Part shown: positions 1 through 64,000 of the stretch, one piece after another | Position numbering within the stretch: position 1 is the first letter of the stretch | Layout: every line of letters begins with the position of its first letter | From: Bacteroidota bacterium | GTDB taxonomy: Bacteria > Bacteroidota > Rhodothermia > Rhodothermales > UBA10348 | Direction of reading: 5' to 3' | Assembly (NCBI GenBank): GCA_029262855.1 | Contig: JAJCYP010000030.1 | Span: 5,111 to 69,110, forward strand | Length of the DNA stretch: 64,000 bases | Notes under the pieces: generated by a model | Databases searched by the model: none | The model's input: the letters and a program-made list of their open reading frames with translations, nothing else | Told to the model about the DNA's origin: nothing | Program-made: the position numbers and the translations under genes

Positions 1-1
1 G

Positions 2-484
2 GAGTTAGGCGCAGTGTTGACCGGGTTCATACTGGCCGGTCGGGTTGGCGCGCGGATCGCGGCGGAGTTGGGCACAATGCGGGTCACCGAGCAGATCGAC
101 GCGCTGGAGGCCATGGGGCTGAACTCAGTGGGCTATCTGATTGTCCCGCGGGTGCTGGCCGGCGTATTCATGTTTCCCGTGCTCTATGTGGTGGCGAGCT
201 TCGTTGGCATCACCGGTGGAATGGCCGTTGGTGTCTTTGGGGGCTTCGTCCCGCTCGGCGAGTTCGTGGCGGGCGCGCGGGAGTTCTTTCAGCCGTTCGA
301 TCCGGTATTTGGTCTGATCAAGTCGCTCGTCTTCGGATTCACCATTACGTCCATTTCCTGCTACAAGGGGTATTTCACGAAGGGTGGGGCCGAAGGCGTA
401 GGCCGGGCAACCACCGAAGCCGCGGTCATGAGCTGCGTCTATCTCCTGGTTGCGGACCTCTTCCTGGCCGTAACGCTATTGTAA
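2..484 (+). CDS. mlaE: MlaE/YrbE-family ABC transporter permease, C-terminal part (gene runs off the 5' window edge)
   Basis: The frame is open from nt 2. The translation ELGAVLTGFILAGRVGARIAAELGTMRVTEQIDALEAMG matches the conserved MlaE core. The ATPase and MCE genes follow directly. Confidence 0.85.
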   Translation, partial: ELGAVLTGFILAGRVGARIAAELGTMRVTEQIDALEAMGLNSVGYLIVPRVLAGVFMFPVLYVVASFVGITGGMAVGVFGGFVPLGEFVAGAREFFQPFDPVFGLIKSLVFGFTITSISCYKGYFTKGGAEGVGRATTEAAVMSCVYLLVADLFLAVTLL

Positions 485-488
485 GGCG

Positions 489-1235
489 ATGATAAAGGTC
501 GACAATATTTCGAAGAGCTTCGGGGACAAGCAGGTCCTCTTCAACGTTTCGCTGGAGATTCGCGAGGGCGAGACGACGGCGGTCATTGGCCGCTCCGGTT
601 CGGGGAAGTCGGTGCTGATGAAGCACATCATCGGTCTTCTGATCCCTGACGAAGGTCGCGTGTTCGTCGATGGTGTTAACATTGATGACATCTCGTATGC
701 GGAGCTGCGTAAGGTCCGCCAGCAGTTCGGAGTTCTCTTTCAGGGCGGGGCCCTCTTCGACTCGATGAGTGCGTTTGAGAATGTGGCATTCCCGCTGCGG
801 ACCTTCACCTCCAAATCCGATTCAGAGATCGCCTACGAGGTGCATCAGTGCCTGACGATGGTGGAACTACCCGACGTCGGCAAGAAGATGCCATCAGAGC
901 TTTCGGGCGGCATGCAGAAGCGCGTTGCACTGGCCCGGGCGATTGCCCTGCGCCCCAGGTACATCCTCTATGACGAGCCCACCTCGGGTCTCGATCCGGA
1001 GACCTCCAACACCATCGACGATCTGATCAAGAGCCTGGCCGAACAGCTCAACGTAACCAGTATTGTCATCACCCACGACATGCATTCGGTACTGTCCATC
1101 GCAGACCGTGCGGCCTTCATTTACAATGGCCGCATGCACTGGGTGGGGACGATTGACGAATTGCATGCCTCCACGGACAAGACGCTATGCGACTTTGTGA
1201 AGGCCAACGAATATCAGATCGGTCCACGATCCTAG
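489..1235 (+). CDS. mlaF: ABC transporter ATP-binding protein, MlaF-like
   Basis: Walker A GRSGSGKS, ABC signature LSGGMQKRVALARA and Walker B ILYDEPTSGLD. It starts 4 nt after the permease stop. Confidence 0.9.
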   Translation: MIKVDNISKSFGDKQVLFNVSLEIREGETTAVIGRSGSGKSVLMKHIIGLLIPDEGRVFVDGVNIDDISYAELRKVRQQFGVLFQGGALFDSMSAFENVAFPLRTFTSKSDSEIAYEVHQCLTMVELPDVGKKMPSELSGGMQKRVALARAIALRPRYILYDEPTSGLDPETSNTIDDLIKSLAEQLNVTSIVITHDMHSVLSIADRAAFIYNGRMHWVGTIDELHASTDKTLCDFVKANEYQIGPRS

Positions 1236-1250
1236 CAGCACACCAGTGAA

Positions 1251-2180
1251 GTGAAGTACTCCAACGAGATTAAGGTCGGTGCCACGATTATCATCGCGAC
1301 GGTCATTTTCATTCTGGGGGTTCGGTACTTCGAAGACCTTCCGCTCTTTCGCGGTACCCATCAACTGGAGACCGAGCTGAGCAACGCCGCCGGCCTCATT
1401 CCAGGCAATGTGGTACGCGTGAACGGGGTCGTAGTCGGCTCGGTCGACGCCGTCCGCATCAACCCGCAAACCAATGGAGTCCGCGTGGGCTTTCACGTGG
1501 ACAGCGGCCTTCCCATCCCCGAGGGCTCGCGGACCATGGTGTCTGGTTTCGATGCGCTCGGCGTGGTGCGGCTCGATATCGCTCTGGGTCCGGCTGACAA
1601 TCCACGCATCCCCGAGGGCGGGTTCGTCGAGGGCCGGGTGACCACAGACCTCGTGGCCGAGTTGACGGATCGGGCTCCGCTTCTCTTCGACCAGGTGGAT
1701 GAGATCGTCGGTAACGTGAACGCCGTACTCGGCGATTCGCGTGTGCTTCTCGGCAGTGATTCGGATCTCCAAGGCGCGCTCCTCTCGGCCCGACGCTCAA
1801 TGACAACCATGGACAATCTGCTGCGGACCCAGCAGGCCAACATCGCCTCGGCCATCGAGAACGTGAATGGCGCCTCTGGCAGTTTCAACACGTTCATGGA
1901 AGGCAACGCCGATTCCCTCGCGGCCGCGGTCTCAGGCCTCAATGCAACCATGGCCCAACTGGAGAGCACGCTCGACGGCCTGGATGGAACCACCGCTGCC
2001 ATCGACGAGCTCCTCGGAAAACTGAACCGAGGTGAGGGTACGCTGGGCCTCCTCCTGAATGATGAGACCATGTACCATCGCACGGACTCACTGCTGACCA
2101 GCCTGCAGGCGCTCATCGACGATTTCCAGGTCAATCCAGGGAAATACCTCAAGGAGATGCGTCTGGTGGATCTATTCTGA
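1251..2180 (+). CDS. mlaD: MCE/MlaD-family substrate-binding protein
   Basis: GTG start, N-terminal TM helix (GATIIIATVIFILGV), an MCE-domain-like core (VRVNGVVVGSVDAV) and a long helical C-terminus. It is third in the mlaE-F-D order. Confidence 0.8.
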   Translation: MKYSNEIKVGATIIIATVIFILGVRYFEDLPLFRGTHQLETELSNAAGLIPGNVVRVNGVVVGSVDAVRINPQTNGVRVGFHVDSGLPIPEGSRTMVSGFDALGVVRLDIALGPADNPRIPEGGFVEGRVTTDLVAELTDRAPLLFDQVDEIVGNVNAVLGDSRVLLGSDSDLQGALLSARRSMTTMDNLLRTQQANIASAIENVNGASGSFNTFMEGNADSLAAAVSGLNATMAQLESTLDGLDGTTAAIDELLGKLNRGEGTLGLLLNDETMYHRTDSLLTSLQALIDDFQVNPGKYLKEMRLVDLF

Positions 2181-2195
2181 CAAACGTTCGAATAC

Positions 2196-2753
2196 GTGTC
2201 CATGCCCGACTACCAGGAATCCCTCACGCTCTTCCACGAATGGACCGAAACCGACAGCCTGCGCCGCCACGCGTATGCCGTTGAGGCCGCTCTGGCGGCC
2301 TACGCCCGCCACCTGGAGGAGGATGAGGAGCTCTGGCGGATCACCGGGCTCCTCCATGACATGGACTACGAGAAGCACCCGACGCCCGAAGAACATCCGT
2401 TTGTCGGGGTCGCCGTGCTGAAAGAACTGGGATATCCCGCCCTGGTGACGGACGCGATTCTGGGACACGCCACCTACAGCGGAACGCCACGGGAGACCCT
2501 GTTGGCGAAGGCCCTCTTCGCGTGTGACGAACTGGCCGGGTTCATCACGGCCTGTGGCTACGTGCGACCAACGAATCTCGAGGGTCTCACACCGAAGTCG
2601 GTCAAGAAGAAGCTCAAGGACAAGGCCTTTGCGGCCGCCGTCAGCCGTGAGGACATTCGGCAGGGTGTGGAGGAATTGGGAGTGGAACTCGATGCGCACA
2701 TCGCCCGGGTCATTGAGGGGATGCAGGCGGACGCGGACCGGTTGGGGTTCTAG
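2196..2753 (+). CDS. HD-domain phosphohydrolase-like protein
   Basis: 185-aa ORF with an HD motif (GLLHDMDYEKHP) and conserved His residues (RRHAYAVE). Confidence 0.7.
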   Translation: MSMPDYQESLTLFHEWTETDSLRRHAYAVEAALAAYARHLEEDEELWRITGLLHDMDYEKHPTPEEHPFVGVAVLKELGYPALVTDAILGHATYSGTPRETLLAKALFACDELAGFITACGYVRPTNLEGLTPKSVKKKLKDKAFAAAVSREDIRQGVEELGVELDAHIARVIEGMQADADRLGF

Positions 2754-2755
2754 GG

Positions 2756-3931
2756 ATGGAGGACATCGAACCGCATCTGCCCGTTGAGAACGTCGAGGAG
2801 GCGAAGGCCGTCACGCGAGCGAAGGCCCGTGATTTTCGGGATCTCCTGGCGAAGTACATGCGGCGCCACCTTCCGAATCCGGAGCCCAAGAGCAAGGCTA
2901 CACCGGCCCCTCCACGCCAGGAAGGCGTGTACGGGAATCTGATTCTGATGCTGAGGATCATTCCGTGGGTCCTGGCGGCCACGATGGCGCTCTCCTTCGC
3001 GTGGGATTTCGACGGCATCGTCCTCTATCCATTCGGCTACGCGCTGAATCTGGAAGGGTTGATTCTGGTGCTCTCGGTGAGTGGTCTGATCGGGTTCTTT
3101 ACGAACTGGCTGGCCATCACCATGCTGTTCAATCCGCGTGAGAAGAGGCCCATCTTCGGTCAGGGCCTCATTCCGTCGCAACGCGAACGGGTTATCTACC
3201 GGCTGGCCAGGGCCGTCTCTGATGAACTCATCAACGAGGAGATCATCAAGCAGAAGATTGAGGAGGCCCAGATAATTCCCCGCTATCGGGAAATGGCCAT
3301 GTCGGTCACGCGAGGCATCCTTGAGGATCCCGATTTCAGAACCGAACTCAAGGTCATCGCGGCCGATTACGTCGAGACGGTGCTCACGTCCGATGAGGTG
3401 CGCAAACGGATTGTGGAGTTCACGGCCGAGAAGCTCGAGAAGGCACTGGGAGAGGGCGTAGGCGGTCTGGCCCTGAAGGCGTACCGATACCTCAACGAGG
3501 ATGACTTCAAGCGTCGGCTGGACAAGGCGGTACATGCCATCCCCGGCAATCTGGACGTCGTACTGGACGGCATGGATCATCTACTCGACGAAATCCCCGG
3601 TCGTATCGAGGCCCGGTCCGAAGACATCGAGATCTGGTCCACCCGCATGGTTCTCGGGTTCGTCGAGAAGCTCGACGTGTACTCCATGATCATGAGCAAC
3701 ATCGCCCGCTACGACGAGCGGCAACTGGAAGACCTCCTCAAGAAGAGCACCAACGAACAGCTCAACTACATCAAGTACCTGGGCGGCGTGCTGGGGACGA
3801 TTGGCGGCTTCGTCATCTGGGAACCGCTCCTGTCGCTGGGGATCCTCGGTACCATCGTACTGATTCTCTACGCATTGGACGAGACGCTGTATCGGGCAGG
3901 AAAGAAGCGGGCGGTCACTGCGGCCGAGTAG
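2756..3931 (+). CDS. DUF445/UPF0754-family membrane protein
   Basis: 391 aa. Has the N-terminal TM region motif GFFTNWLAITMLFNPREKRPIFGQGLIPSQRERV typical of DUF445, and C-terminal TM helices. Confidence 0.7.
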   Translation: MEDIEPHLPVENVEEAKAVTRAKARDFRDLLAKYMRRHLPNPEPKSKATPAPPRQEGVYGNLILMLRIIPWVLAATMALSFAWDFDGIVLYPFGYALNLEGLILVLSVSGLIGFFTNWLAITMLFNPREKRPIFGQGLIPSQRERVIYRLARAVSDELINEEIIKQKIEEAQIIPRYREMAMSVTRGILEDPDFRTELKVIAADYVETVLTSDEVRKRIVEFTAEKLEKALGEGVGGLALKAYRYLNEDDFKRRLDKAVHAIPGNLDVVLDGMDHLLDEIPGRIEARSEDIEIWSTRMVLGFVEKLDVYSMIMSNIARYDERQLEDLLKKSTNEQLNYIKYLGGVLGTIGGFVIWEPLLSLGILGTIVLILYALDETLYRAGKKRAVTAAE

Positions 3932-3982
3932 GTCCCGAGCGGCGTGGCCCCCGAAGGTGGTCCGACCGAGGGCCCGGCAGAG

Positions 3983-4615
3983 TCACATCCCGGAGTCCGG
4001 TGTCTGGGTCCGCTCGTTCGCGACGGCTTCGTGCGGAACGTCCATTTCAGGATGCATCTTGAAGCATCGCCTGCAACGAGGCTCGTAGGATTCGGTCGCT
4101 CCAAGCAGCAGGCGGGAGTCCGCGGGCGTCAGGCGCTGGGAGTGGTTGGCCGGCGCGCCGCAGACCACGCAAATGGCGTGCAGCTTGGTGACGTACTCGG
4201 CGACGGCCATCAACTGAGGCATGGGCTCAAAGGGGCGCGCCAGATAGTCCTGGTCCAGACCGGCAACGATGACCCGGCGCCCATCGCGGGCAAGCTGGGT
4301 GCAGACTTCCACAAGGGTCTCGTCGAAGAACTGGCCCTCGTCAATCCCGATTACCGTGGCATCACTGGTGAGCAGAAGAATCTGCGACGGCGAGGATACC
4401 GGAGTTGAGGGGATGACGGACTCATCATGCGAGACGACTGCATCCTCGTCGAACCGGGTGTCGATGGCCGGCTTGAAGATTTCAACCCGCTGCTTGGCGA
4501 TGCGCGCCCTCCGCATGCGCCGAATCAACTCCTCCGTCTTGCCACTGAACATGGACCCGCAAATCACCTCAATCCAACCGGCCTTGGACGAGGTATGCAG
4601 AATCGTAGGCTCCAT
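3983..4615 (-). CDS. tdk: thymidine kinase
   Basis: P-loop [23 protein letters not shown], and C-terminal zinc-ribbon cysteines CVVCG...CRRC. Confidence 0.93.
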
Positions 4616-4694
4616 GAACAGATAGGGACTTTGAGAGGAATGGACGCTCCGGTTCGGGCACGCGTGGCCGAGAACCAGTCTGAAAGATAGCGCC

Positions 4695-5480
4695 TCAGAT
4701 GCGAATAAGATCCTCTGTTCGGACCCAGCCAGTCACCCCATTGGGCAACGTGACGCCAGTCCAATCGGCCGCGGTACCTGTCACCGTTACCAGGAGGCCC
4801 TCATGGATTTCCAATTCGGGAGAATCGGTGGCCGCAGGAGAGGCGAATAGCGGCGTCTCGGCGGCGCCGACGACAGCTGCCGGCGGATCGGGCGGGTTCT
4901 TCGAGACTCCCAGACCAAGGCCGATTCCCACCAGGCCCACCAGAGCCGACGTCCAGAGCCCGCGACGAATCCACTGGGAGTCCATAGAGCGCCTGGCCCC
5001 GACGGCCATCAGTCCGCACCAGACCAGGTATGCCAGAAGCCCCAGTCCAAACAGAAGGCCGGCACCCAGGTGTCGATCCAGCACGCGCCATACCGACTGG
5101 CCGAAGCTGTCGGGCAGGCGCGAAAACTGATCGCGCGTCCTGGCCTGAGCGATGGAAAGATTGTGCAGCACCATACGGTCGTCCGGGGTCAGCCGACGGG
5201 CACGTTCAAAGCTGGCGACCGCCTCTCCGAGTTGATCGAGCCTGTAGTGGGCGACTCCGAGATTGTAGTGGAGTGCGGGGTTCTCGAAGCCTGCTGTCAG
5301 CGCCGATTCAAACGCGGCAATGGCCTGCGTGTATCGACCGGCCTCGATCAGTGCAGTGCCTTCGTCGAAGAGCCGCACGGCCTCCGGAACGCCTGCGGAG
5401 GCCTCCTGCGGGTTGGCAGCCGCCGGACAACCCGCGCCGGCCACGAAGGCCGAGAGAATCAGTACCCGAAGGATTCTCAT
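4695..5480 (-). CDS. batE: BatE-like TPR + SH3b protein
   Basis: Signal peptide, TPR repeats ([30 protein letters not shown]), TM helices, and a C-terminal SH3-like [11 protein letters not shown]. Last gene of the Bat-type operon; its start overlaps the batD stop by 4 nt. Confidence 0.75.
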
Positions 5481-7357
5481 GCCTTCATTCTATCGTCCAG
5501 CGTCAGCAGCAGGTCAGCGGCCCGATCCCGGTCAGTTGCCATGGCCTCCGGCGTGGGCCTGACCGGCGAGAAACGGGCGCCGTCACAGGAGTCCAGGAAC
5601 GCCATAAGCTGGACCCGAACGTCCTGCGGGACGTCGTTGGCATTCAAGGCGCGGTCGAGCCCCTCTCGGGTCAGGCCCTGTTCGGCGACGTTGAGACGAT
5701 TGCCGACAAATCCAAGTAGGGCGCGCTCCAGGGCCTCGTAGTATCCAGCCACGTCGTCATCCCGAAGCCGCTGGTCCGCCGCCTTGAGGTGTTTGCGAGC
5801 CAACGGACCCGCTCGGCGCAGCCTGGCGACGGCCGGATTGGCCGCCAGATGTTGAGCATGTCGCCCGAGCAGCAGGGTGGCGCCAAGCAGCAAACCCGGG
5901 AGCAGCAGCGCCAGGTAGGGCCACGTCTGACGGTGGAGGGGCTCGCGGTCAACCGGAATCCACCGCGTGGTAGCGGGGACCGGCCCGGCGATGTCGTCCA
6001 CGGGCAAGCCGCCCGAGAGCGCCAACACCGTGGCGGCCGGCGTGCCCGTGCCGGTCACGGTGATGGAGGCAGCGGCTGACGCTTCCGTTATGTAGCGTTG
6101 GGCGGAGGGATCGAACCAGGTATAGACCACCTCAGGCATCTCGAATGTCCCATTGGACCTGGGCACGAGGACGTAGGTGAATGTCTTCGATCCCCGGAGC
6201 TGGGGCCCGGACCGATCAATGGAGGTGCTCACCTGAGGATCGTACTGCTCGAAGGCGCCGGGTGCCTGGAAGTCCGGTGGCGCGAGCGTGGCCAGATTGC
6301 CATTGCCGGTGATCCGAACGGTCAGTTGAAGAGATTCACCAACCTCGAGCTCCGTCCGGTCAAACGAGGCGGAGAATCGGAGCGAGCCGACGGCGCCCTG
6401 GAACGTGTCGGGGGCGCCCGGCGGCAGGGGCCGCGATTCAAGGGTCAAGGCTGCGGAACTCAACTCGACAGGCGTGAACCTGCTCTGGAGCGAGAAGAAC
6501 CGGGCCATCGGATCCGACGATCTGGACGGGAGGATCGCTTCCGATTCAATCTTGAGGGGGTCAATTGCGAGTTCACCGGACCGGGTGGGGAAGACGGCTG
6601 CGCGTTTGAGCGTGATGCGGTTGTATCGAAGGCCGTCACGGACCACCACCTGAGGGATGGGGCGCGGCTCGACCTCGAGTTCCTCCCGCCAGAAACCCTC
6701 GGCATCCCAGGAATCGGTGAGGCGGCTTTGCCGCAGTTGGATGCCCTCCCTGAAGTACAGCAGATAGTTGACCGTGACCTGCTGGTTCTGGACGGCCGAC
6801 GAAGCGCTCGGAACGACATCGATGAAGATGTCCCGCGCATCGGGGTCGATCTCCTCGGCCGGGGTATTCGGGGCCTGTCGCTGAAACGGCGCAAACGGAT
6901 TGGAGCGGGCTGGCGCACGGCGGGCCGGACGCTGGGCCTGTGGAATCACGTTGACGGCGATGGACTCCGTAGTGTACGTCCTCCCCTGGATGGTCACAGA
7001 TACGGGGCCAATCCGGGCCTGTCCCTCTCGAACCGGACGGTAGGTCCATGTGAAGCCGACACTCTGGGTGACCGCCCCATTGACGATGGACATGCTGGTC
7101 TGCCGACTCGGGTAGGTCGAGACGAGCACGAGTCCCTCGGTTTCCGGCGCTGTGGGGTTCTCCAGGCTGCGCAAGCCCTGAATCTCCAGCGTGAAGCCGA
7201 CGGTCTCCTCGGTGCCTATGGTGGCGTCCGAAACACTCGCTCTGACACGGATATCCTGGGCAAGAACCGGCGAAATGCCAGCCAGCAACAGGCCGAAGAT
7301 CAGGACGAATCGCCTGAAGCCCTCCTCCCGGACCGGATATGAACCACGCGCGACCAT
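5477..7357 (-). CDS. batD: BatD-like oxygen-tolerance protein
   Basis: 626 aa with a signal peptide, repeated beta-rich domains, a C-terminal TM (WPYLALLLPGLLLGATLLL) and a helical tail. It sits between batC and batE. Confidence 0.8.
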   Translation of the reverse strand: MVARGSYPVREEGFRRFVLIFGLLLAGISPVLAQDIRVRASVSDATIGTEETVGFTLEIQGLRSLENPTAPETEGLVLVSTYPSRQTSMSIVNGAVTQSVGFTWTYRPVREGQARIGPVSVTIQGRTYTTESIAVNVIPQAQRPARRAPARSNPFAPFQRQAPNTPAEEIDPDARDIFIDVVPSASSAVQNQQVTVNYLLYFREGIQLRQSRLTDSWDAEGFWREELEVEPRPIPQVVVRDGLRYNRITLKRAAVFPTRSGELAIDPLKIESEAILPSRSSDPMARFFSLQSRFTPVELSSAALTLESRPLPPGAPDTFQGAVGSLRFSASFDRTELEVGESLQLTVRITGNGNLATLAPPDFQAPGAFEQYDPQVSTSIDRSGPQLRGSKTFTYVLVPRSNGTFEMPEVVYTWFDPSAQRYITEASAAASITVTGTGTPAATVLALSGGLPVDDIAGPVPATTRWIPVDREPLHRQTWPYLALLLPGLLLGATLLLGRHAQHLAANPAVARLRRAGPLARKHLKAADQRLRDDDVAGYYEALERALLGFVGNRLNVAEQGLTREGLDRALNANDVPQDVRVQLMAFLDSCDGARFSPVRPTPEAMATDRDRAADLLLTLDDRMKA

Positions 7358-7360
7358 CGA

Positions 7361-8095
7361 CTACCAGTCCTTTTCCACGCGACGGGGCCTGGTCTTCATT
7401 TTCTGTACCTGCCGGAGAAGCTGCTCCTCTTCATTCTCCAGGGCCTCAAGAATCCGCTCGGCTTCTTCCTGACTCAACTGGTCCTGCTGTTCCTGGGGCT
7501 GCTGATCCTGCTGCTGCTCCTGTTGGTCTTGCTGCTGGTCCTGCTGCTCCTGGTCTTGCTCCTGGTCCTGGTTCTGTTGGTCCTGATTCTGCTCGCCGTC
7601 CTCGTTCTGTTCCTGATCCTGGTTTTGGTCGTCCTGCTCCTGATCCTGTTCCTGATTCTCCTGCTGTTCCATCTGGCGACGCACGAACTCGTAGTTGAAT
7701 CGCGCCGCCTCGTTGGACGGATCCTGAAGCAGAGCCTGCCGATACCGGGCCAGCGCGCCTTCCATGTCCTCGGCCCGATAAGCCGCACCGCCACTGTTGT
7801 ACGCCGCGGCGGATCCGGAGGCATCACCTGGGGCCAGCGCGAGGGCGGCTTCGAACGCGCTTTGAGCGCCCTCGAAATCACCCTGACGGTAGAGGGCGGC
7901 ACCGAGATTATTCAGCAGGCCACTGTGGGTCGCATCGGGCTCGGCGGTGTCAAAGTCCGCCAGGGCCTCGCGGTACGCCGCCGCAGCCTCCTCAAAACGC
8001 TCTTGACGCATGAGTGCGTTTCCCTGCCGGCCCTTTGTCTTGTCGCCGGGGCCGATGCCGAACAGCAGCGCGATCATGAATACGAATCGGATCAT
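7361..8095 (-). CDS. batC: BatC-like TPR protein with Gln/Glu/Asp-rich tail
   Basis: N-terminal TM, TPR repeats (FEEAAAAYREAL, GDFEGAQSAFEAAL), then about 65 aa of Q/E/D low complexity. 4-nt overlap with batB. Confidence 0.8.
   Translation of the reverse strand: MIRFVFMIALLFGIGPGDKTKGRQGNALMRQERFEEAAAAYREALADFDTAEPDATHSGLLNNLGAALYRQGDFEGAQSAFEAALALAPGDASGSAAAYNSGGAAYRAEDMEGALARYRQALLQDPSNEAARFNYEFVRRQMEQQENQEQDQEQDDQNQDQEQNEDGEQNQDQQNQDQEQDQEQQDQQQDQQEQQQDQQPQEQQDQLSQEEAERILEALENEEEQLLRQVQKMKTRPRRVEKDW
7478..7672 (-). repeat. imperfect trinucleotide-type coding repeat (CTG/CTC-rich on + strand) encoding the Q/E/D low-complexity segment of BatC
   Basis: Translation QQENQEQDQEQDDQNQDQEQNEDGEQNQDQQNQDQEQDQEQQDQQQDQQEQQQDQQPQEQQDQ. 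The DNA shows reiterated ctgctg/ctcctg/gtcctg units. Confidence 0.8.
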
Positions 8096-9141
8096 GTTGA
8101 TGACGGGCTAAAATTGGCAAAACGATTGCCGGCCGGCTTGACCCGGTCAGACAGGACGACCTCAATCAGCAGGAGGAGGAGTCCCAGAGCCAGCGGCCAC
8201 TGGTACTGCTCCTGGTATTCCTCGAACTCCTCGGCTCCGAACGTGGTTCGGTCCAGCCGCTCCAAGGCGGTCGTGAGACTGGAAAGGGAGCTCGAAGTGC
8301 GGGCGATGCGAAAGTACGTCCCGTCCGAGGCCAACTGTTGAAGCGCGGCTTCCTCCAGACGCGTGGTGACCACGCGACCGGCCTGATCCTTCTTGAAGTC
8401 GACCTGGCGGTTGCCGCGGTAAACCGGAATCGGAACGCCCTCGGTCTCGCCGACACCGGCGGCGAACATGACGATGGACTCACTGCGGGCTTCGGTCAGG
8501 ATCTCGTCAATGTCTGCCACGTGGTTTTCGCCATCGGAGACGAACAGCAGGGCTCTGGTCCGTGGCTCATCCTCGCCGCCGGCATGCGGAGCTCGAAAGG
8601 CACGCATCGAAATCTTGAGAGCCTCGCCGAAGTCTGTCCCGGGGGTCGGAATGAGCGACGGATCCGCAACATCCAGGAAAAGCCGGACGGCACCATAATC
8701 GGTGGTCAAGGGCGTCTGGATGAACGCGTCGCCGGCGAACAGGACAAGGCCCACGCGGTCCCCCCGGAGGTTGTCGAGCAGCTTCTTGATCTCGTTCCGC
8801 GCTCGCTCCAGGCGGTTCGGGGCGACATCTTCCGCCATCATCGAGAGGGAGACATCCAGTGCAATCACCAGGTCAATGCCCTCGCGCTGCACCTCTTTGA
8901 GTTTGGTGCCGAACCGGGGTCCGGCGAGCGCCAGGCTGATCAGTCCGATTCCGGCCACGGCAAAGGCCCCTTTCCAACGCCGCCGCCGGACACTGACCGC
9001 CGAACTGAGCCGTGAAACCAGGCTCCGGTCACCAAACCGGTCGATGGCCTTTCGTCTCCGGTACGCCGCCAGGAGCAGCAGGCCGACGGCCGCGGGAACG
9101 GACGCCAGGGCCCAGAGCCATATGGGATGCAGCCAGTTCAC
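8092..9141 (-). CDS. batB: BatB-like von Willebrand factor A domain membrane protein
   Basis: N-terminal TM helices and a VWA MIDAS motif (LVIALDVSLSM). Confidence 0.85.
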   Translation of the reverse strand: MNWLHPIWLWALASVPAAVGLLLLAAYRRRKAIDRFGDRSLVSRLSSAVSVRRRRWKGAFAVAGIGLISLALAGPRFGTKLKEVQREGIDLVIALDVSLSMMAEDVAPNRLERARNEIKKLLDNLRGDRVGLVLFAGDAFIQTPLTTDYGAVRLFLDVADPSLIPTPGTDFGEALKISMRAFRAPHAGGEDEPRTRALLFVSDGENHVADIDEILTEARSESIVMFAAGVGETEGVPIPVYRGNRQVDFKKDQAGRVVTTRLEEAALQQLASDGTYFRIARTSSSLSSLTTALERLDRTTFGAEEFEEYQEQYQWPLALGLLLLLIEVVLSDRVKPAGNRFANFSPSST

Positions 9142-10133
9142 GGGAAGCGTCGGAAGAGGGTAGTGGAGAGCAACAGTTCGAGCAGGAGCAGGGCGAACGC
9201 CGGAATCAGGAAGTACGGATAGCGCTCCTCGTAATCGGTGTACACCCGCTCTTCGATCTTGGTCTTTTCGAGTTCACCGATCTCGTCATAGATCTCCCGA
9301 AGCGCAGCGTTGTTGGTGGCTCTGAAGTACTGGCCCCCAGTGCTTTCGGCCACCTGGGTCAGCATCTGTTCGTCGATCTCGACGGGCACCATCCGGCGCT
9401 GACGCCCGGCAAAGGGATGGTCGATGACGAACGGGGCCTCGCCGCGGGCACCTACTCCAATCGCATAGACCCGGACACCGATGGTCTTGGCGACTTCGGC
9501 TGCCGTCTCCGGGCTCAGCTCGCCGCGGTTGTTCTGCCCATCGGTCAGCAGGATGATCACCTTGCTGGTGGCCGAGGTATCCTTGAGCCGATTGACGGCC
9601 ATCGCCAGCGCCGTTCCAATCGCCGTGCCGTCCTCGATCACACCCACCTCGACCTCGCTCAGCATGCTGAGCAGGAAGTTGTAGTCGAGCGTCAGGGGAG
9701 CCTGGGTGTAGGCCTTGGCGGCAAAGACAACGAGGCCAACCCGGTCTGAGGTGCGTCCGTCGATGAACTCGGCGCCAACCTGACGCGCCGCCTCGAATCG
9801 ATTCGGACGAAAATCCTCGGCCCTCATCGAGGTCGAGGTATCCAGCACCATCATGATGTCCACGCCCTCGGCAAACCGCTCGCGGGTCACATTGCGCTCC
9901 TGCGGCCGGGCGAGCGCGATGATGGCCAGGCCCATGGCGACACTCCTGAGCACCATCGGAGTGTGGCGCAGGTATACCCTGAGGGTCGGCCGAAGGCCTG
10001 CCGCGAGGGAGACCGTGGAAAACTGGAGTCCACTCTCTGATCGGGACTTCCACAGGCGCCAGCCCAGGAATACGGGGATCAGCAGAAGCAGCCCAAGCCA
10101 GGCTGGCTGGGCAAACGGATAGGGAAAGTTCAT
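9138..10133 (-). CDS. batA: BatA-like von Willebrand factor A domain membrane protein
   Basis: TM helices, VWA MIDAS motif (IMMVLDTSTSM), and LLTDGQNNRG. 4-nt overlaps on both sides. Confidence 0.85.
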   Translation of the reverse strand: MNFPYPFAQPAWLGLLLLIPVFLGWRLWKSRSESGLQFSTVSLAAGLRPTLRVYLRHTPMVLRSVAMGLAIIALARPQERNVTRERFAEGVDIMMVLDTSTSMRAEDFRPNRFEAARQVGAEFIDGRTSDRVGLVVFAAKAYTQAPLTLDYNFLLSMLSEVEVGVIEDGTAIGTALAMAVNRLKDTSATSKVIILLTDGQNNRGELSPETAAEVAKTIGVRVYAIGVGARGEAPFVIDHPFAGRQRRMVPVEIDEQMLTQVAESTGGQYFRATNNAALREIYDEIGELEKTKIEERVYTDYEERYPYFLIPAFALLLLELLLSTTLFRRFP

Positions 10134-11101
10134 GCGCCTTCCTCCCCGGTGGCGTCAGAGGTGGGTGCGGCGGGCGGTGGTGCCAATTCGCGCTCGGCTC
10201 GCTCGATCGACGCGCGTGCGTCCTCCAGCGTACGGACGGCGCGATCGGGGGCAGGGTGCTGGTCGGCGAACTTGACGAGGTCGGCCTCGGTCAGGAGCCG
10301 ACGGACCTCTCCAACTCGTTCGGATTGGAGAATGGGTCTGCGGCCCAATTCCGAGAGCAGTTCGCCTGTGGTAAGCTCACGAGCGGGGACGCGCGTGCGT
10401 CGGGCGATGTAGGTGCGGACGATGTCCGACAACTCAACGAAATAGGGCTTGATGCCCTCCGAGTCCGGGCTGACCGAACCCAGCGCCTGGATTCTGCGCA
10501 TGGCCTCATCGAACGGGGGCTCGGTGGGCTCCACGTATTCCGGTTCGCCTTCCTCCTCATCTTCGGGGACTCTGCGAAGGAAGAAGTACCAGAAGAGGAG
10601 TCCGGCCACCAGAACGCCCAGGATCCAGGGCCAGATGGCCCGGGGAAACTCAACGAGCGGTGCCAGGTCCTGAATGTCTTCGGCATCTTCGGGGACGACC
10701 GACCTCACCGGAAGGACACCCGGGATTGAAGCAAACCAGGTGGTGTCCTGCTCGGTCCCAAGACCGATGCGCGCAGCGACCCGTGCCGTGTCGATGGCGA
10801 AGGAGGTCATCTCGTACACGGCCGAATCAACCTGACTCGCGTCCGGCAGCAGCCGGCTCCCGGCCGACAGCCGGCGCAGCAGCTCCAGATCGCCCGCCGT
10901 CCCGACAAGCCCGGCCAGTCCGTCGGCTGGGACATCATCCGGGAATACGGCGTACCGCGAGCCGTCGTGGCGAATGCGCACGGTGAGTCGTTGGCGCGCT
11001 CCGATGGAAAGCGTGTCTGTGTCGACGAGCGCCCGAACGGTCTGGGCTCCGGCCACGGGCGCGATCGAGAGCGCGGCGAGAAGGAGAAGGATCCGCCTCA
11101 T
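10130..11101 (-). CDS. Bat-operon hypothetical membrane protein (DUF4381-like position)
   Basis: Signal peptide, central TM (WPWILGVLVAGLLFWYFFL) and an acidic linker. It occupies the slot between DUF58 and batA seen in Bat-type operons. Confidence 0.6.
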   Translation of the reverse strand: MRRILLLLAALSIAPVAGAQTVRALVDTDTLSIGARQRLTVRIRHDGSRYAVFPDDVPADGLAGLVGTAGDLELLRRLSAGSRLLPDASQVDSAVYEMTSFAIDTARVAARIGLGTEQDTTWFASIPGVLPVRSVVPEDAEDIQDLAPLVEFPRAIWPWILGVLVAGLLFWYFFLRRVPEDEEEGEPEYVEPTEPPFDEAMRRIQALGSVSPDSEGIKPYFVELSDIVRTYIARRTRVPARELTTGELLSELGRRPILQSERVGEVRRLLTEADLVKFADQHPAPDRAVRTLEDARASIERAERELAPPPAAPTSDATGEEGA

Positions 11102-11979
11102 CCTGAACGCCTGCGGTTTCGTCTCCGGAAGAACTGCACCAGCGGCTCCACGTAGCCTTCGTCCGTGTGTATCGCCACACGATCCACCCGAACGCGGCGC
11201 AGGAGTGCCTCGGTTTCGCGGCTGGCACGGTCGGCAGCGTCGGCGTAGTCGCTTCGCTGCTGGCGTGCGCCGGTGTCCACAACGCGGGTCTGCCCCGTTT
11301 CGGGGTCGGTGATTTCGAGGAGCCCCACGTTCGGCAGTGCCACCTCGGTCGGGTCGATCATCTGGATGGCGACGGTGTCGTGACGCCGGGACACCGCCCG
11401 CAGAGCCGTCTCATATCCCGTGGTCTGGAAATCGCTCAGTACGAGAACGATGGAGCGCCGGTTCAGCACTTGAAGCGCGTGGTTGAGCGCCACGGAGAGG
11501 TCGGTCCCCCTGGACTTGCTCTCGTGCGCGAACAGGTCCCGGATCAGGCGCAGGACGTGCCTGCGGCCCTTCTTGGGTGGGACGAATTCCTCGACCTGGT
11601 CGGAGAAGAGGAGTAGCCCGACCTTGTCGTTGTTCTGGATGGCACTGAAGGCGACTACGGCGCAGATTTCGGCGGCCATCTCGCGCTTGAACTTGCCCTG
11701 CGTGGCATAGTCGCCCGACCCCGAGACGTCCACAATCAGCATCACCGTCTGCTCGCGCTCCTCTTCGAAAACCTTGACAAAGGTGTCCTCGTAGCGAGCC
11801 GATACGTTCCAGTCAATACTGCGGATGTCGTCCCCGAACTGGTAGGGTCTCACCTCGGCGAACTCGATACCCTGCCCCTTGAAGGCCGAATGGTACTCAC
11901 CGCCAAAAATATTCGAGACCAATCCGCGCGTGCGGATTTCGAGCTTTCTGATGGTCTTGAACAGTTCCTTCGGAATCAT
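11098..11979 (-). CDS. DUF58 family protein (MoxR-associated, VWA-like)
   Basis: Motifs GEYHSAFKGQGIEFAEVRPYQFGDDIRSIDW and MLIVDVSGS. I prefer the ATG at 11979 (MIPKELFK...) to the ORF-track start at 12030. Confidence 0.85.
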   Translation of the reverse strand: MIPKELFKTIRKLEIRTRGLVSNIFGGEYHSAFKGQGIEFAEVRPYQFGDDIRSIDWNVSARYEDTFVKVFEEEREQTVMLIVDVSGSGDYATQGKFKREMAAEICAVVAFSAIQNNDKVGLLLFSDQVEEFVPPKKGRRHVLRLIRDLFAHESKSRGTDLSVALNHALQVLNRRSIVLVLSDFQTTGYETALRAVSRRHDTVAIQMIDPTEVALPNVGLLEITDPETGQTRVVDTGARQQRSDYADAADRASRETEALLRRVRVDRVAIHTDEGYVEPLVQFFRRRNRRRSG

Positions 11980-12173
11980 TGAGGTAGCGCCTGCCGGGGA
12001 GAGTCCGGTACAACGCGGACAGGGGACCACATGTTGTGTCGAAAAGGGAAGTAGTCGAGCCTAATTACTTGTTGGAACAAACAATGTCTCATCCGATACA
12101 CGGGGACGGATCCTTGGGCGCTGGACACAGCCACCAAGCCTACGAAAAAGCATACCTCACATTCTCGCATACC

Positions 12174-12749
12174 ATGAAAAAATCCATTCTCCTGGCGGCT
12201 GCTCTCAGCGTCGGTTTTGTCGGCACACTGACCACGTTTGACGTCGATCCGGTCCACTCCAACATCGGATTCAAGGTTCGCCACCTTGGGATCAGCAACG
12301 TGAACGGCAGTTTCACCGACTACGTGGCCACGGCCACCGTCGATCCCGAAGATCTGAGCACCCTCAAGGCCGAGGCCGTCATTCAGGTGGCCTCCGTCGA
12401 CACCGGCATTGAGCGGCGCGACAACCACCTTCGCTCGGACGACTTCTTCAACGCCGAGGCTCACCCCACCATTACCTTCGTCTCGAAGGAAGTCCGCAAC
12501 ATCGACGGTTCCGAGTTCGAACTGGTGGGCGATCTCACCATCCGGGAGACCACCAGGGAAATCATTCTCGAGGGAGAGTTTCTTGGCCAGGCTACCATGC
12601 GCGGCAAGACCGTCGTGGCTTTCGAGGCGGAGGCCCGCATCAACCGCTTTGACTATGGACTCAAGTGGGATGCACTCACCGAGGCAGGTGGACTGATGGT
12701 GGGCGAAGAAGTACGGCTCATGCTCGAACTTGAAGCGGCCGCCCAGTAG
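12174..12749 (+). CDS. yceI: YceI-family periplasmic polyisoprenoid-binding protein
   Basis: Signal peptide MKKSILLAAALSVGF at the internal ATG 12174. YceI motif HSNIGFKVRHLGISNVNGSF. Confidence 0.85.
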   Translation: MKKSILLAAALSVGFVGTLTTFDVDPVHSNIGFKVRHLGISNVNGSFTDYVATATVDPEDLSTLKAEAVIQVASVDTGIERRDNHLRSDDFFNAEAHPTITFVSKEVRNIDGSEFELVGDLTIRETTREIILEGEFLGQATMRGKTVVAFEAEARINRFDYGLKWDALTEAGGLMVGEEVRLMLELEAAAQ

Positions 12750-12829
12750 ACCCGGCAATGAATCCTCCTCGTTGCGAGAATGGTATTGAATCCAGGTCCG
12801 CCAGGAGGGAGGGCGGATCTGGCCTGCGC

Positions 12830-12870
12830 GGCGCAGCAGTCTTCGGACGGCTGCGCCGTGTTCTTGTGTG
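12830..12870 (+). terminator. rho-independent terminator candidate after yceI
   Basis: Perfect 8-bp stem GGCGCAGC/GCTGCGCC enclosing GTC-TTCG-GAC, followed by the U-rich GTGTTCTTGTGTG. Confidence 0.6.
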
Positions 12871-12951
12871 CGGGGACGTTTTTCACGACATCGTGTCTCG
12901 GCGCCGACTGTGCCCGTTGTATTTTCGTTCGAGTCCATCAGCCTGATCATC

Positions 12952-13647
12952 ATGGCCGCCAGCATCGGAATAGTCGTATTTCCCGGATCCAACTGCGATC
13001 ACGACGCCTACCACGCCTCCAAGCACATCATGGGGCAGGACGCGCGTTTCATCTGGCACAAGGAGACCTCGCTTGGTGAGGTAGACATGGTCATCGTCCC
13101 CGGCGGGTTTTCGTACGGTGACTACCTGCGCTCAGGTGCCATCGCCCGCTTCAGTCCGATCATGCAGGATATTGTCCGCTTCGCCAACGCAGGGGGACCA
13201 GTGCTGGGTGTCTGCAATGGGTTTCAGATCCTCTGTGAGGCCGGCCTGCTTCCCGGAGCCCTGATGCGGAACGCGTCGCTGCGTTTTGTCTGCCGGCCCG
13301 TGGATATTCGTGTGGAGTCGACTTCGACGCCCTTCACGCAGGGGCTGGAGGCGGGGGAAATCCTGACGATTCCAGTCGCGCACGGTGAGGGCAACTACTA
13401 TGCCTCGCAGGACGCCCTGGGTCGGCTGGAGGCCGAGGGTCAGGTAGTCTTCCGGTACGTAACGCCGGAGGGCGAGGCGACTCCGGAAGCCAATCCAAAC
13501 GGCTCAGCCAACAACATCGCCGGCGTTCGGAACGCGGCGGGAAACGTCGTCGGGATGATGCCACATCCGGAGCGCCACGTAGAGAGCCTGCTGGGTCACT
13601 CGGACGGGATCAGGATTTTCGAGAGCGTGATGGGCCAGCTGGCCTAG
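12952..13647 (+). CDS. purQ: phosphoribosylformylglycinamidine synthase, glutamine amidotransferase subunit PurQ
   Basis: [12 protein letters not shown], nucleophile elbow GVCNGFQIL, and MPHPER. I prefer the ATG at 12952 to the upstream start at 12868. Confidence 0.9.
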
Positions 13648-14084
13648 CCTCTCCGGGATCGTCTTCGCCATCGGGGCACGAGAACAAGCGCTGCCAGCAT
13701 CAAGCTCAGCAGTACGATCGCCACCCAACTGTACAGGCGGAACATTGAAATGCTCCCGGCCAGCGCCCGGTAGCGGATGATGTGGCCCATCCGGGACTGC
13801 CACACGTCGATTTCCGCACTCAACGCCTTGATCCGGGTCGAGTCTGCCTCGGTCGAGAGGCTCTGTCGTCGAGTCAACCTGACGCCGAGAGAATCCAGTC
13901 CGTCGGCGTACAGCTCGTCGGCCGATGCATCCTGACGCAATCCCTGGACGGCCTCGGCCCGCAGGACCGGCAAGGCCATCTCGGTCCCGGCCAGACTCCT
14001 CGCGACGCTGAACAGCGTCAGGACTACCAGGCCAGTCAGAATCCAGCGCCCCACTTTGAGGACGCGGTGGGCGGAAAGCGGCAC
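13644..14084 (-). CDS. hypothetical two-TM membrane protein
   Basis: The ORF track gives 13644..14171, which would overlap sdhB by 88 nt. A GTG at 14084 (or 14054) avoids this. TM helices [14 protein letters not shown] and [17 protein letters not shown]. Confidence 0.45.
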
Positions 14085-14827
14085 TATTGACTCAGCGTTG
14101 CCTTGATGTATTCCCGTCGCATGGTCGCGATGCCCTTGATGGAAATACCCTTCGGGCACACCGCTTCGCACTCGGCGTGGTTGGAACAGTCACCGAAGCC
14201 CTCGGCCTCCATCTGATCCACCATGTTCACAACGCGCTGGGCGCGCTCGGCCTGCCCCTGAGGCAACAATGCCAGGTGCGAAATCTTGGCCGCCGTGAAG
14301 AGGGAGGCTGAGGCATTGGGACAAGCGGCAACGCACGCGCCACAACCAATGCAGGCGGCATAGTCGAACGCTTCGTCGACAACAACCTTGGGAATCGGAA
14401 TGGCGTTGGCGTCGGGCGCAGCACCCGTACTGACAGACACGTAGCCACCGGCCCCGATGATGCGATCGAATGCGGAGCGGTCGACGACCAGATCACGGAT
14501 GATCGGGAAAGCAGACGCACGCCAGGGTTCGACGACGATGGAATCGCCGTCCTTGTAGTGCCGCATGTGAAGCTGGCAGCAGGCGGTTCGTTGCTGAGGC
14601 CCGTGGGCCACGCCATCCACGACCACGCCGCACGAACCACAGATTCCCTCGCGGCAGTCATGATCGAACTCGACGGGGTCTTTCCCCTCCATGATCAACT
14701 GCTCATTGAGCACATCCAGCAGCTCCAGAAAGGACATGTGCGGATTGGCATCCGGAACCACATACTCCTCGAATCGACCCGTGTCCCTGGGTCCCTTCTG
14801 GCGCCAGACTTTCAGTTTGATCTGCAT
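14084..14827 (-). CDS. sdhB: succinate dehydrogenase/fumarate reductase iron-sulfur subunit
   Basis: Cys clusters [22 protein letters not shown] and [12 protein letters not shown]. Confidence 0.93.
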
Positions 14828-14846
14828 CTCTATTGCTCGTTGACGG

Positions 14847-16766
14847 CTACTTGTAGCTACGGGTGGTCAGTTTCACGTTCTCGAAGTCCAGTTCTTCCCT
14901 GTGAAGGACCGGCTTCGACGGGTCGCCGCTGTATTCCCAGGCAGCCACGTGGGAGAACTCCGCGTCGTTTCGCTTGGCCTCGCCTTCGGCCGATTGGAAC
15001 TCTTCGCGGAAATGCCCACCGGCTGATTCCTCGCGCGTGAGGGCGTCGAGTGCCATCACCTCGCCGAGCTCGAGGAAATCGGCCACGCGACCAGCGAATT
15101 CCAGGTTCTTGTTGTGCATCGCGTTATCGCCCGGGACCCGGACGTTCTGCCAGAACTCATCCCGCAGGGTGGAAATTTTGCCGATGGCCGTGGTCAGCCC
15201 CTCTCGGGTTCGCGACATCCCGACGTGATCCCACATGATGTGGCCCAACTCGCGGTGGAACTCCGTGACGGTCTTGCCACCCTGGATGGAGAGCAGTCTC
15301 TCGATCCGGGTCCGGGCCGCGTTCTCGGCCTCGTCGAACGCATCGTGCTTGGTCGAGGCTGCTTCCAAACGGCTGCTGGCGATGTAGTCGCCCAATGTGT
15401 ACGGGATGACGAAGTAGCCATCGGCCAGCCCCTGCATGAGCGCCGAGGCGCCGAGCCGGTTCGCCCCATGGTCACTGAAGTTCGCCTCGCCCAGCACAAA
15501 AAGGCCGGGGACCGAGCTCTGCAATCCGTAGTCCACCCAGAGACCGCCCATCGTGTAGTGGACTGCGGGGTAGATGCGCATGGGCACCTTATACGGATTC
15601 TCTCCCGTAATCCGCTGGTACATCTCGAACAGGTTGCCGTAGCGCTCGCGGATGGCCTGCTCTCCGAGGCGTTTGATGGCGTCGGTAAAGTCCAGATAGA
15701 CGGCCAGTCTGGTCTCGCCCACCCCGCGACCCTCGTCACAGACGTACTTGGCGTTTCGGCTGGCCACGTCCCGCGGAACGAGGTTTCCGAAGCTCGGATA
15801 GCGTCGTTCCAGATAGTAGTCCCGCTCGTCTTCCGGAATGGTCTCCGGGGCACGGGGGTCGCCCGGCTTCTTGGGAACCCAGACCCGGCCGTCATTCCGC
15901 AGGCTTTCGCTCATCAGCGTAAGCTTGGACTGGTACTCGCCCGAGACCGGAATGCACGTGGGGTGGATCTGCGTATAGCAGGGGTTCGCGAAGTGCGCCC
16001 CGCGCCGGTGGCATCGCCACGCTGCCGTAACGTTTGAGTTCTTGGCGTTGGTCGAGAGGTAGTAGACGTTGCCATAGCCGCCGGTGCAAAGCAGCACCGC
16101 GTCGGCAATGTGCCGCTCCAGTTCGCCGGTCACCAGGTTTCGCGTGATGATCCCGCGGGCGCGACCATCAATGTTCACCAGGTCCAGCATTTCACGGCGT
16201 GCAAACATCTCGATGTTGCCGGCCGCGATCTGGCGACTCATCGCCTGGTAGGCCCCCAGGAGCAGCTGCTGGCCAGTCTGGCCTCGCGCATAGAACGTCC
16301 GCGAAACCTGGGCCCCGCCGAAGGAGCGGTTATCCAGCATTCCGCCGTACTCGCGGGCAAATGGAACGCCCTGCGCGACACACTGGTCGATGATGCTGTT
16401 CGAGATTTGGGCCAGCCGGTGAACATTGGCCTCACGGGAGCGATAGTCGCCTCCCTTGATCGTGTCGTAGAACAGCCGCCAGACGGTATCGCCGTCATTC
16501 GGGTAGTTCTTGGCGGCGTTGATCCCGCCCTGGGCGGCAATCGAGTGCGCGCGCCGGGGAGAGTCCTGAATGCAGAAACTCTTGACCCTGTAGCCGAGCT
16601 CAGCAAGCGAGGCTGCGGCCGCGCCGCCTGCCAGGCCCGTGCCGACCACGATGATGTCGTGCTTCCGCTTGTTGGCCGGATTGACCAGCTTGATGGAGTT
16701 CTTGTACGAATCCCACTTCTCCTGAAGCCGGCCGGCGGGGACCTTTGAATCGGGTAGGGCTGCCAT
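14847..16766 (-). CDS. sdhA: succinate dehydrogenase/fumarate reductase flavoprotein subunit
   Basis: FAD-binding [24 protein letters not shown] (covalent FAD His) and HYTMGGL. Confidence 0.95.
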
Positions 16767-16771
16767 GGGCG

Positions 16772-17470
16772 TCAGATTAGGTTGAAGTAGAGTGCCATCG
16801 GGACGAAGAGGAACCCGATTCCGGTGCCGGCTCCAAGAAGACCGCCGACGGTGTAGACCAGGCCGGAGATCGAGGGCTTCATGGCACCGAGCGACTGAAG
16901 TGCGCTCCAGACTCCGTGACGGAGGTGGAGAATCAGCAGGAGCATCACCGCCGTGTAGCCGAAGGCATACAGTGGGCTGGCGAATCTCTCGCGGACCAGC
17001 AGGGCCATGTTTCTGATGGGCTCTCCGCCGTCATAGGCCACCAGATAGGCCACATCGTCATTCCCGGGGCCGCCCGGTCCAAACTTGAACGAGATCAAAT
17101 GGAAGACGGTGAATACCAACAGGATCATCCCGGTGACAATCATGGACCGGGACGCTGCCGTCTGTCGGCTGGGGGCACCGGCGCTCTGGTAGCGGTCGTA
17201 GCCGACCGGGCGAGCCCGCCGCTTGCCGATCGCGATCTTGATCCCGGTGACGATGTGAAACACGAAGAACGCCAGCAATCCGGCCTCCACAAGGTAGAAG
17301 AGCGGACCCATTCCCGTGAGGAACTCCGAGTACTCGTTGTAGGCCTGGTCACCCGAGAAGAGCGCCAGGTTTCCCACCATGTGGAGCAGAACGAAGCCCA
17401 CTAGGCCGAGCCCGGTGATGCCGGTCACCAGCTTCTTGCCGACGGGTGACCCAAACAGCTTTTTCAGCAT
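16772..17470 (-). CDS. sdhC: succinate dehydrogenase cytochrome b subunit (b558/Bacteroidetes type)
   Basis: 232-aa polytopic protein with conserved His residues, immediately upstream of sdhA. Confidence 0.85.
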
Positions 17471-17648
17471 GCGGTTGATGCGATGTGCCTCCGGTCACGA
17501 GCGCCGGGATAGCCATTATTCAGTGCCTGAAAACGTACGCCTTGCGTAGGTCTCTTTTCTCCGGATGACGGCCCGCAGACGGTTTCAAACACGGATTTCA
17601 TTCAGGATATCGACGAGGCGAGCCCTGATGCGGATAACCGGAGGCGGG

Positions 17649-18782
17649 CTACCCCGAAATCTTTCGGTTGGCCGGTCCGACGTAGGCCGCCCTGGGCCTG
17701 ATCAGCCGGTTTCCGTCCCACTGCTCCAACAGATGGGCGCTCCAGCCCGCGACTCGACTCATGGCGAATATCGGTGTGAAGAGACCTCCGGAAATCCCCA
17801 GAAGGGCATAGACCGAGGCGGAAAAGAAGTCGACGTTTGGATGGAGGTTTTTCTCCCTGCCCATCACGGTCATGAGGGTGGAGGACATGTCCAGCCAACT
17901 CATGTCCCCCTGCTCGGCACTCAGCTCCGACAGCATCTCCCGCAGAAAGGTCGCCCGTGGATCAATCGTCTTGTAGACGCGATGGCCGAATCCCATGATT
18001 CGCTCCTTTCGGGCCAATTTACCCATAACGTAGGCTTCCACGTCCTGGCCGGACGCGCGAATTTCGTCCAGCATTTCCTTCACTTTCAGGTTCGCTCCTC
18101 CGTGGAGGGGTCCCTTCAGTGCGGCGATGGCCCCCGTAATGGCGCCGTACATGTCGGCCATGGTCGCCGCAATCACACGGCCTGCGAAGGTGGACGCATT
18201 CAGGCCGTGCTCGGCGTGCAGAATCAGGCAGGCGTCGAATATCCGTTCGGCCTTGGGTCCCGGTACCCGGCCGTCCAGCATATACAGGAAGTTGGCCGCC
18301 ATGGAAAGGTCGGGGTGTGGGGCCAATGGGCTTTTTCCGGCCTGGGCCCGCGAGATGGCCGCCACGATGGTGGGCATCCTGGCCGCCAGTCTGATGGCCT
18401 TCCGGCGGTTGGCTTCGGGAGAAGGGTCGTCGACCTCGGCATCCTCATGGCCCAGGGCGCTGACGGCCGTGCGGAGAACAGCCATCGGGGAGGCCGTTGA
18501 CGGCGCGGAGTCAATGAGGTCAACGATCGACGGGGGAACGGTGCGTGTCCGTCTGAGCTGTCCGGACAGGTCCTGTCTGGCGTCCCGCGACGGGAGTTCT
18601 CCGTGCCAGAGCAGGTACACCACGTCCTCAAAGGTGCTGTTTCGCGCCAGGTCATCGATTTCGTACCCGGCATAAACCAGATGGCCGACCGAGCCATCGA
18701 TATCACAAATACGGGACTCCAGTGCGACGACGCCCTCCAGACCGCGGTCCGTGGTGCTACCCGGCGAAATGCTCATGGACAA
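17649..18782 (-). CDS. gltA: citrate synthase
   Basis: Signature GFGHRVYKTIDPRA, plus LILHAEHGLNAST. Confidence 0.93.
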   Translation of the reverse strand: MSMSISPGSTTDRGLEGVVALESRICDIDGSVGHLVYAGYEIDDLARNSTFEDVVYLLWHGELPSRDARQDLSGQLRRTRTVPPSIVDLIDSAPSTASPMAVLRTAVSALGHEDAEVDDPSPEANRRKAIRLAARMPTIVAAISRAQAGKSPLAPHPDLSMAANFLYMLDGRVPGPKAERIFDACLILHAEHGLNASTFAGRVIAATMADMYGAITGAIAALKGPLHGGANLKVKEMLDEIRASGQDVEAYVMGKLARKERIMGFGHRVYKTIDPRATFLREMLSELSAEQGDMSWLDMSSTLMTVMGREKNLHPNVDFFSASVYALLGISGGLFTPIFAMSRVAGWSAHLLEQWDGNRLIRPRAAYVGPANRKISG

Positions 18783-19373
18783 GGCTCAATGGTTGGAGAT
18801 GCGAGTCGATTGGCGGGGATCATTTCGGCACGATGGTGGATTATACGAAGTCTGAAAGTTCGCCCTCACAGGGCGCCCAGATTCGAAATTCAGTTCTGCA
18901 GTTTCCAGAATGGACACGTCAATGGTGAATACAGGCACTTTGCGCATCAGCGCGGTCCGTGTTCACGCGTGTCTGGCCCTCATTCTGACGGTCACCGGAC
19001 TGCGGCAGATCTTGCGAAATATCGCACTTCTTTCCGGCAGGCAACCTGTTTCAGGTTCATCCAGCTGGCACTTTCCCCGATATGCCCAGAGCGGACAGGC
19101 TTCGGCCCTACCCGTCCGGAGATATGGCGTATCGCGGGCTCATCTTCCATTCAGTCTTCACACCCGCCCTGGCCTAGAACCACATTGGTCGGCCACGGAG
19201 CGATCTATCCTCACCCCAATCTCGCCTTTGATCCGTTCGGGACAAGGCGGTGGTGCCCCAGCTTCCTGTAGGGCACCCGTCCAGGTTGACTGCGAGCCCG
19301 ATCTGTCGGGCCAGCAACTGGCCCGCGGAGTCGGGCGATCGTCAAGGGGCAGGTGTGCGACTGTGTCAATTCC

Positions 19374-22022
19374 ATGTCCAAAGAGCTTGTCATTAACAGT
19401 GACGGCCAGAATACCCGAATCGCCATTGTCGAGGATGGCGAACTGGCCGAATTGTTTATTGAGACCGAAGAACATGAGCGAACGCTTGGCAACCTGTTCG
19501 TCGGCCGGATCCGTAGGGTCATGCCGAGCATCCAGGCGGCTTTCGTCGATATCGGTCAGAAACAGGACGCGTTCCTCCACTTCTCGGACCTGACTGAGGG
19601 GATCGCTGACTGGCTGGAATACATCCAGCTGGAAAAGCCTGAAATTGCCAAATTTGCTCGGGGTCACGTCCAGAAGCAGCACGGCGGCAGGCGCCGGAGA
19701 CCGGTCAGCGCACGTCGGCGAAAACGTCTCGAGGACGGTGCCGAAGATCCCGAGGCCGAACTGGCAGAGGAGCAGGCGGATGGCGAAGAGCAGGATGATG
19801 GAGGACAGAACCGATTGGTTGGGCGGCGCGGCCGCGGCCGTCGCAAGGCGGGTCAGGCCTCAAGATCTCATCACGGTGGCCGCTCCTCGCGGAGAGACGG
19901 ACGGGACGGCGATGGCGGCGTGCCTCCGGAGACGTTCCTCAGGCGCGATCAACCCATTCTGGTCAAGATCTCCAAGGAGCCGATCGCCGCAAAGGGAAGC
20001 CGTGTAACCACGGATGTTTCCCTGGCCGGGCGCTTTCTGGTCCTGGTGCCCATGGCCAACTATGTGGCCGTCTCCAAGAAAATCAGCTCCTTCAAGGAGC
20101 GCCGGCGCCTCCGTGCGCTCGCCAAGATGTTGCTGCCGGACGGTTTCGGCGTCATCGTCCGGACCGTGGCCGAGGGACAGAACGCAAAGGCCCTCGACAC
20201 GGACCTGCGTCTCCTGAGGGAGAAGTGGCAGGAAATCGAGTCGCGCCTGGCCGAGCGGCCTAGGCCACCGGCACCCATCCACGAGGACGTCAATATGGTG
20301 TCCTCGATCATGCGCGATCTATTCTCGGAGGACTTTGACCGCATCGTGATTGATGATCAGCGGACCTATCGCAACATCAAGGGATACGTACAGGCCATCG
20401 CCCCCGAAATGGGAGCAAGAGTCATTCTACACGACAAGAAGGCGCCTGTCTTCCGGTCGGTGGGCATTGAGAGATCCGTGAGTGAAGCATTCGAGAGCCG
20501 AGTAAATCTACCGTCAGGCGGGTACCTGTTCATTGAGCAGACCGAAGCCATGCACGTGGTGGATGTCAATTCAGGCCGCGCAGGTCGTGGATTGTCCCAG
20601 GAAGACAACTCGCTGAAGGTCAACGTCGAGGCCGCCACGGTCATCGCACGACAGATCAGACTGAGAGACCTGGGAGGAATCCTGGTTATCGATTTCATCG
20701 ACATGCGCAGCGAGCGCAGCCGGCGAAAGGTCTACGAGCAGATCCGGAAGGAATTCCGGAATGACCGTGCCGTCACCAAGGTGCTCCCGATGAGTGACTT
20801 TGGTCTGATGCAGATAACCAGACAGCGCCTGAGACCAAGCATCACCGACACGTTCTCGGACATGCATGAGGACGATGCCTTTGATACGGGCAGTACGCCG
20901 GGGGATGGGCAGATTGTAGAGCGCGATCGTGTCCCCCGCGAGCGTCCCCGCGACCTGGATCCGGACACCGTCGTTACCCGCATCACCGATTGGCTGGAGG
21001 CATTTGGCGCCGCTCGATGGAAGGGTGCAGTCCGCCTGAAGGTCCATCCCTTTACGGCGGCCTACCTGTCCAGGGGCTGGTTCTCCTTCGCACTTCGCTG
21101 TCTGTTCCGGTATAGGATCCGCCTCGTGCTCGAGGAATCCGCCGGTATGGACCCCGCCAGATTCCGGTTCTTTGACGAGACGAACGGGAAGGAAATCCGG
21201 CGTCCGCCTCGTCGCGGTCGCAAGAAGACCGCCGACCGCAAGGCCGATGCTCCCAAGGCTGTTGCGGAAACGGCTGCCGCTGCCGAGGCCGCGCCGGAGT
21301 CCGCCGAGAGTTCGGAAGACGACGGTGGACGCCGCTCCAGGTCCAGCCGATCGGAAGGTCGCGGGCGTCGCTCCGAGTCAGGTTCTGGAGGTCGCAGCCG
21401 CCGGTCCTCGTCGGATGAGGGCGAAGGTCGCGGCCGCCGCGGACGTCGATCTGCATCCACAGACGGAGAAGGCCGGAGCGAACGATCCGGTCGCGGTCGT
21501 CGCTCCGATTCGGGACGCGCAGAGGAAAACGCCGACGAGGGCGGACGCAGCAGGTCCGAGCCATCCCGGGCCCGGGGACGCGGTCGCCGCTCCGATTCGG
21601 GACGCGCAGAGGAATCAGCCGAGGAACGGGCCGAAACCAAACCCAAACGCGCCGCAAGCTCGCGCGGTCGTGCAAAAACCACGGACGTCGTCGACGAAGC
21701 AAACGAGGCCTCGGCCGAATCGCCCAAGGCGCCCGTAAAGAAGCGGGCGCCCCGCAAGACGGCAGCCGCAAAGGCGGCGGAGGTTTCGACCGATGATGCG
21801 CCGAGCCTGTTCGCCGAAGAGCAACCCGTTCTGGCCGCGGTCAAGGCGGAGTCAGCGGCCTCCCCGGAGAAGGAAGAATCATCCGAACAGCCTCGCCGCA
21901 GTGCACCGCAAGCAGAGGAAGCGCCCGTTCGCCCGAAAACTCCGACACCGCAGCCGTTCCGGCTCCGATACTCGTCGAGCCACACCTCGGAATCTCAGGT
22001 CACACCACCGGACCAGGCATGA
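19374..22022 (+). CDS. rne: RNase E/G-family endoribonuclease with S1-domain insertion and long Arg/Ser/Glu/Gly-rich C-terminal tail
   Basis: MSKELVINS...GNLFVGRIRRVMPSIQAAFVDIG (S1 domain), FIEQTEAMHVVDVNSG and GGILVIDFIDM (catalytic core). The ORF track opens at GTG 19353; the ATG at 19374 is preferred. Confidence 0.88.
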   Translation: MSKELVINSDGQNTRIAIVEDGELAELFIETEEHERTLGNLFVGRIRRVMPSIQAAFVDIGQKQDAFLHFSDLTEGIADWLEYIQLEKPEIAKFARGHVQKQHGGRRRRPVSARRRKRLEDGAEDPEAELAEEQADGEEQDDGGQNRLVGRRGRGRRKAGQASRSHHGGRSSRRDGRDGDGGVPPETFLRRDQPILVKISKEPIAAKGSRVTTDVSLAGRFLVLVPMANYVAVSKKISSFKERRRLRALAKMLLPDGFGVIVRTVAEGQNAKALDTDLRLLREKWQEIESRLAERPRPPAPIHEDVNMVSSIMRDLFSEDFDRIVIDDQRTYRNIKGYVQAIAPEMGARVILHDKKAPVFRSVGIERSVSEAFESRVNLPSGGYLFIEQTEAMHVVDVNSGRAGRGLSQEDNSLKVNVEAATVIARQIRLRDLGGILVIDFIDMRSERSRRKVYEQIRKEFRNDRAVTKVLPMSDFGLMQITRQRLRPSITDTFSDMHEDDAFDTGSTPGDGQIVERDRVPRERPRDLDPDTVVTRITDWLEAFGAARWKGAVRLKVHPFTAAYLSRGWFSFALRCLFRYRIRLVLEESAGMDPARFRFFDETNGKEIRRPPRRGRKKTADRKADAPKAVAETAAAAEAAPESAESSEDDGGRRSRSSRSEGRGRRSESGSGGRSRRSSSDEGEGRGRRGRRSASTDGEGRSERSGRGRRSDSGRAEENADEGGRSRSEPSRARGRGRRSDSGRAEESAEERAETKPKRAASSRGRAKTTDVVDEANEASAESPKAPVKKRAPRKTAAAKAAEVSTDDAPSLFAEEQPVLAAVKAESAASPEKEESSEQPRRSAPQAEEAPVRPKTPTPQPFRLRYSSSHTSESQVTPPDQA
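21489..21614 (+). repeat. two copies of a 39-nt unit, 87 nt apart, in the RNase E/G tail
   Basis: 21489-21527 ggtcgcggtcgtcgctccgattcgggacgcgcagaggaa versus 21576-21614 ggacgcggtcgccgctccgattcgggacgcgcagaggaa (2 mismatches). Both encode GRGRRSDSGRAEE. Confidence 0.85.
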
Positions 22023-22741
22023 CATCCTGCCGCCTCGCCAGGGCTCTCGCAATCTTGACCCTGATCCTGATCGGAGTCGCGGAATCGAGCGCTCAGTTGA
22101 GCGAGGGCGGCATCGGCCTGTCGGTGGCCCTGGTGCCGGTCAACTTCGAGTTTGATCACCCGGATCCGAGCGTGGCGTTCACGTTCGACGACGCCGTCTA
22201 CGGAATCGTATTCACACGGGCCGGACTCAATGCCTCCGTGTATCGGGGATCGAGTACAAGTTCGTCGAGGGAGTTGGACCTGTTTGACGTCAACCTCAGC
22301 ATCCTCGGGGAGCTTCTCAAGGATCAGTTGGAGGGCAGTCCGGTCTTTGTCCCGATCATGCTGCACTCCACCTATCGTCGGGTCCGGCGAATCGAGGCCA
22401 ACTCCGAGTTCGCGGCCTTTGAGTACACGGGCATTGGACTGGGGGCGGGAATCGGTCTGCGCCGCCAGCAAGGGCGCATTCACGCAACTGCCCATGCCAT
22501 ACCTGGAATTGGTCTGGCCACCCGGTCCTTCGGGACGTCCGGAGGCCGAACGACTCTGCTGGATGGCGACGTCCAGGTCGCACTGGACCGGGTCTTTGGA
22601 CGGTTTGGAGTCATCCTCGGGTACGGATTCCGCTGGCAGAGCTGGCGGGTGGGAGGCCCGGATGCCTTCGACGCAGCCGGCGCCGGAAAAGTGACCTACG
22701 ATGGAATCAACCATGCTCTGCGGGTTGGACTCAGCTGGTAA
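22019..22741 (+). CDS. hypothetical outer-membrane beta-barrel-like protein
   Basis: ATGA overlap with the rne stop. Signal peptide ...AESSAQ, alternating hydrophobic strands, and a C-terminal LRVGLSW. Confidence 0.6.
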   Translation: MTSCRLARALAILTLILIGVAESSAQLSEGGIGLSVALVPVNFEFDHPDPSVAFTFDDAVYGIVFTRAGLNASVYRGSSTSSSRELDLFDVNLSILGELLKDQLEGSPVFVPIMLHSTYRRVRRIEANSEFAAFEYTGIGLGAGIGLRRQQGRIHATAHAIPGIGLATRSFGTSGGRTTLLDGDVQVALDRVFGRFGVILGYGFRWQSWRVGGPDAFDAAGAGKVTYDGINHALRVGLSW

Positions 22742-22756
22742 TTGTACCTTGGGGTC

Positions 22757-23047
22757 ATGAAGATCCATCAGGTGGTCAAGGAATTGGAACAGGCGGTTCG
22801 CGAGCTCGGCGTTCCGGTACGTCGTGAGCGGGGCGCCTTTCGAGGAGGCCTGTGTGTGCGCCATGACGAAACGCTCATGATGCTCAACAAGAATCATCCG
22901 CCTGAGGCGCATCTGGCGGTTCTGGCCCGCGGTCTGAAAGCCTTGCCTGTGGATACCGTCTATCTGCGACCTGTCGTGCGAAAGGCCCTCGAGGATGCGT
23001 GGGCAGCCTCGGTCCAGATAGAACTGGCCGAGGAATCGGATGGCTGA
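22757..23047 (+). CDS. hypothetical small protein
   Basis: 96 aa from ATG 22757 (the ORF track starts at TTG 22742). Its end overlaps the next gene by 8 nt. No recognisable motif. Confidence 0.45.
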   Translation: MKIHQVVKELEQAVRELGVPVRRERGAFRGGLCVRHDETLMMLNKNHPPEAHLAVLARGLKALPVDTVYLRPVVRKALEDAWAASVQIELAEESDG

Positions 23048-23828
23048 TCGGGTCAGGGTCACCCTGCTCGGAACAGGTACATCCACAGGGATTCCGGTCA
23101 TTGGTTGCTCGTGCCCCGTCTGCCGGTCCTCCGATCCGCGGGACACCCGATCAAGATGTTCAGCCCTGGTTCAGGTGGATGGGGTATCCATCCTTATCGA
23201 CGCGGGTCCGGATTTCAGGGCCCAGGCGCTGCGGGAAAACATCGAACGCATTGATGCGGTGCTGTTCACGCATCACCACTTCGATCATGTCGTGGGACTC
23301 GATGACCTCAGGCCCTTCCTGTTTCGCAATCGCGCCCCGATTCCATGCTATGCTCCGCCCGAAACGGAGCGGGTCGTGCGGCAGATGTTCTCCTATATCT
23401 TTGACGACGGCTCCTATCCTGGAGTGGCCAACCTGACCCTGCACGCGCTGGATGGGACGCCATTCGAAGTGGCTTCGCGGGAATCCGGCAATGTAGCCCG
23501 GGTGATTCCAATCCCCGCCTGGCATGGCGAGACGCCGGTCTACGGATACCGGTTCGGGAAGGTGGCCTACCTGACTGATACCAACCGGATTCCGGATTCC
23601 AGCATGGCGCTCCTGAAAGGCGTGGACGTGCTGATTCTGGACGCCCTTCGGCGCAGACACCACCCCACACACTTTTCATTCGATGAGGCCATCGAGGTTT
23701 CGCGTCGGGTGAAGGCCCGGGAGACCTGGTTTGTGCATATGACGCACACGGTAGGTCACGCCGAAGAGGATCAGGCCATGCCCGAGGGGGTCCGACTGGC
23801 GTATGACGGTCTGGTGGTTGGCGCCTGA
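23040..23828 (+). CDS. MBL-fold metallo-hydrolase (PhnP/GPMC-like)
   Basis: LLGTGTSTGIPVIGC..C, and the metal motif THHHFDH. Confidence 0.8.
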   Translation: MADRVRVTLLGTGTSTGIPVIGCSCPVCRSSDPRDTRSRCSALVQVDGVSILIDAGPDFRAQALRENIERIDAVLFTHHHFDHVVGLDDLRPFLFRNRAPIPCYAPPETERVVRQMFSYIFDDGSYPGVANLTLHALDGTPFEVASRESGNVARVIPIPAWHGETPVYGYRFGKVAYLTDTNRIPDSSMALLKGVDVLILDALRRRHHPTHFSFDEAIEVSRRVKARETWFVHMTHTVGHAEEDQAMPEGVRLAYDGLVVGA

Positions 23829-23853
23829 ACGGCCCCGTCCCGGAGGCTGCGAC

Positions 23854-24828
23854 CTAAAGGGTGAACACCTCTCCCTCCTCGGCCACCGCGAATCCTGCAG
23901 CCACGATCCGGTCGCGCTCCGGCCCGGGCCAAAGGGCAGGGTTCGTGTGGTTCAGATGGATGAATCGGACTTTGGCGCGTTCGCCGGCGGGCAGCGAGGC
24001 CAGGCGATCCATGGTGTGGGTAATGAACGGGTGCGGGAATCCGCTCATGTCTCGACCTGGGATTTCGCCGTTCGCAAAGAAAGTCGCATCCAGAAAGGCG
24101 AAATCCACACGCGCGATTTCGTCCTCGATTCGCCGGCCCGCGGCATCCCAGTCCTCCCAGGAATCGATGTCGGGAATGAACAGGACGGAGCGATTCGGTC
24201 CCTCAATGCGGTAGCCGACTACTTCGGAAAACTCCTGGCGGTGGGGGACCTCCAGGGGGGTTACACGAACGCCCATGGTCGCCACCACAACAATAGACGA
24301 GTCGGCCTTCAACGGCCTCAGCGTGATGTTTTGATAGGCCACAAGCTGAGACCACGGTCCGTTTGAGCGAAGATAGTCGCTCATGCGGGGCATGGCGTGG
24401 ACAGAGACTTCCTGAGCTCCCATCGACTCGTGTCCCAGCCACAGGAGTCCTGTGTAGTGCCCCATGTGAGCATGCGTCAGGAAAATTTCGGGGAGCCCGT
24501 CGGCCCCGGCTTCGTGCAGCCGGAAGAGCTGTTCTGGAAGGTCCGGGGTAGCGTCGAAAAGGAGCGATCCACCCGTCACAGGTTCGACAATCCCCAAAGC
24601 TGAGACGAGGACCCTCCGATCTGGATCGCGCCATCCGGGGTTGAGCCAATCGCCGGTTTGGGGGACTCCGCCATCCTGGCCCACACCCAACACAACGAGC
24701 CGCGGGGCCGTTGCTTCGTCAATGGCTTCCCAGTCCGTTGCGGGCCGGGTTGAATCGTCGGCAGGAGCCTCGCCGGTCGGTCCGCAGCCCAGCAGCGCCA
24801 GGCCCATCAGAATCGCAAGCCAACGCAC
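23854..24828 (-). CDS. MBL-fold hydrolase, PqqB-like, lipoprotein
   Basis: Lipobox LALLGCG, motif LTHAHMGHYTGL, and the C-terminal FIHLNHTNP typical of PqqB-like proteins. Confidence 0.7.
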   Translation of the reverse strand: MRWLAILMGLALLGCGPTGEAPADDSTRPATDWEAIDEATAPRLVVLGVGQDGGVPQTGDWLNPGWRDPDRRVLVSALGIVEPVTGGSLLFDATPDLPEQLFRLHEAGADGLPEIFLTHAHMGHYTGLLWLGHESMGAQEVSVHAMPRMSDYLRSNGPWSQLVAYQNITLRPLKADSSIVVVATMGVRVTPLEVPHRQEFSEVVGYRIEGPNRSVLFIPDIDSWEDWDAAGRRIEDEIARVDFAFLDATFFANGEIPGRDMSGFPHPFITHTMDRLASLPAGERAKVRFIHLNHTNPALWPGPERDRIVAAGFAVAEEGEVFTL

Positions 24829-24830
24829 AG

Positions 24831-25637
24831 CTACAACAGGCTCTTGATCGCGCCGCCGTCAATAGGCAGGGCTACACCGGTGATGAAGCCTGCAGGTCGG
24901 CTGGCCAGGAAGGCCACCGCGGCCGCGAACTCTTCCTCTCTGCCGATTCTCTTCAAAGCCGAGTCCTTCGCCCAGCCGGCCTCGATGTCGGCGACGGCCT
25001 CGCCTGATCTGGCACTGAGAGCGTCCGATAGATGACGCAGGCGGTCCGTCCGGGTGTATCCGGGCAGGACAGTATTGACCGTGATGGCCCTGGGTCCAAG
25101 TTCTTCGGACAGGCTCTTCGCGAAGCCCTGCACACCGGCGCGGGAAACGTTGGAGAGGTAGAGCTTCGGGATGGGCTGCTTGGCACTCAGCGAGGAAATC
25201 ATGATAATGCGCCCCCAGCCGTCCCGAGCTGCGGTCTTTTTCATGTGAGGCACCGCGTGCCGGCACAGGTTGATCGTACTCATCAGGTTCAGGCGCAGCG
25301 CGTCCTCCCACTGGGAGGCATCGAAATCGCCGAGGTCGCCGGTGGGCGGCCCACCCGAGTTGGTGATCAGGATGTGCAGGCCTCCAAATTGCCTCACAGC
25401 GGTATTGAGGGCCGCAATGATTTGCGCTTCATCGGTCACATCGCACGCAAGAGGCAGCACCCTGGCGCCGGGAATGCGGGACCTCAGGTCCTGGGCTGCC
25501 TGATCGACCCGCTCCTGAGTTCGGGAGCAGATTGCCACGTGGGCCCCTGCCTCGAGAAGCGCCGCCGCGCACGCCTTGCCCAGGCCGCTGCTGGCCCCTG
25601 CCACGAAGGCTCCACAACCACTGAGACCCAAGTCCAT
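24831..25637 (-). CDS. short-chain dehydrogenase/reductase family oxidoreductase
   Basis: Rossmann motif VAGASSGLGKA, NSGGP and VNTVLPG. I prefer the ATG at 25637 to 25682. Confidence 0.8.
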   Translation of the reverse strand: MDLGLSGCGAFVAGASSGLGKACAAALLEAGAHVAICSRTQERVDQAAQDLRSRIPGARVLPLACDVTDEAQIIAALNTAVRQFGGLHILITNSGGPPTGDLGDFDASQWEDALRLNLMSTINLCRHAVPHMKKTAARDGWGRIIMISSLSAKQPIPKLYLSNVSRAGVQGFAKSLSEELGPRAITVNTVLPGYTRTDRLRHLSDALSARSGEAVADIEAGWAKDSALKRIGREEEFAAAVAFLASRPAGFITGVALPIDGGAIKSLL

Positions 25638-25714
25638 CTTCTTTAATCGAAATTCGTTCTGGTGCCGGACCAACCGCAGCAAGGTAGGGTAGTTGGGTCT
25701 CCACTTGAGGATCC

Positions 25715-26116
25715 ATGCGAAGAAAGAAGGTCACCGTTCCCCGTCAGCGTATCAAGACGCCTTTGGCGCCGGCCGCCATTGGCCCGTACTGCCAGGCCAT
25801 GATGGTGGGCGATACCTTGTACTGCTCCGGGCAGATTGCCATTGATCCGCCGACGGGTCAGTTGAGTACGGAGGGCGTCGAGATCCAGGCCGAACAGGTC
25901 CTGGAGAATCTGGGGGCCGTTCTCAGAGCAGCAGGCATGGACTATCACCACGTGGTTCGCTGCACGGTCTATCTGGCAGACATCAACGACTACGCCCAGG
26001 TCAACGAGGTATACGCACGATACTTCTCAGACAACGCGCCGACGCGCGAGACCATCCAGGCTGCTGCCCTTCCGCGCGGCGCGCGGGTCGAGATCTCCTG
26101 CACCGCAGTCCAATAG
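25715..26116 (+). CDS. ridA: RidA/YjgF-family reactive intermediate deaminase
   Basis: APAAIGPYCQA, GQIAIDP and PRGARVEISCTA. Confidence 0.88.
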   Translation: MRRKKVTVPRQRIKTPLAPAAIGPYCQAMMVGDTLYCSGQIAIDPPTGQLSTEGVEIQAEQVLENLGAVLRAAGMDYHHVVRCTVYLADINDYAQVNEVYARYFSDNAPTRETIQAAALPRGARVEISCTAVQ

Positions 26117-26123
26117 ATCGGGG

Positions 26124-26684
26124 CTAGATTCCGGCCAGTTCCAGGCGGATCTCCAAGACCAGGCCAATCTCGTAGTCGGCTGCTGCCTGAAGGCGCGAAG
26201 CGTCAATCTGCAGAATGGGGGCGAACGTGGAATCATCCAGGAAGCCCGCCACGTCACGTCCTGCCAGCGGCGTCAATTCCACCTCGCGAGCCTGCGGAAA
26301 CGTGCTCTGTTGCGCCACCTCGGTGACAGAATTTCCCGGGGCCGTCAACTTCAGGATGGCCGTCTCCAGGAAGTCGAGCCGCTCTGAGATCGGGAACAGC
26401 ATGACCAGCCTGGCGGACGAAATCGTCGCCGAAAGAATGTCGGCTTTGCTGAACCCGCGGTCCGCCAGATAGGCGGCTACATCCAGTTGGCAGCCACAGC
26501 TGACATCGGTGAGGCGTCCAGTCTCCACGGCGCCGCCCTCAAACGTGAACCGGATGGGAGAGGCCTGAGTGTCGGTCGAAAGCTCGGCCGTGAGGAATAC
26601 GGAATCCACTCCGCTCAGGCCGGAATCGCACCCGGAAATCAGCAGGAGTAGGCAGAAGGAAACGAGTGGTAGTCGAAGACGCAT
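26124..26684 (-). CDS. hypothetical lipoprotein
   Basis: Lipobox LLLISGCDSG. No other motif recognised. Confidence 0.55.
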   Translation of the reverse strand: MRLRLPLVSFCLLLLISGCDSGLSGVDSVFLTAELSTDTQASPIRFTFEGGAVETGRLTDVSCGCQLDVAAYLADRGFSKADILSATISSARLVMLFPISERLDFLETAILKLTAPGNSVTEVAQQSTFPQAREVELTPLAGRDVAGFLDDSTFAPILQIDASRLQAAADYEIGLVLEIRLELAGI

Positions 26685-26741
26685 GGCAGACCAAAGGTGA
26701 AGGCTATGGCCCTAACGTCTCGCGCCGTCCCCGGATTCAGG

Positions 26742-28031
26742 TCAATCCGATGCCCTCAGGTGCAGGCTCGCCTCGTAGGACGCCTTGAAGTCCCGGACAG
26801 CCCGAAAAATGGCCGATGCCATGTAATCCACGCCCCGTGTAGAGCGAAGAAATTGGGCTTCCTGAGCATTCGTAAGAAAGCCAACTTCCACCAGGACGGC
26901 CGGCATGGCGGCGGCCCACAAAACCTGAAGATTGCCCTCCTTAACCCCCCGCGATTTTCGTTCGACACGGGTCGAAAACTGGTGTTCGATACGCCCTGCC
27001 AACTCCTCGCTCTGGCTGAGGAACGCACTCTGGGCCAACTGATACCGGACCAGAGCGGCCTGGTCAAAGGCCTCGTAATGCGCCTGATCAGTCTCCAGTT
27101 GGATTACCGAGTTTTCCCGCTCGATGACCGTCTTGGCGGAGCCCTCCTTGTTCATGCCCAGGAAGAAGGTTTCCGTTCCGTACGCCGAGCGATTGGGAGC
27201 GGCATTGGCATGAATCGAAATGAACAGCTGCCCTTGATTCCGATTGGCCACGCGGCCTCGCTCCCGGAGTTCAATAAAGCGGTCGTTCCTTCGGGTATAG
27301 ATCACTTCGACACCCAGAAGATCCTCCAGATAGCCGCCCAGCTTGAGAGCAATAGGGAGGACGAGGTCTTTCTCCTTCACACCACGCAGATGTGCGCCGG
27401 AATCCTTGCCACCGTGCCCTGCATCTATGACGATGCGATCGAGGCGCCAGCGGGCCGCCGCCTCTTTGACTTCGGCCGAGGCTTCGAGGCTGGGAGGCGC
27501 CGGAGCGATTCTCCGTGGCTGTGCCGAGTCGATGTCCGGGGTTTCTTCCCGGCTCAGCCGTGTCACACGCGAAGGAGCGTCTCTCCCGGTCGGAGAGAGC
27601 GTGACCAGCAGATCGTTGGACTCCGAATCCCGAAACACATCGCCAAGCACCCGGCCGTCCAGAGCAAACCGAACGGTAATGTGGCCGCGGTCCGTGTTCA
27701 GGGAGTAGTCAGTGACAGGAAGCTCGGGGCGGTCGCGCTGGATGTCACGTGCGGGGCGCACGTTGTAGAGGGTAACCTCGAGCGTCCCGCCGGAGGCCTC
27801 TTCGGGGTTTGAAAACGCCGTGACTCGGCCCGAGAGATGAAGTCGGACCAGCCGGGTGTGCCCATTCTGGAGGGAAGCGAACGAAACAGCCTCGAGCCGC
27901 GGCGCAGGGGTCGGCGCAGCGTCCGAACGGAGCTTCTCGCCGCCGGGGGCAGGAAGGTGCGCCTCCTCCGTGTCGCTGGCCAAACTGGTCAGCGGCAGGA
28001 AGAGCAGCAGGAAAAAGGAAGCGATCTTCAT
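26742..28031 (-). CDS. N-acetylmuramoyl-L-alanine amidase (amidase_3) with N-terminal AMIN-like domain
   Basis: Signal peptide, plus IVIDAGHGGKDSGA, FISIHANA and VLVEVGFLTN. Confidence 0.9.
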   Translation of the reverse strand: MKIASFFLLLFLPLTSLASDTEEAHLPAPGGEKLRSDAAPTPAPRLEAVSFASLQNGHTRLVRLHLSGRVTAFSNPEEASGGTLEVTLYNVRPARDIQRDRPELPVTDYSLNTDRGHITVRFALDGRVLGDVFRDSESNDLLVTLSPTGRDAPSRVTRLSREETPDIDSAQPRRIAPAPPSLEASAEVKEAAARWRLDRIVIDAGHGGKDSGAHLRGVKEKDLVLPIALKLGGYLEDLLGVEVIYTRRNDRFIELRERGRVANRNQGQLFISIHANAAPNRSAYGTETFFLGMNKEGSAKTVIERENSVIQLETDQAHYEAFDQAALVRYQLAQSAFLSQSEELAGRIEHQFSTRVERKSRGVKEGNLQVLWAAAMPAVLVEVGFLTNAQEAQFLRSTRGVDYMASAIFRAVRDFKASYEASLHLRASD

Positions 28032-28138
28032 GTGGGACAGATCCGATTCAAATTGAGTGCCGGGAATCCCGTCCCTCGTGTATCGTCAGTTGTCGGCACG
28101 CTTCAAGGAGCATGTGGGTGCAATCAGGCCGATCCGAG

Positions 28139-28176
28139 AAAAAAAGGAGGCCCCGAACCGACAGGCCGGGGCCTCC
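28139..28176 (-). terminator. rho-independent terminator after the 28242..28970 gene
   Basis: On the minus strand: 10-bp stem GGAGGCCCCG/CGGGGCCTCC with an 11-nt loop, followed by a run of 7 T (+ strand A-run 28139-28145). Confidence 0.75.
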
Positions 28177-28241
28177 ATCCTCATAAGGAGAGGTAAGGCT
28201 TTCCGTGGATCAGGCAGAGGCCGCCGGAGATCCGGGGCCGG

Positions 28242-28970
28242 CTACCAGTCCAGCACGTCGCGTCTTCCCAGCAATTCGCTCTTTCGGCGTGCAATGATTT
28301 CGCGGCGTGCTTCCGCACGATCGTCCAGCTTCTCTCGGAGTTCGGCAAGCCGCTCTTCAAGCCGCTCGGCCTCCTCACGCTGCACCTGCAGTTTCGCTTC
28401 AAAAGCGTCTTCCAGGAGAGCGTCCAGCTCCGTTTCCAGCCGGGCCTTTTCGTCCGCACCGTCCGCGCGTCGGAGTTCGCGGACCTTCTGCTGGATTTCG
28501 CGCTCCATCGCCAGGGTCTTCGGATCGGCCAAGCGTGATCCAAAAAATTGCGGGCCGCGTTCCCGGAGAAGGGCCATGTCAGAGTCGAGGGCATCTCCAT
28601 CGAAGAAGAATGTCGAACCGGGTCCGTCTCGATGAACCATGAGTTCCCGAAGACGCGCAGGCATGTCGCCGTCAAACTTGAATTCGTTGTCTCCGAAAGA
28701 GAAGGCGTAGCTGCCGTGCCGCTCGGACTCCTCGGCATTTCCGGCCCATACGGCTCGTCCGTCCTCGGCAAAGTGCACGGTAACCGGGTTGCCGCCCTCT
28801 GTCTCGACAGAAACGCGGTCGCGCCCTTCGGCTTCGATCAGTTTTCCGTTCACATATGCCTTGCCGTCCCGGAGTTCGATGTGAACTGGCTTTCGGTCCT
28901 GTGCTTGGGCAGGCGGGAGGGCGGCGAACCCGATCAGGGCCGCCAAGAGGGTGATTGTCAGTCGTTTCAT
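28242..28970 (-). CDS. secreted protein with C-terminal coiled coil (paralog of 29008..29874)
   Basis: Signal peptide MKRLTITLLAALIGFAALPPAQA at ATG 28970 (the ORF-track start at 29180 is rejected). The C-terminus is charged heptad-like ...LEERLAELREKLDDRAEARREIIARR. Confidence 0.6.
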   Translation of the reverse strand: MKRLTITLLAALIGFAALPPAQAQDRKPVHIELRDGKAYVNGKLIEAEGRDRVSVETEGGNPVTVHFAEDGRAVWAGNAEESERHGSYAFSFGDNEFKFDGDMPARLRELMVHRDGPGSTFFFDGDALDSDMALLRERGPQFFGSRLADPKTLAMEREIQQKVRELRRADGADEKARLETELDALLEDAFEAKLQVQREEAERLEERLAELREKLDDRAEARREIIARRKSELLGRRDVLDW

Positions 28971-29007
28971 GGTTCTGGGTAGTTGGGTGTGCTCCTGCCG
29001 GCCGGCG

Positions 29008-29874
29008 CTAGCGCGCGGCGTCGAGCAGGTCCTGAATGCGACTTTCGATGAGTTCTTTTTTCCGGCCCTGGCGCGTGTCCATGAGACTCCGCAGCTCACG
29101 GAGTCGTCCGTCCAGTTGCTCGATTTCGGCTCTGCGGTTCTCCTGCTTGAGTTCGAAGATCTCCTCGAGTCTCTCCGCAAGGTGGGTTCGCAACTCCGCT
29201 CGACGGCTGGCGTCAGCTGTCGCCAGAATCTGCGAGGCCAGACGGCGGGTTTCGATTTCCATCAGGTGCTCCCGCAGAATACCATCGTACAGACCGCCGT
29301 TTCGGTCCTGAAGGTCTTCCAGATAGGACTGCAGCTCGATGCGGGGAAAGGCCCGGACCATTTCGGCGGCCTGGCCTGATTCCTCAAGCAAGCGCTCGGC
29401 CAGGGTCACCGAACGGGTGCGGTCAAACTCGGTATGCAACTGATCCATCTCGCGGAGTTGGCCATCCAGAATCTCGTAGTAGATCCCGACCGGATTGTCC
29501 TTTCCCCGCCCGACGCGCGTGCCCAGCAGGTCAAACGTGTTGCCCTGTCCGCTGGTGTACGCGAAGGCCGGCGGGCCCTGGCGGCCGATGAAAACGACGA
29601 AGTCATCGTCCTTTGGCTCGGCCTCAACAAGCCGCCCCTCCTCGATAAGGAAGGCCTGGTCACCCAGACGGAATTGGGTAGGACCCGAGAAGCTGAGGCT
29701 TGCTGTCAGGCCCTCCAGGTCAAGAGACCCGGGGAGGGATTCCTGTTTTTGAAGTGTTCCGTCCACATACACCAACCCGTTTTCGATGCGGATGGTGTGG
29801 CTCTGGGCGGAGGCCGAGAAACTCGCACCGCAAATGAGCGCGACTCCCAGCAGGCATGCATTGAATCTCTTCAT
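29008..29874 (-). CDS. secreted protein with C-terminal coiled coil (paralog of 28242..28970)
   Basis: Signal peptide MKRFNACLLGVALICGASFSASA. Shares the I-x-I-x-x-G-x-x-YV-x-G N-terminal motif and the charged helical C-terminus with the downstream gene. Confidence 0.6.
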   Translation of the reverse strand: MKRFNACLLGVALICGASFSASAQSHTIRIENGLVYVDGTLQKQESLPGSLDLEGLTASLSFSGPTQFRLGDQAFLIEEGRLVEAEPKDDDFVVFIGRQGPPAFAYTSGQGNTFDLLGTRVGRGKDNPVGIYYEILDGQLREMDQLHTEFDRTRSVTLAERLLEESGQAAEMVRAFPRIELQSYLEDLQDRNGGLYDGILREHLMEIETRRLASQILATADASRRAELRTHLAERLEEIFELKQENRRAEIEQLDGRLRELRSLMDTRQGRKKELIESRIQDLLDAAR

Positions 29875-29887
29875 CGTGTAATCCTGT

Positions 29888-30508
29888 TTACCGTCGGGAT
29901 CCTGCCGGGGTCACACCCCGGACCGATCCCGTCGGAAGCATTTCAAGTGGCACCGCCGGTTCGTCCCATTGGTCGACGCCTGCCGCTTGGAGGGACTGTA
30001 TTCGACGCGAAAGGCGGCGGAGGTCATCTCCTGAATCCCACTCGGGCATTCCGGTGGCGGCGTGGCGCGCGATCGGCGCGGCTGGAGGCAGCGCCTGGAG
30101 CAACGATTCTGCCGGGGCCGCACCGTCTGCCGCATCGGCCATGGACGCCGGTGACAAGCTCGGCGTCAGAAGATTCCACGGATTGACCATCACGGTCAGA
30201 GCCAGCGCGGCGGCCAGTGCAAGACCTACACCGAGTCCTCGTTTCTTGAAGGTCATCAGGCGCATCGGTGCGCGGTCAGAACGCCGGCCGGGCGCCGTCT
30301 GCGCCAGGGATGCGGCCTCGCGAACAATGGCGTTTACCACGCGGGCCGGAGGCCGTGCTCTGACCCGATGGTCAAGCGCGAACTTCGCCCCACTCAGCGC
30401 CTGATATTCGGCGGCCAATTCGGGATCCTCGAGCAGCTCCCTGAGCGGCCGCACGTCACCGGACGGCTCGTCATAGAGATGTTCAATCAGTTGTAGCTCC
30501 TTGTCCAT
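29888..30508 (-). CDS. putative anti-sigma factor (single-pass membrane protein)
   Basis: It follows the ECF sigma gene after an 18-nt gap. One central TM helix (GLGVGLALAAALALTVMV). The assignment is by context only. Confidence 0.5.
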   Translation of the reverse strand: MDKELQLIEHLYDEPSGDVRPLRELLEDPELAAEYQALSGAKFALDHRVRARPPARVVNAIVREAASLAQTAPGRRSDRAPMRLMTFKKRGLGVGLALAAALALTVMVNPWNLLTPSLSPASMADAADGAAPAESLLQALPPAAPIARHAATGMPEWDSGDDLRRLSRRIQSLQAAGVDQWDEPAVPLEMLPTGSVRGVTPAGSRR

Positions 30509-30526
30509 GAGATTCTGTTTCGGTTC

Positions 30527-31138
30527 CTAGGCGCGAAGCCCCGCCGCATCGGCGGGCATCAGTTTCTTGAGATTCAGCAGGGCGTATCGCATTCGACCCA
30601 GGGCAGTGTTGATGGACACGTCAGTAAGGGCAGCGATTTCCCGGAAGGTGAGCTCCGCCTCATGTCGGAGGAGGAGAACTTCCCGCTGCTCGGGGGGCAG
30701 TTTGTCGATGGCCCCCCTAAGCCAGGTTCGCTGATCTTCCTGATCCATTTCCTGATCAACCAGTGGTGCGTCATCCGTGAGTTGATCCCAGTAGCCGATT
30801 CCGTCCTGGTCTGAATGCGCTTCCACATCCTGCCACCGTTTCCGGGTTCGGAGGTGATCCAGGGCTGCGTTTCTGGCGATGCGAAGCACCCAACCCAAGA
30901 AGCGGCCCTGTTGTGTGTACGAGGCCCGCTGCCCCTGAAGCGCCTTCAGGACACGAAGAAACGTCTCCTGGAAGAGGTCGTCGGCGGTACTCGGATCCTT
31001 GACCATTCCCAGCAGGAACCCATATACGCGATCCTGATGCCGCTCGACCAACGTTCGAATAGCGCGTTCGTCACCCCGCTGCGCGTAAGCGACAATGAGC
31101 TGTTCGTCGGTTGATGAGGACAGAACCTGTACGGACAA
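30527..31138 (-). CDS. ECF-type RNA polymerase sigma-70 factor
   Basis: Region 2 DDLFQETFLRVLKAL and region 4 EVLLLRHEAELTFREIAALTDVSINTALGRMRYAL. Confidence 0.9.
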   Translation of the reverse strand: MSVQVLSSSTDEQLIVAYAQRGDERAIRTLVERHQDRVYGFLLGMVKDPSTADDLFQETFLRVLKALQGQRASYTQQGRFLGWVLRIARNAALDHLRTRKRWQDVEAHSDQDGIGYWDQLTDDAPLVDQEMDQEDQRTWLRGAIDKLPPEQREVLLLRHEAELTFREIAALTDVSINTALGRMRYALLNLKKLMPADAAGLRA

Positions 31139-31200
31139 GGCCGAGCTGGAGGATTGGTTGGATCCGGTCCGGAGATCGGGTGATCCCCGGCGACTTCCGT

Positions 31201-31239
31201 CAATACAACGAAGCCGCGTGCAGGATTATTGCACGCGGC
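31201..31239 (-). terminator. rho-independent terminator after the LysM transglycosylase gene
   Basis: Perfect 10-bp stem GCCGCGTGCA/TGCACGCGGC (31213-31239) with a 7-nt loop. On the minus strand it is followed by TTCGTTGTATTG. Confidence 0.65.
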
Positions 31240-31277
31240 TCGTTCGAAAAGGTCCAACTGCGTGCTTGCGCAATTCC

Positions 31278-33464
31278 CTACTGGCCGGACACCAGCAGTT
31301 TCTTGCCTGGGTAGATACGATCCGACTTCAGGTCATTCCACCGGCGGATGTCCTGGATAGTCACACCGTACTTGCGGGCGATGTCGGTCAGGTTGTCCCC
31401 GCTGGCCACTACGTGGGTGGCCTGACTCTTCGCTGGCCGCTCCGCGGGGACGAGCTTCAAGGTCTGGCCCGTCCGAATACGACTGCCAGAGAGTCCATTC
31501 CATGCTCTGATGTCGGCGACCGAGACGCCGTGGCGGGAGGCGATGCCCGAAAGCGTATCGCCCGACTTGACCCGGTAGACGGTTTCGCGGGAAGGTTCTG
31601 GCCCGGAAGCCCCCTGTGCCAGGCCATTCCAGCCGTCTGCGACATAGATCACGAGCCTCTGGCCAGTACGGATGCGAGACCCTCTCAGGTTATTCCAGGA
31701 GCGAACCCGGCTCAGGCCTACACCATGGGCTTCCGCGATCTCCGAGATGGTGTCGCCGCGGCGCACCCTGTAGGTCACACGTTTTCCTGGTGTTTGAGGT
31801 GCGACGGCCGCAATGGCAACAGGGCCGCGAGGTTCTGTAGTCTGCATGTCCGGGATCACGGCCCGGTTTCTGAATTCGATCGGGTCCCGGGACAGGATCG
31901 GTGTCAGCGTCATCGCCCGGTACGCGATTGACATCGGCTCGGCTTCTGCAGCCGCCTGTGCAACCGGGAAGCTGTAGTCGGAGGTCGGGACAATCAAACG
32001 TTGTCCCGGCTTGATCAGACTCCCTCTCAATTGGTTGTCGGAGCGGAGTTGGGAGACAGAAACTCCATACGTGGAGGCAATCTCGGACAGCGTGTCTCCG
32101 CGGCGGACAATGTGCTCGCCGGGCGGGCGAAGGGCCCCCGGCGGAAGCTCGGCATATGAAGCCAGGAACTGGTCCGAGGTCCCGATGGGGAGCCGCAGCG
32201 GATAGGGCTTGGCTGAAGGCGGCAGGTACCCGCGACGAAGGGCAGGATTCAGGGCCTTTATGTCATCCAGTGAGGCTCCCGCCATTCGGGCCACGTCGCG
32301 AAGGGCGAGGCTGCCGCGCACCGGGACCAGCTCATAGGCGAACGGACTCCCGATAGTCTCCGGCTGAATTCCGTAGGCATCGGGATTCGACAGCATGATC
32401 GACGTGGCGATGTACTGCGGTATGTAGCCGCGCGTCTCCCTGGGGAGGTAGGGGTACATGTCCCAGAACGTCGGATTCTCGACGCCCTTCTCTCGTGCCC
32501 GTCGCTTGGCCCGGTTCAGGCACCTTGGACTGCAATTGTAGCCGGCCATGGCGACATGCCAATCGCCTTCTCTCTCGAAGAGATCCTTGAGGTGTTTGGC
32601 GGCGGCGCGGGTCGCTTTCTCGGGATCCATGCGCTCGTCTACCCAGCCGTCGACAACCAGGTCATAGGCCCGGCCGGTAGCGGCCATGAACTGCCACATC
32701 CCCACGGCAGATGCCCGACTGCGCACAGCCGGCCTCAGGCCGCTTTCTATCATGGCGAGGTACTTGAGCTCGTCCGGCACTCCTTCTTCCTCAAAGACCG
32801 TTTCAATGAGCGGAAACCACGTGTGTGCACGATCCGCCCAGGAAGCCAGCGTCTTGGGCCGCTTCTCCAGCAAGACCTGCATGGCCGTGGTGACCGCCTT
32901 GTTCACCGTCATGGGGACCTGCGTGTTCGCAATGGCCGCCGGCTCGGGAAGAAACGCGTCGCCCCCTGGAGAGTCCGTCGGGTTCTCCAGATTATTGAGG
33001 GCCGCGAACGTCTGTTCGCGTGCTGCAAACACCTCGTCGGCGCTCGCCAACCCGCCCGGTCCGAAGAATCGTTCGTGCTCGGTCAGAATGGTCTGATAGA
33101 GCTCCGCAAATCGTTCGTCCTGCAGGTACTCGAATCTCGCGAGCAAAGGCTGAATGTCCTCGACCATCGACGCAAGACGAGACTCTGCCAGGATAAAGTC
33201 CTCGTTGGCCTGCGCCTCCAGGACCGCCGCATGGCGGCGGTAGAGCTCGGCGACCGTGGGCAGGGGCTCAGGGTCCAGGCGCTGATCCGCAAGCGAGGCT
33301 GGCACGACAAGAGGCGGGGCGGGCAGAGTTTCCGCCGGGCGCAGCTGGAGGGCCCGAAAATCCTGGGCCGACGAGGTCCCGGGAGCAAGGATGAGAAACA
33401 CAAGGGCGGCCAGAGTCAAGGTCAGAGGAGACCCGCTAGCCCAGGTTCGATTCGATACGGTCAC
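31278..33464 (-). CDS. mltD: membrane-bound lytic murein transglycosylase D-like, SLT domain + 4 LysM repeats
   Basis: SLT catalytic region LKYLAMIESGLRP...GMWQFM. Four C-terminal LysM units, for example YRVRRGDTISEIAEAHGV and HVVASGDNLTDIARKYGV. Confidence 0.88.
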   Translation of the reverse strand: MTVSNRTWASGSPLTLTLAALVFLILAPGTSSAQDFRALQLRPAETLPAPPLVVPASLADQRLDPEPLPTVAELYRRHAAVLEAQANEDFILAESRLASMVEDIQPLLARFEYLQDERFAELYQTILTEHERFFGPGGLASADEVFAAREQTFAALNNLENPTDSPGGDAFLPEPAAIANTQVPMTVNKAVTTAMQVLLEKRPKTLASWADRAHTWFPLIETVFEEEGVPDELKYLAMIESGLRPAVRSRASAVGMWQFMAATGRAYDLVVDGWVDERMDPEKATRAAAKHLKDLFEREGDWHVAMAGYNCSPRCLNRAKRRAREKGVENPTFWDMYPYLPRETRGYIPQYIATSIMLSNPDAYGIQPETIGSPFAYELVPVRGSLALRDVARMAGASLDDIKALNPALRRGYLPPSAKPYPLRLPIGTSDQFLASYAELPPGALRPPGEHIVRRGDTLSEIASTYGVSVSQLRSDNQLRGSLIKPGQRLIVPTSDYSFPVAQAAAEAEPMSIAYRAMTLTPILSRDPIEFRNRAVIPDMQTTEPRGPVAIAAVAPQTPGKRVTYRVRRGDTISEIAEAHGVGLSRVRSWNNLRGSRIRTGQRLVIYVADGWNGLAQGASGPEPSRETVYRVKSGDTLSGIASRHGVSVADIRAWNGLSGSRIRTGQTLKLVPAERPAKSQATHVVASGDNLTDIARKYGVTIQDIRRWNDLKSDRIYPGKKLLVSGQ

Positions 33465-33567
33465 GAGACTGGAGGTTGCCTTAAGGTATCGGATGAGGTG
33501 AGGGGGCTATATCAATTTAAGTGATAGAGTTGGGATAACAAAAGATCGACATCGATATACTCGGAAT

Positions 33568-33590
33568 GCCTTCAAGTAAAAAGTGAAGGC
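33568..33590 (-). terminator. hairpin immediately downstream of the carboxyltransferase gene (weak terminator candidate)
   Basis: Perfect 7-bp stem GCCTTCA/TGAAGGC with a 9-nt A/T loop, about 5 nt after the stop. There is no clear U-tail. Confidence 0.35.
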
Positions 33591-33595
33591 TGCAC

Positions 33596-35146
33596 TTAGA
33601 GCGGGATATTACCGTGCTTTCGGCGGGGATTGTTCACGACTTTGTTTTCCAGCATCGACAGGCCTCTGATCAGTCGGTAGCGCGTCTCGGACGGAGCGAT
33701 GACGTCGTCGATGTAGCCATGCTCTGCCGCCACGTACGGGTTGGCCAACTTGTCCCTGTAGTCATCAATGAACTCCTGGCTTGCCGCCTCCGGATCATCC
33801 GCCGCTTCCAGTTGACGCCGATAGATAATCTCGACGGCCCCCTTCGGACCCATCACCGCAATCTCGGCCGTCGGCCAGGCGAAGTTCAGATCTCCCCTGA
33901 CATGTTTGGAGTTCATCACGTCGTAGGCGCCCCCGTAGGCCTTGCGGGTAATCACCGTGATCTTCGGGACGGTGGCCTCGCAGAACGCGTAGAGCAGCTT
34001 CGCTCCATGCCGGATGATGCCTCCCCACTCCTGATCCGTGCCCGGCAAGAACCCCGGGACGTCCTCAAACACAACCAGCGGGATATTGAACGCGTCACAG
34101 AACCTGACGAATCGAGCACCCTTGATGGAAGCGTCGATGTCCAGTACGCCGGCCAGTATGGCGGGATTGTTCGCGACAATGCCCACCGATCGTCCTCCCA
34201 GATGGGCAAATCCTACCACGATGTTGCCAGCGAAGTCGGGATGCAGTTCCATGAACTGACCATCATCCACAATCGCCCGGATGACATCGGTCATCTGATA
34301 GGGCTTGTTCGGATTCTGCGGCACCAGCGAGTTCAGCGCGTCGTCACCGCGATCCGCCGGGTCCGATGTCTCTCTGGTCGGCGCCGGGTCTTCGCAGTTC
34401 TGCGGGATGTAGGCGAACAGGTCCCGAATGCGCTGCAGGCAATCGGCGTCATTGGCGCAGGCCAGATGGGCGACGCCGCTCTTTACGGCGTGGGCGGACG
34501 TCCCTCCCAGCTCCTCGAAGGTCACGTCCTCCTGCGTGACGGTCTTCACCACGTTGGGGCCGGTGATGAACATGTAGCTGGTGTCCTTCACCATGAACAC
34601 GAAGTCTGTTATGGCCGGGCTGTAGACCGCCCCACCCGCGCACGGCCCCATCACGGCGGAGATCTGCGGCACGACGCCTGACGCCAGCGTGTTGCGGAGG
34701 AAGATGTCAGCATAGCCGCCCAGCGAGACGACGCCCTCCTGTATCCGGGCGCCTCCGGAGTCGTTCAGGCCGATGACCGGAGCGCCATTCTCCATGGCGA
34801 GGTCCATCACCTTGCAGATCTTCTGCGCGTGGGACTGCCCCAGAGAGCCGCCAAAGACCGTGAAGTCCTGGCTGAAGACGTAGACCAGGCGGCCGTTGAT
34901 GTGGCCAAAGCCAGTGACAACGCCGTCGCCATAGGGTCTGGTCTTCTCCATCCCGAAGTCACGGGACTGGTGCCTGACGAAGGTGCCCAATTCCTGGAAG
35001 GACCCTTGGTCCAGGAGAAGGTCGATTCGCTCGCGGGCGGTCAACTTGCCCCTCGCGTGCTGGCGTTCTATTCGGGCCTTGCCGCCGCCCAGGAGGACTT
35101 CCTCCCGCCGGGATTCCAGGTCTGCGATCTTGTCGTGTTCTGCCAT
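33596..35146 (-). CDS. pccB: acyl-CoA carboxylase carboxyltransferase subunit (propionyl-CoA carboxylase beta / methylmalonyl-CoA decarboxylase alpha family)
   Basis: [24 protein letters not shown] and AYGGAYDVM. 516 aa. Confidence 0.9.
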
Positions 35147-35249
35147 TCGCTCCAGTCGTGATTCGTCACGAGGAAGGTACGAGGCATCACGGGCTTCCGA
35201 CGCCCAACGCTCCGCTTTCTTCGGAATCAGACCGAGGCCGCGAGGAAGC

Positions 35250-36857
35250 TCAGCGCTTCCTGAACTGTGCTTCTACCGCATTGGTGAAGTCGATGGCCGC
35301 TTCGTCGTAAATGTTGACCCGGTTGGCCCGGAAAACGTCGATCGTGATAATGTCTGAAGCGGATCTCCAATCGGAGGCTTGCAGGATCCGGTTGAGGGCG
35401 TCGAAATAACCCTCGGAGGAACCACCGAACAGGCGGTCAATGAAGGTGTCGCGTTGCCAGGCTGAGGGGCCAAGAACTGCAAACTCAAGCGTGGCGGAGT
35501 CAAGCTCCGACTCAGGCGTCGGACCGGGGGTGGGGTGAAGCTGGATCTTGGGGGAGGGGTCCTCAGGAGCGGGGATCGGGGTCAGGCCCGATCCGCCGGA
35601 CCCATCCTGGAATTTCTTCCAGAGCGGCTGCTCATCCTCCGCTTCCGCGTCGCCGGGTGCCGGATGCGGGGCCTCTGCCCGGAAGCGAGCCCAGAGAGGT
35701 TCTGATTCCGCGTCTGGATCGAGCTCCGGGTCAGGGTCCGCTTCATCGGGAGTCTCTGGATCGGCGATGGGCCCTGAGACCACGGGGGCGCTGACCATGG
35801 AAAGCGGACGAGGAGGGCTCGGCTCCGGCTCGGGCCCGGGCTCGGGTTCTGGCTCGGGCTCGGGTTCGGGCTCGGGCTCGGGCTCGGGTTCTGGCTTGGG
35901 CTCGGGCTCGGGCTCGGGCTCAGGCTCAGGCTCGGGCTCGGGCTCGGGTTCTGGCTCGGGTTCGGGCTCAGGCTCTGGCTCAGGTTCAGGCTCGGGCTCA
36001 GGCTCACGATCAGCCTCGGCGCCGGACGCTTCCACCTCTTCCAGGGGCCGTAGCAGCGACAGCACGGCCGCTTCATGATCTTCGCCTACGCCATCGCCTT
36101 CACCGGCGGCGAGTGATATGGCAGCATCCACTTGCTCGGGCGTCAGCTCATCGAGCTCACGAGCCCGCGCATAGCCGCGGACACCTGAGGCAATGGCATG
36201 ACCGGAGCGTGTTTCGAAGAACCGCGCGAGCAGGTCCACAGGCAGCGTGCCCGTTGGCGTGTACGACCCCAAGTCCGTCAGGGGTGCGACCAGCGACTTC
36301 CAGTCATCGCCTGAAAAATCTTCGCAGATGCGCGCATCGACGGCTTCGAGAGCCTCCGAAAGCGAGTGCCGCTCGACAACGGCTCCGGCGCGCCTTTCGA
36401 TAACGGCGGTCACTGCGGTCCGCAGATGGGAGTAGCCGCGGAAGTAGGCCACTCTCCTCTGGACATCTTCGGGAGAAAGACCAGCCGTACGCTCACCGAA
36501 GACAAAATGGATGAGCGTTGGCACCGGACGGATCAGGTACGCACACACCAATTGAACGGCTTGCCGCAGGGCGCGAGGCCATTCGGGCTCCGGGTAATGC
36601 GCGTGCAGCGAGAGTATATCGATATAGTCCGCCCGGGCATCGACAATCTCCGGACGGTCGTGGTCTACCCAATCGGCAGCAAGATCCTGAATCCGGGCGG
36701 TCTCCAGTTCCAGACGCCGAGAAAGGGCGTGCTCAAGGAAATGAGCGACGGGCTGCGGAATATCGTACCGCCTCAGATCCTCCCGGGAGACGGGCTGATT
36801 TGACGGCAGCGCTTCAAGGAGCGCCGAATTAACGGCATCCGGCAGGGTTCGCGGCAT
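35250..36857 (-). CDS. hypothetical protein with central (Glu-Pro)n repeat
   Basis: 535 aa with no TM or signal peptide recognised. The central run is REPEPEPEP...PKPEPEP...GPEPEPSPP. Confidence 0.6.
35815..36007. repeat. hexanucleotide microsatellite (GGCTCG/GGTTCT/GGCTCA variants on + strand), about 30 units, coding for (Glu-Pro)n on the minus strand
   Basis: Directly visible run ggctcgggctcgggttctggctcgggctcg... spanning about 190 nt. Confidence 0.9.
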
Positions 36858-36952
36858 AAATGAGGAGTTTGGTGTGGACGACTCTGCAACGGTCGTGCCA
36901 CTCGCGACGCAAGACGCTCAAACGGTAGGCTTGGATCCGACCAATCGCGACC

Positions 36953-36970
36953 TGTCACAGAACTGTCACA
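36953..36970 (+). promoter_or_regulatory. direct repeat TGTCACA-GAAC-TGTCACA (11-bp period), Pho-box-like response-regulator site candidate
   Basis: An exact 7-mer repeated one helical turn apart, in the divergent intergenic region 36858-37091. It is followed by AAAGTTTG, which resembles the Bacteroidetes -7 element TAnnTTTG. Confidence 0.4.
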
Positions 36971-37091
36971 AAAGTTTGGCAAATGGGCATCGTGCGCAAC
37001 GCGGCAATCGGGTAGGCGTAGCGGGCTGGAATCTCCGGCCCCGGAGTCCCCACGCCGCGTCGGCCATCCCCAATCTATTCAGGCATTTCCC

Positions 37092-38369
37092 TTGTCTCGA
37101 CAACTCGTCCCCGTCGCGCTCCTGCTCCTGCTCTTCGTGGCTTCGGTGTCGGTACCGGCGTCGGCGCAGCAGGGACCCTCTTCGGTTCGACTGTTCCTGG
37201 ACTGCGAACGGGCCTGTGACCGCTCCTTCATTCGGACTGAAATTTCCCTGGTCGATTTCGTGAATGAGCGGACGGCCTCCGACATCCACCTCCTTATAAC
37301 CAGCCAGCGAACGGGGTCCGGTGGACAGGTCTACACCCTGGCGTTTCTGGGTCAGCGTTCTTTTGCAGCCCTTTCAGATACACTCGTCTACACCAGCATC
37401 GGGACGAATTCGGATGACGACAGGCGGCGCGGCCTGACCGCGGCCATTGAGAGTGGTCTGGTGCGCTATCTCGCCCGAACTCCGCTCGCGTCGGACATGC
37501 AGATATCGCTCATCAGGCGTGAGGCGAAGGATCAGCCAACCTCCAGTTCTGAGGTAGACCCCTGGAACTACTGGGTCTACTCAATGAGCGGCAGTGGCGA
37601 CTTCAACGGAGAGGAATCCGCAAACAGGGGTTCGGTCAGAATAAATTTCTCTGCGAATCGGACGACCGAGGACTGGAAGATTCGTCTGGCAGCATTCGGC
37701 CGCTACAACGAGCGCAACTTCGACGTGGGGGATGGCGAGACGATTACGTCCCTCACTCGAAGCGGCAGCGTCTGGCTTCTGGCGGTCAAGAGCCTGGGAC
37801 CCCAATTGAGCCTGGGTGGAACGGTATTTTTCAATTCGTCCTCCCAGGACAATACCGATGCCTCCGTGACCCTGGGTCCGGCCGTCGAATACAACTTCTT
37901 CCCGTACAGCGAGTCGACCCGTCGCCAATTCACGGTGCAGTACGGATTCCGCTACGACTTTCGTGACTACGAGGAGGTCACCATTTTCAACGTGACGTCC
38001 GAGAGTCTGCTGCGCCACTCCATCCAAACGGAGTTGGACATCCAGCAGCCCTGGGGAGAGGTCAGTTTCGACTCGGAGTTCTCGCACTTCCTGACCAACT
38101 TCGATCGGTCGCTGACCGCGTCCTATCGGTTGGAACTGGATGGTGGGGCCGACATCCGCATCGCCCCCGGTCTGTCCGTCCGGTTCGGGGCAGGCTACGA
38201 ACTCATCCGGGACCAGCTCTTCTTGCCGCTCAGCGACATCTCCGACGAGGATATTCTGCTCGGTACGCGCAGTCTCCCGACCGGCTACGGGTTCGAGATC
38301 AGTGCGGGCTTCAGCTACCGGTTTGGATCGATCTACAACAACGTCGTAAATCCGCGATTCGGCAACTAG
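37092..38369 (+). CDS. hypothetical outer-membrane beta-barrel protein
   Basis: TTG start. Signal peptide SRQLVPVALLLLLFVASVSVPASAQ, then many amphipathic beta-strand segments with an aromatic-rich C-terminal region (FSYRFGSIY). Confidence 0.6.
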   Translation: MSRQLVPVALLLLLFVASVSVPASAQQGPSSVRLFLDCERACDRSFIRTEISLVDFVNERTASDIHLLITSQRTGSGGQVYTLAFLGQRSFAALSDTLVYTSIGTNSDDDRRRGLTAAIESGLVRYLARTPLASDMQISLIRREAKDQPTSSSEVDPWNYWVYSMSGSGDFNGEESANRGSVRINFSANRTTEDWKIRLAAFGRYNERNFDVGDGETITSLTRSGSVWLLAVKSLGPQLSLGGTVFFNSSSQDNTDASVTLGPAVEYNFFPYSESTRRQFTVQYGFRYDFRDYEEVTIFNVTSESLLRHSIQTELDIQQPWGEVSFDSEFSHFLTNFDRSLTASYRLELDGGADIRIAPGLSVRFGAGYELIRDQLFLPLSDISDEDILLGTRSLPTGYGFEISAGFSYRFGSIYNNVVNPRFGN

Positions 38370-38416
38370 GGACCGACGGCGCGCCCTATTTTCGCCTTCA
38401 ACCAAATGACAGGGCG

Positions 38417-39652
<1,236 letters not shown>

Positions 39653-39701
39653 TCCCTGGCGCCGACCGGTGAGACGTCCGGCTCTGCCGGGTCGACGGGC
39701 A

Positions 39702-40235
39702 TCAGGCAGACGCCAGGCCGTCCAGTTGAGCCTTGGCCAATTCAAACTGCTCCAGGGAACGGGGCAGGTAGGCGGCCGCCTCGTCGACGTACCCATCGAC
39801 CGAGCAGGACCAGACCCGGTTCAGGTACCGCTCGCCGCCCGCGTAGCACGTCATGATTTCGGCAAAGGCCTGAAGGCCGTACGCATGCTTCAGCGTCTCC
39901 CGGCTTGCGACGAATAGGTTCAGGTGTGGGACCACATTCTTGTCGATGGCCGGCGGGAGATCGTACACGCTCATGTTCGGCAAGCCGGCGCTTAGCGTAC
40001 CAACCTCTTCCACGATCCGGGCCAGGCTCGATTGCATGGTCTGGGTATCCGAGGCGATCCGCTCGGTGGCGTTGGCATCCACTCCCTGTGCACGGCGAAG
40101 GATGACGACGCCCACAAAGCCTGTGACGAGCACCATCAGGAAAGGCAACCAGGCTACCTCCACGGCATCCAGAACGGCCAGGTAGGCTCCGGCGAGGAAG
40201 GCGGCGGAAATCAAGGCGAGTCCAATTCGTTTCAT
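39702..40235 (-). CDS. hypothetical membrane protein
   Basis: 177 aa with two N-terminal TM helices. It lies 9 nt downstream of the OPT transporter gene on the same strand. Confidence 0.5.
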   Translation of the reverse strand: MKRIGLALISAAFLAGAYLAVLDAVEVAWLPFLMVLVTGFVGVVILRRAQGVDANATERIASDTQTMQSSLARIVEEVGTLSAGLPNMSVYDLPPAIDKNVVPHLNLFVASRETLKHAYGLQAFAEIMTCYAGGERYLNRVWSCSVDGYVDEAAAYLPRSLEQFELAKAQLDGLASA

Positions 40236-40244
40236 GATATCCTC

Positions 40245-41939
40245 CTACCCGAAGACCTGAATCATGGCCATCGCTACACCCACAAGCGCTTCGCCCACGA
40301 TGAGTCCGGCGGCCACAGGAATGCCAACTTCCTCGCTGAAGGACTCGCCGCGACGGTTATCAACCACCAGCCGTGTCAGCGTGCCGAGACTGTACGTCAA
40401 TACGATGGAGAAGGGGAGGTAGAAGCCGAGCCCGACCAGAATTCCCAGGCCGCCAATTCCGGTGGCAGAGAGCAGCGCTCCCAGCCCGGCGCCAGCTGCG
40501 TATTTCGCGACCGGGACCCCCTCGCCCAGAATGCCCTGAATGACGCTGGCCAGCGCGGTCCCCTGCGGAGCCGGGAGCGCATCGCTGCCAATACCGTCTG
40601 ACTCGTGCAGCAGCACGATCAGCGCCATCACGATGATCGGCCCGAGCCAACTCCCCAGGAACTGTCCGATTTGCTGTTTTCTCGGTGATGCTCCGACCAG
40701 ATAGCCCGTCTTCAGATCCAGCATCAGGTCCGTCGCCTGTGCCATCGCGACACTGGCTGCTGCGCCCACCATGACCGAGGACACGATCGCCGCCTTCGTC
40801 CCGAGTCCACTCGAAATGAAAATCAGAATGGTGATGGCAATCAGTGTCATCCCGGACAGGGGAGACCAGTTCGTCCGCCCGATGCACTCGGAGAGAATCA
40901 CGCCAGACATCCAGATCCAGAGCGTCCCGAGGACGGCCATCAGCAGTCCGCGGCCAATGCCCATCTCCTGCGTCGACAGCGTTGCGATGACGAAGAGGAG
41001 AATCGCGGCGCCGCCGATCGCGAAGTACAGGAGCTTGATCGGCAGCTCGTCCTTCGAGAGGGTTGACTCCGTCTTCGCTGCCTGCTGCATGGATCGAACG
41101 GCGCCGACAATCAGCGGGAAGGACAGGAAGATTCCCGCAATGGCTCCGCCGATGAGCATCCCGATGCCCACGGGGCGGAAAATGAGAACGCGCAGTTCGC
41201 CGGGATCGGTGGAGGGAAGAACACCCTGGGCCGACATCAACGGTGCGAGGATCCAGTAGCAGACGTAGCCCCCCACGATGAAGAAGAACCCGCCTCGCCC
41301 GGCTATGTACGCGACTCCGAAAGTCAGCAGCGAGACGTACCAGACCCCGTTCATGTAGGCGGGAAGCCCGATGACGGCGCCGAGGTCGTAGTTCTCGAAA
41401 GGAGAGCCGCTGACGAATGCGTGGACAACCCCGCTGAGCGCCACGCCGGCCAGCAGATAGACCGCCTTCTGCATTCCGGCTCCCGGGCTCTTCAGGATCG
41501 TGGCCACGGCCACACCGCCCGGAAAAGTCAGCCGCTCGAAGTCGATCATCTGCTTGCGGAGGGGAATGATGAACGCGATGCCCATCACAGCACCCGCAAT
41601 ACAACCGAAAACCATCAGCGGGTAGCTGAAATCTGTTTCCCCAAGGATGAACAGCGCCGGAACTGAGAACATCATTCCTGCCGAGGCGCCGTTGACGCCC
41701 GAGGCGATGGTCTGGTTGATGTTGTTCTCGACAATGGAGTTGCGCCGCATGATGCCGCGCAGAATTCCGAAGCCCAGAATGGCGGCCAGTTCGGAGCCTT
41801 CGATCGAAAAGCCGAGGATCAGGGAGGCGTATCCGATCGACACGGCGATGACGGCGCCGAGGAGATACCCAACCAGAATGGCCGGGATCGTCAGCTCCGG
41901 ATAGGGTCCCCGCCGGATGGGTCGGGTGGTTGTAGCCAT
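40245..41939 (-). CDS. OPT-family oligopeptide transporter
   Basis: 564-aa polytopic protein (more than 12 hydrophobic segments). Its overall pattern (ELTIPAILVGYLLG..., GVNGASAGMMFSVPAL) is consistent with the OPT superfamily. Confidence 0.75.
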   Translation of the reverse strand: MATTTRPIRRGPYPELTIPAILVGYLLGAVIAVSIGYASLILGFSIEGSELAAILGFGILRGIMRRNSIVENNINQTIASGVNGASAGMMFSVPALFILGETDFSYPLMVFGCIAGAVMGIAFIIPLRKQMIDFERLTFPGGVAVATILKSPGAGMQKAVYLLAGVALSGVVHAFVSGSPFENYDLGAVIGLPAYMNGVWYVSLLTFGVAYIAGRGGFFFIVGGYVCYWILAPLMSAQGVLPSTDPGELRVLIFRPVGIGMLIGGAIAGIFLSFPLIVGAVRSMQQAAKTESTLSKDELPIKLLYFAIGGAAILLFVIATLSTQEMGIGRGLLMAVLGTLWIWMSGVILSECIGRTNWSPLSGMTLIAITILIFISSGLGTKAAIVSSVMVGAAASVAMAQATDLMLDLKTGYLVGASPRKQQIGQFLGSWLGPIIVMALIVLLHESDGIGSDALPAPQGTALASVIQGILGEGVPVAKYAAGAGLGALLSATGIGGLGILVGLGFYLPFSIVLTYSLGTLTRLVVDNRRGESFSEEVGIPVAAGLIVGEALVGVAMAMIQVFG

Positions 41940-41992
41940 GGAAATGAGGGGAGTTGGCTACTGAGATAATAGCGCCATCCATCTGACGGCAC

Positions 41993-42035
41993 AAGAGAAA
42001 CGGGAGACCGCCACGCGACCGGTGACGATCTCCCG
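41993..42035 (-). terminator. rho-independent terminator after S8 peptidase 1
   Basis: On the minus strand: CGGGAGA...TCTCCCG stem with inner GC pairs, followed by TTTCTCTT. It lies 57 nt after the stop. Confidence 0.65.
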
Positions 42036-42091
42036 CTCGTCTCGAACGGCGTCCGCGTCGGCCGCAGCCTGACAGGGACACCCCGGAGATG

Positions 42092-44923
42092 CTACTTGAT
42101 GAGGAGCATCGATTTGGTGACGCTTGTGGTGGGCGTCTCGAGACGATAGAGGTAGCGGCCGGAGGCGAGACGTGTCGCGTCAAACCTTGCAGAATGCTGA
42201 CCGGCCGACATATCTCCATCCATCAGAATCTGAACCAGGCGGCCCGTCAGGTCATAGACCGAGAGGCGTACCTGACCGCTTTCAGGCAGGTTGAAGCTGA
42301 TCTGCGTGGATGGGTTGAAGGGGTTCGGGTAGTTCTGATCGAGCGACAACTCGCCCGCGGCGGCCGTTTCGAACACCGGCTTCTCCTGGACCGGGCTATA
42401 GGGCTTTGCGACGATACCCTTGGCTGCGGACTCGCCATTGCCCGGCAGCGTAAATCCACCGAGGTAGCTGTCCGCGAAGCGAGTGGCGTGCCAGACATAG
42501 GCCGCACGGGTCACACGGGTGTTCGGCCTGAAGGCGGCGTGTACCGTCGGCTGCAGATCATAGGGCCCCTGGGTCAGGCTGAAGTGGGCCTGCATCATCT
42601 GGAGGTCAAGAGCCAGTTGGACGTGGCCTCGGAGCTCCGCCGGGATGTCTGCCCAGTCCGAAAGCTCGATCCGGGCGCCCATGTATTCGACGCTGACCGG
42701 TCCGTCTCCGATGGCTTCGGCAGCCGCCTGAATGCCCAGGCTCTGGACGAGGGAGTAGGCCAGGCTCGCACGCCTGACTTTTCCTCGCCAGTCGAAGTTG
42801 TTGCCGTCCGAGAACATCACGCCGTCCCAGATACCGTCGGCATCCTTCAGAGATGCACCGCGGGCCGTGGCCGCTTCGGCGAATGGAGCATACCGGTCGT
42901 TGACGCCGGAAGGATTGGACCCATCAAGATTCTGCCACTGACGGACGCCGGTTCCCATGACGAGGTACTCGGACAGTTCGCCCCGGTTGAGCTTGTCGTT
43001 CGGGCGGAAACGGCGCTCGCTGTCACCGTCGACCAGGAAGCGGGCCACCGCAAACTTGATCATCTCCTCGGCCTCGTGTCCTGCAATGTCGTCCAGCCCC
43101 TCAAAGTTGGATTGCAGCAGGGAGATTGACCCGTCGATGTAGCCGGGCGCGGCGTAGCCGTTCGTGAGGCCCAGCGGGTCAACGGCATTGCCGGAGATGG
43201 AGCCGATGCCGCGGGTTGTAAGCTTCCAGGTGCCGGGTTCGCCGGGTGCCGAGACGCCTATGGTCTGACCGATAACCGGAAGCGAAATGGACGATCCGTA
43301 GCGCTTTCCTGTTGGCGAATAGAGGACGAGCGCGACCGTGTTGTCGCCAACGTTGGCGTTCGCAGCAACGATGCCGATGCCTTCGCCAACCTCAAACTCG
43401 TGGTATTCCGGCTCGCCGACCGGGTTGTTGAAGATGGAGAAGTTCTCGCCGCCGGCCGCGGTGACCGAAGCGGAGGAGTTGAAGTCGCGGAAAATGTTGA
43501 CCGTGGCACCAAAGCCCGCACTGGATCCCGCCTTGCGCGCCAGAACCTCCTGAACGGCGGCATACGCATTGGCGTAGCCGGCACCGCTTTCCCAACCGGC
43601 TTTCTGTGGCATGTTGGTGGCGGTCTTCTCCAGGATGTCCTTGACATCCGTCCAGTTCAGGGTCGGATCGGCCTCAAGCATCAGGGCGATGATGCCGGAC
43701 ACGTGCGGGCACGACATCGAGGTGCCGCTGGCCACCGTGTAGTACGGCTGGAATTCGTCGTGCATGCCGTCCTGCATCGAGCCGGTTGAGGCGTTCGCCG
43801 ATACCACGTCCACGCCTGGAGCCGTCACGGTTGGGCGATCCACCCAGGTGTAGGTCTTGCCGTCGTACGGATCGACGTACGTGCCTCCCTGGCCGATGCG
43901 TCCGCGACTGGAAAAGCTCGCCAGGTTTCCGTCCTTGTCGCCTGCCGCCACGAGGGTTACCCAAGGCGCCTTCTTGTAGTTGCCGGTGATGGACGCAAAG
44001 CCAGGACCCGAGTTTCCGGCAGAGAAGACCACCATGATGCCCCGGTCGGCGACGCGCTTGGTGGCAACATTCGTCGGGTGATCCGGCTGGAAGTCAGTGC
44101 CGCTGTCGCTGCTTGAGCCAAACGAGTTGGAGACAACGCGGATGTTGTACTGGAACTGGTGCGTGAGGGCGTAATCGAATCCGCCGATGGTGTCCAGGAT
44201 GAAGATGACGGCGCCTGAACCATATCCGATGATGTCGGCCCCCGGGGCCACGCCTTCAAACTTGCCACCGGATGCCGCGCCCGTGCCCGCCACGATACCC
44301 GAGACGTGGGTTCCGTGGCCTCCGCCGTGGTCGGTGTTGGGCACGTTCTCCGTATAGGTTACCGGGAGCAGACTGCTCCAGGAGGCGAGGTTGGTCTGTC
44401 CGGCCACATTCTGGACCACGTTGTCCTTGAGGTCAGGATGGGTCCCGTCGACACCGGAGTCGTTGATCAGAACGCCGACGCCCTGTCCCGAGTAGGGCAG
44501 TCCCATGGCCGTACGGAAATTGGGGTCATTGCGCAGCCGGTCGACACCGGTGATGGCGGTCGAACCTTCGTTTTCCCATTCCAGCTGCTCGTTGAGCCAG
44601 ATGGAGCGGACACCGGAAATGCCGGCGATCCGCTCAATCTGGGCGGGAGTCGCGAGTACGCCTGCGATGGGCAGGCTCTGGAAGTAGAAGCCGCTGACGC
44701 CGACGGTCTGCAGGGCAGCCACCTGACCGGCGTTGAGTTGACCCTCACCGTGGAAGGTGACAACAACCTGAAGCTGGTCCAGGGCAGACGATGAGTTCAG
44801 GGCGCTCTGCAGCGAACCGCCCATGGTCTGGGCCGTGAGGTTCGAGGGAGCGGAGAGGAGCAGGGCAACGACGAGGGCCGTGAACCGGAGTCCTCTGGCG
44901 AGTGTGTGGAGCGTGTTCTTCAT
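42092..44923 (-). CDS. secreted S8 (subtilisin-family) serine peptidase with three SLH-like repeats and T9SS C-terminal sorting domain (paralog 1)
   Basis: Signal peptide. Catalytic triad contexts LINDSGVDGTHPDL, GGHGTHVSG and SGTSMSCPHVSG. C-terminal NYPNPFNPSTQISF...VYDLTGRLV...GRYLYRL...LLIK. Confidence 0.9.
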   Translation of the reverse strand: MKNTLHTLARGLRFTALVVALLLSAPSNLTAQTMGGSLQSALNSSSALDQLQVVVTFHGEGQLNAGQVAALQTVGVSGFYFQSLPIAGVLATPAQIERIAGISGVRSIWLNEQLEWENEGSTAITGVDRLRNDPNFRTAMGLPYSGQGVGVLINDSGVDGTHPDLKDNVVQNVAGQTNLASWSSLLPVTYTENVPNTDHGGGHGTHVSGIVAGTGAASGGKFEGVAPGADIIGYGSGAVIFILDTIGGFDYALTHQFQYNIRVVSNSFGSSSDSGTDFQPDHPTNVATKRVADRGIMVVFSAGNSGPGFASITGNYKKAPWVTLVAAGDKDGNLASFSSRGRIGQGGTYVDPYDGKTYTWVDRPTVTAPGVDVVSANASTGSMQDGMHDEFQPYYTVASGTSMSCPHVSGIIALMLEADPTLNWTDVKDILEKTATNMPQKAGWESGAGYANAYAAVQEVLARKAGSSAGFGATVNIFRDFNSSASVTAAGGENFSIFNNPVGEPEYHEFEVGEGIGIVAANANVGDNTVALVLYSPTGKRYGSSISLPVIGQTIGVSAPGEPGTWKLTTRGIGSISGNAVDPLGLTNGYAAPGYIDGSISLLQSNFEGLDDIAGHEAEEMIKFAVARFLVDGDSERRFRPNDKLNRGELSEYLVMGTGVRQWQNLDGSNPSGVNDRYAPFAEAATARGASLKDADGIWDGVMFSDGNNFDWRGKVRRASLAYSLVQSLGIQAAAEAIGDGPVSVEYMGARIELSDWADIPAELRGHVQLALDLQMMQAHFSLTQGPYDLQPTVHAAFRPNTRVTRAAYVWHATRFADSYLGGFTLPGNGESAAKGIVAKPYSPVQEKPVFETAAAGELSLDQNYPNPFNPSTQISFNLPESGQVRLSVYDLTGRLVQILMDGDMSAGQHSARFDATRLASGRYLYRLETPTTSVTKSMLLIK

Positions 44924-44935
44924 GGGTAAAGGCTT

Positions 44936-47389
44936 CTAGTATTGTGCGAAGTAGCGGACCGCGGCGACGGCGTAGTCGGCGCGGGTCGCGTTCGCAGTGG
45001 GCTCAAAACGGGCGGTCACGGTGGGCTCGGCGTCGAATGCCCCCTGACTGAGGTCGAAGAAGACGTTGAGCAGGCCCAGGTCGATAGCGATTTGCACGTA
45101 GCCGGCCTTTGGGCCCAGCCCGTCTGCATCGGTGACGGGGACCCTGGTCCCGTTGTAATTGGCGGTTACCGAGCCTTCAAAACCGGCCGCGGCGGACGAC
45201 AGTCCGAGGCTCTGGACCAGCGAGTAGGCCAGGTCGGCCCGGCTGACCGATCCGCTCGGGTTGAAGGAGCCGCTCGTTTCGAGGACGCCGTCGGCGATCT
45301 GAGCACGGTCCCGCAAGGCGGATCCGCGGGTGGCGACGGCTTCGGCGAAGGGCGCCTTGTCAGCAGACACGTCACCGAAGGTGGTGGAACCGTCTCCCTG
45401 ACGGATGCCGGCCCCGAGAACCAGGTACTCGGCCAACTCGATACGTGTCAGCCGCTGGTCCGGAGCGTAGTTGCCTCCGGGAAGTCCGTCGATGAGTTGC
45501 TCGGCGACGGCCGATTGGATGGCCGCGGACGCCGGATGACCGTCGATGTCATTCAGGCCCGTGAAGCCGTTAACGGTCTCAAAGGAAATCTTGCCGTCCA
45601 CCTGCTCAGGCAGGGACACCGTGTTGTTTCCTGTCCCGTTCTGGATGCCACGAATCTCGAGTGTCCAGGTGCCGGGCATCGGGCTCGTGACGATCTGGGC
45701 ACGCGCATATTCCAGCGTGAAGAGGAGCGTGGTGCCACTCAGGTACTCGGTGCCATCGGGCGCGATCAGTACCGGATAGATGGGATTTCCGGTCTCCCCG
45801 GCAACGCCGCCCGCGGAGAAGCGGGCAGCCAGGGTCGTCAGTCCAGCCGGGACCTGGAAGGCCATCCGGTTTCCATCGGCCGACAGTTCCGGCCGAGGGT
45901 TGAAGTCGATCGAAAACGCGGTGTCGATGCGGTCCGAGTCGACAAAAGCGTTGAAGTCCCGGGTGCTCGTGCGGGTCGTCCCATAGTCCCGGAGGCCGAG
46001 GGCCATCTGAACGGCGGCGTACGCGTTGACGTATCCCGATCCGACCTCCCAGCTTTCGCGGCCGGGCATGTTTGTGGCCGACCGCTGCAGAATGTCCTTG
46101 ACCTCATCGGGGCTCAATGATGGATTCGCTTCCAGTATGAGGGCAACGATGCCGGCCGCATGTGGCGTGGCCATCGAGGTGCCGCTCATGTGGGTGTAGA
46201 AGGCAGCATTCGCACCCAGTACATCCACATCCGCCTCGGCTGCCAGCAGTGGCAGGGAGCCGGTGGTGGCCCGGGTCGAGATGATGTCGACTCCTGGGGC
46301 GACGATGGTAGGCTCGTTGAAGTAGGTCCAGGAGCGGTTGTCTGGGGTCGTGAAATTGCCGGAGTCCCCTTCCACTCCGCGTGATGAGAAGTCAACCAGC
46401 GTGGCTGCCTTCGTGCCGGCACCCACCGAGATCACCCAGGGAGCCACGGCATACGGGTTGTGGGTATCCTCATCCGGGCCAGAGTTGCCCGCAGCAAACA
46501 GCACGGTGATACCGCGCTTGTAGGCGGCATAGGACGCGACGTTGATCGGGTGGTCAGGATTGAAGGTGCCGCCTGAGCCCCATGAATTGGTAATGACCCG
46601 GATGCCATAGCGGAACTGATTGGTGATGGTCCAATCGAAGCCGCCTATCGTGTCCAGGATGAGCAGGACTGCGCCGGATCCGTAGCCGATCATGTCAGCG
46701 CCCGGCGCGACACCGGCGTGCTGACCACCCGACTGCTGACCGGTCCCGCCGACCGTTCCGGCGACGTGCGTACCGTGTCCCGAGCCGAGGTCGGTGTTTT
46801 CCTGATCTTCGAGATATACGATGGGCGCCAGATCATCGACGCCGTGAGGATTGGTCGCTCCCTGCACATTCTGCACGACATGCCTCAGATCGGGATGTGA
46901 CGCATCGATTCCTGAGTCGTGAACCACGACGCCTACGTTCTTGCCGCTGAACGGAAGACCCATGGCGTTCCGCATGCCGGAGTCCGAGACGAGCTTGTTG
47001 ACCCCGGTCAGGTCTCGAGCGTCCTTGTTGAAGTAGGTCTGCTGCTCGTTGGCCCAGATCGAGCGAACCCCGCTCATCCCGGCGACTTGGAGGATCTGGT
47101 CTGGCGTGGCAACGATGCCCGCGATGGGGAGGCTCTCAAAAAAGACGCCCTGGCTGATGCCCAGATCGGTCAGCGCCTGGACCTGTGAGGCGTCAATCGC
47201 GCCTTCTCCATGGAAGGTCACGACGACAGTCATTGGTTCGGTGGGCTCCGCAGACGCCAGCGTGGCATCCAGCCCGGGTCCGAAGACAGCACTTTGTGCC
47301 CGGCTGACACCGGAACCTGCCAACAGCAGGAGGGCCACCATGGCAACCGGGCGCAACCACGGCGAGAACAAGTTGGTAGAAAATAACAT
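44936..47389 (-). CDS. secreted S8 serine peptidase with SLH-like repeats, no T9SS tail (paralog 2)
   Basis: Signal peptide. VVHDSGIDASHPDL, GSGHGTHVAG and SGTSMATPHAAG. It ends after the third SLH-like module (..AVRYFAQY). Only 12 nt separate it from paralog 1. Confidence 0.9.
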   Translation of the reverse strand: MLFSTNLFSPWLRPVAMVALLLLAGSGVSRAQSAVFGPGLDATLASAEPTEPMTVVVTFHGEGAIDASQVQALTDLGISQGVFFESLPIAGIVATPDQILQVAGMSGVRSIWANEQQTYFNKDARDLTGVNKLVSDSGMRNAMGLPFSGKNVGVVVHDSGIDASHPDLRHVVQNVQGATNPHGVDDLAPIVYLEDQENTDLGSGHGTHVAGTVGGTGQQSGGQHAGVAPGADMIGYGSGAVLLILDTIGGFDWTITNQFRYGIRVITNSWGSGGTFNPDHPINVASYAAYKRGITVLFAAGNSGPDEDTHNPYAVAPWVISVGAGTKAATLVDFSSRGVEGDSGNFTTPDNRSWTYFNEPTIVAPGVDIISTRATTGSLPLLAAEADVDVLGANAAFYTHMSGTSMATPHAAGIVALILEANPSLSPDEVKDILQRSATNMPGRESWEVGSGYVNAYAAVQMALGLRDYGTTRTSTRDFNAFVDSDRIDTAFSIDFNPRPELSADGNRMAFQVPAGLTTLAARFSAGGVAGETGNPIYPVLIAPDGTEYLSGTTLLFTLEYARAQIVTSPMPGTWTLEIRGIQNGTGNNTVSLPEQVDGKISFETVNGFTGLNDIDGHPASAAIQSAVAEQLIDGLPGGNYAPDQRLTRIELAEYLVLGAGIRQGDGSTTFGDVSADKAPFAEAVATRGSALRDRAQIADGVLETSGSFNPSGSVSRADLAYSLVQSLGLSSAAAGFEGSVTANYNGTRVPVTDADGLGPKAGYVQIAIDLGLLNVFFDLSQGAFDAEPTVTARFEPTANATRADYAVAAVRYFAQY

Positions 47390-47615
47390 GACGAAGGAGT
47401 ATTTGCGGTCCGCTCGTCACCGAGAAGCCCCCTTGCTTCTCCGGGATTTGCGGGTGCGGTTTGGAGACAGTGCAAGTATCCCCCACCACATATCCTTCGG
47501 TATATCGGTCGATCGTCCTTCCTTTCGTCGGAATTCGGGATTCGCCGTGGTAGGAACTTGCCGCCGGGGCTGTCGGACTTCCGGCAGCGCTTCGTAGGAA
47601 CCGTTCGTCCCGGCC

Positions 47616-47633
47616 TGCAGGAAATGTCCTACA
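47616..47633. promoter_or_regulatory. 18-bp palindrome TGCAGGA-AATG-TCCTACA (operator candidate; alternatively a hairpin after S8 paralog 3)
   Basis: An inverted repeat with 16/18 identity to the site at 50555-50572. Exact GTAGGAAC 8-mers lie nearby at 47550-47557 and 47594-47601. Confidence 0.4.
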
Positions 47634-47659
47634 GGGTGCCAAGCCCAGGTCCCTGGGGC

Positions 47660-50422
47660 CTACTTGACCAGGAGCATTGAGCGGGTCAGAACCCCTCGCG
47701 GCGTCGTCAGACGATACAGGTATCGTCCCGTGGCCAGTCCGCGTCCGTCGAAACGCACTCGGTGGATTCCGGAAGGCAAAACGCCGTCGTGCAGGACCCC
47801 GACACGCCGACCGGTCAGGTCGAAAACTTCCAGAAGTGCATGAGTCTCCGATGCCAGGGTGAAAGCGATCGTCGTGACCGGATTGAAGGGGTTCGGGTAG
47901 TTCTGCGTCAACTCGGGTCCGCCATCGACGGGCGTGTCCTGGACCGTCTCGACCGAGCGGCGCGGGCTCCGGGTTTCGAATCCGCCCTTGGCGGTGAAGC
48001 CCAGGTCCGGAAGCGGAGCGGACAGGAAAGAGTCCGAGAAGCGAGAAACGTATACCGCGTACTCGCTCCTTGTGACTCTGTCGTCAGGCTCATACAGCGG
48101 GCCCTGAGGCGAGTCCGCTGCTTCCATAATGCCGAGGTCAAGCGCCAGCTGAACATAGCCGCGAAGCTCGGGCGCAATGGCCGACCAGTCGGCCAGTTCC
48201 AGATTGCCGTCGTAGACAGGGCGCTCTCCGTGAGACCGGGCCGCCTCCTGGAGGGCCAGGCTCTGCACAAATGAGTAGGCCAGCCTTTCCCGCGTGACCT
48301 TACGCTTGGGTTGGAAAGCACCCTCCCGAAGTCGCATCACCCCGTCCAGAAGCCCGTCGGTGTCCATCAGAGCGGCCCCGGTTGATAGCACAGCAGCGGC
48401 AAAGGGCGCTTCGGACTCCTTCAGGTCCTCGGGTCCACCCTCGTCCAGCGCCTTGCGTATCCCCGCTCCCATAACGAGGTATTCGGCAATCTCAATGCGC
48501 CTGAGACGATCCTCCGGGCGAAAGCGTCGGGCACGATCTCCATCCACCAGGCGACGCGAAACGGCGTAGGCAATGACAGATTCATCGGGATGGCCGGAAA
48601 TGTCACCAAGGCCCTCGAGGTCAGTGGCCAGGAGGGCAACGTGGCCTCGAACCTGTCCGGGAACGCCAATCCCGTTCGTGAGGCCGAAGGCGTCCAGGCG
48701 AAGGCCTGCCCAGGCTCCAACTCCTCGCACCTCCAGCGTCCATTCTCCGGGGACTGCCGGGGCTGTGACGGTGACACCCGCCTGATATGCCGGGATCGAA
48801 ACGCCTGACTCGTATTGCTGGCCAACCGGATTCGTCAGGACGAGAGCGGCCGTGTTTTCCCCGATCGTGGCGGCGGCCGAGACGAGGTCGGTATCCTCAG
48901 CGACCGGAAATACCAGGCGCTGCGATGTACCGGCGGGCGAGAAGGCGAGATCAAACGGAATTGCGGGCTGCGACGGAGCCAGCGTGACGTTGGCGTTGAA
49001 GGACCGCCGGAGATTCACCGTTTCGGCGAGTCCGGCCTGTCCGTCGCGATGCAGGACGGTTTGGACAACCGCCGCGTGAGCGTTGACGTACCCTGCCCCG
49101 GCTTCCCATGCTGCGCCGCCGCTCATGTTCGTCGCCGTGCTCTCAAGGATGTCCTTGACGCGCCGCCAGTCCAACGTTGGATCGGCCTCAAGCATCATCG
49201 CGATGATGCCGGCAACATGCGGGCATGCCATCGAGGTGCCCGTGGCCACGGCATAGTAGGGCACGAACTCAGGGTGGAGCGACCAGTGCATCGATCCGGT
49301 CGAGGCGTTGGCGGAGATCACCGCCGTACCCGGGGCCGTGATTGTCGGACGATCGACCCAGGTGTACACGGTCCCGTCCCGGCCGGTGAACGTGCCGCTC
49401 TCACCAATCCGTCCTCGCGAAGAAAAACTCCCCAATCGCCCCTGATTGTCCCCTGCGGCAACGGTCACCACCCAGGGAGCCTTCTTGTAGTTGCCCGTGA
49501 TCGTGCCGGAAACGGGTCCAGAGTTGCCGGCCGAAAAGACGACGATGATCCCTCGATCGGCCAGCTTCTTCGTCGCGACGTTTGTCGGATGATCAGGCTG
49601 GAAATCAGTACCGGAGTCATCGGATTCCCCAAACGAGTTGGAAACCACCCGAATATTGTATTCGAACTGATGGGTGAGGGCATAATCGAATCCGCCCAGC
49701 GCATCCAGAACGAGTACCACGGCACCGGAACCGTAGCCGATGATGTCGGCTCCCGGGGCTACACCCTCGAATTTTCCGCCTGACGCCGCGCCCGTGCCCC
49801 CCAGAATGCCTGCGACGTGAGTGCCGTGCCCGCCGCCGTGATCTGTGTTCGGGATGCCACCAACGTAGGTTACCGGGAGAAGGGAGCTCACCGCAGCGAG
49901 GTTGGTCTGACCCGCTACGTTTTCCACCACGTTGTCTTTAAGGTCGGGATGTGTCGCGTCAATTCCGGAGTCGTTGACCAGAACGCCGATACCCCGGCCC
50001 GAGTACGGAAGGCCAGCTGCAGTCCTCAAGCCTGCATCGGCGCGCAGTCGGTCCACACCGGTCGCCGCGGTCGGCCCGCGGTTTTCGAGTACCAGACGAT
50101 CGTTCAGCCAAATCGAGCGGACGGAAGAGAGCGCAGCGATCGCTTCAATCTGGCCGGGCGTGGCCAGAAGGCCCGCGATGGGCAAACTGCGAAACCAGAA
50201 CCCGGTGACTCCGATCGCCTGCAATTCGGCTATCTGCCCACTGGAGATGGGTCCTTCGGCTTCGAAGGTGACCACCACCTCGAGCTGCTCCAGGGGCGCC
50301 GCGGATGCCAGCGCCTCTTGAAGGGTAGGTCCGAGCGTCTGAGCCGACGCCGGCGAGGCAATCGGCAGAAGGACCACTGTCAGTGCAGCGAGGACGGAAA
50401 ACCGGCGGGCGGATAGGCTCAC
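47660..50422 (-). CDS. secreted S8 serine peptidase with SLH-like repeats and T9SS C-terminal sorting domain (paralog 3)
   Basis: LVNDSGIDATHPDL, GGHGTHVAG and TGTSMACPHVAG. C-terminal NYPNPFNPVTTIAF...VFDLTGRRV...GRYLYRL...LLVK. A GTG at 50422 gives the signal peptide (M)SLSARRFSVLAALTVVLLPIASPASA. The ORF-track extension to 51136 is rejected. Confidence 0.85.
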   Translation of the reverse strand: MSLSARRFSVLAALTVVLLPIASPASAQTLGPTLQEALASAAPLEQLEVVVTFEAEGPISSGQIAELQAIGVTGFWFRSLPIAGLLATPGQIEAIAALSSVRSIWLNDRLVLENRGPTAATGVDRLRADAGLRTAAGLPYSGRGIGVLVNDSGIDATHPDLKDNVVENVAGQTNLAAVSSLLPVTYVGGIPNTDHGGGHGTHVAGILGGTGAASGGKFEGVAPGADIIGYGSGAVVLVLDALGGFDYALTHQFEYNIRVVSNSFGESDDSGTDFQPDHPTNVATKKLADRGIIVVFSAGNSGPVSGTITGNYKKAPWVVTVAAGDNQGRLGSFSSRGRIGESGTFTGRDGTVYTWVDRPTITAPGTAVISANASTGSMHWSLHPEFVPYYAVATGTSMACPHVAGIIAMMLEADPTLDWRRVKDILESTATNMSGGAAWEAGAGYVNAHAAVVQTVLHRDGQAGLAETVNLRRSFNANVTLAPSQPAIPFDLAFSPAGTSQRLVFPVAEDTDLVSAAATIGENTAALVLTNPVGQQYESGVSIPAYQAGVTVTAPAVPGEWTLEVRGVGAWAGLRLDAFGLTNGIGVPGQVRGHVALLATDLEGLGDISGHPDESVIAYAVSRRLVDGDRARRFRPEDRLRRIEIAEYLVMGAGIRKALDEGGPEDLKESEAPFAAAVLSTGAALMDTDGLLDGVMRLREGAFQPKRKVTRERLAYSFVQSLALQEAARSHGERPVYDGNLELADWSAIAPELRGYVQLALDLGIMEAADSPQGPLYEPDDRVTRSEYAVYVSRFSDSFLSAPLPDLGFTAKGGFETRSPRRSVETVQDTPVDGGPELTQNYPNPFNPVTTIAFTLASETHALLEVFDLTGRRVGVLHDGVLPSGIHRVRFDGRGLATGRYLYRLTTPRGVLTRSMLLVK

Positions 50423-50554
50423 TGTGCGCAGGGTGGCTGGGTCCTGGAATACAGCAGAGAAAATGGAAATCAATCGCCCGTTCTGCAGTCGGCACAGGAC
50501 GCAATGGAGCGTAAGAAGGTGGACCTCGAGGCCGTAGGCGGGACGGTATTCGTT

Positions 50555-50572
50555 TGTAGGAAAAGTCCTACA
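50555..50572. promoter_or_regulatory. 18-bp perfect palindrome TGTAGGA-AAAG-TCCTACA (operator candidate)
   Basis: Perfect 7-bp inverted repeat with a 4-nt spacer, in the divergent region between S8 paralog 3 and the Asp-box propeller gene. 16/18 identical to 47616-47633. Confidence 0.45.
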
Positions 50573-50579
50573 GCGATCC

Positions 50580-50597
50580 TGTGACATATTTGTGACC
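50580..50597. promoter_or_regulatory. direct repeat TGTGACA-TATT-TGTGACC (11-bp period), same half-site as 36953-36970 on the opposite strand
   Basis: Its reverse complement, GGTCACA-AATA-TGTCACA, matches TGTCACA-GAAC-TGTCACA at 36953. It sits 7 nt from the palindrome. CATATTTG (50585-50592) resembles a -7 element. Confidence 0.4.
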
Positions 50598-50674
50598 ATT
50601 GCACCTGTACATTCCTGAATGCGGCACCGGTCGGTGGCCGCGCTACCCCCTTGGCACAAACCCCATTTAAGACA

Positions 50675-53600
50675 ATGAGGACCCACACACTCCTCCGTGC
50701 GGCAGGCCTGGCCCTGTGCAGCGTACTGGTTTTGATCCCGACTGCTGACGCGCAAAAGCTGGATCTCGACAAGCTGAAGGCCATGCAGGCGCGGGCGATT
50801 GGCCCGGCCGGTATGAGTGGCCGCGTCACGGCCATCGATGTAGTCCTGAGAGACCCCGCGGTGATCTACGCCGGCACCGCCTCGGGCGGACTGTGGCGAT
50901 CCACGAATGCAGGGATCAGCTGGGAGCCCGTCTTCGACGACCAGCCGGTGCACTCCATTGGAGCCGTGGCCGTAAACCAGAGCAATCCGGACGTGATCTG
51001 GGTCGCAACAGGAGAGGGCAACCCTCGCAACAGCGCCAACGCTGGAAACGGCATCTACAAGTCGATCGATGGCGGGCGAAGCTGGCGGCACCTTGGCCTC
51101 GAGAACAGCCGGACGATTCACAGGCTCATCCTGCATCCCACCAATCCGGACGTGGCCTACGCGGGTGTTCAGGGCCCCCCGTGGGGCGAGGGAGAGGAAC
51201 GCGGCGTCTACAAGACTACCGACGGTGGCGAGACCTGGGTCCGGATTCTGTATGCCAACGTGAAGACCGGAATTGCTGATCTGGTCATGGATCCCGTGAA
51301 TCCCGACAAGCTCATCGCCGCAATGTGGGAATTCCGCCGGTGGCCCTACTTCATGAAGTCGGGTGGCGAAGGATCCGGGATCTGGGTCACGTATGATGGT
51401 GGAGAAAACTGGACCCAGCGCACCAGCGAAGACGGGCTGCCAGAGGGCGAACTCGGTCGGATCGGCCTGTCGATCGCGCCGAGCGATCCATCGATCGTCT
51501 ATGCCATTGTCGAAGCGAAGGAAAATGTGTGGCTACGGTCCACCGACGGTGGCTTTTCGTTCGAAGAGGTCAACAAGGGACAGCCGGTCACCAATCGCCC
51601 GTTCTACTACAACGACATCTTCGTCGACCCAGTAAACGAGAATCGGGTCTACTGGCTCTCGTCCAGTGTCCGAGTCACCAATGACGGGGGACGGACCTTC
51701 GAGCCCATCCCGCCACAGGGTACCCCGGGTGGCGGTATCCATCCGGACCACCACGCATTCTGGGTTCATCCGGATGATGCGGATTACCTCATCGAAGGGA
51801 ACGACGGTGGCCTCAACATCTCCCGTGATCGTGGCAAGACCTGGCGCTTCGCGGAAAACCTCCCGCTGGCCCAGTTCTACCACATCAACGTGGACAACAG
51901 CATTCCCTACAACGTGATGGGAGGGCTGCAGGACAACGGCTCCTGGATCGGCCCTGCCTACCTCTGGAGAGCCGGTGGAATCCGGAATTCGGACTGGAAG
52001 GAGGTAGGATTTGGAGACGGTTTCGATGTCACGGTGATGCCGGACAACGAACGATTCATGTACTCGATGAGTCAGGGCGGCAGTCTGCGTCGATTTGACT
52101 CGGAGACCGGGACCGGCGTCAGCATCCGACCGATCCATCCGGATGGTGAGTTCCTCCGGTTTAATTGGAATGCGGCCTTTGCCCAAAGTCCCCAGAATGC
52201 TGCTACGATCTACTATGGCAGCCAGTACCTACACAAGTCCACCGATCGTGGTAACAACTGGACGATCATCTCGCCGGATCTGACAACGAACGATCCGGAG
52301 AAGCAAAAACAGATCGACTCGGGAGGACTCAACTATGATGTCACCGGTGCCGAGAACTACACCACCATCGTCTCGATTGCCCCGAGTCCACTCGACGGGA
52401 ACGTGATCTGGGCCGGGTCGGATGACGGGAACGTCCAGGTGACGCGTGATGGGGGAGCAACTTGGACCAATACGGTCGGCGGAATGCGCGGGCTCGCCAA
52501 GGGCGGTTGGGTCACCCAGATCAAGGCGTCCACCTACAATGCCGGCGAGGCGTTCGTGGTGATTGAGGATCATCGCCGCAACAACTGGGAGACGTACCTC
52601 TACCACACCCGCGATTACGGTTCCACGTGGTCCCGGATGGCGGAGGACGCCTGGGGCTATGCCCTCTCGTTCGTACAGGACCCTGTTCAACCCCGTCTCA
52701 TGTTCCTCGGAACGGAGTTCGGCGTATGGGTCTCCGTGGACGCTGGAGCGAACTGGACCCAGTGGACGAATGGCATGCCGACCATGTCCGCCATGGATAT
52801 GGTCATACATCCCCGCGAACATGACCTCGTGGTCGGGACGTTTGGTAGAGCGATTTACGTTCTCGATGACATTCGGCCACTGAGGGCGATCGCCACGGAA
52901 GGTGCGGAGATCCTGGATGCTCGCCTGAAGGCAATCGCGGCCCCGGATGCTTATCTCGCCCAATGGGGACAGGCAGCGGGGACCCGGTTCTCGGCCAGTG
53001 CCATGTTTGAAGGGGAGAACCGTGATCGCGGAGGCATGATCTCCTACATCGTCAATCGTCCCGAGCGGTCGGGTGACGGTGAGCGGGCAGGAGGCGAGGC
53101 AGATGCCGAACGGCCGGCGGCCATGCGGGCGCGCCGAGCGGCGGCAGGAGGCCCAGGACGGGCTGGACGCGCAGGCGGCGCTCGGAATCGGGTCAAGATC
53201 GAGATTGTAAACGGCGATGGCGAGGTGATCCGGACGGCGAACGGACCCGCCGAGCCCGGACTGAATCGCTACTTCTGGCGGCTTCGCCAGAAGGGGTTCA
53301 GTCAGCCCGGAGGCGGGTTCCGTGGCGGCGGTCGATTCGGTGGTGGCGGTGGCGCCGACCAGGAACCGGCCGGACCCGACGTGCTGCCGGGCACCTACAA
53401 GGTGAGGCTGACGATGGGTCAGGCGAGCGACTCGACCAGCATCACCGTGCATCCGGACCCGAGGCAGGACTACAACCGCGCCGGCGCTGAGGCCCGGGTC
53501 GCGCTGTACCAGAGCATGGAGGGACTGTTCACCGCCGCAACTGACGCCCTCAAGCAGCTGACCGATGCCGGCGAGGCCCACGACTGGATTGGCGATAAGC

Positions 53601-53959
53601 TGTCGGCGATGGACGAGGAGGACCGCGGAGATCTGATGGAAGAGCACCGTGCGGTCAAGGACTCCCTGGACGCCGTGAGGGCCGTGATCTTTGGCGAGCA
53701 GGGAGCACAGGGCATCAGGCGTGATCCGACTACCGTCTCTTCCAGGATGCGAACCGCACTCGGATACATCAGCCGGAGCACGGACATGCCCGGAGCCACC
53801 GAGGATGCGGCCATGGCCCAGAGTCGCGCCGCGATCTCCGAGCTCGTCGAGTTGGTGAACGGTTTCATTGGCGGCCGATGGGCAGAGTATGTCCAGACCA
53901 TCGAGGGCGCCAATCTTTCGTTGTTCACCCCCATGGAGCCCGTTCGCTTGAACAACTGA
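50675..53959 (+). CDS. Asp-box (BNR) repeat, VPS10/sortilin-like beta-propeller protein (paralog A)
   Basis: Signal peptide MRTHTLLRAAGLALCSVLVLIPTADA at ATG 50675. About 11 Asp-box-like motifs (SIDGGRSW, TTDGGETW, TYDGGENW, SRDRGKTW, TRDGGATW...). Confidence 0.8.
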   Translation: MRTHTLLRAAGLALCSVLVLIPTADAQKLDLDKLKAMQARAIGPAGMSGRVTAIDVVLRDPAVIYAGTASGGLWRSTNAGISWEPVFDDQPVHSIGAVAVNQSNPDVIWVATGEGNPRNSANAGNGIYKSIDGGRSWRHLGLENSRTIHRLILHPTNPDVAYAGVQGPPWGEGEERGVYKTTDGGETWVRILYANVKTGIADLVMDPVNPDKLIAAMWEFRRWPYFMKSGGEGSGIWVTYDGGENWTQRTSEDGLPEGELGRIGLSIAPSDPSIVYAIVEAKENVWLRSTDGGFSFEEVNKGQPVTNRPFYYNDIFVDPVNENRVYWLSSSVRVTNDGGRTFEPIPPQGTPGGGIHPDHHAFWVHPDDADYLIEGNDGGLNISRDRGKTWRFAENLPLAQFYHINVDNSIPYNVMGGLQDNGSWIGPAYLWRAGGIRNSDWKEVGFGDGFDVTVMPDNERFMYSMSQGGSLRRFDSETGTGVSIRPIHPDGEFLRFNWNAAFAQSPQNAATIYYGSQYLHKSTDRGNNWTIISPDLTTNDPEKQKQIDSGGLNYDVTGAENYTTIVSIAPSPLDGNVIWAGSDDGNVQVTRDGGATWTNTVGGMRGLAKGGWVTQIKASTYNAGEAFVVIEDHRRNNWETYLYHTRDYGSTWSRMAEDAWGYALSFVQDPVQPRLMFLGTEFGVWVSVDAGANWTQWTNGMPTMSAMDMVIHPREHDLVVGTFGRAIYVLDDIRPLRAIATEGAEILDARLKAIAAPDAYLAQWGQAAGTRFSASAMFEGENRDRGGMISYIVNRPERSGDGERAGGEADAERPAAMRARRAAAGGPGRAGRAGGARNRVKIEIVNGDGEVIRTANGPAEPGLNRYFWRLRQKGFSQPGGGFRGGGRFGGGGGADQEPAGPDVLPGTYKVRLTMGQASDSTSITVHPDPRQDYNRAGAEARVALYQSMEGLFTAATDALKQLTDAGEAHDWIGDKLSAMDEEDRGDLMEEHRAVKDSLDAVRAVIFGEQGAQGIRRDPTTVSSRMRTALGYISRSTDMPGATEDAAMAQSRAAISELVELVNGFIGGRWAEYVQTIEGANLSLFTPMEPVRLNN

Positions 53960-53994
53960 TGCTATTCTTCCGGACCGAAACCCGCCGCCCTGCC

Positions 53995-54062
53995 ATGCGC
54001 CTTCTATTCCTCGCCGTCACACTTGTCGTTGTCGCACCCGTCATCGCCCAGGAGAAGCCTCC
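53995..54062 (+). other. orphaned signal-peptide-encoding segment, out of frame with the downstream amidohydrolase ORF
   Basis: ATG 53995 encodes MRLLFLAVTLVVVAPVIAQEKP. That frame terminates at TGA 54130-54132, while the amidohydrolase frame is open but start-less over the same stretch. Confidence 0.6.
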
Positions 54063-54128
54063 TGGGATGTCTCGGCCCCGTTCGGCCCCACGTCGGAGGT
54101 CTCCTTCACAACGGACGAGGGCACATGG

Positions 54129-57100
54129 ATGAGCCTGGACGTTTCGCCAGACGGGCGCACGATTGTCTTCGACATGATGGGAGACCTCTACACGATACCC
54201 ATCGCTGGTGGAACAGCCACCTCCATCACCACGGGCCCGGCCTGGGACGTGCAGCCCACATTCAGCCCGGACGGCTCCCGCATCGCCTTCACGAGCGATC
54301 GGGCCGGCGGCGACAATATCTGGACGATTGCCGCCGATGGATCCGACGCCCGTCAGGTGACGAAGGAAAAATTCCGGTTGCTCAACGGCCCTGCCTGGAC
54401 GCCGGACGGCGCGTACCTCCTGGCTCGCAAGCACTTCACGTCCTCGCGCTCTCTCGGGGCCGGTGAGGTCTGGATGTATCACGCGTCGGGCGAAGCCTCA
54501 GGCGGGATTCAACTCACCAAGCAGAAGAACAACCAGCAGGATCAGGGCAATGAGATTACACTCAGTCCTGACGGCCGATATGTCTACTTTTCCGAGGATA
54601 TGTCGGGTGGGTCCACGTTCCAGTACAACAAGGATCCCAACGGCATGATCTACGCCATCCGGCGGCTGGATCGGGAGACGGGGCGACTGGAGAACTACAT
54701 CACCGGCGCCGGAGGTTCGGCGCGCGCTACCCCATCGCCCGACGGAAAGACCATCGCCTTTGTGCGCAGGGTGAGGGAGAAGTCCGTCATCTTCCTCTTC
54801 GATACAACCACGGGACGGCAGTGGCCCGTTTTCGACGGGCTGAACCGGGACCAGCAGGAAGCCTGGGCCATCTTCGGCGTCTATCCGAGGATGGACTGGA
54901 CGCCCGATGGATCCAGCCTTGTGTTCTGGGCGGGCGGCAAGATCAATCGCCTGGACGTGGCATCCCGTGCGGTGGCGGACATTCCCTTCGAGGTGCAGAT
55001 CGATCGGACCATCCACGAGGCGCTGCGCGTGCCCGTCACTGTCCATGAGCCCAGCTTCGAGTCCAGGATGATTCGGGATGTGGCCACCGCGCCCGATGGC
55101 AGCATGATGGTGTTCCATTCGGCGGGCTTCCTCTACACCAAGGCGCTGCCGAACGGCGTGCCGAGGCGGCTGACGTCCCAGACCGAGCATTGGGAATACG
55201 ACCCCTCCTTCAGCCCGGACGGAAGAACCCTGGTGTACACCACCTGGAATGACCGGGACTATGCGGCGATCCGACGGATTTCGGTCACCGGAGGCGTCAG
55301 TCAGGTCCTGTCAACGCGTCCAGGGCACTACTATGAGCCCCGATTCTCTCCCGATGGGGCCCAGATTGTCTACCGGCGGGGCGGAGGCAGTTCGCTGACC
55401 GGTCGCCTGCATGGCATGGAGACCGGGATTTATCGCATGCCCGTCGCAGGAGGGCCCGCCACACGTGTGAGCCGATCAGGGTCTGATGCCCGCTTTGGTC
55501 CCCGCGGGAAGCGGGTCTACTTCCTGAGCGGCGGAGGGCTTTCGAAGGAATACCGGTCCGTGGATGTGAACGGGGCCGACGAGCGCACCCACCTGAACCT
55601 CAAATACGCCAACACGGCCGTTCCCAGCCCCGACTTCAAGTGGGTGGCATTCAACGAACTGTTCAATGCCTACGTCGTCCCGTTTCCAATGACCGGGGGA
55701 GCGATCGATCTCAACAAGGACTCGAAAGCGGTGCCCGTCAAGCAGGTTACGCGCGACCTGGGGACGGATCTGCATTGGTCGGCGGACTCGAAAACGCTTC
55801 ACTGGATGGTGGGGCCTGAGTACTACTCGCGCTCGCTGGCGGAGTCGTTTGCCTTTGTTGATGGTGCGCCTGAAGAGCTGCCCGCGATTGACAGCACCGG
55901 CGTGAGCGTCGGGTTGACGCTTCAGTCGGATGCTCCTTCGGGAACGACTGCCATCACCAACGCCCGACTGGTCACCATGAATGGCGATGAGGTCATCGCC
56001 CGCGGAACGATCCTGGTGAGCGGCAATCGAATTGCCGCGATTGGCGTCGATGTGGAAATCCCGGCAGGGGCAACGGTTATCGATGCGGCTGGGAAGACGG
56101 TCATGCCGGGGTTTGTGGATGCCCATGCGCATCTCAATCACTTCTTTACCGGCCCCATCCCGCAGGAATCCTGGGTGTACTCGGCCAATCTGGGCTTCGG
56201 CGTGACAACCACCCACGACCCGTCGGCAAACACGGAGACGGTCTTCACGCTTTCGGAGATGGTGAAGGCCGGCCGGATCATGGGTCCGCGGATCTACTCG
56301 ACCGGTACGATCCTCTACGGGGCCGACGGCGACTTCAAGGCCGAGGTCAACTCGCTGGACGATGCCCGGAGTCACCTCCGCCGGATGAAGGCAGTCGGCG
56401 CGATCAGCGTCAAGAGCTACAACCAGCCGCGACGCGAGCAGCGCCAGCAGATCATGCAGGCCGCGCGGGAGCAGGGCCTGAACGTGGTGCCCGAGGGCGG
56501 CTCGACCTTCAACCACAACATGACCATGATCATCGATGGTCACACGGGGATCGAGCATAGCGTGCCTGTCGCACCGCTGTACCGGGACGTGCTGGAGACC
56601 TGGCGGCACTCGAAGACCGGCTATACACCCACCCTGGTGGTGGTCTATGGCGGGCCCAGCGGTGAACGCTTCTTCTACGAGCGGGACAACGTGTGGGAGA
56701 ACGAGCGACTCCTTCGCTACGTGCCACGGGACAACGTGGATCCGCAGTCCCGGCGCAGGTGGAAGTCAGCCGACGACGAGTACTACCACGACGACGTGGC
56801 CGCGGAGGCCAAGAAACTGGTCGACCAGGGCAACACGGTCCAGATCGGTGCCCACGGACAGATGCAGGGCCTGGCGTTCCATTGGGAGATGCGCATGCTC
56901 ACCCAGGGTGGATTCACGCCGCACGAGGCGCTCCGATCTGCGACGCTCCACGGAGCCCGCTACCTCGGCATGGACGCGGACATCGGCTCGCTCGAGGTGG
57001 GCAAGCTGGCCGACTTGATCGTTGTCGATGGAGACCCGCTGGCCCGAATCGAGGACGCCGAGAACGTGACCCACGTGATGGTGAACGGGCGGATCTGGAA

Positions 57101-57143
57101 CGCGATGGAACTGCCGCGAGGGGCGACGGCTGACAGTTGGTAG
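54129..57143 (+). CDS. TolB-like beta-propeller / amidohydrolase fusion protein (coordinates from the first in-frame start; the true 5' end is probably 53995 via a frame correction)
   Basis: N-terminal PD40/TolB-type repeats (SPDGRTIVF, FSPDGSRIAFTSDR, SPDGKTIAFV, FSPDGRTLVY, FSPDGAQIVY). C-terminal amidohydrolase motifs (PGFVDAHAHL, GHTGIEH). Confidence 0.85.
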   Translation: MSLDVSPDGRTIVFDMMGDLYTIPIAGGTATSITTGPAWDVQPTFSPDGSRIAFTSDRAGGDNIWTIAADGSDARQVTKEKFRLLNGPAWTPDGAYLLARKHFTSSRSLGAGEVWMYHASGEASGGIQLTKQKNNQQDQGNEITLSPDGRYVYFSEDMSGGSTFQYNKDPNGMIYAIRRLDRETGRLENYITGAGGSARATPSPDGKTIAFVRRVREKSVIFLFDTTTGRQWPVFDGLNRDQQEAWAIFGVYPRMDWTPDGSSLVFWAGGKINRLDVASRAVADIPFEVQIDRTIHEALRVPVTVHEPSFESRMIRDVATAPDGSMMVFHSAGFLYTKALPNGVPRRLTSQTEHWEYDPSFSPDGRTLVYTTWNDRDYAAIRRISVTGGVSQVLSTRPGHYYEPRFSPDGAQIVYRRGGGSSLTGRLHGMETGIYRMPVAGGPATRVSRSGSDARFGPRGKRVYFLSGGGLSKEYRSVDVNGADERTHLNLKYANTAVPSPDFKWVAFNELFNAYVVPFPMTGGAIDLNKDSKAVPVKQVTRDLGTDLHWSADSKTLHWMVGPEYYSRSLAESFAFVDGAPEELPAIDSTGVSVGLTLQSDAPSGTTAITNARLVTMNGDEVIARGTILVSGNRIAAIGVDVEIPAGATVIDAAGKTVMPGFVDAHAHLNHFFTGPIPQESWVYSANLGFGVTTTHDPSANTETVFTLSEMVKAGRIMGPRIYSTGTILYGADGDFKAEVNSLDDARSHLRRMKAVGAISVKSYNQPRREQRQQIMQAAREQGLNVVPEGGSTFNHNMTMIIDGHTGIEHSVPVAPLYRDVLETWRHSKTGYTPTLVVVYGGPSGERFFYERDNVWENERLLRYVPRDNVDPQSRRRWKSADDEYYHDDVAAEAKKLVDQGNTVQIGAHGQMQGLAFHWEMRMLTQGGFTPHEALRSATLHGARYLGMDADIGSLEVGKLADLIVVDGDPLARIEDAENVTHVMVNGRIWNAMELPRGATADSW

Positions 57144-58840
57144 TGGTGGAGTCCTGGGTTTTTGGTGTGGTCGGATCTGAATCGCTTGTTGCGAGGGGTC
57201 GCGCTCTGGCTGAACGTTGCCCTGGAAGCCGCAGCCGTACATCCAGGACCGCCCTTCTTGTTGCCTCTCCTGCGGGCCCGACGTCTCTGTTTTCGGTTCG
57301 GGCTCATGGCGCGACGGCTCTCAGCGGATCAGTTTTCGTGAGTCGGTCCAACGGTGGGCAGTTCTTGCTGGACGAGCATCATCTCGCCGGACAGTGGGAG
57401 CACCGGCTGTCCTCTCTCAAGCTCGGGCAGTTTGCTGCTGCTTGCCTGAATGACTCGACAATCGAGTTGTACACCGACCCGAACGGCCTGAGGAGTTTCT
57501 TCGTTCATGAGTCCGACGCGGGAGCGATTTTCTCGACCCACCTCCACCTCATCACCTCTCTGACCGGGGTCCTCGACTTGGACCTCAGTCAGTTTGGCTC
57601 TCATTGGTTCAGTCACAACCAGATGAACAAGGGCAGCCTTGTAAGGGGTGTTGGCCGGATATGTGCGGGCGATGCCATGGAGCTCCGGGCGAGTCCTTGC
57701 GGCGCCTCAGTCATTCGCCGACCTCGTCCCGTTGGTCGGGATTGTCCGGACTCACCCTTGGCCTGGGTTGGCGAGCTATTGAACAATATCGACCTCCCTA
57801 TAGCCCTTTCTCTATCTGGAGGCCTCGATTCGCGCGTCCTACTCGGTCTGGCTCAGTCGGCAGGTATTCGGCCAAGGCCGTTTGTGTTCGGAGATGAGCG
57901 CAGCCCTGATGTCCAGATTGCACAAATGGCGGCCGCTGCCTGTGGCCTGGAGTGCCTTCATGTCCCTTCGCGCTCGCTGGACGACTGTGTCTTGGGAGGA
58001 GATCTCGAGCGGTATGCCCGCGACAACTGGTGCGCCACCCCTCTCTCGGCAGCCGGGCACCTTACTTCCTACGACAGGGTATTCGAATCCAGTCCTGGCG
58101 CCATTCTGATCGATGGCGGGTTCGGTGAAATCGGCCGTGGGCAGTTCTATCGGAGGGTTGAGGTCTTGAGGAAGCTGCGAAGGCTTCACCGAGGCCCGTT
58201 GGGGGCCGTCATGAGCGCTGTATCATTCAAGCGTGTCAACGTTTTCCGAACTGAGGCACTCGCGATGATGACGCGTGGCGTCGAATCGGCAGCGTCGGAG
58301 TTTCGTGACCAGCTTGTTGCGGCTCGTAGTTCGAGACCGGAGGACACAGTCGCTGCCAGGATTCGACGACAGAATTTCTTCGGACTGACCCAGGGCTGGA
58401 TGGACTCTCAGGGACCGTCGCTGATGCCCTTCGCGCAGGAGGCATTCGTCCGCTCGGTCCTCAAGATTCCCAGCCGCGAGCGAGTAGGAGGCCGCCTCTT
58501 CCGGAGACTTCTCAAGGCGGAGGCACGACAGCTGACGAGGCTACCACTCGCCAAGGGTCGCCACGCCCTTCCGTTTAGACTTCCATCACCCTTGTATCCG
58601 TTGCACTTTCGACTCGCCGCAGGCGCACCCGGTGCGCCCTCCGCGTTCGGTGGCGCCGCGACCCGGCAATTGCTGTACGACTCTCTGAATTCCCTGCACT
58701 CGCGGGAGTGGGTCGCCCTGGACCACGCGAGGGCGGAGCAGTTGCTGGACTCCTTCTATGCTGGCCAAAGACACTTGGAAAGCGAGGTGTCGTGGTTGGG
58801 AGCCGTGCTCTTGTGGCGGATGTCCAACTCCATCAACTGA
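57137..58840 (+). CDS. asparagine synthetase B-like protein (PP-loop ATP pyrophosphatase) lacking the N-terminal Cys nucleophile
   Basis: PP-loop LSLSGGLDSRVLLG and an AsnB-like N-domain remnant YTDPNGLRSFF. There is no Cys after any candidate start (TTG 57137; GTG 57143, 57146, 57167). It overlaps the amidohydrolase stop by 7 nt. Confidence 0.7.
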   Translation: MVVVESWVFGVVGSESLVARGRALAERCPGSRSRTSRTALLVASPAGPTSLFSVRAHGATALSGSVFVSRSNGGQFLLDEHHLAGQWEHRLSSLKLGQFAAACLNDSTIELYTDPNGLRSFFVHESDAGAIFSTHLHLITSLTGVLDLDLSQFGSHWFSHNQMNKGSLVRGVGRICAGDAMELRASPCGASVIRRPRPVGRDCPDSPLAWVGELLNNIDLPIALSLSGGLDSRVLLGLAQSAGIRPRPFVFGDERSPDVQIAQMAAAACGLECLHVPSRSLDDCVLGGDLERYARDNWCATPLSAAGHLTSYDRVFESSPGAILIDGGFGEIGRGQFYRRVEVLRKLRRLHRGPLGAVMSAVSFKRVNVFRTEALAMMTRGVESAASEFRDQLVAARSSRPEDTVAARIRRQNFFGLTQGWMDSQGPSLMPFAQEAFVRSVLKIPSRERVGGRLFRRLLKAEARQLTRLPLAKGRHALPFRLPSPLYPLHFRLAAGAPGAPSAFGGAATRQLLYDSLNSLHSREWVALDHARAEQLLDSFYAGQRHLESEVSWLGAVLLWRMSNSIN

Positions 58841-58861
58841 GAAGGGCTCCGGCCTCCACGC

Positions 58862-59770
58862 ATGGACTACCAGGGAATACTCAGGGAGATCGCCCACGAA
58901 ATCCAGCCGCTTCTGGGGCAGGGAGCGGTCGCGGACTATATCCCGCCGCTGGCCACGGAAGACCCCAACCGGTTTGGTATGGCGGTGCGTCTGCTCGACG
59001 GTTCCGAGTTCGTCGCAGGAGAGGCCGACCACCCGTTCTCTATCCAGAGCGTCTCCAAAGTGTTTCGGCTGGCGCTGGCCATGGATATCCACGGAGACGG
59101 CATCTGGCGCCGCGTAGGTCGTGAGGCTTCGGGCACCGCCTTCAATTCACTGGTTCAATTGGAGACGGAACGGGGAATTCCGAGAAATCCGATGATCAGC
59201 GCGGGTGCGCTGGTGACGATGGATGCGATCTTGCAGCCCGGCGGTCAACGTGATCCCGGCATCGCCTTCATCCAGCGATGCCTTGATGGTCAGCCGGTAG
59301 CCTACGACGACGGAGTTGCCGACGCCGAGTTGGCCACCACACACCGGAATCGTGCGCTAGCTCATCTACTGAAGTCATTCGGCAATCTTAATAACGACCC
59401 CGAGGACGTCATCGCCGCCCATACCCGCGAGTCCGCTGTGACGCTGAGTTGTCGGGACCTGTGTCGTGCCGGGGCCTTTCTCGTTACGGGTGGCCTCACG
59501 CCCGCGGGAAGCCGTGTGACCGAGGCCCGTCAGGCAAAGCGAATCAACGCAATCATGCTGACTTCCGGCGTCTACGACGAGGCCGGCGACTATGCCTACC
59601 GGGTAGGGCTACCCGCCAAGAGTGGGGTAGGCGGGGGTGTACTCGCCGTCATGCCTGGTCAGTTTACGGTTTGCGTCTGGTCTCCGGGGCTGAACCCAAA
59701 GGGAAACTCGCTGGCAGGTACTATGGCGCTGGAGCTTTTCACGACGATGACCGGGGTTTCCGTGTTTTAG
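58862..59770 (+). CDS. glsA: glutaminase A
   Basis: VADYIPPLA, FSIQSVSKVF, NPMISAGA and GLPAKSGVGGG. Confidence 0.92.
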   Translation: MDYQGILREIAHEIQPLLGQGAVADYIPPLATEDPNRFGMAVRLLDGSEFVAGEADHPFSIQSVSKVFRLALAMDIHGDGIWRRVGREASGTAFNSLVQLETERGIPRNPMISAGALVTMDAILQPGGQRDPGIAFIQRCLDGQPVAYDDGVADAELATTHRNRALAHLLKSFGNLNNDPEDVIAAHTRESAVTLSCRDLCRAGAFLVTGGLTPAGSRVTEARQAKRINAIMLTSGVYDEAGDYAYRVGLPAKSGVGGGVLAVMPGQFTVCVWSPGLNPKGNSLAGTMALELFTTMTGVSVF

Positions 59771-59927
59771 CTGTCCGGCCCGCGACGGTGCGAACGGGGC
59801 CTACATTGCCGGGACACTTGATGGAAATGACACTGGCCGACACACGTCCGCCGCTCCCGGTGATGGTCACCGGTCCGGCTCTCTTCTATATTGCAGCAAC
59901 ACCCTCTCACAACGACTCCCCCAACCG

Positions 59928-62900
59928 ATGAGACGCTTTCTCCTGACCGGTGCGACCACCCTGCTGGTCGCATTTCTCGCCGTTGATGCCTCGGCCCAGA
60001 TCGACCCCATTCTTTACGAGGGCCTCGAATATCGCGAAGTAGGCCCATTCCGGGGCGGCCGTGCCTCCGCCGTTACCGGCGCGCCCGGCCATCCTGACCT
60101 GTACTACATGGGAGCAACCGGTGGTGGCGTCTGGCGAACCACCGACTCGGGCAACAGCTGGGAGAACATTTCTGACGGCTTCTTTGGAAGCTCGATCGGA
60201 GCCATCGCAGTCAGCGACTGGGATCCGAACGTCATATACGTAGGCGGCGGAGAGGAGACAGTTCGCGGAAATGTGTCCTACGGCACCGGCATGTGGAAGT
60301 CTGTTGATGCCGGAAAGACCTGGTCAAGCATGGGTCTTGTGGACTCCGAGCGCATCACGCACATCGAAATCCACCCCCGGAATCCTGATCTCGTTTACGC
60401 AGCTGTGCTCGGCCACCTGCACGGGCCTCACGAAACTCGCGGTGTCTATCGTTCCAGGGACGGCGGCGAAAACTGGAAGCGCGTCCTGTTCGTCAACGAC
60501 ATGTCCGGCGCAGTCGACCTCAGGATGGATCCCTCCAATCCGAGGGTTCTGTATGCGGCAACCTGGCGAGTAACGCGGACTCCCTACAGTCTGGAGTCGG
60601 GCGGAGAAGGATCACACCTATGGAAATCCACCGACGGCGGCAACAACTGGACCCAGTTGACCGACACCGACACCGGGCTGCCCGGAGGGACGATCGGGAA
60701 GATTGGAGTCGCCGTGTCGCACGCCAACCCAGAGCGGGTCTGGGCCATCATTGAGCACGAAGACGGTGGTGTATTCCGGTCCGAGGACGGCGGCGAGAGC
60801 TGGCGGCAGATCAACAGCGATCGCAGTTTGCGGCAGCGCGCCTGGTACTACACCCACATCTACGCGGACACGCAGGACGAGAACGTGGTGTACGTGATGA
60901 ACGTGGGCTTCCACAAGTCCACGGACGGCGGCGCCACCTATGAGCGGATCCGCACGCCACACGGCGACCATCACGACATGTGGATCAATCCGGATCATCC
61001 GAACCGTTTCATTGTGGCCGATGACGGCGGAGCCCAGGTCACGGTCAACGGCGGCGATACGTTTTCGACCTACATGAACCAGCCGACCGCGCAGTTCTAC
61101 AGGGTGACGACGGACAACAATTTCCCCTATCGCATTCTAGGAGCACAGCAGGACAACTCGACCGTCCGAATCCTGCACACCTCCAGTGGCAGCGAGGATG
61201 ACTGGGAGCCCAGCGCAGGGGGTGAGAGTGGCTGGCTGGCTCCGCACCCGGACAATCCCGACATCGTTTACGGAGGATCATACGGGGGGACGTTTACCCG
61301 CGTGGACCACCAGACGGGCGCCCGTCGCAACGTGAATGTCTGGCCCGACAATCCGATGGGTCACGGCGCCGAGGATTACCGCTTTCGCTTCCAGTGGAAC
61401 TTCCCCATCGTGTTTTCCCGCCACGATTCGGGTACGCTGTACGCGGCGTCACAGCATCTGCACGCGTCGACGGACGAAGGACAGTCCTGGAAGACCATCA
61501 GCCCTGACCTCACGGTTGGCGATCCTTCGACGCTGGGGGCATCGGGTGGTCCCATCACCAAGGATAACACGGCCGTGGAGTACTACGCGACCATCTTTGC
61601 CATCGCGCAGGGCGAGGAAGAAGGCGTGATCTGGGTCGGGTCTGACGACGGACTGATGCACGTCACGCGGGACGGAGGCGAGAACTGGACGGAGATCACC
61701 CCGCCCTCACGCATGTGGCCGGAGTGGATGATGGTCAATGACATCGTCGTGGATCCCTTCAATCCCGGCGGAGCGTATGTCGCAGGAACGCGCTACAAGT
61801 TGGATGACTTCGCGCCCTACCTCTACAAGACCGAGGACTACGGGGCCACCTGGAAGAAGATCGTGACGGGCATCGACGGGAGTCACTTCACGCGGGCCAT
61901 TCAGCCCGACCCAGAGCGCGCAGGACTGGTGTATGCGGGTACCGAGTTCGGGATGTACATCTCGTTCAACGACGGGGCTTCCTGGAGCACCTTCCAGAAT
62001 AATCTCCCGATCGTTCCGATCACGGACCTCGCCTGGCGCGATCACGATCTCATCGTCGCCACGCAGGGACGCTCGTTCTGGATCATGGAGGATCTGATGC
62101 CGCTACACAAGGCGTCTGCGTCCATGGCGGAGTCCAAGTTTGCGCTGATCGGTCCCTACCCAACCCATCGCATGATCGACGGAGGCAACGGGGTGACGCT
62201 GCGGTATTTCCTGAACAATCCCGATGACGACGCCGAGGTCAAGATTCGGGTGCTGGACGGAATGGGAGACATCATCGACTCCTGGTCGTCGAAGGACGAC
62301 GGGAACAGCGCCGTATCGAAGGAACACGGTCTGAATTCGCACTCGTGGAACATGCGCTATCCGCGTGCCGAGGAATTCCCGGGCATGATACTCTGGTCTG
62401 GCGGCGGCATGAACGGCCCCATGGCGGTACCCGGCACGTACTCCGCCAGGCTGATCGTGGGCGAGGACTCGACGGACACTGACTTCACGATTCTTCCGGA
62501 TCCACGAAGCACGGCGACCGATGCCGATCGTCAGGCACAGTTCGACTTCCTCCTCTCGGTCCGCGACAAGCTGACCGAAACCCATCAGGCCATCAAGCGA
62601 ATTCGCGGAGCCCGGGAGCAGATCAATGGCGTTCTGGATCGGGTTCCGAAGGACCATGCGGAACTGGATGCCCTGAAGGAGGCAGCCGAGTCGCTCCTCG
62701 ATCCGATGAAGGCCATCGAGGAGACGCTGTACCAGACCAAGAATCGCAGCGGCCAGGATCCGTTGAACTTCCCCATTCGCCTCAACAACAAGCTGGCATC
62801 GGTAGGAGGTACCGCCGCGGGGGGGGACTACCGCCCCACCGACCAGTCGGTGGCCGTCCGCGACGAATTGGTGACGGCGATTGATGCGGAGCTGGCCAAG

Positions 62901-62987
62901 CTGGGCGTGCTCTTCGGATCGGGACTTGAGCAATTCAATGCGGCTGTTCGTGCGGCGAATATTCCGGCGGTAGTTCTGGACAAGTAG
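59928..62987 (+). CDS. Asp-box (BNR) repeat, VPS10/sortilin-like beta-propeller protein (paralog B)
   Basis: Signal peptide MRRFLLTGATTLLVAFLAVDASA. Asp-box-like motifs TTDSGNSW, SVDAGKTW, SRDGGENW, STDGGNNW, SEDGGESW, STDGGATY, TRDGGENW, TEDYGATW. Confidence 0.8.
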   Translation: MRRFLLTGATTLLVAFLAVDASAQIDPILYEGLEYREVGPFRGGRASAVTGAPGHPDLYYMGATGGGVWRTTDSGNSWENISDGFFGSSIGAIAVSDWDPNVIYVGGGEETVRGNVSYGTGMWKSVDAGKTWSSMGLVDSERITHIEIHPRNPDLVYAAVLGHLHGPHETRGVYRSRDGGENWKRVLFVNDMSGAVDLRMDPSNPRVLYAATWRVTRTPYSLESGGEGSHLWKSTDGGNNWTQLTDTDTGLPGGTIGKIGVAVSHANPERVWAIIEHEDGGVFRSEDGGESWRQINSDRSLRQRAWYYTHIYADTQDENVVYVMNVGFHKSTDGGATYERIRTPHGDHHDMWINPDHPNRFIVADDGGAQVTVNGGDTFSTYMNQPTAQFYRVTTDNNFPYRILGAQQDNSTVRILHTSSGSEDDWEPSAGGESGWLAPHPDNPDIVYGGSYGGTFTRVDHQTGARRNVNVWPDNPMGHGAEDYRFRFQWNFPIVFSRHDSGTLYAASQHLHASTDEGQSWKTISPDLTVGDPSTLGASGGPITKDNTAVEYYATIFAIAQGEEEGVIWVGSDDGLMHVTRDGGENWTEITPPSRMWPEWMMVNDIVVDPFNPGGAYVAGTRYKLDDFAPYLYKTEDYGATWKKIVTGIDGSHFTRAIQPDPERAGLVYAGTEFGMYISFNDGASWSTFQNNLPIVPITDLAWRDHDLIVATQGRSFWIMEDLMPLHKASASMAESKFALIGPYPTHRMIDGGNGVTLRYFLNNPDDDAEVKIRVLDGMGDIIDSWSSKDDGNSAVSKEHGLNSHSWNMRYPRAEEFPGMILWSGGGMNGPMAVPGTYSARLIVGEDSTDTDFTILPDPRSTATDADRQAQFDFLLSVRDKLTETHQAIKRIRGAREQINGVLDRVPKDHAELDALKEAAESLLDPMKAIEETLYQTKNRSGQDPLNFPIRLNNKLASVGGTAAGGDYRPTDQSVAVRDELVTAIDAELAKLGVLFGSGLEQFNAAVRAANIPAVVLDK

Positions 62988-62994
62988 CGCGACG

Positions 62995-63047
62995 CCGGGG
63001 GGCGGGGGCCCGATGCTCCGACCCCCGGGCGGCCCCCCGGCCCCCGG
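62995..63047 (+). terminator. very GC-rich imperfect hairpin built from G5-6 and C5-6 runs after the propeller gene (terminator-like, no U-tail)
   Basis: ccggggggcgggggcc (62995-63010) can pair with ggccccccggcccccgg (63031-63047), with one mismatch and one bulge. It starts 8 nt after the stop codon. Confidence 0.35.
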
Positions 63048-63104
63048 CGGCACGCATTCTGCACAGCGGTCAGGAGACCACTCTCCTCCAGACCGCAATC
63101 TTCG

Positions 63105-63947
63105 TTGAGCGAATCGACAGAAAACGTTGCCAGAGCCGCGCGAACACGGTTTCGTGAGGCGGCGAGTGCCCCTCGTGGCACCGGCGATCTTGAGCCAGGG
63201 AGGGTAATAGGCACCGGGTGCGAGGCAGAGATTGTCGTCGCGTCCAATCCCGCTCGAGTGGTCAAGCGGTTCTTCGATCCCGTCGCGAACCGGGGACGCG
63301 CGGACAGGGAGGCCCGGGCGTTGCGCCTCCTGAATCGAACGTCGCCCGGCCTCTGCGCCGGGGTGCGATTCCCGAGGCTTGAGGACTATCGCCGCGACGC
63401 CGGTGAAATTGAAATGGAACGCGCGCGAGGAGAGACCCTGGCCAAGTCCTTGCTCCACGCGGACGTCCCCGATCGGGCACCGCGTGCCATCGCCAATGGA
63501 CTCGTGCACTACTCGGACGTAGTCGGGGAGGCGTACCATGATTTTGCTCCGGTGAATGTCATCTGGGATGGCGTGCGGCAGGAGGCCTGGTTCATCGACC
63601 TGGCGTCCGAGCATATCGTGGAAGAGCCGACAGACGAAGCCTTGAGGATCTCGCACTCCCTGGGTTACTACCTGGGTGCGGTGGCCTACGAGGCGTCGCG
63701 ACCGGCCGCGGCCGCCCAAATCCGCGGGGCGCGCCGTCAAATTCGATTGATCAGCGCTGTCAGCCGAGAGCTGAGGGCCCTGGGAATTCAGGTTTTCGGG
63801 TCCCACGTGCGAAAGACGGCGTGGGCCCAGTTTCATGATGCCGCCGACTCCGGCGGGATTGCCCGCCGACTCTGGTACTGGACCGCCGGCCGTCTCCTGG
63901 CGCATTTCTGGATCAGGGCGTGCCTGCGCGAAATCGGGCCGGACTGA
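63105..63947 (+). CDS. small protein-kinase-like fold protein (RIO/Bud32/LPS-kinase-like)
   Basis: Gly-rich loop IGTGCEAEIV followed by VVKRF. HxDxxxxN-like YHDFAPVNVIWD and a DFG-like FIDLA. The TTG start is uncertain. Confidence 0.5.
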   Translation: MSESTENVARAARTRFREAASAPRGTGDLEPGRVIGTGCEAEIVVASNPARVVKRFFDPVANRGRADREARALRLLNRTSPGLCAGVRFPRLEDYRRDAGEIEMERARGETLAKSLLHADVPDRAPRAIANGLVHYSDVVGEAYHDFAPVNVIWDGVRQEAWFIDLASEHIVEEPTDEALRISHSLGYYLGAVAYEASRPAAAAQIRGARRQIRLISAVSRELRALGIQVFGSHVRKTAWAQFHDAADSGGIARRLWYWTAGRLLAHFWIRACLREIGPD

Positions 63948-64000
63948 TCCCTCAAGTTGCGGGCCCTACTGACGATACCTGTCAGCAAACCAACGTCTTG

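Follow-up and report, generated by a model that had tools for sequence, protein, structure and literature searches.

Tandem subtilases with an atypical SLH triad, two of them ending in a T9SS sorting domain, belong to a cosmopolitan protease family with a probable local export tag

In monoderms and a few Terrabacteria diderms, S-layer-homology (SLH) triads are the textbook means of anchoring proteins to the wall; for hosts from the FCB group and the Gammaproteobacteria we know of no SLH ligand system. The T9SS C-terminal sorting domain (CTD) is foremost an export signal, removed after transport. A C-terminal domain of another kind, a beta-jelly-roll, lies behind the catalytic domain of Tk-SP from Thermococcus kodakarensis. 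In SpaA, SLH-Arg43 of the TRAE motif binds the pyruvate carboxylate, and the second repeat, SLH2, is the main ligand site in both SpaA and Sap (PMC8942822). SLH-bearing subtilases are described from Firmicutes, for example NP_624131 of Thermoanaerobacter tengcongensis, in which the S8 catalytic domain is followed by SLH repeats (PMC2605481). Our literature searches returned no paper on the protease family described below, and those on SLH domains with T9SS cargo, on SLH domains in Bacteroidetes or Rhodothermus and on SLH subtilases in Lysobacter returned nothing on the combination of SLH and T9SS.

The locus lies in a window of 64,000 nucleotides from a Bacteroidota bacterium, the whole stretch of DNA analyzed here, and comprises three paralogous subtilase genes on the minus strand: P1 (42092-44923, 943 aa), identified as an open reading frame with Pfam and NCBIfam matches, P2 (44936-47389, 817 aa) and P3 (47660-50422, about 920 aa). 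Start-codon analysis places the probable start of P3 at a GTG at 50422; a longer P3 reading frame, up to 51136, was rejected, as the added stretch is not homologous to either of the other paralogs. The domain order of P1 is signal peptide, propeptide, S8 domain, PPC-like beta domain, SLH triad, linker and T9SS CTD. The Sec signal peptide, read from the sequence, spans residues 1-31 (44831-44923, minus strand) and ends in LTA, with Gln following the predicted cleavage site. The same Ala-Gln junction is found in all three paralogs, which fits the habitual Gln at position +1 of signal-peptidase I substrates in Bacteroidota. The Pfam Peptidase_S8 domain (PF00082) matches P1 at residues 146-450 with E = 4.6e-41, and P2 and P3 with E = 4.7e-46 and 2.7e-39. 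The motifs DSG[VI]D, GHGTH, NS[FW]G and GTSM, which hold the catalytic Asp, His and Ser and the oxyanion Asn, are intact in each protein (in P1, DSGVD at 155, GHGTH at 202 and GTSM at 400), suggesting that all three are active enzymes. The nearest solved catalytic domain to that of P1 is Tk-SP (3AFG; E = 1.3e-34, residues 138-457).

Within P1, residues 607-943 correspond to 42095-43105 on the minus strand, the region in which the earlier note had seen three SLH-like modules, a reading that profile searches and structure prediction bear out. Repeat 1 (residues 607-660, 42944-43105) has the TRAE-type motif NRGE with Arg647, a Pfam SLH match of 26.0 bits at 611-650 and model helices at 619-629 and 647-657. 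Repeat 2 (residues 668-733, 42725-42922), with the motif RRAS and Arg718, was delimited by alignment with SLH2 of Sap and by hhalign, and its model helices lie at 679-686 and 718-728; relative to Sap, it has a 12-residue insertion and no Gly29. Repeat 3 (residues 750-822, 42458-42676), with the motif TRAA and Arg806, was delimited by hhalign, with model helices at 762-773 and 806-822 and strands at 780-797; it contains a family-specific beta-hairpin insert, TQGPYDLQP, in which Q785 and G786, together with P800, are kept in all lineages. The HMM check for SLH domains proposed in the earlier note was positive for the three paralogs, the whole-protein scores of 26.0 bits for P1, 49.1 for P2 and 37.1 for P3 (in two stretches) exceeding the gathering cut-off of Pfam SLH (PF00395), 20.8 bits. 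Repeat 1 is above this cut-off in each paralog. When scanned singly, repeats 2 and 3 of P1 and repeat 2 of P3 gave no Pfam SLH match, and repeats 2 and 3 of P2 and repeat 3 of P3 fell just below the cut-off (18.0, 17.6 and 20.6 bits). Profile-profile comparison of the family-wide repeats with hhalign aligned them in register on the pattern FxPxxxVTRxxLA, with P = 2e-7 (repeat 1 versus 2), 1e-4 and 4e-5, and the family profile matched the SLH triad of Bacillus anthracis Sap (3PYW) collinearly with E = 3.7e-6. An AlphaFold2 model of P1 residues 596-943 had a mean pLDDT of 85, and Foldseek returned 3PYW as its top PDB match (E = 1.2e-6, target TM 0.70, 214 columns), followed by the SLH domain of SpaA, 6CWL (TM 0.69). 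The repeats of P1 are thus predicted to fold into a three-prong spindle.

The sorting domain proposed for the C-terminus of P1 was likewise confirmed. Residues 863-943 (42095-42337, minus strand; NYPNPF to KSMLLIK) form a type-A T9SS CTD, which scores 36.5 bits with Pfam Por_Secre_tail (PF18962, residues 865-938; cut-off 27) and 38.2 bits with NCBIfam TIGR04183 (residues 865-941, at the extreme C-terminus; cut-off 23). In the model this tail is a seven-strand beta sandwich with a pLDDT of about 90, and Foldseek matches it to the CTD of mirolase (8QB1, target TM 0.59) and to PorZ (5M11). Between triad and CTD lies a disordered linker, residues 823-862 (42338-42457, minus strand), with pLDDT below 50 for model residues 235-258; by analogy with the processing of T9SS cargo, this is the region in which the CTD would be expected to be removed. 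As the earlier note had stated, SLH repeats and CTD coexist in two of the three paralogs. P3 has its triad at 48020-48610 and a CTD at 47663-47908, which passes TIGR04183 at 27.8 bits and is under the PF18962 cut-off at 19.6 bits. P2, with its triad at 44939-45556, matches neither TIGR04183 nor Por_Secre_tail and stops about 8 residues past SLH3, like non-T9SS homologs; since only 12 nt separate the P2 stop from the P1 start, there is no room for a CTD remnant.

To place P1-P3 in a wider family, species-representative genomes were searched for the architecture of S8 domain, beta domain and SLH triad, which was found at 468 loci. The best 80 of these comprise 42 from Pseudomonadota (Gammaproteobacteria), 35 from Bacillota, 2 from Chloroflexota and 1 from Balneola; in the triad, the Bacillota members share 44-52% identity with P1. 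Among these best 80, a CTD tail, of 114 residues, is present only in the Balneola copy; 78 of the other 79 stop 0-7 residues past the match, and the last runs on for 32 residues in which no CTD match was found. A search with the family profile gave 74 matches; those without a CTD include proteins from Cohnella, Bacillus fonticola, Halalkalibacterium, Lysobacter xanthus and Steroidobacteraceae, and those with a CTD include proteins from Hymenobacter wooponensis, Pontibacter and Rhodothermales, among them a Rhodothermales MAG protein (P0083) with S8, SLH and CTD. Within the top 150 of the 50%-identity representatives, 12 of 78 triad-bearing proteins carry a CTD. A 2082-aa protein (P0207) was rejected as an independent case of SLH plus CTD, its apparent CTD matches being internal FlgD_ig-like repeats. 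Every CTD-bearing member with a named organism belongs to the Bacteroidota/Chlorobiota group (Hymenobacter, Pontibacter, Balneola, Rhodothermales), and because of this restriction the combination of SLH and CTD is, from the sequences, recurrent and the CTD looks like a lineage-specific tag on an imported or shared enzyme. A neighbor-joining tree was rough and served as a hint only.

The residues of the ligand site were compared across the same lineages. The TRAE-type arginines of P1, R647, R718 and R806, occupy the SLH-Arg43 position in the core helix of each repeat and are conserved at 94/97/100% in the CTD group, 100/97/98% in Bacillota and 100/94/100% in Pseudomonadota. About 60 further triad positions are equally conserved in the three groups, which suggests equal selection on the triad in all lineages. 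SLH-Trp13, in turn, is absent family-wide, with Pro or Glu at position 13 of SLH1 and no conserved Trp in SLH2 or SLH3, and Gly29 is retained in SLH1 (LVDG) while the aligned residue in SLH2 is variable, throughout the family including Bacillota. The SLH module of P1-P3 is therefore genuine but atypical. Because Trp13 is missing from every repeat and Gly29 from SLH2, the suggestion that the repeats bind something other than the classical SLH ligand gains some support, and glycan binding by the family becomes an extrapolation from Sap and SpaA. One might also suppose that the triad has a structural role in diderm hosts, in stability or oligomerization, or is decaying there after transfer from Bacillota, with no part in ligand binding. 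About 10 triad positions that other members conserve are non-consensus in P1, its repeats 2 and 3 escape the Pfam model, and the SLH domain of the endolysin LysBT1 also aids stability and trimerization (PMC12285257). The triad of the CTD group is nevertheless as well conserved as that of Bacillota, all three arginines included, and all three paralogs have kept it although their pairwise identity here is only 42-49%, so that we regard a purely structural or vestigial triad as very unlikely.

The breadth of the family bears on a further explanation, in which the triad steers the secreted protease to polymers of other cells or of necromass, such as pyruvylated secondary cell-wall polymer (SCWP) of Gram-positive bacteria, much as the cell-wall-binding domain of a lytic enzyme acts from outside. 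Lysobacterales and other diderms without a known SLH-ligand system, from which the enzyme would be released extracellularly, have many members of the family, and conservation within the family is independent of the envelope type of the producer. There is an experimental precedent in LysBT1, whose SLH domain binds the cell surface from outside (PMC12285257). The case is purely circumstantial, however; Bacillota members may use the triad simply to anchor themselves, and the remodeled main site speaks against the classical 4,6-pyruvyl-ManNAc ligand. We consider targeting of foreign polymers improbable.

The surroundings of the genes were examined for the partners of either anchoring system. An OPT-family oligopeptide transporter (PF03169, from the Logan contig gene table) lies at 40245-41939 on the same strand, 152 nt downstream of P1; adjacency alone makes it a possible uptake partner for the products of proteolysis. 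A Pfam scan of 43 window genes detected neither csaB (PF04230 pyruvyl transferase) nor T9SS core genes (porK/L/M/N, sprA/sov, porU/V). Two further window genes, assigned through Pfam records on Logan contigs, are the OPT transporter and a GFO_IDH_MocA oxidoreductase, hence neither csaB nor a T9SS core gene, and the 9 kb past the window end likewise contain no pyruvyl transferase or T9SS core gene. Given that no T9SS core gene was found in the 43 genes and the 9 kb, use of the T9SS is inferred from the CTD and the lineage. Rhodothermales fall within the FCB group, and the lineage has a T9SS; the PccB protein encoded in the window falls in a cluster of at least 90% identity with a Rhodothermales MAG protein, which places the host in this order. 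No conserved synteny was seen between the window neighbors and 80 related loci, at which the conserved neighbors are regulators or DUF6689 proteins and not csaB. An Rfam scan of the window gave no match. The window also contains a Bat operon, in keeping with a Rhodothermales host.

These data weigh on the proposal that two anchoring logics meet in one protein. Co-occurrence of the two domains in P1 and P3 stands, but the collision is weaker than the earlier note had put it, considering that the CTD is an export signal, that the CTD-less family is widespread and that the CTD tracks lineage. True dual anchoring would mean that, once exported, the triad attaches to an anionic polysaccharide, pyruvylated or not, of the cell's own outer surface (O-antigen, an A-LPS-like polymer or capsule), so that T9SS cargo is retained non-covalently, besides or in place of its attachment to LPS by PorU. 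A surface-polysaccharide gene cluster that begins just past the window end, and that includes a glycosyltransferase of the WecG/TagA family, which installs ManNAc or ManNAcA, is consistent with this, as are the conserved pyruvate-binding TRAE arginines and the adjoining OPT transporter, which would make proteolysis close to the cell advantageous. Against it, the scanned window genes and the 9 kb that follow yielded no pyruvyl transferase, the triad lacks Trp13 as well as Gly29 in SLH2, and Gammaproteobacteria and Bacillota, whose surfaces differ greatly, have the same triad with identical conserved residues. CsaB-like enzymes, moreover, are reported chiefly from Firmicutes and Cyanobacteria (PMC6801904). 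Dual anchoring thus appears doubtful, and we are equally hesitant about its specific form, in which a triad located beyond a diderm's outer membrane retains the protease on an anionic, possibly pyruvylated ManNAc-type polysaccharide independently of PorU and A-LPS.

P1-P3 belong to a cosmopolitan protease family with a local export tag and are not evidence for a new anchoring system, and the CTD and the triad are best read as an export tag and a conserved glycan-binding module that act in sequence. As a whole, the following account strikes us as probable. P1-P3 are tandem members of a widespread family of secreted subtilases about 830 residues long, with the order signal peptide, propeptide, S8 domain, PPC-like beta domain and C-terminal triple SLH; in T9SS-using lineages, such as the Rhodothermales-like bacterium studied here, the triad would have been extended by a linker and a type-A CTD. 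Sec would carry the protease to the periplasm, the CTD would guide it through the T9SS and would then be cut off within the disordered linker, leaving the triad as the new C-terminus of the mature protease. The triad, presumably a functional binding module for an anionic glycan, would hold the enzyme on a polysaccharide, either a surface or matrix polymer of the producer or one associated with the substrate, and peptides freed nearby could be imported, for instance through the adjacent OPT transporter. P2 lacks the CTD, and its route across the outer membrane is left unexplained by this export scheme.

The main gain for the window is clarity: an odd-looking domain pair becomes a standard lineage-specific export tag on a mobile enzyme family. 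Its wider interest lies in a conserved SLH triad on secreted proteases of the FCB group and, far more numerous, of Gammaproteobacteria. With the arginines kept and the Trp and Gly contacts lost, the family offers a good test case for SLH recognition outside the classical SCWP setting and also for non-covalent retention of T9SS cargo. If true, retention on the outer surface would carry SLH-glycan anchoring beyond the Terrabacteria wall, to the exterior of the FCB-group envelope.

Compared with known systems, the triad of P1 resembles those of Sap (3PYW, 6BT4) and of SpaA from Paenibacillus alvei (6CWL) in its three tandem, collinear repeats, its three-prong fold and its TRAE-type arginine in each repeat. 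It differs from both in lacking Trp13 in any repeat, in having Gly29 in SLH1 only, in the 12-residue insertion of SLH2 and the conserved beta-hairpin insert of SLH3, and in its attachment to the C-terminal side of an enzyme, not an S-layer protein, in an FCB-group diderm. With mirolase of Tannerella forsythia (8QB1), likewise a subtilase and secreted by the T9SS with a type-A CTD, and with PorZ (5M11), P1 shares the C-terminal beta-sandwich sorting domain, whereas an SLH triad such as that of P1 and P3 is undescribed in either. Tk-SP (3AFG), the nearest solved relative of the catalytic domain, has neither SLH triad nor CTD. The Firmicutes SLH subtilases share with P1 the order of S8 domain and SLH repeats; they end at the triad and reside in a monoderm wall, whereas P1 and P3 add the linker and the T9SS CTD. 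In LysBT1, as in P1, SLH is fused to a hydrolase, and there it binds the surface from outside and stabilizes the protein, but LysBT1 is of phage origin, has an amidase catalytic domain and carries a single, trimerizing SLH repeat (PMC12285257), unlike the triad of P1.

Three tandem ORFs on the minus strand of the window (42092-51136) encode paralogous S8 subtilases: P1 (42092-44923, 943 aa), P2 (44936-47389, 817 aa) and P3 (stop at 47660, likely start a GTG at 50422, about 920 aa). All three carry a signal peptide ending between A and Q and intact catalytic motifs; among solved catalytic domains, that of Tk-SP (3AFG; E 1.3e-34) comes nearest. A beta-rich region, identified via weak PPC matches in close homologs, leads from the protease domain to the C-terminal repeats, which together with the tail span 42095-43105 in P1 (residues 607-943). 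A longer P3 ORF, reaching 238 codons 5' of the GTG (50423-51136, minus strand), was rejected, as the added stretch shares no homology with either P1 or P2 and extends into the divergent promoter region; at 975 aa, the Logan gene prediction likewise appears too long.

The earlier note had taken the repeats for SLH-like, and the Pfam SLH model bears this out in all three paralogs, with 26.0 (P1), 49.1 (P2) and 37.1 bits (P3) at a cut-off of 20.8 bits. The stretch that passes is repeat 1; scanned singly, P2 repeats 2 and 3 and P3 repeat 3 score 17.6-20.6 bits, and P1 repeats 2 and 3 and P3 repeat 2 are not matched. Pairwise alignment of per-repeat family profiles brings them into register on FxPxxxVTRxxLA (P = 2e-7, 1e-4, 4e-5), and the whole-region profile matches the SLH triad of Bacillus anthracis Sap (3PYW) collinearly (E 3.7e-6). 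Modelled with AlphaFold2, residues 596-943 of P1 reach a mean pLDDT of 85, with disorder confined to the linker 830-853; the top PDB match of the model is likewise 3PYW (E 1.2e-6, TM 0.70, 214 columns), followed by the SLH domain of Paenibacillus alvei SpaA (6CWL, TM 0.69). The profile alignment, the 3PYW profile match and the model support a complete SLH triad.

The tail of P1 and P3 is a T9SS C-terminal sorting domain (CTD), in agreement with its earlier assignment to two of the three paralogs. With cut-offs of 23 bits for TIGR04183 and 27 bits for PF18962, P1 passes both (38.2 and 36.5 bits respectively), P3 is above the former (27.8 bits) and below the latter (19.6 bits), and P2 matches neither. 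In the model, the P1 tail folds as a beta sandwich, with matches to the CTD of mirolase (8QB1) and to PorZ (5M11), and a family-specific CTD model run on the window matches P1 and P3 only. Because P2 ends about 8 residues past SLH3, with a gap of 12 nt to P1, there is no room for a decayed CTD. A Pfam scan of 43 window genes showed neither csaB nor T9SS core genes, and none was found in the recorded families of two further window genes (Logan contigs) or in the 9 kb past the window end.

Searching with the triad only yielded 22 proteins, mostly short fragments, and a profile search yielded 74. The latter include S8 proteins with SLH repeats from Bacillota (Cohnella kolymensis, Bacillus fonticola, Halalkalibacterium halodurans, Terrihalobacillus) and Gammaproteobacteria (Lysobacter xanthus, Steroidobacteraceae); PF18962 is also present in 19 of the 74, with Hymenobacter wooponensis, Pontibacter and a Rhodothermales MAG as named carriers. 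In species-representative genomes, relatives are encoded at 468 loci, the best 80 of which belong to Bacillota (35), Pseudomonadota (42), Chloroflexota (2) and Balneola (1). Among these best 80, only the Balneola copy has a CTD, of 114 residues; 78 of the other 79 end 0-7 residues past the match, and the last (L018) extends 32 residues beyond it, where no CTD was found. When 1.84 billion representatives were searched exhaustively with HMMER, 78 of the top 150 proteins bore the triad, 12 of them with a CTD. As to the host, PccB of the window falls into one cluster, at 90% identity or more, with a protein from a 'Rhodothermales bacterium' MAG. T9SS is in use among members of the FCB group, in which Rhodothermales and Balneola are both placed. 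The CTD follows the host secretion system, not the SLH triad, and the simplest account is that a mobile family of proteases ending in an SLH triad was given a local export tag in each T9SS lineage it entered. In a rough NJ tree, the Hymenobacter and Pontibacter CTD proteins form one clade beside Bacillota, and P1-P3 with the Rhodothermales MAG protein lie near the gammaproteobacterial group; this split placement suggests that the CTD was gained more than once, or lost as in P2.

Paralogs often stand in tandem pairs in this family, at 18 of the 80 loci, all in Bacillota. Across the 80 loci, conserved neighbours are DUF6689 and an FHA-GAF protein in Gammaproteobacteria, and a GAF-HisKA_3 kinase with a LuxR-type response regulator in Bacillota. 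In Hymenobacter wooponensis (locus L004, 8854-11227), the homolog is divided between an S8 ORF of 379 aa and an adjoining ORF of 408 aa with SLH and CTD, and lies beside genes for a chagasin-type inhibitor I42 and a 1856-aa alpha-2-macroglobulin. In the homologous protein P0102 (1687 aa, a metagenomic representative), the triad is followed by an M6 (InhA-like) metalloprotease with a MAM domain, so that the triad is able to lie internally, with one protease on each side.

Triad positions conserved in Bacillota are equally so in Pseudomonadota and the CTD-bearing group, and the three TRAE arginines are retained in 94/97/100% (CTD group), 100/97/98% (Bacillota) and 100/94/100% (Pseudomonadota). 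In SpaA, the TRAE arginines bind the pyruvate carboxylate (PMC8942822). Judged by sequence conservation, the triad appears to be still functional. However, Sap has Trp at position 13, whereas SLH1 here has Pro or Glu; across the family, Bacillota members included, no conserved Trp was found in SLH2 or SLH3, and Gly29 is retained in SLH1 only. In SLH2, the main site of SpaA and Sap, a variable residue beside a 12-residue insertion stands in place of Gly29, and SLH3 has a conserved beta-hairpin insert. The missing Trp13 and Gly29 contacts and the inserts point to a remodelled binding site, for which an anionic glycan is a plausible ligand, though not necessarily the classical 4,6-pyruvyl-ManNAc. 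Among the three paralogs P1 deviates most, with about 10 triad positions (42458-43105, minus strand: E617, F629, S651, G673, N708, W712, H767, Q778, V810, W811) off a consensus that is at least 85% conserved otherwise at each of them; P2 retains nearly all of these residues. The P1 triad may be under relaxed or shifted selection.

The SLH repeats and sorting domain had been read as two anchoring logics in one protein. Their co-occurrence stands, but the case for two rival anchors is weaker: the CTD of T9SS cargo is cleaved off after transport, so that sorting domain and triad would act one after the other and need not compete as anchors. The protease would be exported by Sec, guided through the T9SS by the CTD and relieved of it by a cut within the disordered linker; the mature protease, its triad now C-terminal, would bind polysaccharide, and released peptides would be imported, possibly via the OPT transporter encoded 152 nt downstream of P1 on the same strand. 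The polysaccharide may be the producer's own surface polymer, as a cluster begins immediately past window position 64000 (4674-13656 of contig L003) that encodes an epimerase, a Wzc-like kinase, Wzy_C, a WecG/TagA-family glycosyltransferase (PF03808), two GT4 enzymes and a beta-helix protein. This cluster could supply a ManNAc-type polymer relevant to the SLH ligand; no pyruvyl transferase was found in its visible 9 kb. Alternatively, the triad may bind foreign wall material, in the way that the SLH domain of LysBT1 is able to bind surfaces from outside as a surface-binding module (PMC12285257).

Directly 3' of P1 (39702-41939, minus strand) come the genes for the OPT oligopeptide transporter (564 aa) and for a membrane protein of 177 aa, which may form a unit linking proteolysis to uptake. 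The protease genes are flanked on the plus strand (50651-62987) by genes for an Asn-synthase-like protein, two large proteins with Sortilin/BNR repeats (1102 aa and 1019 aa), a fusion of a PD40 beta-propeller to an amidohydrolase (1004 aa) and a glutaminase. The presence of the Sortilin/BNR proteins, the PD40 fusion and the glutaminase fits a neighbourhood geared to peptide and amino-acid scavenging. Elsewhere on the minus strand lie an operon of the Bat (Bacteroides aerotolerance) type, as is typical in the Bacteroidota group (4695-12030; BatA, BatD, VWA, TPR and DUF58 genes), and cell-wall remodelling genes (26742-33464). The latter encode an Amidase_3 protein, a sigma factor of the ECF type and an SLT lytic transglycosylase (728 aa) that bears four LysM repeats.

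T9SS-secreted subtilases are already known in Bacteroidota, mirolase being one. SLH-bearing subtilases are likewise known from Firmicutes (PMC2605481). The combination of SLH subtilase and T9SS CTD does occur in public databases, where the proteins bear automatic names, and no discussion of it was found in the literature searched. More notable than the pairing of SLH and CTD is how abundant the family is in diderms with no known SLH ligand system.

Follow-up and report, generated by a model that had tools for sequence, protein, structure and literature searches.

Two conserved DNA elements lie within 43 bp (50555–50597) of the divergent promoter region between a gene for a secreted S8 protease and a gene for a Sortilin/VPS10-BNR propeller protein in the window, the 64,000-nt stretch of DNA that was analysed. 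The first is an inverted repeat (IR; TGTAGGA-AAAG-TCCTACA, TGTAGGAAAAGTCCTACA; 50555–50572), which forms the distal head of a row of half-sites in front of the S8 subtilase gene S8#1. The second is a direct repeat (DR; TGTGACA-TATT-TGTGACC, TGTGACATATTTGTGACC; 50580–50597, plus strand) with an 11-bp period, a candidate site for a tandem-binding activator at the -35 position of the propeller gene. The reading that we favour, at a probability of roughly 0.6, is that these are two independent protein-binding elements, with the IR row acting on the S8 genes and the DR acting on the propeller gene. The two elements are conserved in sequence and helical phase, keep their positions and occur separately from each other; that proteins bind them, which families these proteins belong to and whether they activate or repress are points that we infer.

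The S8#1 gene (47660–50422, minus strand) starts with GTG and encodes a 920-aa subtilase with a T9SS sorting domain, as identified by Pfam and protein searches. It belongs to a tandem of three S8 subtilase paralogues on the minus strand. S8#2 (44936–47389; 817 aa) is 44% identical to S8#1 and is separated by a 12-bp gap from S8#3 (42092–44923), which also carries a T9SS sorting domain; an OPT peptide transporter gene comes after the tandem. On the plus strand, the propeller gene (50675–53959; 1094 aa, assigned by Pfam matches) is followed by PD40-amidohydrolase, Asn-synthase-like, glutaminase and second propeller genes. The gene order propeller, PD40/Tricorn-amidohydrolase, glutaminase and second propeller (50675–62987) is kept in relatives (L161–L164), and the Asn-synthase-like gene (57137–58840) is an insertion peculiar to the lineage of the window. 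Many of the strong matches in a protein search with S8#1 (50–54% identity) are SLH-bearing S8 proteins of ~823 aa, which resemble S8#2 in size and domain type and come from Lysobacter, Steroidobacteraceae and other Gammaproteobacteria, perhaps because this type of protease was transferred horizontally.

The 252-bp length given for the divergent spacer in an earlier, sequence-only reading stands provided that S8#1 starts at GTG 50422. This start is most likely, with a signal peptide after the GTG and orthologues of 914–918 aa. The S8#1 frame is open across the entire spacer (50423–50587, minus strand), and one public gene call begins S8#1 at ATG 50587, within the DR, which gives 975 aa compared with 914–920 aa in orthologues. 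The call is probably an over-extension of the annotation, because the distances from the IR to the S8#1 start differ among orthologues by non-multiples of 3 (the proximal end of the IR lies 133, 97, 113 and 132 nt upstream). The spacer sequence is the same in two independent public assemblies (L166 and L167).

Loci were fetched for the orthologues of the propeller and of S8#1, and the nearest relatives are uncultured Rhodothermales. Propeller orthologues are 70–90% identical to that of the window: 90% in L001 (contig JBLFXH010000050), 85% in L161 (the same lineage as L169), 79% in L162 (genome GCA_017643395.1), 72% in L163/L164 and 70% in L165. S8#1 is 61–62% identical in L168 and L169, and the S8 protein of L170 is 53% identical. 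The locus L001 lacks ~10.7 kb, comprising the whole S8 tandem and the OPT transporter gene (window 39850–50579 compared with L001 5660–5907). At the left edge of this deletion, the last ~50 codons of a 177-aa membrane-protein gene (window 39702–40235) persist as a C-terminal remnant; the right edge adjoins the DR.

The IR had been described as a perfect 18-bp palindrome standing alone. Its 7-bp arms are indeed perfect, but the 4-nt centre AAAG is not self-complementary, which makes the element 7-N4-7 in structure; it also heads a row and is not an isolated site. A second copy (TGCAGGA-AATG-TCCTACA, TGCAGGAAATGTCCTACA; 47616–47633), matching the first at 16 of 18 positions as the sequence-only reading had stated, heads the corresponding row upstream of S8#2. 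Two IR matches were found in none of 100 shuffles. When TGTAGGA-N4/5-TCCTACA was searched with at most two mismatches across the 14 arm positions, all nine matches in 205 kb of related loci fell in the regions upstream of S8#1 or S8#2, in five lineages, compared with a background of six matches in 1.67 Mb of distant loci. The S8#1 copy is kept in the L161/L169 and L162 spacers; in the L168 spacer one arm is degenerate, with the other arm and the phased units retained. The S8#2 copy is kept in L162, L168, L169 and L170. The IR is absent in L001, which has no S8 genes, and both the IR and the row are missing from the more distant S8 loci L171 and L172. In L170, itself a rather distant relative, a 20-bp tandem repeat (CTCGCCTGTCGCCGCGATT; 403–515) present in 5.8 copies directly adjoins the distal side of the IR of an S8#2-like gene; the repeat unit contains TGTCGC and GATTC, which are similar to the DR core and the row unit.

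An IR remnant (GAAAAGTCCT) was also observed in L164, at the same offset from the DR, although that relative has no S8 genes; given this remnant, the IR may once have served the propeller promoter as well. At 6790–6815 of L164, in the spacer from which an OPT gene and a gene for a PadR-family regulator diverge, ATGTAGGAATTTTACAAT contains a GTAGGAA half-site.

From the gene-proximal arm of each IR, TCC(T/G)AC hexamers run towards the S8 gene every 22–23 bp. The S8#2 row (47527–47622, minus strand) has five half-sites that satisfy a strict definition of the unit, TCC[TGC][AG]C: TCCTGC, TCCTAC, TCCGAC, TCCTAC and TCCGAC (plus-strand hexamers 47617–22, 47594–99, 47572–77, 47550–55 and 47527–32), at intervals of 23, 22, 22 and 23 bp. 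A sixth unit, CCGATA (47504–09), is tentative. The S8#1 row (50488–50561, minus strand) consists of TCCTAC, GCCTAC, TCTTAC and GCCGAC (plus-strand hexamers 50556–61, 50534–39, 50511–16 and 50488–93), spaced by 22, 23 and 23 bp; in the window only the first of these meets the strict pattern and the last three come from relaxed matching, as do the outer row units in general, for which we estimate a false-extension chance of ~13% per step. The regions orthologous to the S8#1 row contain strict chains of two units in L162 and L169 and three units in L168. Upstream of S8#2, five strict units are found in the window, four in L169 and three in L168. Chains of at least three strict units at 22–23 bp spacing occur solely in S8 upstream regions across 161 kb of related DNA (five units in the window, four in L169, three and three in L168), with 0.005 expected per 64 kb. 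The conserved unit reads approximately cGATTCCkACr, about 10 bp in length, and is repeated every 22–23 bp in eight upstream regions. No partner half-sites were seen by eye 10 bp upstream of each row unit, and the inner units look like single half-sites.

A conserved block (GGATACTTGCAnnGTCTC; window 47463–47481, minus strand) precedes the S8#2 start by ~75–90 nt in four lineages. It lies 21 nt after the conserved CCGATA, which is in phase as the sixth row unit, and may be a core promoter or a leader element of S8#2.

Could the IR instead function as an RNA hairpin, whether as a leader or attenuator, as a processing or stability element or, for the copy at 47616, as the terminator of S8#1? Predicted hairpins are more stable than shuffled sequences on three of four strands (z = -3.4 to -4.0), and a U-G wobble is present on the S8 strand in three S8#2 copies. 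However, across the nine copies of the arms, none of the seven pairs shows a two-sided change, and the unpaired positions (5 of 63 cells) all arise from one-sided changes; in the L168 spacer copy, one arm is degenerate. The half-sites carry on as a phased direct-repeat row, which would be meaningless for RNA. No T-run follows the IR, a scan for terminator-like sites (a GC-rich stem followed by a T-run) reported none at either copy, and Rfam gave no match. The position of the IR tracks the downstream start codon and not the upstream stop codon: the distance to the S8#2 start is 211–227 nt in five lineages, whereas that to the S8#1 stop spans 26–231 nt. Because the former is steady and the latter variable, the 47616 copy is an element upstream of S8#2 and not a terminator of S8#1, and the 50555 copy is downstream of no gene, in agreement with the earlier view that the IR is not a terminator. 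An RNA role is therefore highly improbable. Since the arms lack compensatory changes, with sequence and helical phase conserved, the IR points to protein binding rather than to an RNA hairpin.

A second alternative is that the elements are neutral leftovers, remnants of a minisatellite or of tandem duplication that were copied along with the S8 genes, with the DR marking either the ends of a mobile segment or a hot spot for recombination or deletion. The young 20-bp tandem repeat beside the L170 IR is compatible with such an origin, as are the L001 deletion, which stops at the DR, and the two DR copies in the window, which are inverted relative to each other and flank 13.6 kb. Against this, the IR motif persists before both paralogues, although S8#1 and S8#2 are 44% identical and S8#1 orthologues are ~61% identical; at 44% identity, neutral DNA from that duplication would no longer be recognisable. 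Moreover, the cores and their phase alone survive, with the DNA between the cores diverged, and a transposase or integrase gene was not found in the segment. We consider a neutral origin very unlikely.

The DR is also present in two copies in the window, as had been reported. The second (TGTCACA-GAAC-TGTCACA; 36953–36970), termed site A, is located in the divergent spacer between genes for a 535-aa protein that carries a long (EP)n repeat (35250–36857) and a 425-aa protein with a signal peptide (37092–38369). The latter, beta-rich and without a Pfam or NCBIfam match, resembles an outer-membrane barrel. Against an expectation of 0.02, the window contains two exact occurrences of GTGACA-N5-GTGAC (50581 and 36954, both in divergent spacers), whereas the lone heptamer TGTGACA is at background (5 observed, 5.5 expected). 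What departs from chance is therefore the doubling at 11 bp, because the single heptamer is not over-represented. A third exact copy was found in L162 (6802–6818), between the S8#1 and S8#2 genes, with no gene downstream on its own strand.

Both elements recur in orthologous spacers: the IR lies at orthologous positions in four other lineages, and both repeats of the DR are kept in L001 and L162. L164, L165 and L168 keep the first repeat alone, and the DR is absent from the L161/L169 spacer. In L001, homology to the window resumes exactly at the DR, where both heptamers are intact and two of the four spacer bases are changed; the DR is thus retained there although the whole S8 cluster is deleted. 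Site A is kept in L001 and absent in L164 and L169. The DR is hence present both at site A and in the propeller spacer (site B) in the window and in L001 and missing at both in the L169 lineage, and such co-presence and co-loss across two loci is the pattern expected for sites of one trans-acting factor. No DR was found upstream of the propeller gene in 159 distant loci (47–64% protein identity), so it is confined to a narrow clade.

At the propeller promoter, the DR is followed after 10 nt by TACATTC (50608–50614, plus strand), which is 20–21 nt from the first GTGACA and which we take as a putative -10-like box. The motif TA[CG]ATT[CT] is found in all seven lineages, 43–67 nt upstream of the propeller ATG, in alignments anchored on the motifs (a MAFFT alignment of the spacers was unreliable). 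GTGACA-N20/21-TA[CG]ATT[CT] is present in six of the seven (window, L001, L162, L164, L165 and L168), and the gap from the DR to the box is 10 nt in the window, L001 and L162. In L161/L169 the box is kept as TACATTT and GTGACA is lost.

An alternative is that GTGACA is itself a -35-like core-promoter element, which a sigma factor would recognise along with TA(C/G)ATT, and that the second repeat is incidental or lineage-specific. The first GTGACA alone is common to all six lineages that retain it, at a fixed 20–21 nt from the box, and it agrees with TTGACA at five of six positions. Yet a 20–21-nt spacer is over-long for sigma-70 and does not fit the -33/-7 geometry, and L161/L169 have the box without GTGACA. 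The 11-bp two-unit form, in addition, is found at site A, at site B and at L162 6802–6818, which are unrelated loci, against 0.02 expected; two of the three have no box. On balance, a core-promoter role for GTGACA is unlikely, and a two-unit protein-binding site remains the preferred reading of the DR.

The sequence-only reading had placed the propeller promoter elsewhere, at CATATTTG, as a -7 box of the Bacteroidetes type. The Bacteroidetes promoter has the -33/-7 form TTTG ... TAnnTTTG; the host belongs to the same superphylum (FCB group), and CATATTTG is one mismatch from TAnnTTTG. This assignment was not supported, as the element is not conserved (it reads CAGAATTG in L001 and CAGTTTCG in L162) and the conserved box TA(C/G)ATT(C/T) is located at another position. 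A -33 TTTG or TTG at ~19–21 nt from CATATTTG was not found, the nearest TTTG (50553–50556) being 28 nt upstream. TAnnTTTG is not enriched in the 64-kb window, where it occurs twice, both times within genes.

Other promoter and operator types were also compared. A sigma-70 scan gave no site in either spacer, and a relaxed search for TTGACA-like/TAnnnT pairs returned only the propeller pair. Across the whole window, sigma-70-type hexamer pairs are nearly absent, and the usual promoter form of the lineage is not apparent from the sequence; the searchable literature yielded nothing on Rhodothermus or Salinibacter promoters or transcription start sites. TGGCAC, close to the ATG of the propeller gene, and the conserved block before S8#2 were both rejected by eye as sigma-54 elements, the -12 TTGC being absent or wrongly spaced. 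An ECF-type reading of GGAAC within GTAGGAAC was rejected since the motif is on the wrong strand and lacks a -10 CGTC at 16–17 nt. The spacings likewise appear unsuited to NtcA (GTA-N8-TAC), TnrA and PadR (ATGT-N8-ACAT) operators. No regulator genes were found in the window and the related loci, except for a candidate ECF sigma factor gene (30527–31138).

In the sequence-only reading, the IR and the DR formed a fixed unit, abutting and phased. A composite operator of this kind, serving both divergent genes with CATATTTG as the -7 box of the propeller gene, would account for the 7-nt distance between the elements in the window, for the IR remnant of L164 at the same offset and for the proximity of a DR to an IR at two places in L162. 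The distance is not fixed, however: the gap is 6, 7, 16, 23 or 49 nt by case (16 nt in L168; the two sites of L162 have 49 and 23 nt). L161/L169 possess an IR but lack a DR, and the reverse is true of L001. With the failure of CATATTTG added, we give a composite operator little credence. The two motif classes in the spacer probably correspond to two regulators, as had been proposed, and the proposed protein-binding role of both is also upheld, as conserved cis-elements of this kind are best read as protein-binding DNA. What changes is the assignment, for the regulators would not converge on both genes: the evidence links the IR row with the S8 genes and the DR with the propeller gene.

The arrangement of the S8 rows suggests how a regulator might assemble on independent sites of this type. 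A dimer would bind the IR, and further copies would bind cooperatively to the phased half-sites, which are about two helical turns apart and would place successive sites near the same DNA face. The resulting complex would control the T9SS-secreted S8 proteases, S8#1 alone and S8#2–S8#3 as a pair, and upstream activation by the row is more likely than repression. At the propeller gene, the DR would provide a two-unit site in the -35 region, exactly 10 bp upstream of the box, from which a second, tandem-binding regulator could recruit RNA polymerase to a promoter without a usable -35.

Plasmid Rep initiators such as pPS10 RepA and R6K pi bind an IR operator as dimers and iterons as monomers. The layout of the S8 rows is similar to this iteron-plus-operator arrangement, as the IR shares its half-site with a direct-repeat row spaced at ~22 bp. 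Unlike plasmid iterons, the elements are chromosomal, duplicated before two protease paralogues and syntenic in five lineages; they have no AT-rich unwinding region, and the conserved core is just 6–10 bp. No rep gene was found beside the row in the window or in the syntenic loci of the five lineages.

Among chromosomal regulators, the LytTR family binds imperfect direct repeats of ~9–10 bp that are separated by 11–13 bp and located just upstream of the promoter (PMC6193735, PMC4227749). The period of such sites (AgrA, ComE and HdrR/BrsR) is 21–23 bp, and the rows described here, with 22–23 bp and ~10-bp units, are alike; AgrA-activated promoters have over-long -35/-10 spacers. Some LytTR regulators, for example FsrA, control secreted proteases. 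On the other hand, LytTR sites usually have two repeats and no inverted head, compared with four to six units and an IR head in these rows, and the unit cGATTCCkACr does not appear to fit the LytTR consensus. No gene for a LytTR regulator was seen close to the locus, whether in the window or among the fetched loci.

For the DR, the closest comparison is the Pho box, which consists of two 11-bp direct repeats, each a 7-bp repeat with a 4-bp spacer (PMC3978041). The DR is similar in having two repeats with an 11-bp period (50580–50597, 36953–36970 and L162 6802–6818), and its core TGTCAC resembles CTGTCAT of the Pho box. The orientation is opposite, the propeller strand reading TGTGACA. In E. 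coli, the Pho box takes the place of the -35 and lies 10 bp before the -10; the propeller promoter, with 10 nt between the two 11-bp units and the putative -10-like box, would copy this layout of PhoB-dependent promoters. The DR further differs from the Pho system in that its second repeat is not kept beyond close relatives and no response-regulator gene is nearby. Identification of the DR as a Pho box was rejected: although its geometry agrees, its orientation and the neighbouring genes (Sortilin/BNR propeller, S8 proteases, the 425-aa protein and the 535-aa (EP)n protein) do not. The window yielded no pst or pho genes, and the genes adjacent to the DR have no phosphate link. By analogy, the DR resembles an OmpR/PhoB-type site in the way it may work, and no identity with the Pho box is claimed. 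Since neither the window nor the fetched loci contain a regulator gene, the family assignments, namely LytTR-type or another monomer-per-repeat family for the row and OmpR/PhoB-type for the DR, are guesses.

A more far-reaching proposal, which we put forward tentatively and as possible rather than probable, is that the IR-headed row of four to six half-sites at 22–23 bp is the operator of an undescribed regulator that polymerises along one DNA face and switches on T9SS-secreted S8 proteases in Rhodothermales. The row would then be an iteron-like assembly re-used at two ancient paralogues, and a second, lineage-restricted tandem-binding regulator would control the Sortilin-like propeller gene through the DR. 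The architecture of the row is unusual and well conserved, and cis-regulatory sites as such are known in kind.

To our knowledge, the control of T9SS-secreted proteases outside Porphyromonas and Flavobacterium is poorly described. The analysis offers a solid lead for regulatory annotation, of fairly ordinary gene-control wiring and with no new principle. It provides two conserved cis-elements with gene assignments, which are usable as baits in DNA-affinity experiments and as motifs in regulon scans, and the presence/absence pattern of the DR over the lineages could single out the gene of its regulator. The propeller protein of ~1,090 aa is widespread in Bacteroidota, and its control would be a first clue to its role.

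Follow-up and report, generated by a model that had tools for sequence, protein, structure and literature searches.

The window analysed here, a 64,000-nucleotide stretch of DNA, contains a gene for an exported enzyme in which the signal peptide and the enzyme body occupy different reading frames. The initial annotation allowed three explanations for this arrangement: a sequencing or assembly error, a recent inactivating or relocalising mutation, and recoding. We asked which of these best accounts for the split gene by analyzing its frames, its orthologs, and assemblies of the same and a sister sample.

A signal peptide and an enzyme body in separate frames

Translation of the three forward frames confirmed the layout given in the initial annotation, i.e., a signal peptide opening at ATG 53995, a TGA at 54130-54132, and a body in another frame with no start codon upstream. 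The features of the locus and its immediate surroundings are as follows.

50675..53959, + strand: upstream neighbour, a 1094-aa Sortilin/BNR-repeat protein with its own leader, ending 35 nt before ATG 53995
53995..54132, + strand: 45-codon open reading frame made by the frameshift, with an intact signal peptide, then the out-of-frame Arg-rich tail QEKPPGMSRPRSAPRRRSPSQRTRAHG, ending in TGA
53995..54048, + strand: signal peptide Met1-Ala18, MRLLFLAVTLVVVAPVIA, with a predicted signal peptidase I site between VIA and QE
54058..54060, + strand: deletion site, CCA TCC (Pro22 Ser23) in the intact allele and CC-TCC in the window, the A missing between 54059 and 54060
54060..54128, + strand: stranded mature N-terminal segment SWDVSAPFGPTSEVSFTTDEGTW, 23 codons in the body frame, without an upstream canonical start
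54117..54121, + strand: GAGGG, a Shine-Dalgarno-like string by its sequence, 7 nt 5' of ATG 54129 and formed by conserved D-E-G codons
54129..54132, + strand: ATGA overlap, in which TGA 54130-54132 of the 45-codon frame overlaps the conserved internal Met, ATG 54129-54131
54129..57143, + strand: 1004-aa open reading frame (P0001 in public databases), with two PD40/Tricorn-like beta-propellers and then a C-terminal amidohydrolase domain
57143-58840, + strand: downstream neighbour, a 565-aa protein with weak Asn_synthase similarity
58862-59770, + strand: downstream neighbour, a glutaminase

The frame opened by ATG 53995 reads MRLLFLAVTLVVVAPVIAQEKPPGMSRPRSAPRRRSPSQRTRAHG up to its stop, and the 27 residues that follow the signal peptide form an Arg-rich nonsense tail. 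A stop at 53949-53951 bounds the body frame upstream, where its sequence is ...RPGEASWDVSAPFGPTSEVSFTTDEGTWMSLDVSPDG, and the frame reads ...RPGEASWDVSAPFGPTSEVSFTTDEGTW directly before ATG 54129; none of the 59 open codons between that stop and ATG 54129 is ATG, GTG, or TTG. Relative to the signal-peptide frame, the body lies at -1 (54129-53995 = 134 = 3x44+2). This is the usual direction of programmed frameshifting and is the one feature of the locus that speaks for recoding, i.e., for programmed -1 ribosomal frameshifting, transcriptional slippage, or a reversible phase-variation switch that would join the two frames. Against this, an X XXY YYZ heptamer was not found in any phase of the 138-nt overlap (53995-54132), which also has no homopolymer longer than four and no long run of A or T.

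The leader has the features of a Sec/signal peptidase I substrate: an M-R n-region, the h-region LLFLAVTLVVVAPV, and a V-I-A end followed by Q. Its Kyte-Doolittle hydropathy in 11-residue windows peaks at 3.26 over residues 3-13, and it contains no Cys, hence it is not that of a lipoprotein. Cleavage is predicted between VIA and QE, and the equivalent leaders of orthologs likewise end in A-Q. Gln directly after the cleavage site is a described pattern for signal peptidase I substrates of Bacteroidota, which the A-Q junction of most orthologs listed recalls by analogy.

An out-of-frame TGA across the same W-M codons is also present in three relatives (L002, L004, and L088), indicating that the ATGA overlap is incidental. 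Judged from the codons involved, both the overlap and the GAGG string arise incidentally from the conserved D-E-G-T-W-M codons, and both also occur in relatives; a role for GAGGG as a ribosome-binding string in this phylum is uncertain.

The enzyme, its neighbours, and its orthologs

The 1004-aa product matches the Pfam families Amidohydro_1 (PF01979; 90.6 bits vs a cut-off of 25), Amidohydro_3 (68.5 vs 29.7 bits), and PD40 (123.4 vs 20.9 bits), as well as the precomputed Tricorn_N and Tricorn_2nd families. VDAHAH supplies the metal-binding D-x-H-x-H motif, whose D687, H689, and H691 are invariant in 63 sequences. An AlphaFold2 model of the translation of 54060-57140 (1027 aa), built with the 63-sequence alignment, has a mean pLDDT of 89 and a pTM of 0.89; residues 1-600 are modelled as all-beta and are followed by an alpha/beta domain. 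The C-terminal domain (approximately residues 630-1015 of the 1027-aa translation) matches solved amidohydrolases both by sequence (E 5e-21 to 1e-11) and by fold (Foldseek target TM 0.70-0.78), including the L-Arg/Lys carboxypeptidase Cc2672 (PDB 3mtw), the prolidase-like 3feq/3n2c, 2qs8, and 2p9b, and the ochratoxin amidohydrolases 8ihq and 9kov. By similarity, this domain would be a metal-dependent amidohydrolase of the prolidase / Arg-Lys carboxypeptidase group, with hydrolysis and substrate putative.

Whereas the solved amidohydrolases are single-domain proteins of approximately 400 aa, the domain in the window is preceded by approximately 620 residues that form two beta-propellers. This N-terminal part matches the propellers of TolB and of tricorn protease. 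The Foldseek match to tricorn protease (PDB 1k32) extends over 722 columns, though the global superposition is weak (TM 0.23), and the catalytic domain of tricorn protease is absent from the enzyme of the window. A literature search for a propeller-amidohydrolase fusion returned no relevant paper. The neighbourhood encodes three S8 subtilases with SLH or Por-tail domains, an OPT oligopeptide transporter, two Sortilin/BNR proteins, and a glutaminase; a periplasmic or secreted site is therefore sensible for an enzyme placed among genes for exported proteolysis and peptide uptake.

We searched the databases with the hypothetically repaired protein, which returned thousands of relatives. The best match is P0001 itself, the 1004-aa call from the window's own genome (NCBI and Logan). 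The matches that follow are 73-86% identical and 1049-1057 aa long, and carry a leader and then xWDVxxPFGPTxxVSFTTDEGTWMSLDVSPDG. A contiguous leader and segment (xWDVxxxxGPTxxVxFTTxEGTWM) are found in 113 of the best 120 matches, all called proteins, in answer to a check proposed in the initial annotation. Among the remainder, five begin at the internal Met, P0001 included, and two are N-terminally short, i.e., P0047 (938 aa) and P0051, which begins MWDV.

For the four leaderless calls other than P0001, we fetched the underlying DNA. In P0014 the gene is cut by a contig edge, and in P0079 and P0115 an in-frame ATG and a leader lie upstream, such that the calls are start-call errors; the leaderless form was consequently rejected as a natural variant. 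In P0007 (GCA_017643395.1) the leader and body share one frame, with ATC in place of ATG, the lone case without a canonical start among the relatives read at the DNA level. Orthologs that truly begin at the Met of MSLDVSPDG, which would have spoken against a lost leader, were thus not found among these four. Leader and body also share one frame in L002, L004, L086, L087, and L088 and in the sister contig described below, leaving the window as the only broken frame among the cases examined.

The 63-sequence alignment further shows that, within the stranded 23-residue segment, W2, T22, and W23 are invariant and D3, V4, G9, F16, E20, and G21 nearly so. The segment of the window agrees with the orthologs at these positions, which argues that the pattern is not due to chance and bears out the earlier view that WDVSAP...TTDEGTW is mature N-terminal sequence. 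In the AlphaFold2 model, residues 11-18 of the segment (E11-18) form a beta-strand, the block having a pLDDT of approximately 95.

A separate observation concerns the integrity of this gene in the clade. Some lesion is seen in this gene in 4 of the approximately 14 closest lineages, a weak pattern made up of the window's own deletion, an initiator codon changed from ATG to ATC (GCA_017643395.1), a TAG in place of the invariant Tyr855 in L004 (JGI contig Ga0315335_023205), and an internal deletion of approximately 357 codons in L048 (MAG JBLHLC010000011.1).

One missing A between two samples

A GC3 frame-plot and a survey of open reading frames for further frameshifts were unspecific at 62% GC; comparison with contigs of a sister run was used instead. 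P0001 shares its 90%-identity cluster with a single further protein, P0121, which is 1049 aa long and comes from the Logan assembly of SRR15505515. Its sequence is exactly that of the predicted repaired precursor, and the earlier estimate of a protein of about 1049 aa is hence matched to the residue. The contig encoding it (L089, SRR15505515_18215) aligned by blastn with window positions 51780-57633 over 5855 nt, with 0 mismatches and 1 gap. Where L089 reads CAG GAG AAG CCA TCC TGG GAT, the window reads AAG CC- TCC TGG, which places the lesion precisely within CCTCCTGGG (54058-54066), the stretch in which an indel had been predicted. Window positions 37827-51792 are matched at 100% identity by L090, another contig from this run. 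Together, the two contigs cover 19,807 nt of the window, and the sole difference is one A.

The 100%-identical sister contig also rules out contraction of a homopolymer from CCC to CC, as might be supposed from the 92%-identical relative L004 (CCC TCC): the lost base is the A of CCA. The context, GAAGCC[A]TCCTGG, is neither a repeat nor a homopolymer, the nearest runs being CCCC at 54076 and 54086.

Neither the otherwise identical sister contig nor any ortholog examined carries the frameshift (five of five relatives read for this purpose have leader and body in one frame). Programmed -1 frameshifting and slippage are excluded by this in-frame allele in the same strain, together with the lack of a slippery heptamer, of a long homopolymer, and of conservation of the shift; classical phase variation is excluded by the lack of a simple-sequence repeat at the indel. 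Recoding thus drops out of the three original possibilities, in agreement with the doubt already expressed about programmed frameshifting, and we give this group of mechanisms next to no credence.

The deletion is carried by the Logan assembly of SRR15505518, in contigs L001 and L092, which equal the window over 8233 and 11285 nt. With L091, these contigs are identical to the window wherever aligned, i.e., over approximately 18 kb, with no other indel. The public assembly of the window and the Logan contig probably share reads, so that their agreement tests the assembler and not the sequencing. A look-up of the upstream 1094-aa gene returned the SRR15505518 contig only, neither allele turned up among the JGI metagenome contigs scanned, and a literature search on runs SRR15505518 / SRR155055 gave no match.

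These data bear on whether the missing A is instead a sequencing or consensus artefact limited to the SRR15505518 data, with an intact 1049-aa gene in both samples. Such a reading draws strength from the probable common origin of the two assemblies' reads, from the deletion being the lone difference in 19.8 kb between assemblies of two runs, and from single-base indels being the typical consensus error of metagenome-assembled genomes. However, two different assembly pipelines yield the same deletion, the site is not of the error-prone kind, and the SRR15505518 contigs show no further indel. Logan draws only on k-mers that occur at least twice, and its contigs of 4-14 kb point to accurate reads, for which a recurrent deletion at a non-repetitive site is very unlikely. 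We consider an artefact unlikely on balance, though it is the alternative that deserves the most serious attention.

Because two assemblers arrive at the same deletion, at a site with no tendency to errors, and the assemblies differ by no further indel, we favour a real allele, which narrows the choice between mutation and error that the initial annotation had left open. The likely explanation, in our judgement, is a real and very recent inactivating deletion of a single A that is dominant in the SRR15505518 sample, the intact allele being present in the sister sample SRR15505515, where the deletion would be absent or minor. We infer that the deletion is present in cells and not only in reads. 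The remainder of the 1004-aa frame is undamaged and identical to the sister allele, as fits a very recent event.

Predicted consequences and known systems

Under the favoured explanation of a real deletion, the ancestral gene would have encoded one secreted or periplasmic precursor of 1049 aa, comprising an 18-residue Sec signal peptide, two propellers, and the amidohydrolase. Loss of a single A from codon 22 (CCA, Pro), four codons past the predicted cleavage site, would leave ATG 53995 with a 45-residue product only, i.e., the signal peptide and the Arg-rich nonsense tail, and would leave the enzyme body with neither export signal nor start codon. To produce the body, ribosomes would have to start at the conserved internal Met (ATG 54129), perhaps aided by the ATGA overlap and GAGG, where termination-reinitiation is possible to judge from the sequence. 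The resulting product would be cytoplasmic and would lack the first 23 mature residues. Since invariant positions lie within these residues, as does a beta-strand modelled with confidence, the product is probably defective (misfolded or inactive) and the allele null or severely impaired.

A different outcome of a real lesion would be adaptive, with ATG 54129 yielding a functional, relocalised cytoplasmic enzyme by termination-reinitiation at ATGA. The overlap and the GAGG 7 nt upstream could support reinitiation and the 1004 downstream codons are undamaged, but an undamaged frame is expected after any very recent event, and the ATGA is incidental, occurring out of frame in L002, L004, and L088. 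Moreover, the missing 23 residues contribute invariant positions as well as an integral beta-strand, no relative truly begins at the internal Met (contig edges or miscalled starts account for the seeming examples), and the neighbouring genes encode exported proteases and peptide uptake functions. We regard a functional relocalised enzyme as highly improbable; of the inactivating or relocalising mutation originally proposed, the relocalising half is weakened by the conservation and structure of the lost segment.

The loss of function favoured here has practical and biological implications. The deposited 1004-aa P0001, which appears "complete", would be the remnant of a 1049-aa secreted precursor, and predictions of localisation or function made from it would mislead. 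The case also illustrates that a suspected frameshift can be resolved from assemblies of sister samples, without recourse to reads. Should the allele be real, it would be a modest instance of an exported enzyme being lost within a population. A broader interpretation, which we consider doubtful, would make the deletion a genuine standing polymorphism, with the exported enzyme having been struck several times independently in this Rhodothermales clade. If true, this would point to recurrent and possibly adaptive loss of costly extracellular or periplasmic peptide processing, with cheater or loss variants rising in natural populations. The lesions seen in 4 of the approximately 14 closest lineages could reflect recurrent loss or simply metagenomic assembly noise.

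The lesion itself is an ordinary single-base frameshift in an exported propeller-amidohydrolase, which is of an already known kind and involves no new mechanism. Two known systems share part of its appearance. Like programmed -1 frameshifting in dnaX and IS3-family transposases, the locus has overlapping frames with the downstream one at -1; it differs in having no slippery heptamer, in that the shift is unconserved, and in the in-frame allele of the same strain. Phase-variable contingency genes similarly have on and off alleles that arise by single-base indels in closely related populations. In those genes, however, the indel falls in a homopolymer or short tandem repeat, whereas the CC-A-TCC of the window comes without a mechanism for high-frequency reversible switching.

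The closest counterpart is the frameshift-disrupted gene, i.e., a nascent pseudogene or strain-level null allele of the type labelled 'frameshifted' in annotation pipelines. Here as there, the homology of one protein spans two frames, the indel is placed by comparison with an intact allele, and gene calling resorts to an internal Met, such that the truncated P0001 (1004 aa) looks complete. We see no difference of substance between the two. Two points are unusual in the window compared to a typical case: a contig of the sister run that is otherwise identical carries the intact allele, and the reading frame breaks four codons beyond the signal-peptide cleavage site.

Leaderless calls and false starts at the conserved internal methionine

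The conserved W-M codon is a recurrent false start in the propeller-amidohydrolase family. The database orthologs P0079 and P0115 start at the conserved internal methionine only because the gene caller passed over an in-frame ATG and signal peptide, which lie approximately 45 codons 5' of the called start in the DNA of L086 and L087. The regions concerned are:

L086, 1250-1500
L087, 1250-1500

The ortholog of a Rhodothermales MAG (GCA_017643395.1), also present in L003 (Logan SRR13449916), was called leaderless by two pipelines (1015 and 1025 aa).

L002, 2866-3000: its leader region in JAEPNP010000001.1

This leader is well formed and in frame (RQLPGLLLLVLVSTANA followed by QEKEAWDV). Its initiator position reads ATC, however, compared to ATG in relatives (GCC ATC CGA versus GCC ATG CGC). 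GTG 2971 (L002) is the sole canonical in-frame start 5' of the internal methionine; the leaderless calls reflect these two features. The ATC represents either a rare initiator or loss of the start codon.

Interrupted or incomplete orthologs and a possible assembly branch

The orthologs of two relatives are interrupted or incomplete:

L004, 2901-2925 (JGI 3300035199, Ga0315335_023205): in-frame TAG at invariant Tyr855
L048, 3001-5087 (MAG JBLHLC010000011.1, Rhodothermales 3300054698_137): ortholog with internal gap

In L004, the closest diverged relative (92% identity), the TAG replaces the tyrosine in frame (HSQTG*TPTLVVVYGG) and breaks the ortholog into 876-aa and 167-aa pieces. The L048 ortholog (83% identity) lacks residues ~198-554, with ...SGRY joined to IFNAYV... 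at the junction and a frame change near 3588-3591; either the gene has truly lost an internal segment or the contig is misassembled.

The Logan contig SRR15505518_4022 (L001) matches the window exactly as far as 59361. Its last 22 nt (8234-8255) diverge from 59362 onward, within the glutaminase gene, which suggests that the assembly graph of SRR15505518 branches here, owing either to another variant or to a tip artefact.

Gene neighbourhood

Many genes for exported proteolysis or peptide uptake occupy 40245-53959 and 59928-62987, including two Sortilin/BNR-repeat proteins and the following:

40245-41939, minus strand: OPT oligopeptide transporter
42092-44923, minus strand: S8 subtilase
44936-47389, minus strand: S8 subtilase
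47660-51136, minus strand: S8 subtilase

The three subtilases have SLH or Por-secretion-tail domains. Between the amidohydrolase and glutaminase lies:

57143-58840: 565-aa gene with weak Asn-synthase similarity

In contrast to the window, where this gene is interposed, the relatives L002 and L088 carry the glutaminase directly 3' of the amidohydrolase.

Follow-up and report, generated by a model that had tools for sequence, protein, structure and literature searches.

A nucleophile-less AsnB-like protein encoded next to glsA belongs to a large FCB-group family in which this adjacency is not conserved

The presence, in a 64,000-nucleotide stretch of DNA (hereafter the window), of a gene coding for an AsnB-like protein devoid of the glutaminase nucleophile and immediately followed by a gene coding for a stand-alone glutaminase raised the question of how such a synthetase would obtain its nitrogen. 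An earlier note on this sequence had proposed either a split amidotransferase, in which GlsA supplies the ammonia, or an amidoligase or cyclase comparable with other AsnB homologs lacking the nucleophile, and had read the composition of the gene as a sign of horizontal acquisition or relaxed selection. We examined the reading frame, predicted fold, relatives and genomic context of the AsnB-like gene. The features of the locus are listed in Table 1.

Table 1. Coordinates and supporting evidence of the features of the AsnB-like locus (window numbering)
Feature	Position	Strand	Evidence and remarks
PD40/TolB-propeller and metal-dependent amidohydrolase (Xaa-Pro-dipeptidase-like)	54129..57143	+	Pfam PD40, Amidohydro_1/3; NF051886 112 bits
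Signal-peptide segment of the amidohydrolase, MRLLFLAVTLVVVAPVIAQEKP	53995..54063	+	Out of frame with the gene body in the window
AsnB-like CDS	57143..58840	+	564-567 aa; ORF list, start analysis, alignment of family N-termini
Degenerate Ntn/class-II-glutaminase-like N-terminal domain (~aa 6-200), predicted	57152..57736	+	hhalign with E. coli AsnB
YTDPNGLRSFF (aa 112-122)	57470..57502	+	TDxLGLR in the family; counterpart of AsnB RDHLGIIPLY
Family-specific insertion FGSHWFSHNQ	57593..57622	+	W157 98%, N161 90%; none in E. coli AsnB
PP-loop SLSGGLDSR (aa 225-233)	57809..57835	+	ATP pyrophosphatase signature SGGxDS
DGGFGE	58112..58129	+	D326, G327, G330, E331 >=98%, then R334; opposite AsnB SGEGSDE, register uncertain
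MPFAQ	58424..58438	+	P431 99%; counterpart of AsnB VPFLD, hhalign confidence 6-9
glsA, stand-alone glutaminase A, 302 aa	58862..59770	+	S-x-x-K motif; no signal peptide

The AsnB-like ORF has the 567 amino acids previously claimed when read on the forward strand from the first TTG (57137) to the TGA stop at 58838-58840, and an in-frame stop at 57131 rules out any start further 5'. The start itself is ambiguous between TTG 57137, GTG 57143 and GTG 57146, the two GTG codons being favoured by the family alignment (consensus M-S-W-x-F-G, to be compared with V-E-S-W-V-F-G in the window protein) and by an independent gene call of 565 amino acids (P0024). With GTG 57143 the gene overlaps by 1 nt the upstream amidohydrolase gene, whose TAG stop (57141-57143) abuts or overlaps the AsnB-like start; the 7-nt overlap of the earlier note holds for the TTG start but not for the favoured GTG codons. 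As the note had stated, there is no Met-Cys start: in none of the frames of 57000-57500 is an ATG, GTG or TTG followed by a Cys codon. The public NCBI call (P0001, 500 aa) is 67 codons too short and cuts off a conserved and confidently folded N-terminus, and the label "asparagine synthase" would be misleading for this gene.

The protein was modeled by AlphaFold2 with a mean pLDDT of 90.5 and a pTM of 0.90, and the model confidently predicts a two-domain fold of the AsnB type. Full-length Foldseek matches were obtained with TsnB9, CarA, human ASNS, beta-lactam synthetase and E. coli AsnB (E 4e-17 to 8e-12, TM 0.46-0.64, 11-15% identity), PurF-type Ntn domains being matched as well. Together with this fold, the SGGxDS PP-loop, invariant in the family alignments from S227 to R233 (S-G-G-x-D-S-R) and aligned at high confidence with that of ASNS/AsnB by hhalign and PDB-profile comparison, places the protein in the AsnB superfamily; the Pfam match (PF00733, aa 219-272, 27.6 bits for a cut-off of 21) spans only 54 residues around this loop. 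The SLSGGLDSR and YTDPNGLRSFF motifs reported from the sequence were both found where they had been described, and D114, G117 and R119 of the latter are invariant or nearly so across the family. The insertion FGSHWFSHNQ faces a 26-residue gap in AsnB. On the C-terminal side, DGGFGE is paired, in an uncertain register, with the active-site loop of AsnB, and MPFAQ sits in a strongly basic helical region (aa 331-567, pI 11.5), the comparison with AsnB giving a pI of 9.6 against 6.0. In the substrate-binding part of the synthetase domain the hhalign confidence falls to 0-1 around AsnB D384/R387, and the mapping of the AsnB substrate residues E348, D384, R387 and K449 was dropped for this reason.

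Profile searches retrieved at least 561 cluster representatives (50%-identity clusters) with E<=1e-30, and the best 150 of them are ~570 amino acids long and almost all match end to end. Relatives are encoded in at least 272 stretches of a species-representative collection of 185,579 genomes, this count, obtained from a pattern scan, being a lower bound; nearly all of the best 80 of these 272 loci carry FCB-group labels, the taxa including Rhodothermales, Balneolales, Ignavibacteria, Chlorobiota, Calditrichota and KSB1. The members share 22 to 42% sequence identity with the window protein, and homologs cover 82-99% of its length in the alignment. All residues that are 98-100% invariant in the family are retained in it, including D114, G117, W157, the SGGxDSR of the PP-loop, D258, D326, G327, G330 and E331, followed by R334, D403, Q419, D423, P431 and W553. 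By its length, end-to-end profile match and invariant residues the window protein is thus assigned, at the sequence level, to a large FCB-group family, here named M-S-W after its N-terminus, which has neither a curated model nor a characterised member and was not found in full-text literature searches. Within the family, it falls in a long-branch subclade apart from the main Rhodothermales clade. This subclade may act on a different substrate from the main family, because its members depart from the latter at several conserved positions (H98Q, R135H, E418T/G).

The first 200 residues or so are those in which AsnB would carry its glutaminase. Where AsnB has Cys1 directly after the initiator Met, hhalign placed Ser6 of the window protein (ESWVFG opposite MCSIFG of E. 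coli AsnB), and in the family this column contains Ser in 85% of 161 aligned sequences and Gly in ~10%, followed by Trp in 91%. Conserved equivalents of AsnB R49, N74, E76 and D98, which bind glutamine or form the oxyanion hole, were found neither in the 20- nor in the 161-sequence alignment; hhalign sets T, G and V opposite R49, N74 and E76, at low confidence in that stretch. In both alignments D114 is the first invariant residue of the family, and because no invariant polar residue occurs among the 113 residues before it, the Ntn-like domain is predicted to be unable to act as a class-II glutaminase. This bears out the view that the N-terminal domain is degenerate and that the protein does not hydrolyse glutamine itself. 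One might object that Ser or Thr serves as nucleophile in other Ntn hydrolases, and that the N-terminal Ser could replace Cys1 in an active amidotransferase, once Met is removed or, for the window protein, once a propeptide of 3-5 residues is cleaved off; a propeptide is also present in B. subtilis PurF. This Ser is aligned exactly with Cys1, is residue 2 in 120-121 of 160 members (MSW) and precedes the conserved Trp; nevertheless, Gly takes its place in MGW members (14/160) and the rest of the glutamine site is unconserved up to D114, which makes a Ser-type enzyme extremely unlikely.

If the synthetase does not hydrolyse glutamine, could GlsA do so on its behalf, passing on the ammonia within a two-subunit enzyme? 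The downstream gene, 21 nt 3' of the AsnB-like gene as described earlier, does encode a genuine, full-length glutaminase A, with scores of 328 bits for PF04960, 408 for NF002133 (cut-off 368) and 356 for TIGR03814 (cut-off 255), and with the Ser-x-x-Lys catalytic motif as SVSK at residues 63-66. The shared strand, the short gap, the lack of any terminator-like site between the amidohydrolase, AsnB-like and glsA genes and the missing glutaminase of the AsnB-like protein would all suit a split amidotransferase. There is also a precedent, since according to one report PP-loop synthetases can run on free ammonia or on a separately encoded glutaminase subunit, as in the two-subunit NAD synthetase of Thermus thermophilus (PMC3376133). 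The linkage is nonetheless not conserved from either gene side. In the best 80 of the 272 genome loci, no glutaminase A homolog was found within 7 kb on either side of the family gene, nor was glsA found within +-8 kb of the homolog in 7 metagenome loci, and the loci without it include those of the closest relatives, at 42%, 37% and 36% identity; reciprocally, a family member was near none of 43 loci of GlsA relatives. GlsA falls in the beta-lactamase/serine-dependent glutaminase class, which is not known to provide amidotransferase subunits, and its gene fits the peptide-catabolism genes that surround it. A conserved GlsA partnership was rejected on these counts, and the split amidotransferase appears very unlikely. 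Among the loci compared, this genome alone has the two genes side by side, an arrangement that is no sign of a two-part enzyme and should not be propagated in annotations as a functional link.

The genes around the pair encode three S8 subtilases, an OPT transporter, the dipeptidase-like amidohydrolase and GlsA, and the amidohydrolase/AsnB-like/glsA arrangement is lineage-specific, in a neighborhood of peptide and amino-acid catabolism. The AsnB-like gene probably shares a transcript with glsA downstream and with the gene of the secreted amidohydrolase upstream. One base missing in the window puts the signal-peptide segment of the amidohydrolase out of frame with the gene body, while a cluster mate of 1049 amino acids (P0030) reads through in a single frame. 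Most likely, the AsnB-like gene is there by local accident, although spacing this tight (abutting stop and start; 21 nt) would also be compatible with a genuine functional connection in this lineage, in which the recent formation of an operon with glsA could mark the beginning of the recruitment of a glutaminase partner. In one related locus, the gene for a protein of 36% identity is likewise surrounded by three amidohydrolase genes and has a 4-nt overlap. Amidohydrolase linkage, limited to the window, this related locus and 1 of 80 genome loci, is too sparse for a claim. All-against-all clustering of neighbors and a count of the Pfam families among first and second neighbors were used to search for a conserved operon partner of any kind, and revealed only synteny at the level of clades, the sets being PPDK, Wzx with glycosyltransferases, HD hydrolase/RecG and GpsA/PlsY. 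The neighbors accordingly vary from clade to clade, with PPDK in 14 of 77 cases, GpsA and acyl-CoA dehydrogenase in 8 each, a Wzx-type flippase and an HD hydrolase in 7 each, and glycosyltransferases.

The composition of the gene had been considered atypical, and the three G+C counts given in support (34, 32 and 43 per 60-nt line) are exact. Compared with the 42 ORFs of at least 200 amino acids in the window, its GC3 (0.665, z -1.8) and its synonymous-codon log-likelihood (z -2.7) are the lowest, by a small margin, whereas its total G+C is ordinary (60.7% for a mean of about 62%, z -0.7, rank 8/42). A low GC3 common to the whole family was discarded because the gene matches its neighbors in 15 other high-G+C genomes. 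A gene recently acquired or decaying, with no current function, would explain the modest codon deviation and would be in line with the long-branch subclade and with the frameshifted upstream gene of this assembly. We regard this as highly improbable: all 567 codons form an uninterrupted frame, the fold is predicted with confidence, and the vicinity contains neither tRNAs nor plasmid matches nor mobile-element genes. The case for horizontal acquisition is therefore weak, and a mobile-element or defence origin was rejected, with no plasmid tblastn match, tRNA or PADLOC match. Conservation argues against relaxed selection: the gene is not decaying, because every near-invariant residue of the family is kept, and the window protein departs from 85%-conserved positions at 11 sites, most of them common to its subclade.

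Taken together, our results make it probable that the gene encodes a functional FCB-group member of the AsnB superfamily (Ntn and PP-loop domains) with a dead glutaminase half, acting as a carboxylate-adenylating amide synthetase with free ammonia or an amine. Its N-terminal domain would be a structural relic of the glutaminase domain. Since the PP-loop is kept and every characterised superfamily member adenylates its substrate, we infer that the C-terminal domain would convert ATP and a substrate carboxylate to an acyl-AMP and PPi; attack on the activated carboxylate by a nitrogen nucleophile, which may be free ammonia or an amine carried by the substrate, would then give an amide. This chemistry and the nitrogen donor are those suggested by analogy with characterised members sharing 11-15% identity with the window protein. 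Free ammonia is used by single-domain PP-loop NAD synthetases, according to the same source (PMC3376133). Of the roles first proposed, the nucleophile-less amidoligase or cyclase remains the best general reading because the N-terminal domain is not expected to work as a class-II glutaminase. It is possible, if more doubtful, that this unrecognised and mostly FCB-restricted family employs the AsnB scaffold for the amidation or ligation of a substrate new to the superfamily, glutamine not being hydrolysed. With its uniformly basic character, the C-terminal region hints at an anionic partner, which might be a macromolecule or a component of the envelope (for example RNA, an acidic glycan or a lipid). 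AsnB homologs without the nucleophile have repeatedly proved chemically distinctive, with beta-lactam closure, lasso-peptide cyclisation and hydroxamate formation, and so coherent and widespread a family, none of whose members has been characterised, is for this reason a reasonable target for enzyme discovery.

Among known systems, the Thermus thermophilus NAD synthetase belongs to a different synthetase fold family and has a nitrilase-type glutaminase; as reported, that case rests on evolutionary analysis and biochemical characterisation, whereas here conserved glsA linkage is absent (PMC3376133). AsnB and human ASNS (PDB 1CT9, 6GQ3; TIGR01536, PF00733) have in common with the window protein the Ntn-like N-terminal domain and PP-loop synthetase domain, with the SGGxDS, SPD, TDxxGxR and xPFxx motifs; they differ from it by Cys1 and the conserved glutamine-binding residues, at 11-14% identity, and the family is set apart by the insertion FGSxWLLxNQ, the basic C-terminal region and its genomic contexts. 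AsnB itself can use ammonia, and TIGR01536 is among the best curated-model matches of 19 of 20 members (best E 4e-12), as would be expected of an AsnB-type enzyme making Asn from Asp and NH3. However, the window protein scores 19.4 bits for a cut-off of 267.1, its C-terminal region is basic unlike that of AsnB, the gene contexts are unrelated to Asp/Asn metabolism, and so patchy a distribution with such low identities is unlike that of a core biosynthetic enzyme, so that an ammonia-dependent asparagine synthetase is unlikely.

Lactam-forming cyclases also lack Cys1. The lasso-type macrolactam cyclase model NF033561 is the top NCBIfam match (E 9.8e-6) and is matched by 19 of 20 members, and beta-lactam synthetase (1JGT) and carbapenam synthetase CarA (1Q15), with their vestigial N-terminal domains, are among the best structural and PDB-profile matches (12-15% identity), which could point to an intramolecular cyclase acting on lasso peptides or other RiPPs, or on beta-lactam or carbapenam precursors. 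The profile similarity to lasso cyclases (NF033561, NF033535) is nevertheless weak, covering the second half of the N-terminal domain and the PP-loop, with scores ~10-fold under the cut-offs (24.4 bits for 300 with NF033561). The comparison with the Tyr-Glu-Lys of beta-lactam synthetase is one of fold similarity, the C-terminal alignment being unreliable. The lasso B protease (PF13471), PqqD/RRE and beta-lactam genes are absent from the 25 most frequent Pfam families of three neighbor censuses, no B protease, RRE, precursor or exporter genes were found near the family genes of 87 loci, and the window holds no lasso or beta-lactam pathway genes; ABC-transporter domains occur in just 3 of 137 second neighbors and a BTLCP-type transglutaminase-like neighbor in only 2 of 79 loci. 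We thus consider such a cyclase improbable. The best structural match is TsnB9, the hydroxyamidotransferase of trichostatin biosynthesis (7YLZ; E 4e-17, TM 0.63), which is of similar length and shares 14-15% identity with the window protein, retains its Cys nucleophile and works within a polyketide cluster.

The asparagine-synthetase-like protein under study (the AsnB-like protein, with residues numbered on its 567-aa version) is a member of a well-defined orphan enzyme family, a variant within the AsnB superfamily. Its ORF carries both motifs described in the earlier note, the PP-loop SLSGGLDSR (residues 225–233) and the segment YTDPNGLRSFF (residues 112–122). Because of an in-frame stop at 57131, the only candidate starts are TTG 57137, GTG 57143 and GTG 57146. 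The claim that no start is followed by a Cys codon was borne out by a search of all frames of 57000–57500. The preceding gene ends with the stop codon TAG at 57141–57143, and the 7-nt overlap previously attributed to the two genes is reduced to 1 nt or to zero with GTG 57143 or GTG 57146, respectively. The public NCBI call (P0001, 500 aa, start GTG 57338) leaves out about 65 N-terminal residues (57137–57340) that are conserved and fold with high predicted confidence, while a second gene call for the same protein (P0024) gives 565 aa from GTG 57143.

A word-indexed search retrieved 23 relatives only, each of about 560–580 aa. An exhaustive profile search returned 561 cluster representatives at E ≤ 1e-30, the best 150 of which are about 570 aa long, with an end-to-end match in nearly all cases. 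In the species-representative genome collection, relatives are encoded by 272 stretches. The best 80 of these 272 loci are all from MAGs, nearly all labelled as Rhodothermales, Balneolaceae, Ignavibacteria/Melioribacteraceae, Chlorobiota, Calditrichota, KSB1, Zhuqueibacter or Bacteroidota (the exceptions being three without taxon label and one labelled Hyphomicrobiales). Family proteins are annotated at source as 'hypothetical' or 'asparagine synthase-related', and no curated model covering family members was found.

The N-terminal consensus of the family is M-S-W-x-F-G (MSW in 121/160, MGW in 14/160). In an hhalign comparison with E. coli AsnB (from NC_000913.3), the family Ser falls exactly on AsnB Cys1. 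About 10% of the members have a Gly at this position, which speaks against a catalytic Ser. As the same alignment places no conserved family residue at AsnB R49, N74 or E76, and the first invariant residue is only D114, the glutaminase half is a relic throughout the family. The synthetase half retains the PP-loop and an 'SPD' motif, its DGGFGE loop faces the SGEGSDE loop of AsnB, its MPFAQ motif faces VPFLD, and the conserved insertion FGSxWLLxNQ is specific to the family. Around the aspartate-binding residues of AsnB the alignment is unreliable.

Only 54 residues of the AsnB-like protein, in the PP-loop region, are matched by Pfam (27.6 bits), and the NCBIfam models for AsnB and for a lasso-type macrolactam cyclase gave weak matches below threshold. 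The protein was confidently modeled using AlphaFold2 from a 20-sequence alignment, with a mean pLDDT of 90.5 and a pTM of 0.90. Foldseek searches of the PDB with this model returned full-length matches from the AsnB superfamily only, namely TsnB9, CarA, human ASNS, beta-lactam synthetase and E. coli AsnB (E 4e-17 to 8e-12, TM 0.46–0.64, identity 11–15%), followed by PurF-type Ntn domains and by PP-loop-only enzymes. A profile search of PDB sequences concurs, its confident alignment being restricted to the PP-loop region.

The earlier note had also described the gene as lower in G+C and suggested horizontal acquisition or relaxed selection. The observations of the note are sound at the sequence level, and its three G+C line counts are exact. 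The composition anomaly is mild. Among the 42 ORFs that reach at least 200 aa, the gene has an ordinary overall G+C (0.607, z -0.7, rank 8; mean 0.620) and comes last, by a small margin in both cases, for GC3 (0.665, z -1.8) and for synonymous-codon typicality (z -2.7). The composition of glsA is likewise toward the low side. In 15 other high-G+C genomes the GC3 of the family gene equals that of its neighbours (mean difference -0.001), hence the deviation in the window is local and modest. Relaxed selection is unlikely, since every position conserved at 98–100% among 161 members is kept in the window protein. Of the 58 positions with a conservation of at least 85%, 11 differ in this protein, and as most of these departures (G44, G45, G66, H98Q, R135H, E418T/G) are common to its nearest relatives, they read as a subclade signature rather than as decay. 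In a neighbour-joining tree the main family broadly follows taxonomy, and the window protein sits on a separate long branch together with P0003, P0004 and the relatives encoded in L009 (Rhodothermales, 42% identity) and L010 (a Bacteroidota MAG). The surroundings of the gene gave no tRNA, plasmid match or defence-system match, nor did any neighbouring gene scanned with Pfam prove to be a mobile-element gene. Horizontal acquisition is conceivable.

The region 40245–53959 of the window is a proteolysis and peptide-uptake neighbourhood, and besides the dipeptidase-like amidohydrolase and GlsA, the genes at 40–62 kb encode an OPT oligopeptide transporter, two BNR/sortilin-type proteins and three S8 subtilases, which have SLH or T9SS sorting domains.

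Features of the window around the AsnB-like gene
Feature	Position	Strand	Remarks
OPT oligopeptide transporter	40245-41939		
Three tandem S8 subtilases	42092-44923, 44936-47389, 47660-51136	-	SLH-like segments; one with T9SS Por_Secre_tail
BNR/sortilin-type protein	50651-53959		
PD40/TolB-propeller and dipeptidase-like metal amidohydrolase fusion, secreted	54129..57143		Upstream of AsnB-like gene
AsnB-like ORF	57137..58840	+	From ORF list
glsA, glutaminase A	58862..59770		21 nt after AsnB-like gene; Pfam 328 bits; NF002133 408 bits vs cut-off 368

A 1-nt deletion in 53995–54132 (junction near 54052–54070) interrupts the amidohydrolase gene and leaves its signal peptide MRLLFLAVTLVVVAPVIAQEKP off the frame of the body. 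A protein of the same cluster, P0030 (1049 aa, at least 90% identity), is encoded in one uninterrupted frame, and the break reflects either a true frameshift or a mistake in the assembly. Elsewhere in the window, a 280-aa ORF (63105–63947, + strand) without Pfam or PADLOC match is almost wholly overlapped by a 600-aa ORF (62103–63905, - strand), and a 535-aa ORF (35250–36857, - strand) contains a repetitive G+C-rich segment (about 70%, 35548–36078) with a weak proline/acidic repeat (PARP-like) match, probably a low-complexity linker.

Since no terminator-like site separates the amidohydrolase gene, the AsnB-like gene and glsA, their co-transcription is plausible. The downstream gene encodes a genuine glutaminase A, as previously noted, with SVSK at residues 63–66. 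The proposal that GlsA and the AsnB-like protein form a split amidotransferase is unsupported by comparative genomics. A glutaminase neighbour was found in 0/7 metagenome loci of homologues, tblastn with the window GlsA gave no match in the ±7 kb that surround the family gene at the best 80 genome loci, and none of 43 metagenome loci of GlsA relatives (the relatives nearly all at 47–78% identity, 25 of the loci 6 kb or longer) has a family member. Even without such a partnership, a glutaminase is in keeping with this peptide and amino-acid catabolism setting.

In the best 80 loci, none of the recurrent neighbours of the family gene is a glutaminase, GATase, lasso B/RRE or beta-lactam pathway gene. 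In 63/77 cases the family gene shares its strand with the upstream neighbour, about half of these pairs being at most 25 nt apart, and since the downstream neighbour is mostly convergent (47/79), the family gene is typically the last of its operon. Partners differ by clade. In the Rhodothermales main clade, pyruvate phosphate dikinase (PPDK) is encoded upstream, often at a very short distance, in 14/77 loci (L007, L012, L014, L015, L019, L025, L028, L042, L059, L067, L071, L075, L081, L083). PPDK interconverts AMP + PPi and ATP, the products and substrate of a PP-loop enzyme, and its adjacency could reflect either a functional tie or plain synteny. A Wzx-type flippase is upstream in seven loci, with glycosyltransferases close by; in an Ignavibacteria clade (L038, L044, L058, L063, L073, L074 and similar loci) the end of the polysaccharide flippase gene overlaps with the family gene, which has GT1/GT2 glycosyltransferases on its flanks, a hint that it might act on envelope glycans in these bacteria. 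Other partners are an HD hydrolase upstream (7 loci), and GpsA/PlsY (8 loci) or an acyl-CoA dehydrogenase (8 loci) downstream. The contexts of the closest relatives are unrelated to that of the window gene: they lie among hypothetical genes (L001/L009), with MalQ and GlgX (L010) or with three amidohydrolases (L008). In the latter (5408–11151), the gene for P0003, a homologue at 36% identity, lies among three Amidohydro_1 genes and overlaps the upstream one by 4 nt. The proximity to amidohydrolase genes resembles that seen in the window, but anything similar occurs in only 1/80 genome loci.

By analogy with all characterised members of the superfamily, the PP-loop domain would adenylate a carboxylate, which would then be transferred to a nitrogen nucleophile. 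Given a dead glutaminase half and no conserved partner, the donor would likely be free ammonia or a substrate amine. Direct use of ammonia has a precedent in single-domain NAD synthetases, as presented in PMC3376133, and the same source provides an example of a genuine split system, the two-subunit NAD synthetase of Thermus. The helical C-terminal region (residue 331 to the end, 58127–58840) is basic in 89% of the members; its median pI is 9.6 (11.5 in the window protein), against 6.4 for the N-domain of the family, pointing to a putative anionic partner; in contrast, the equivalent region of E. coli AsnB has a pI of 6.0.
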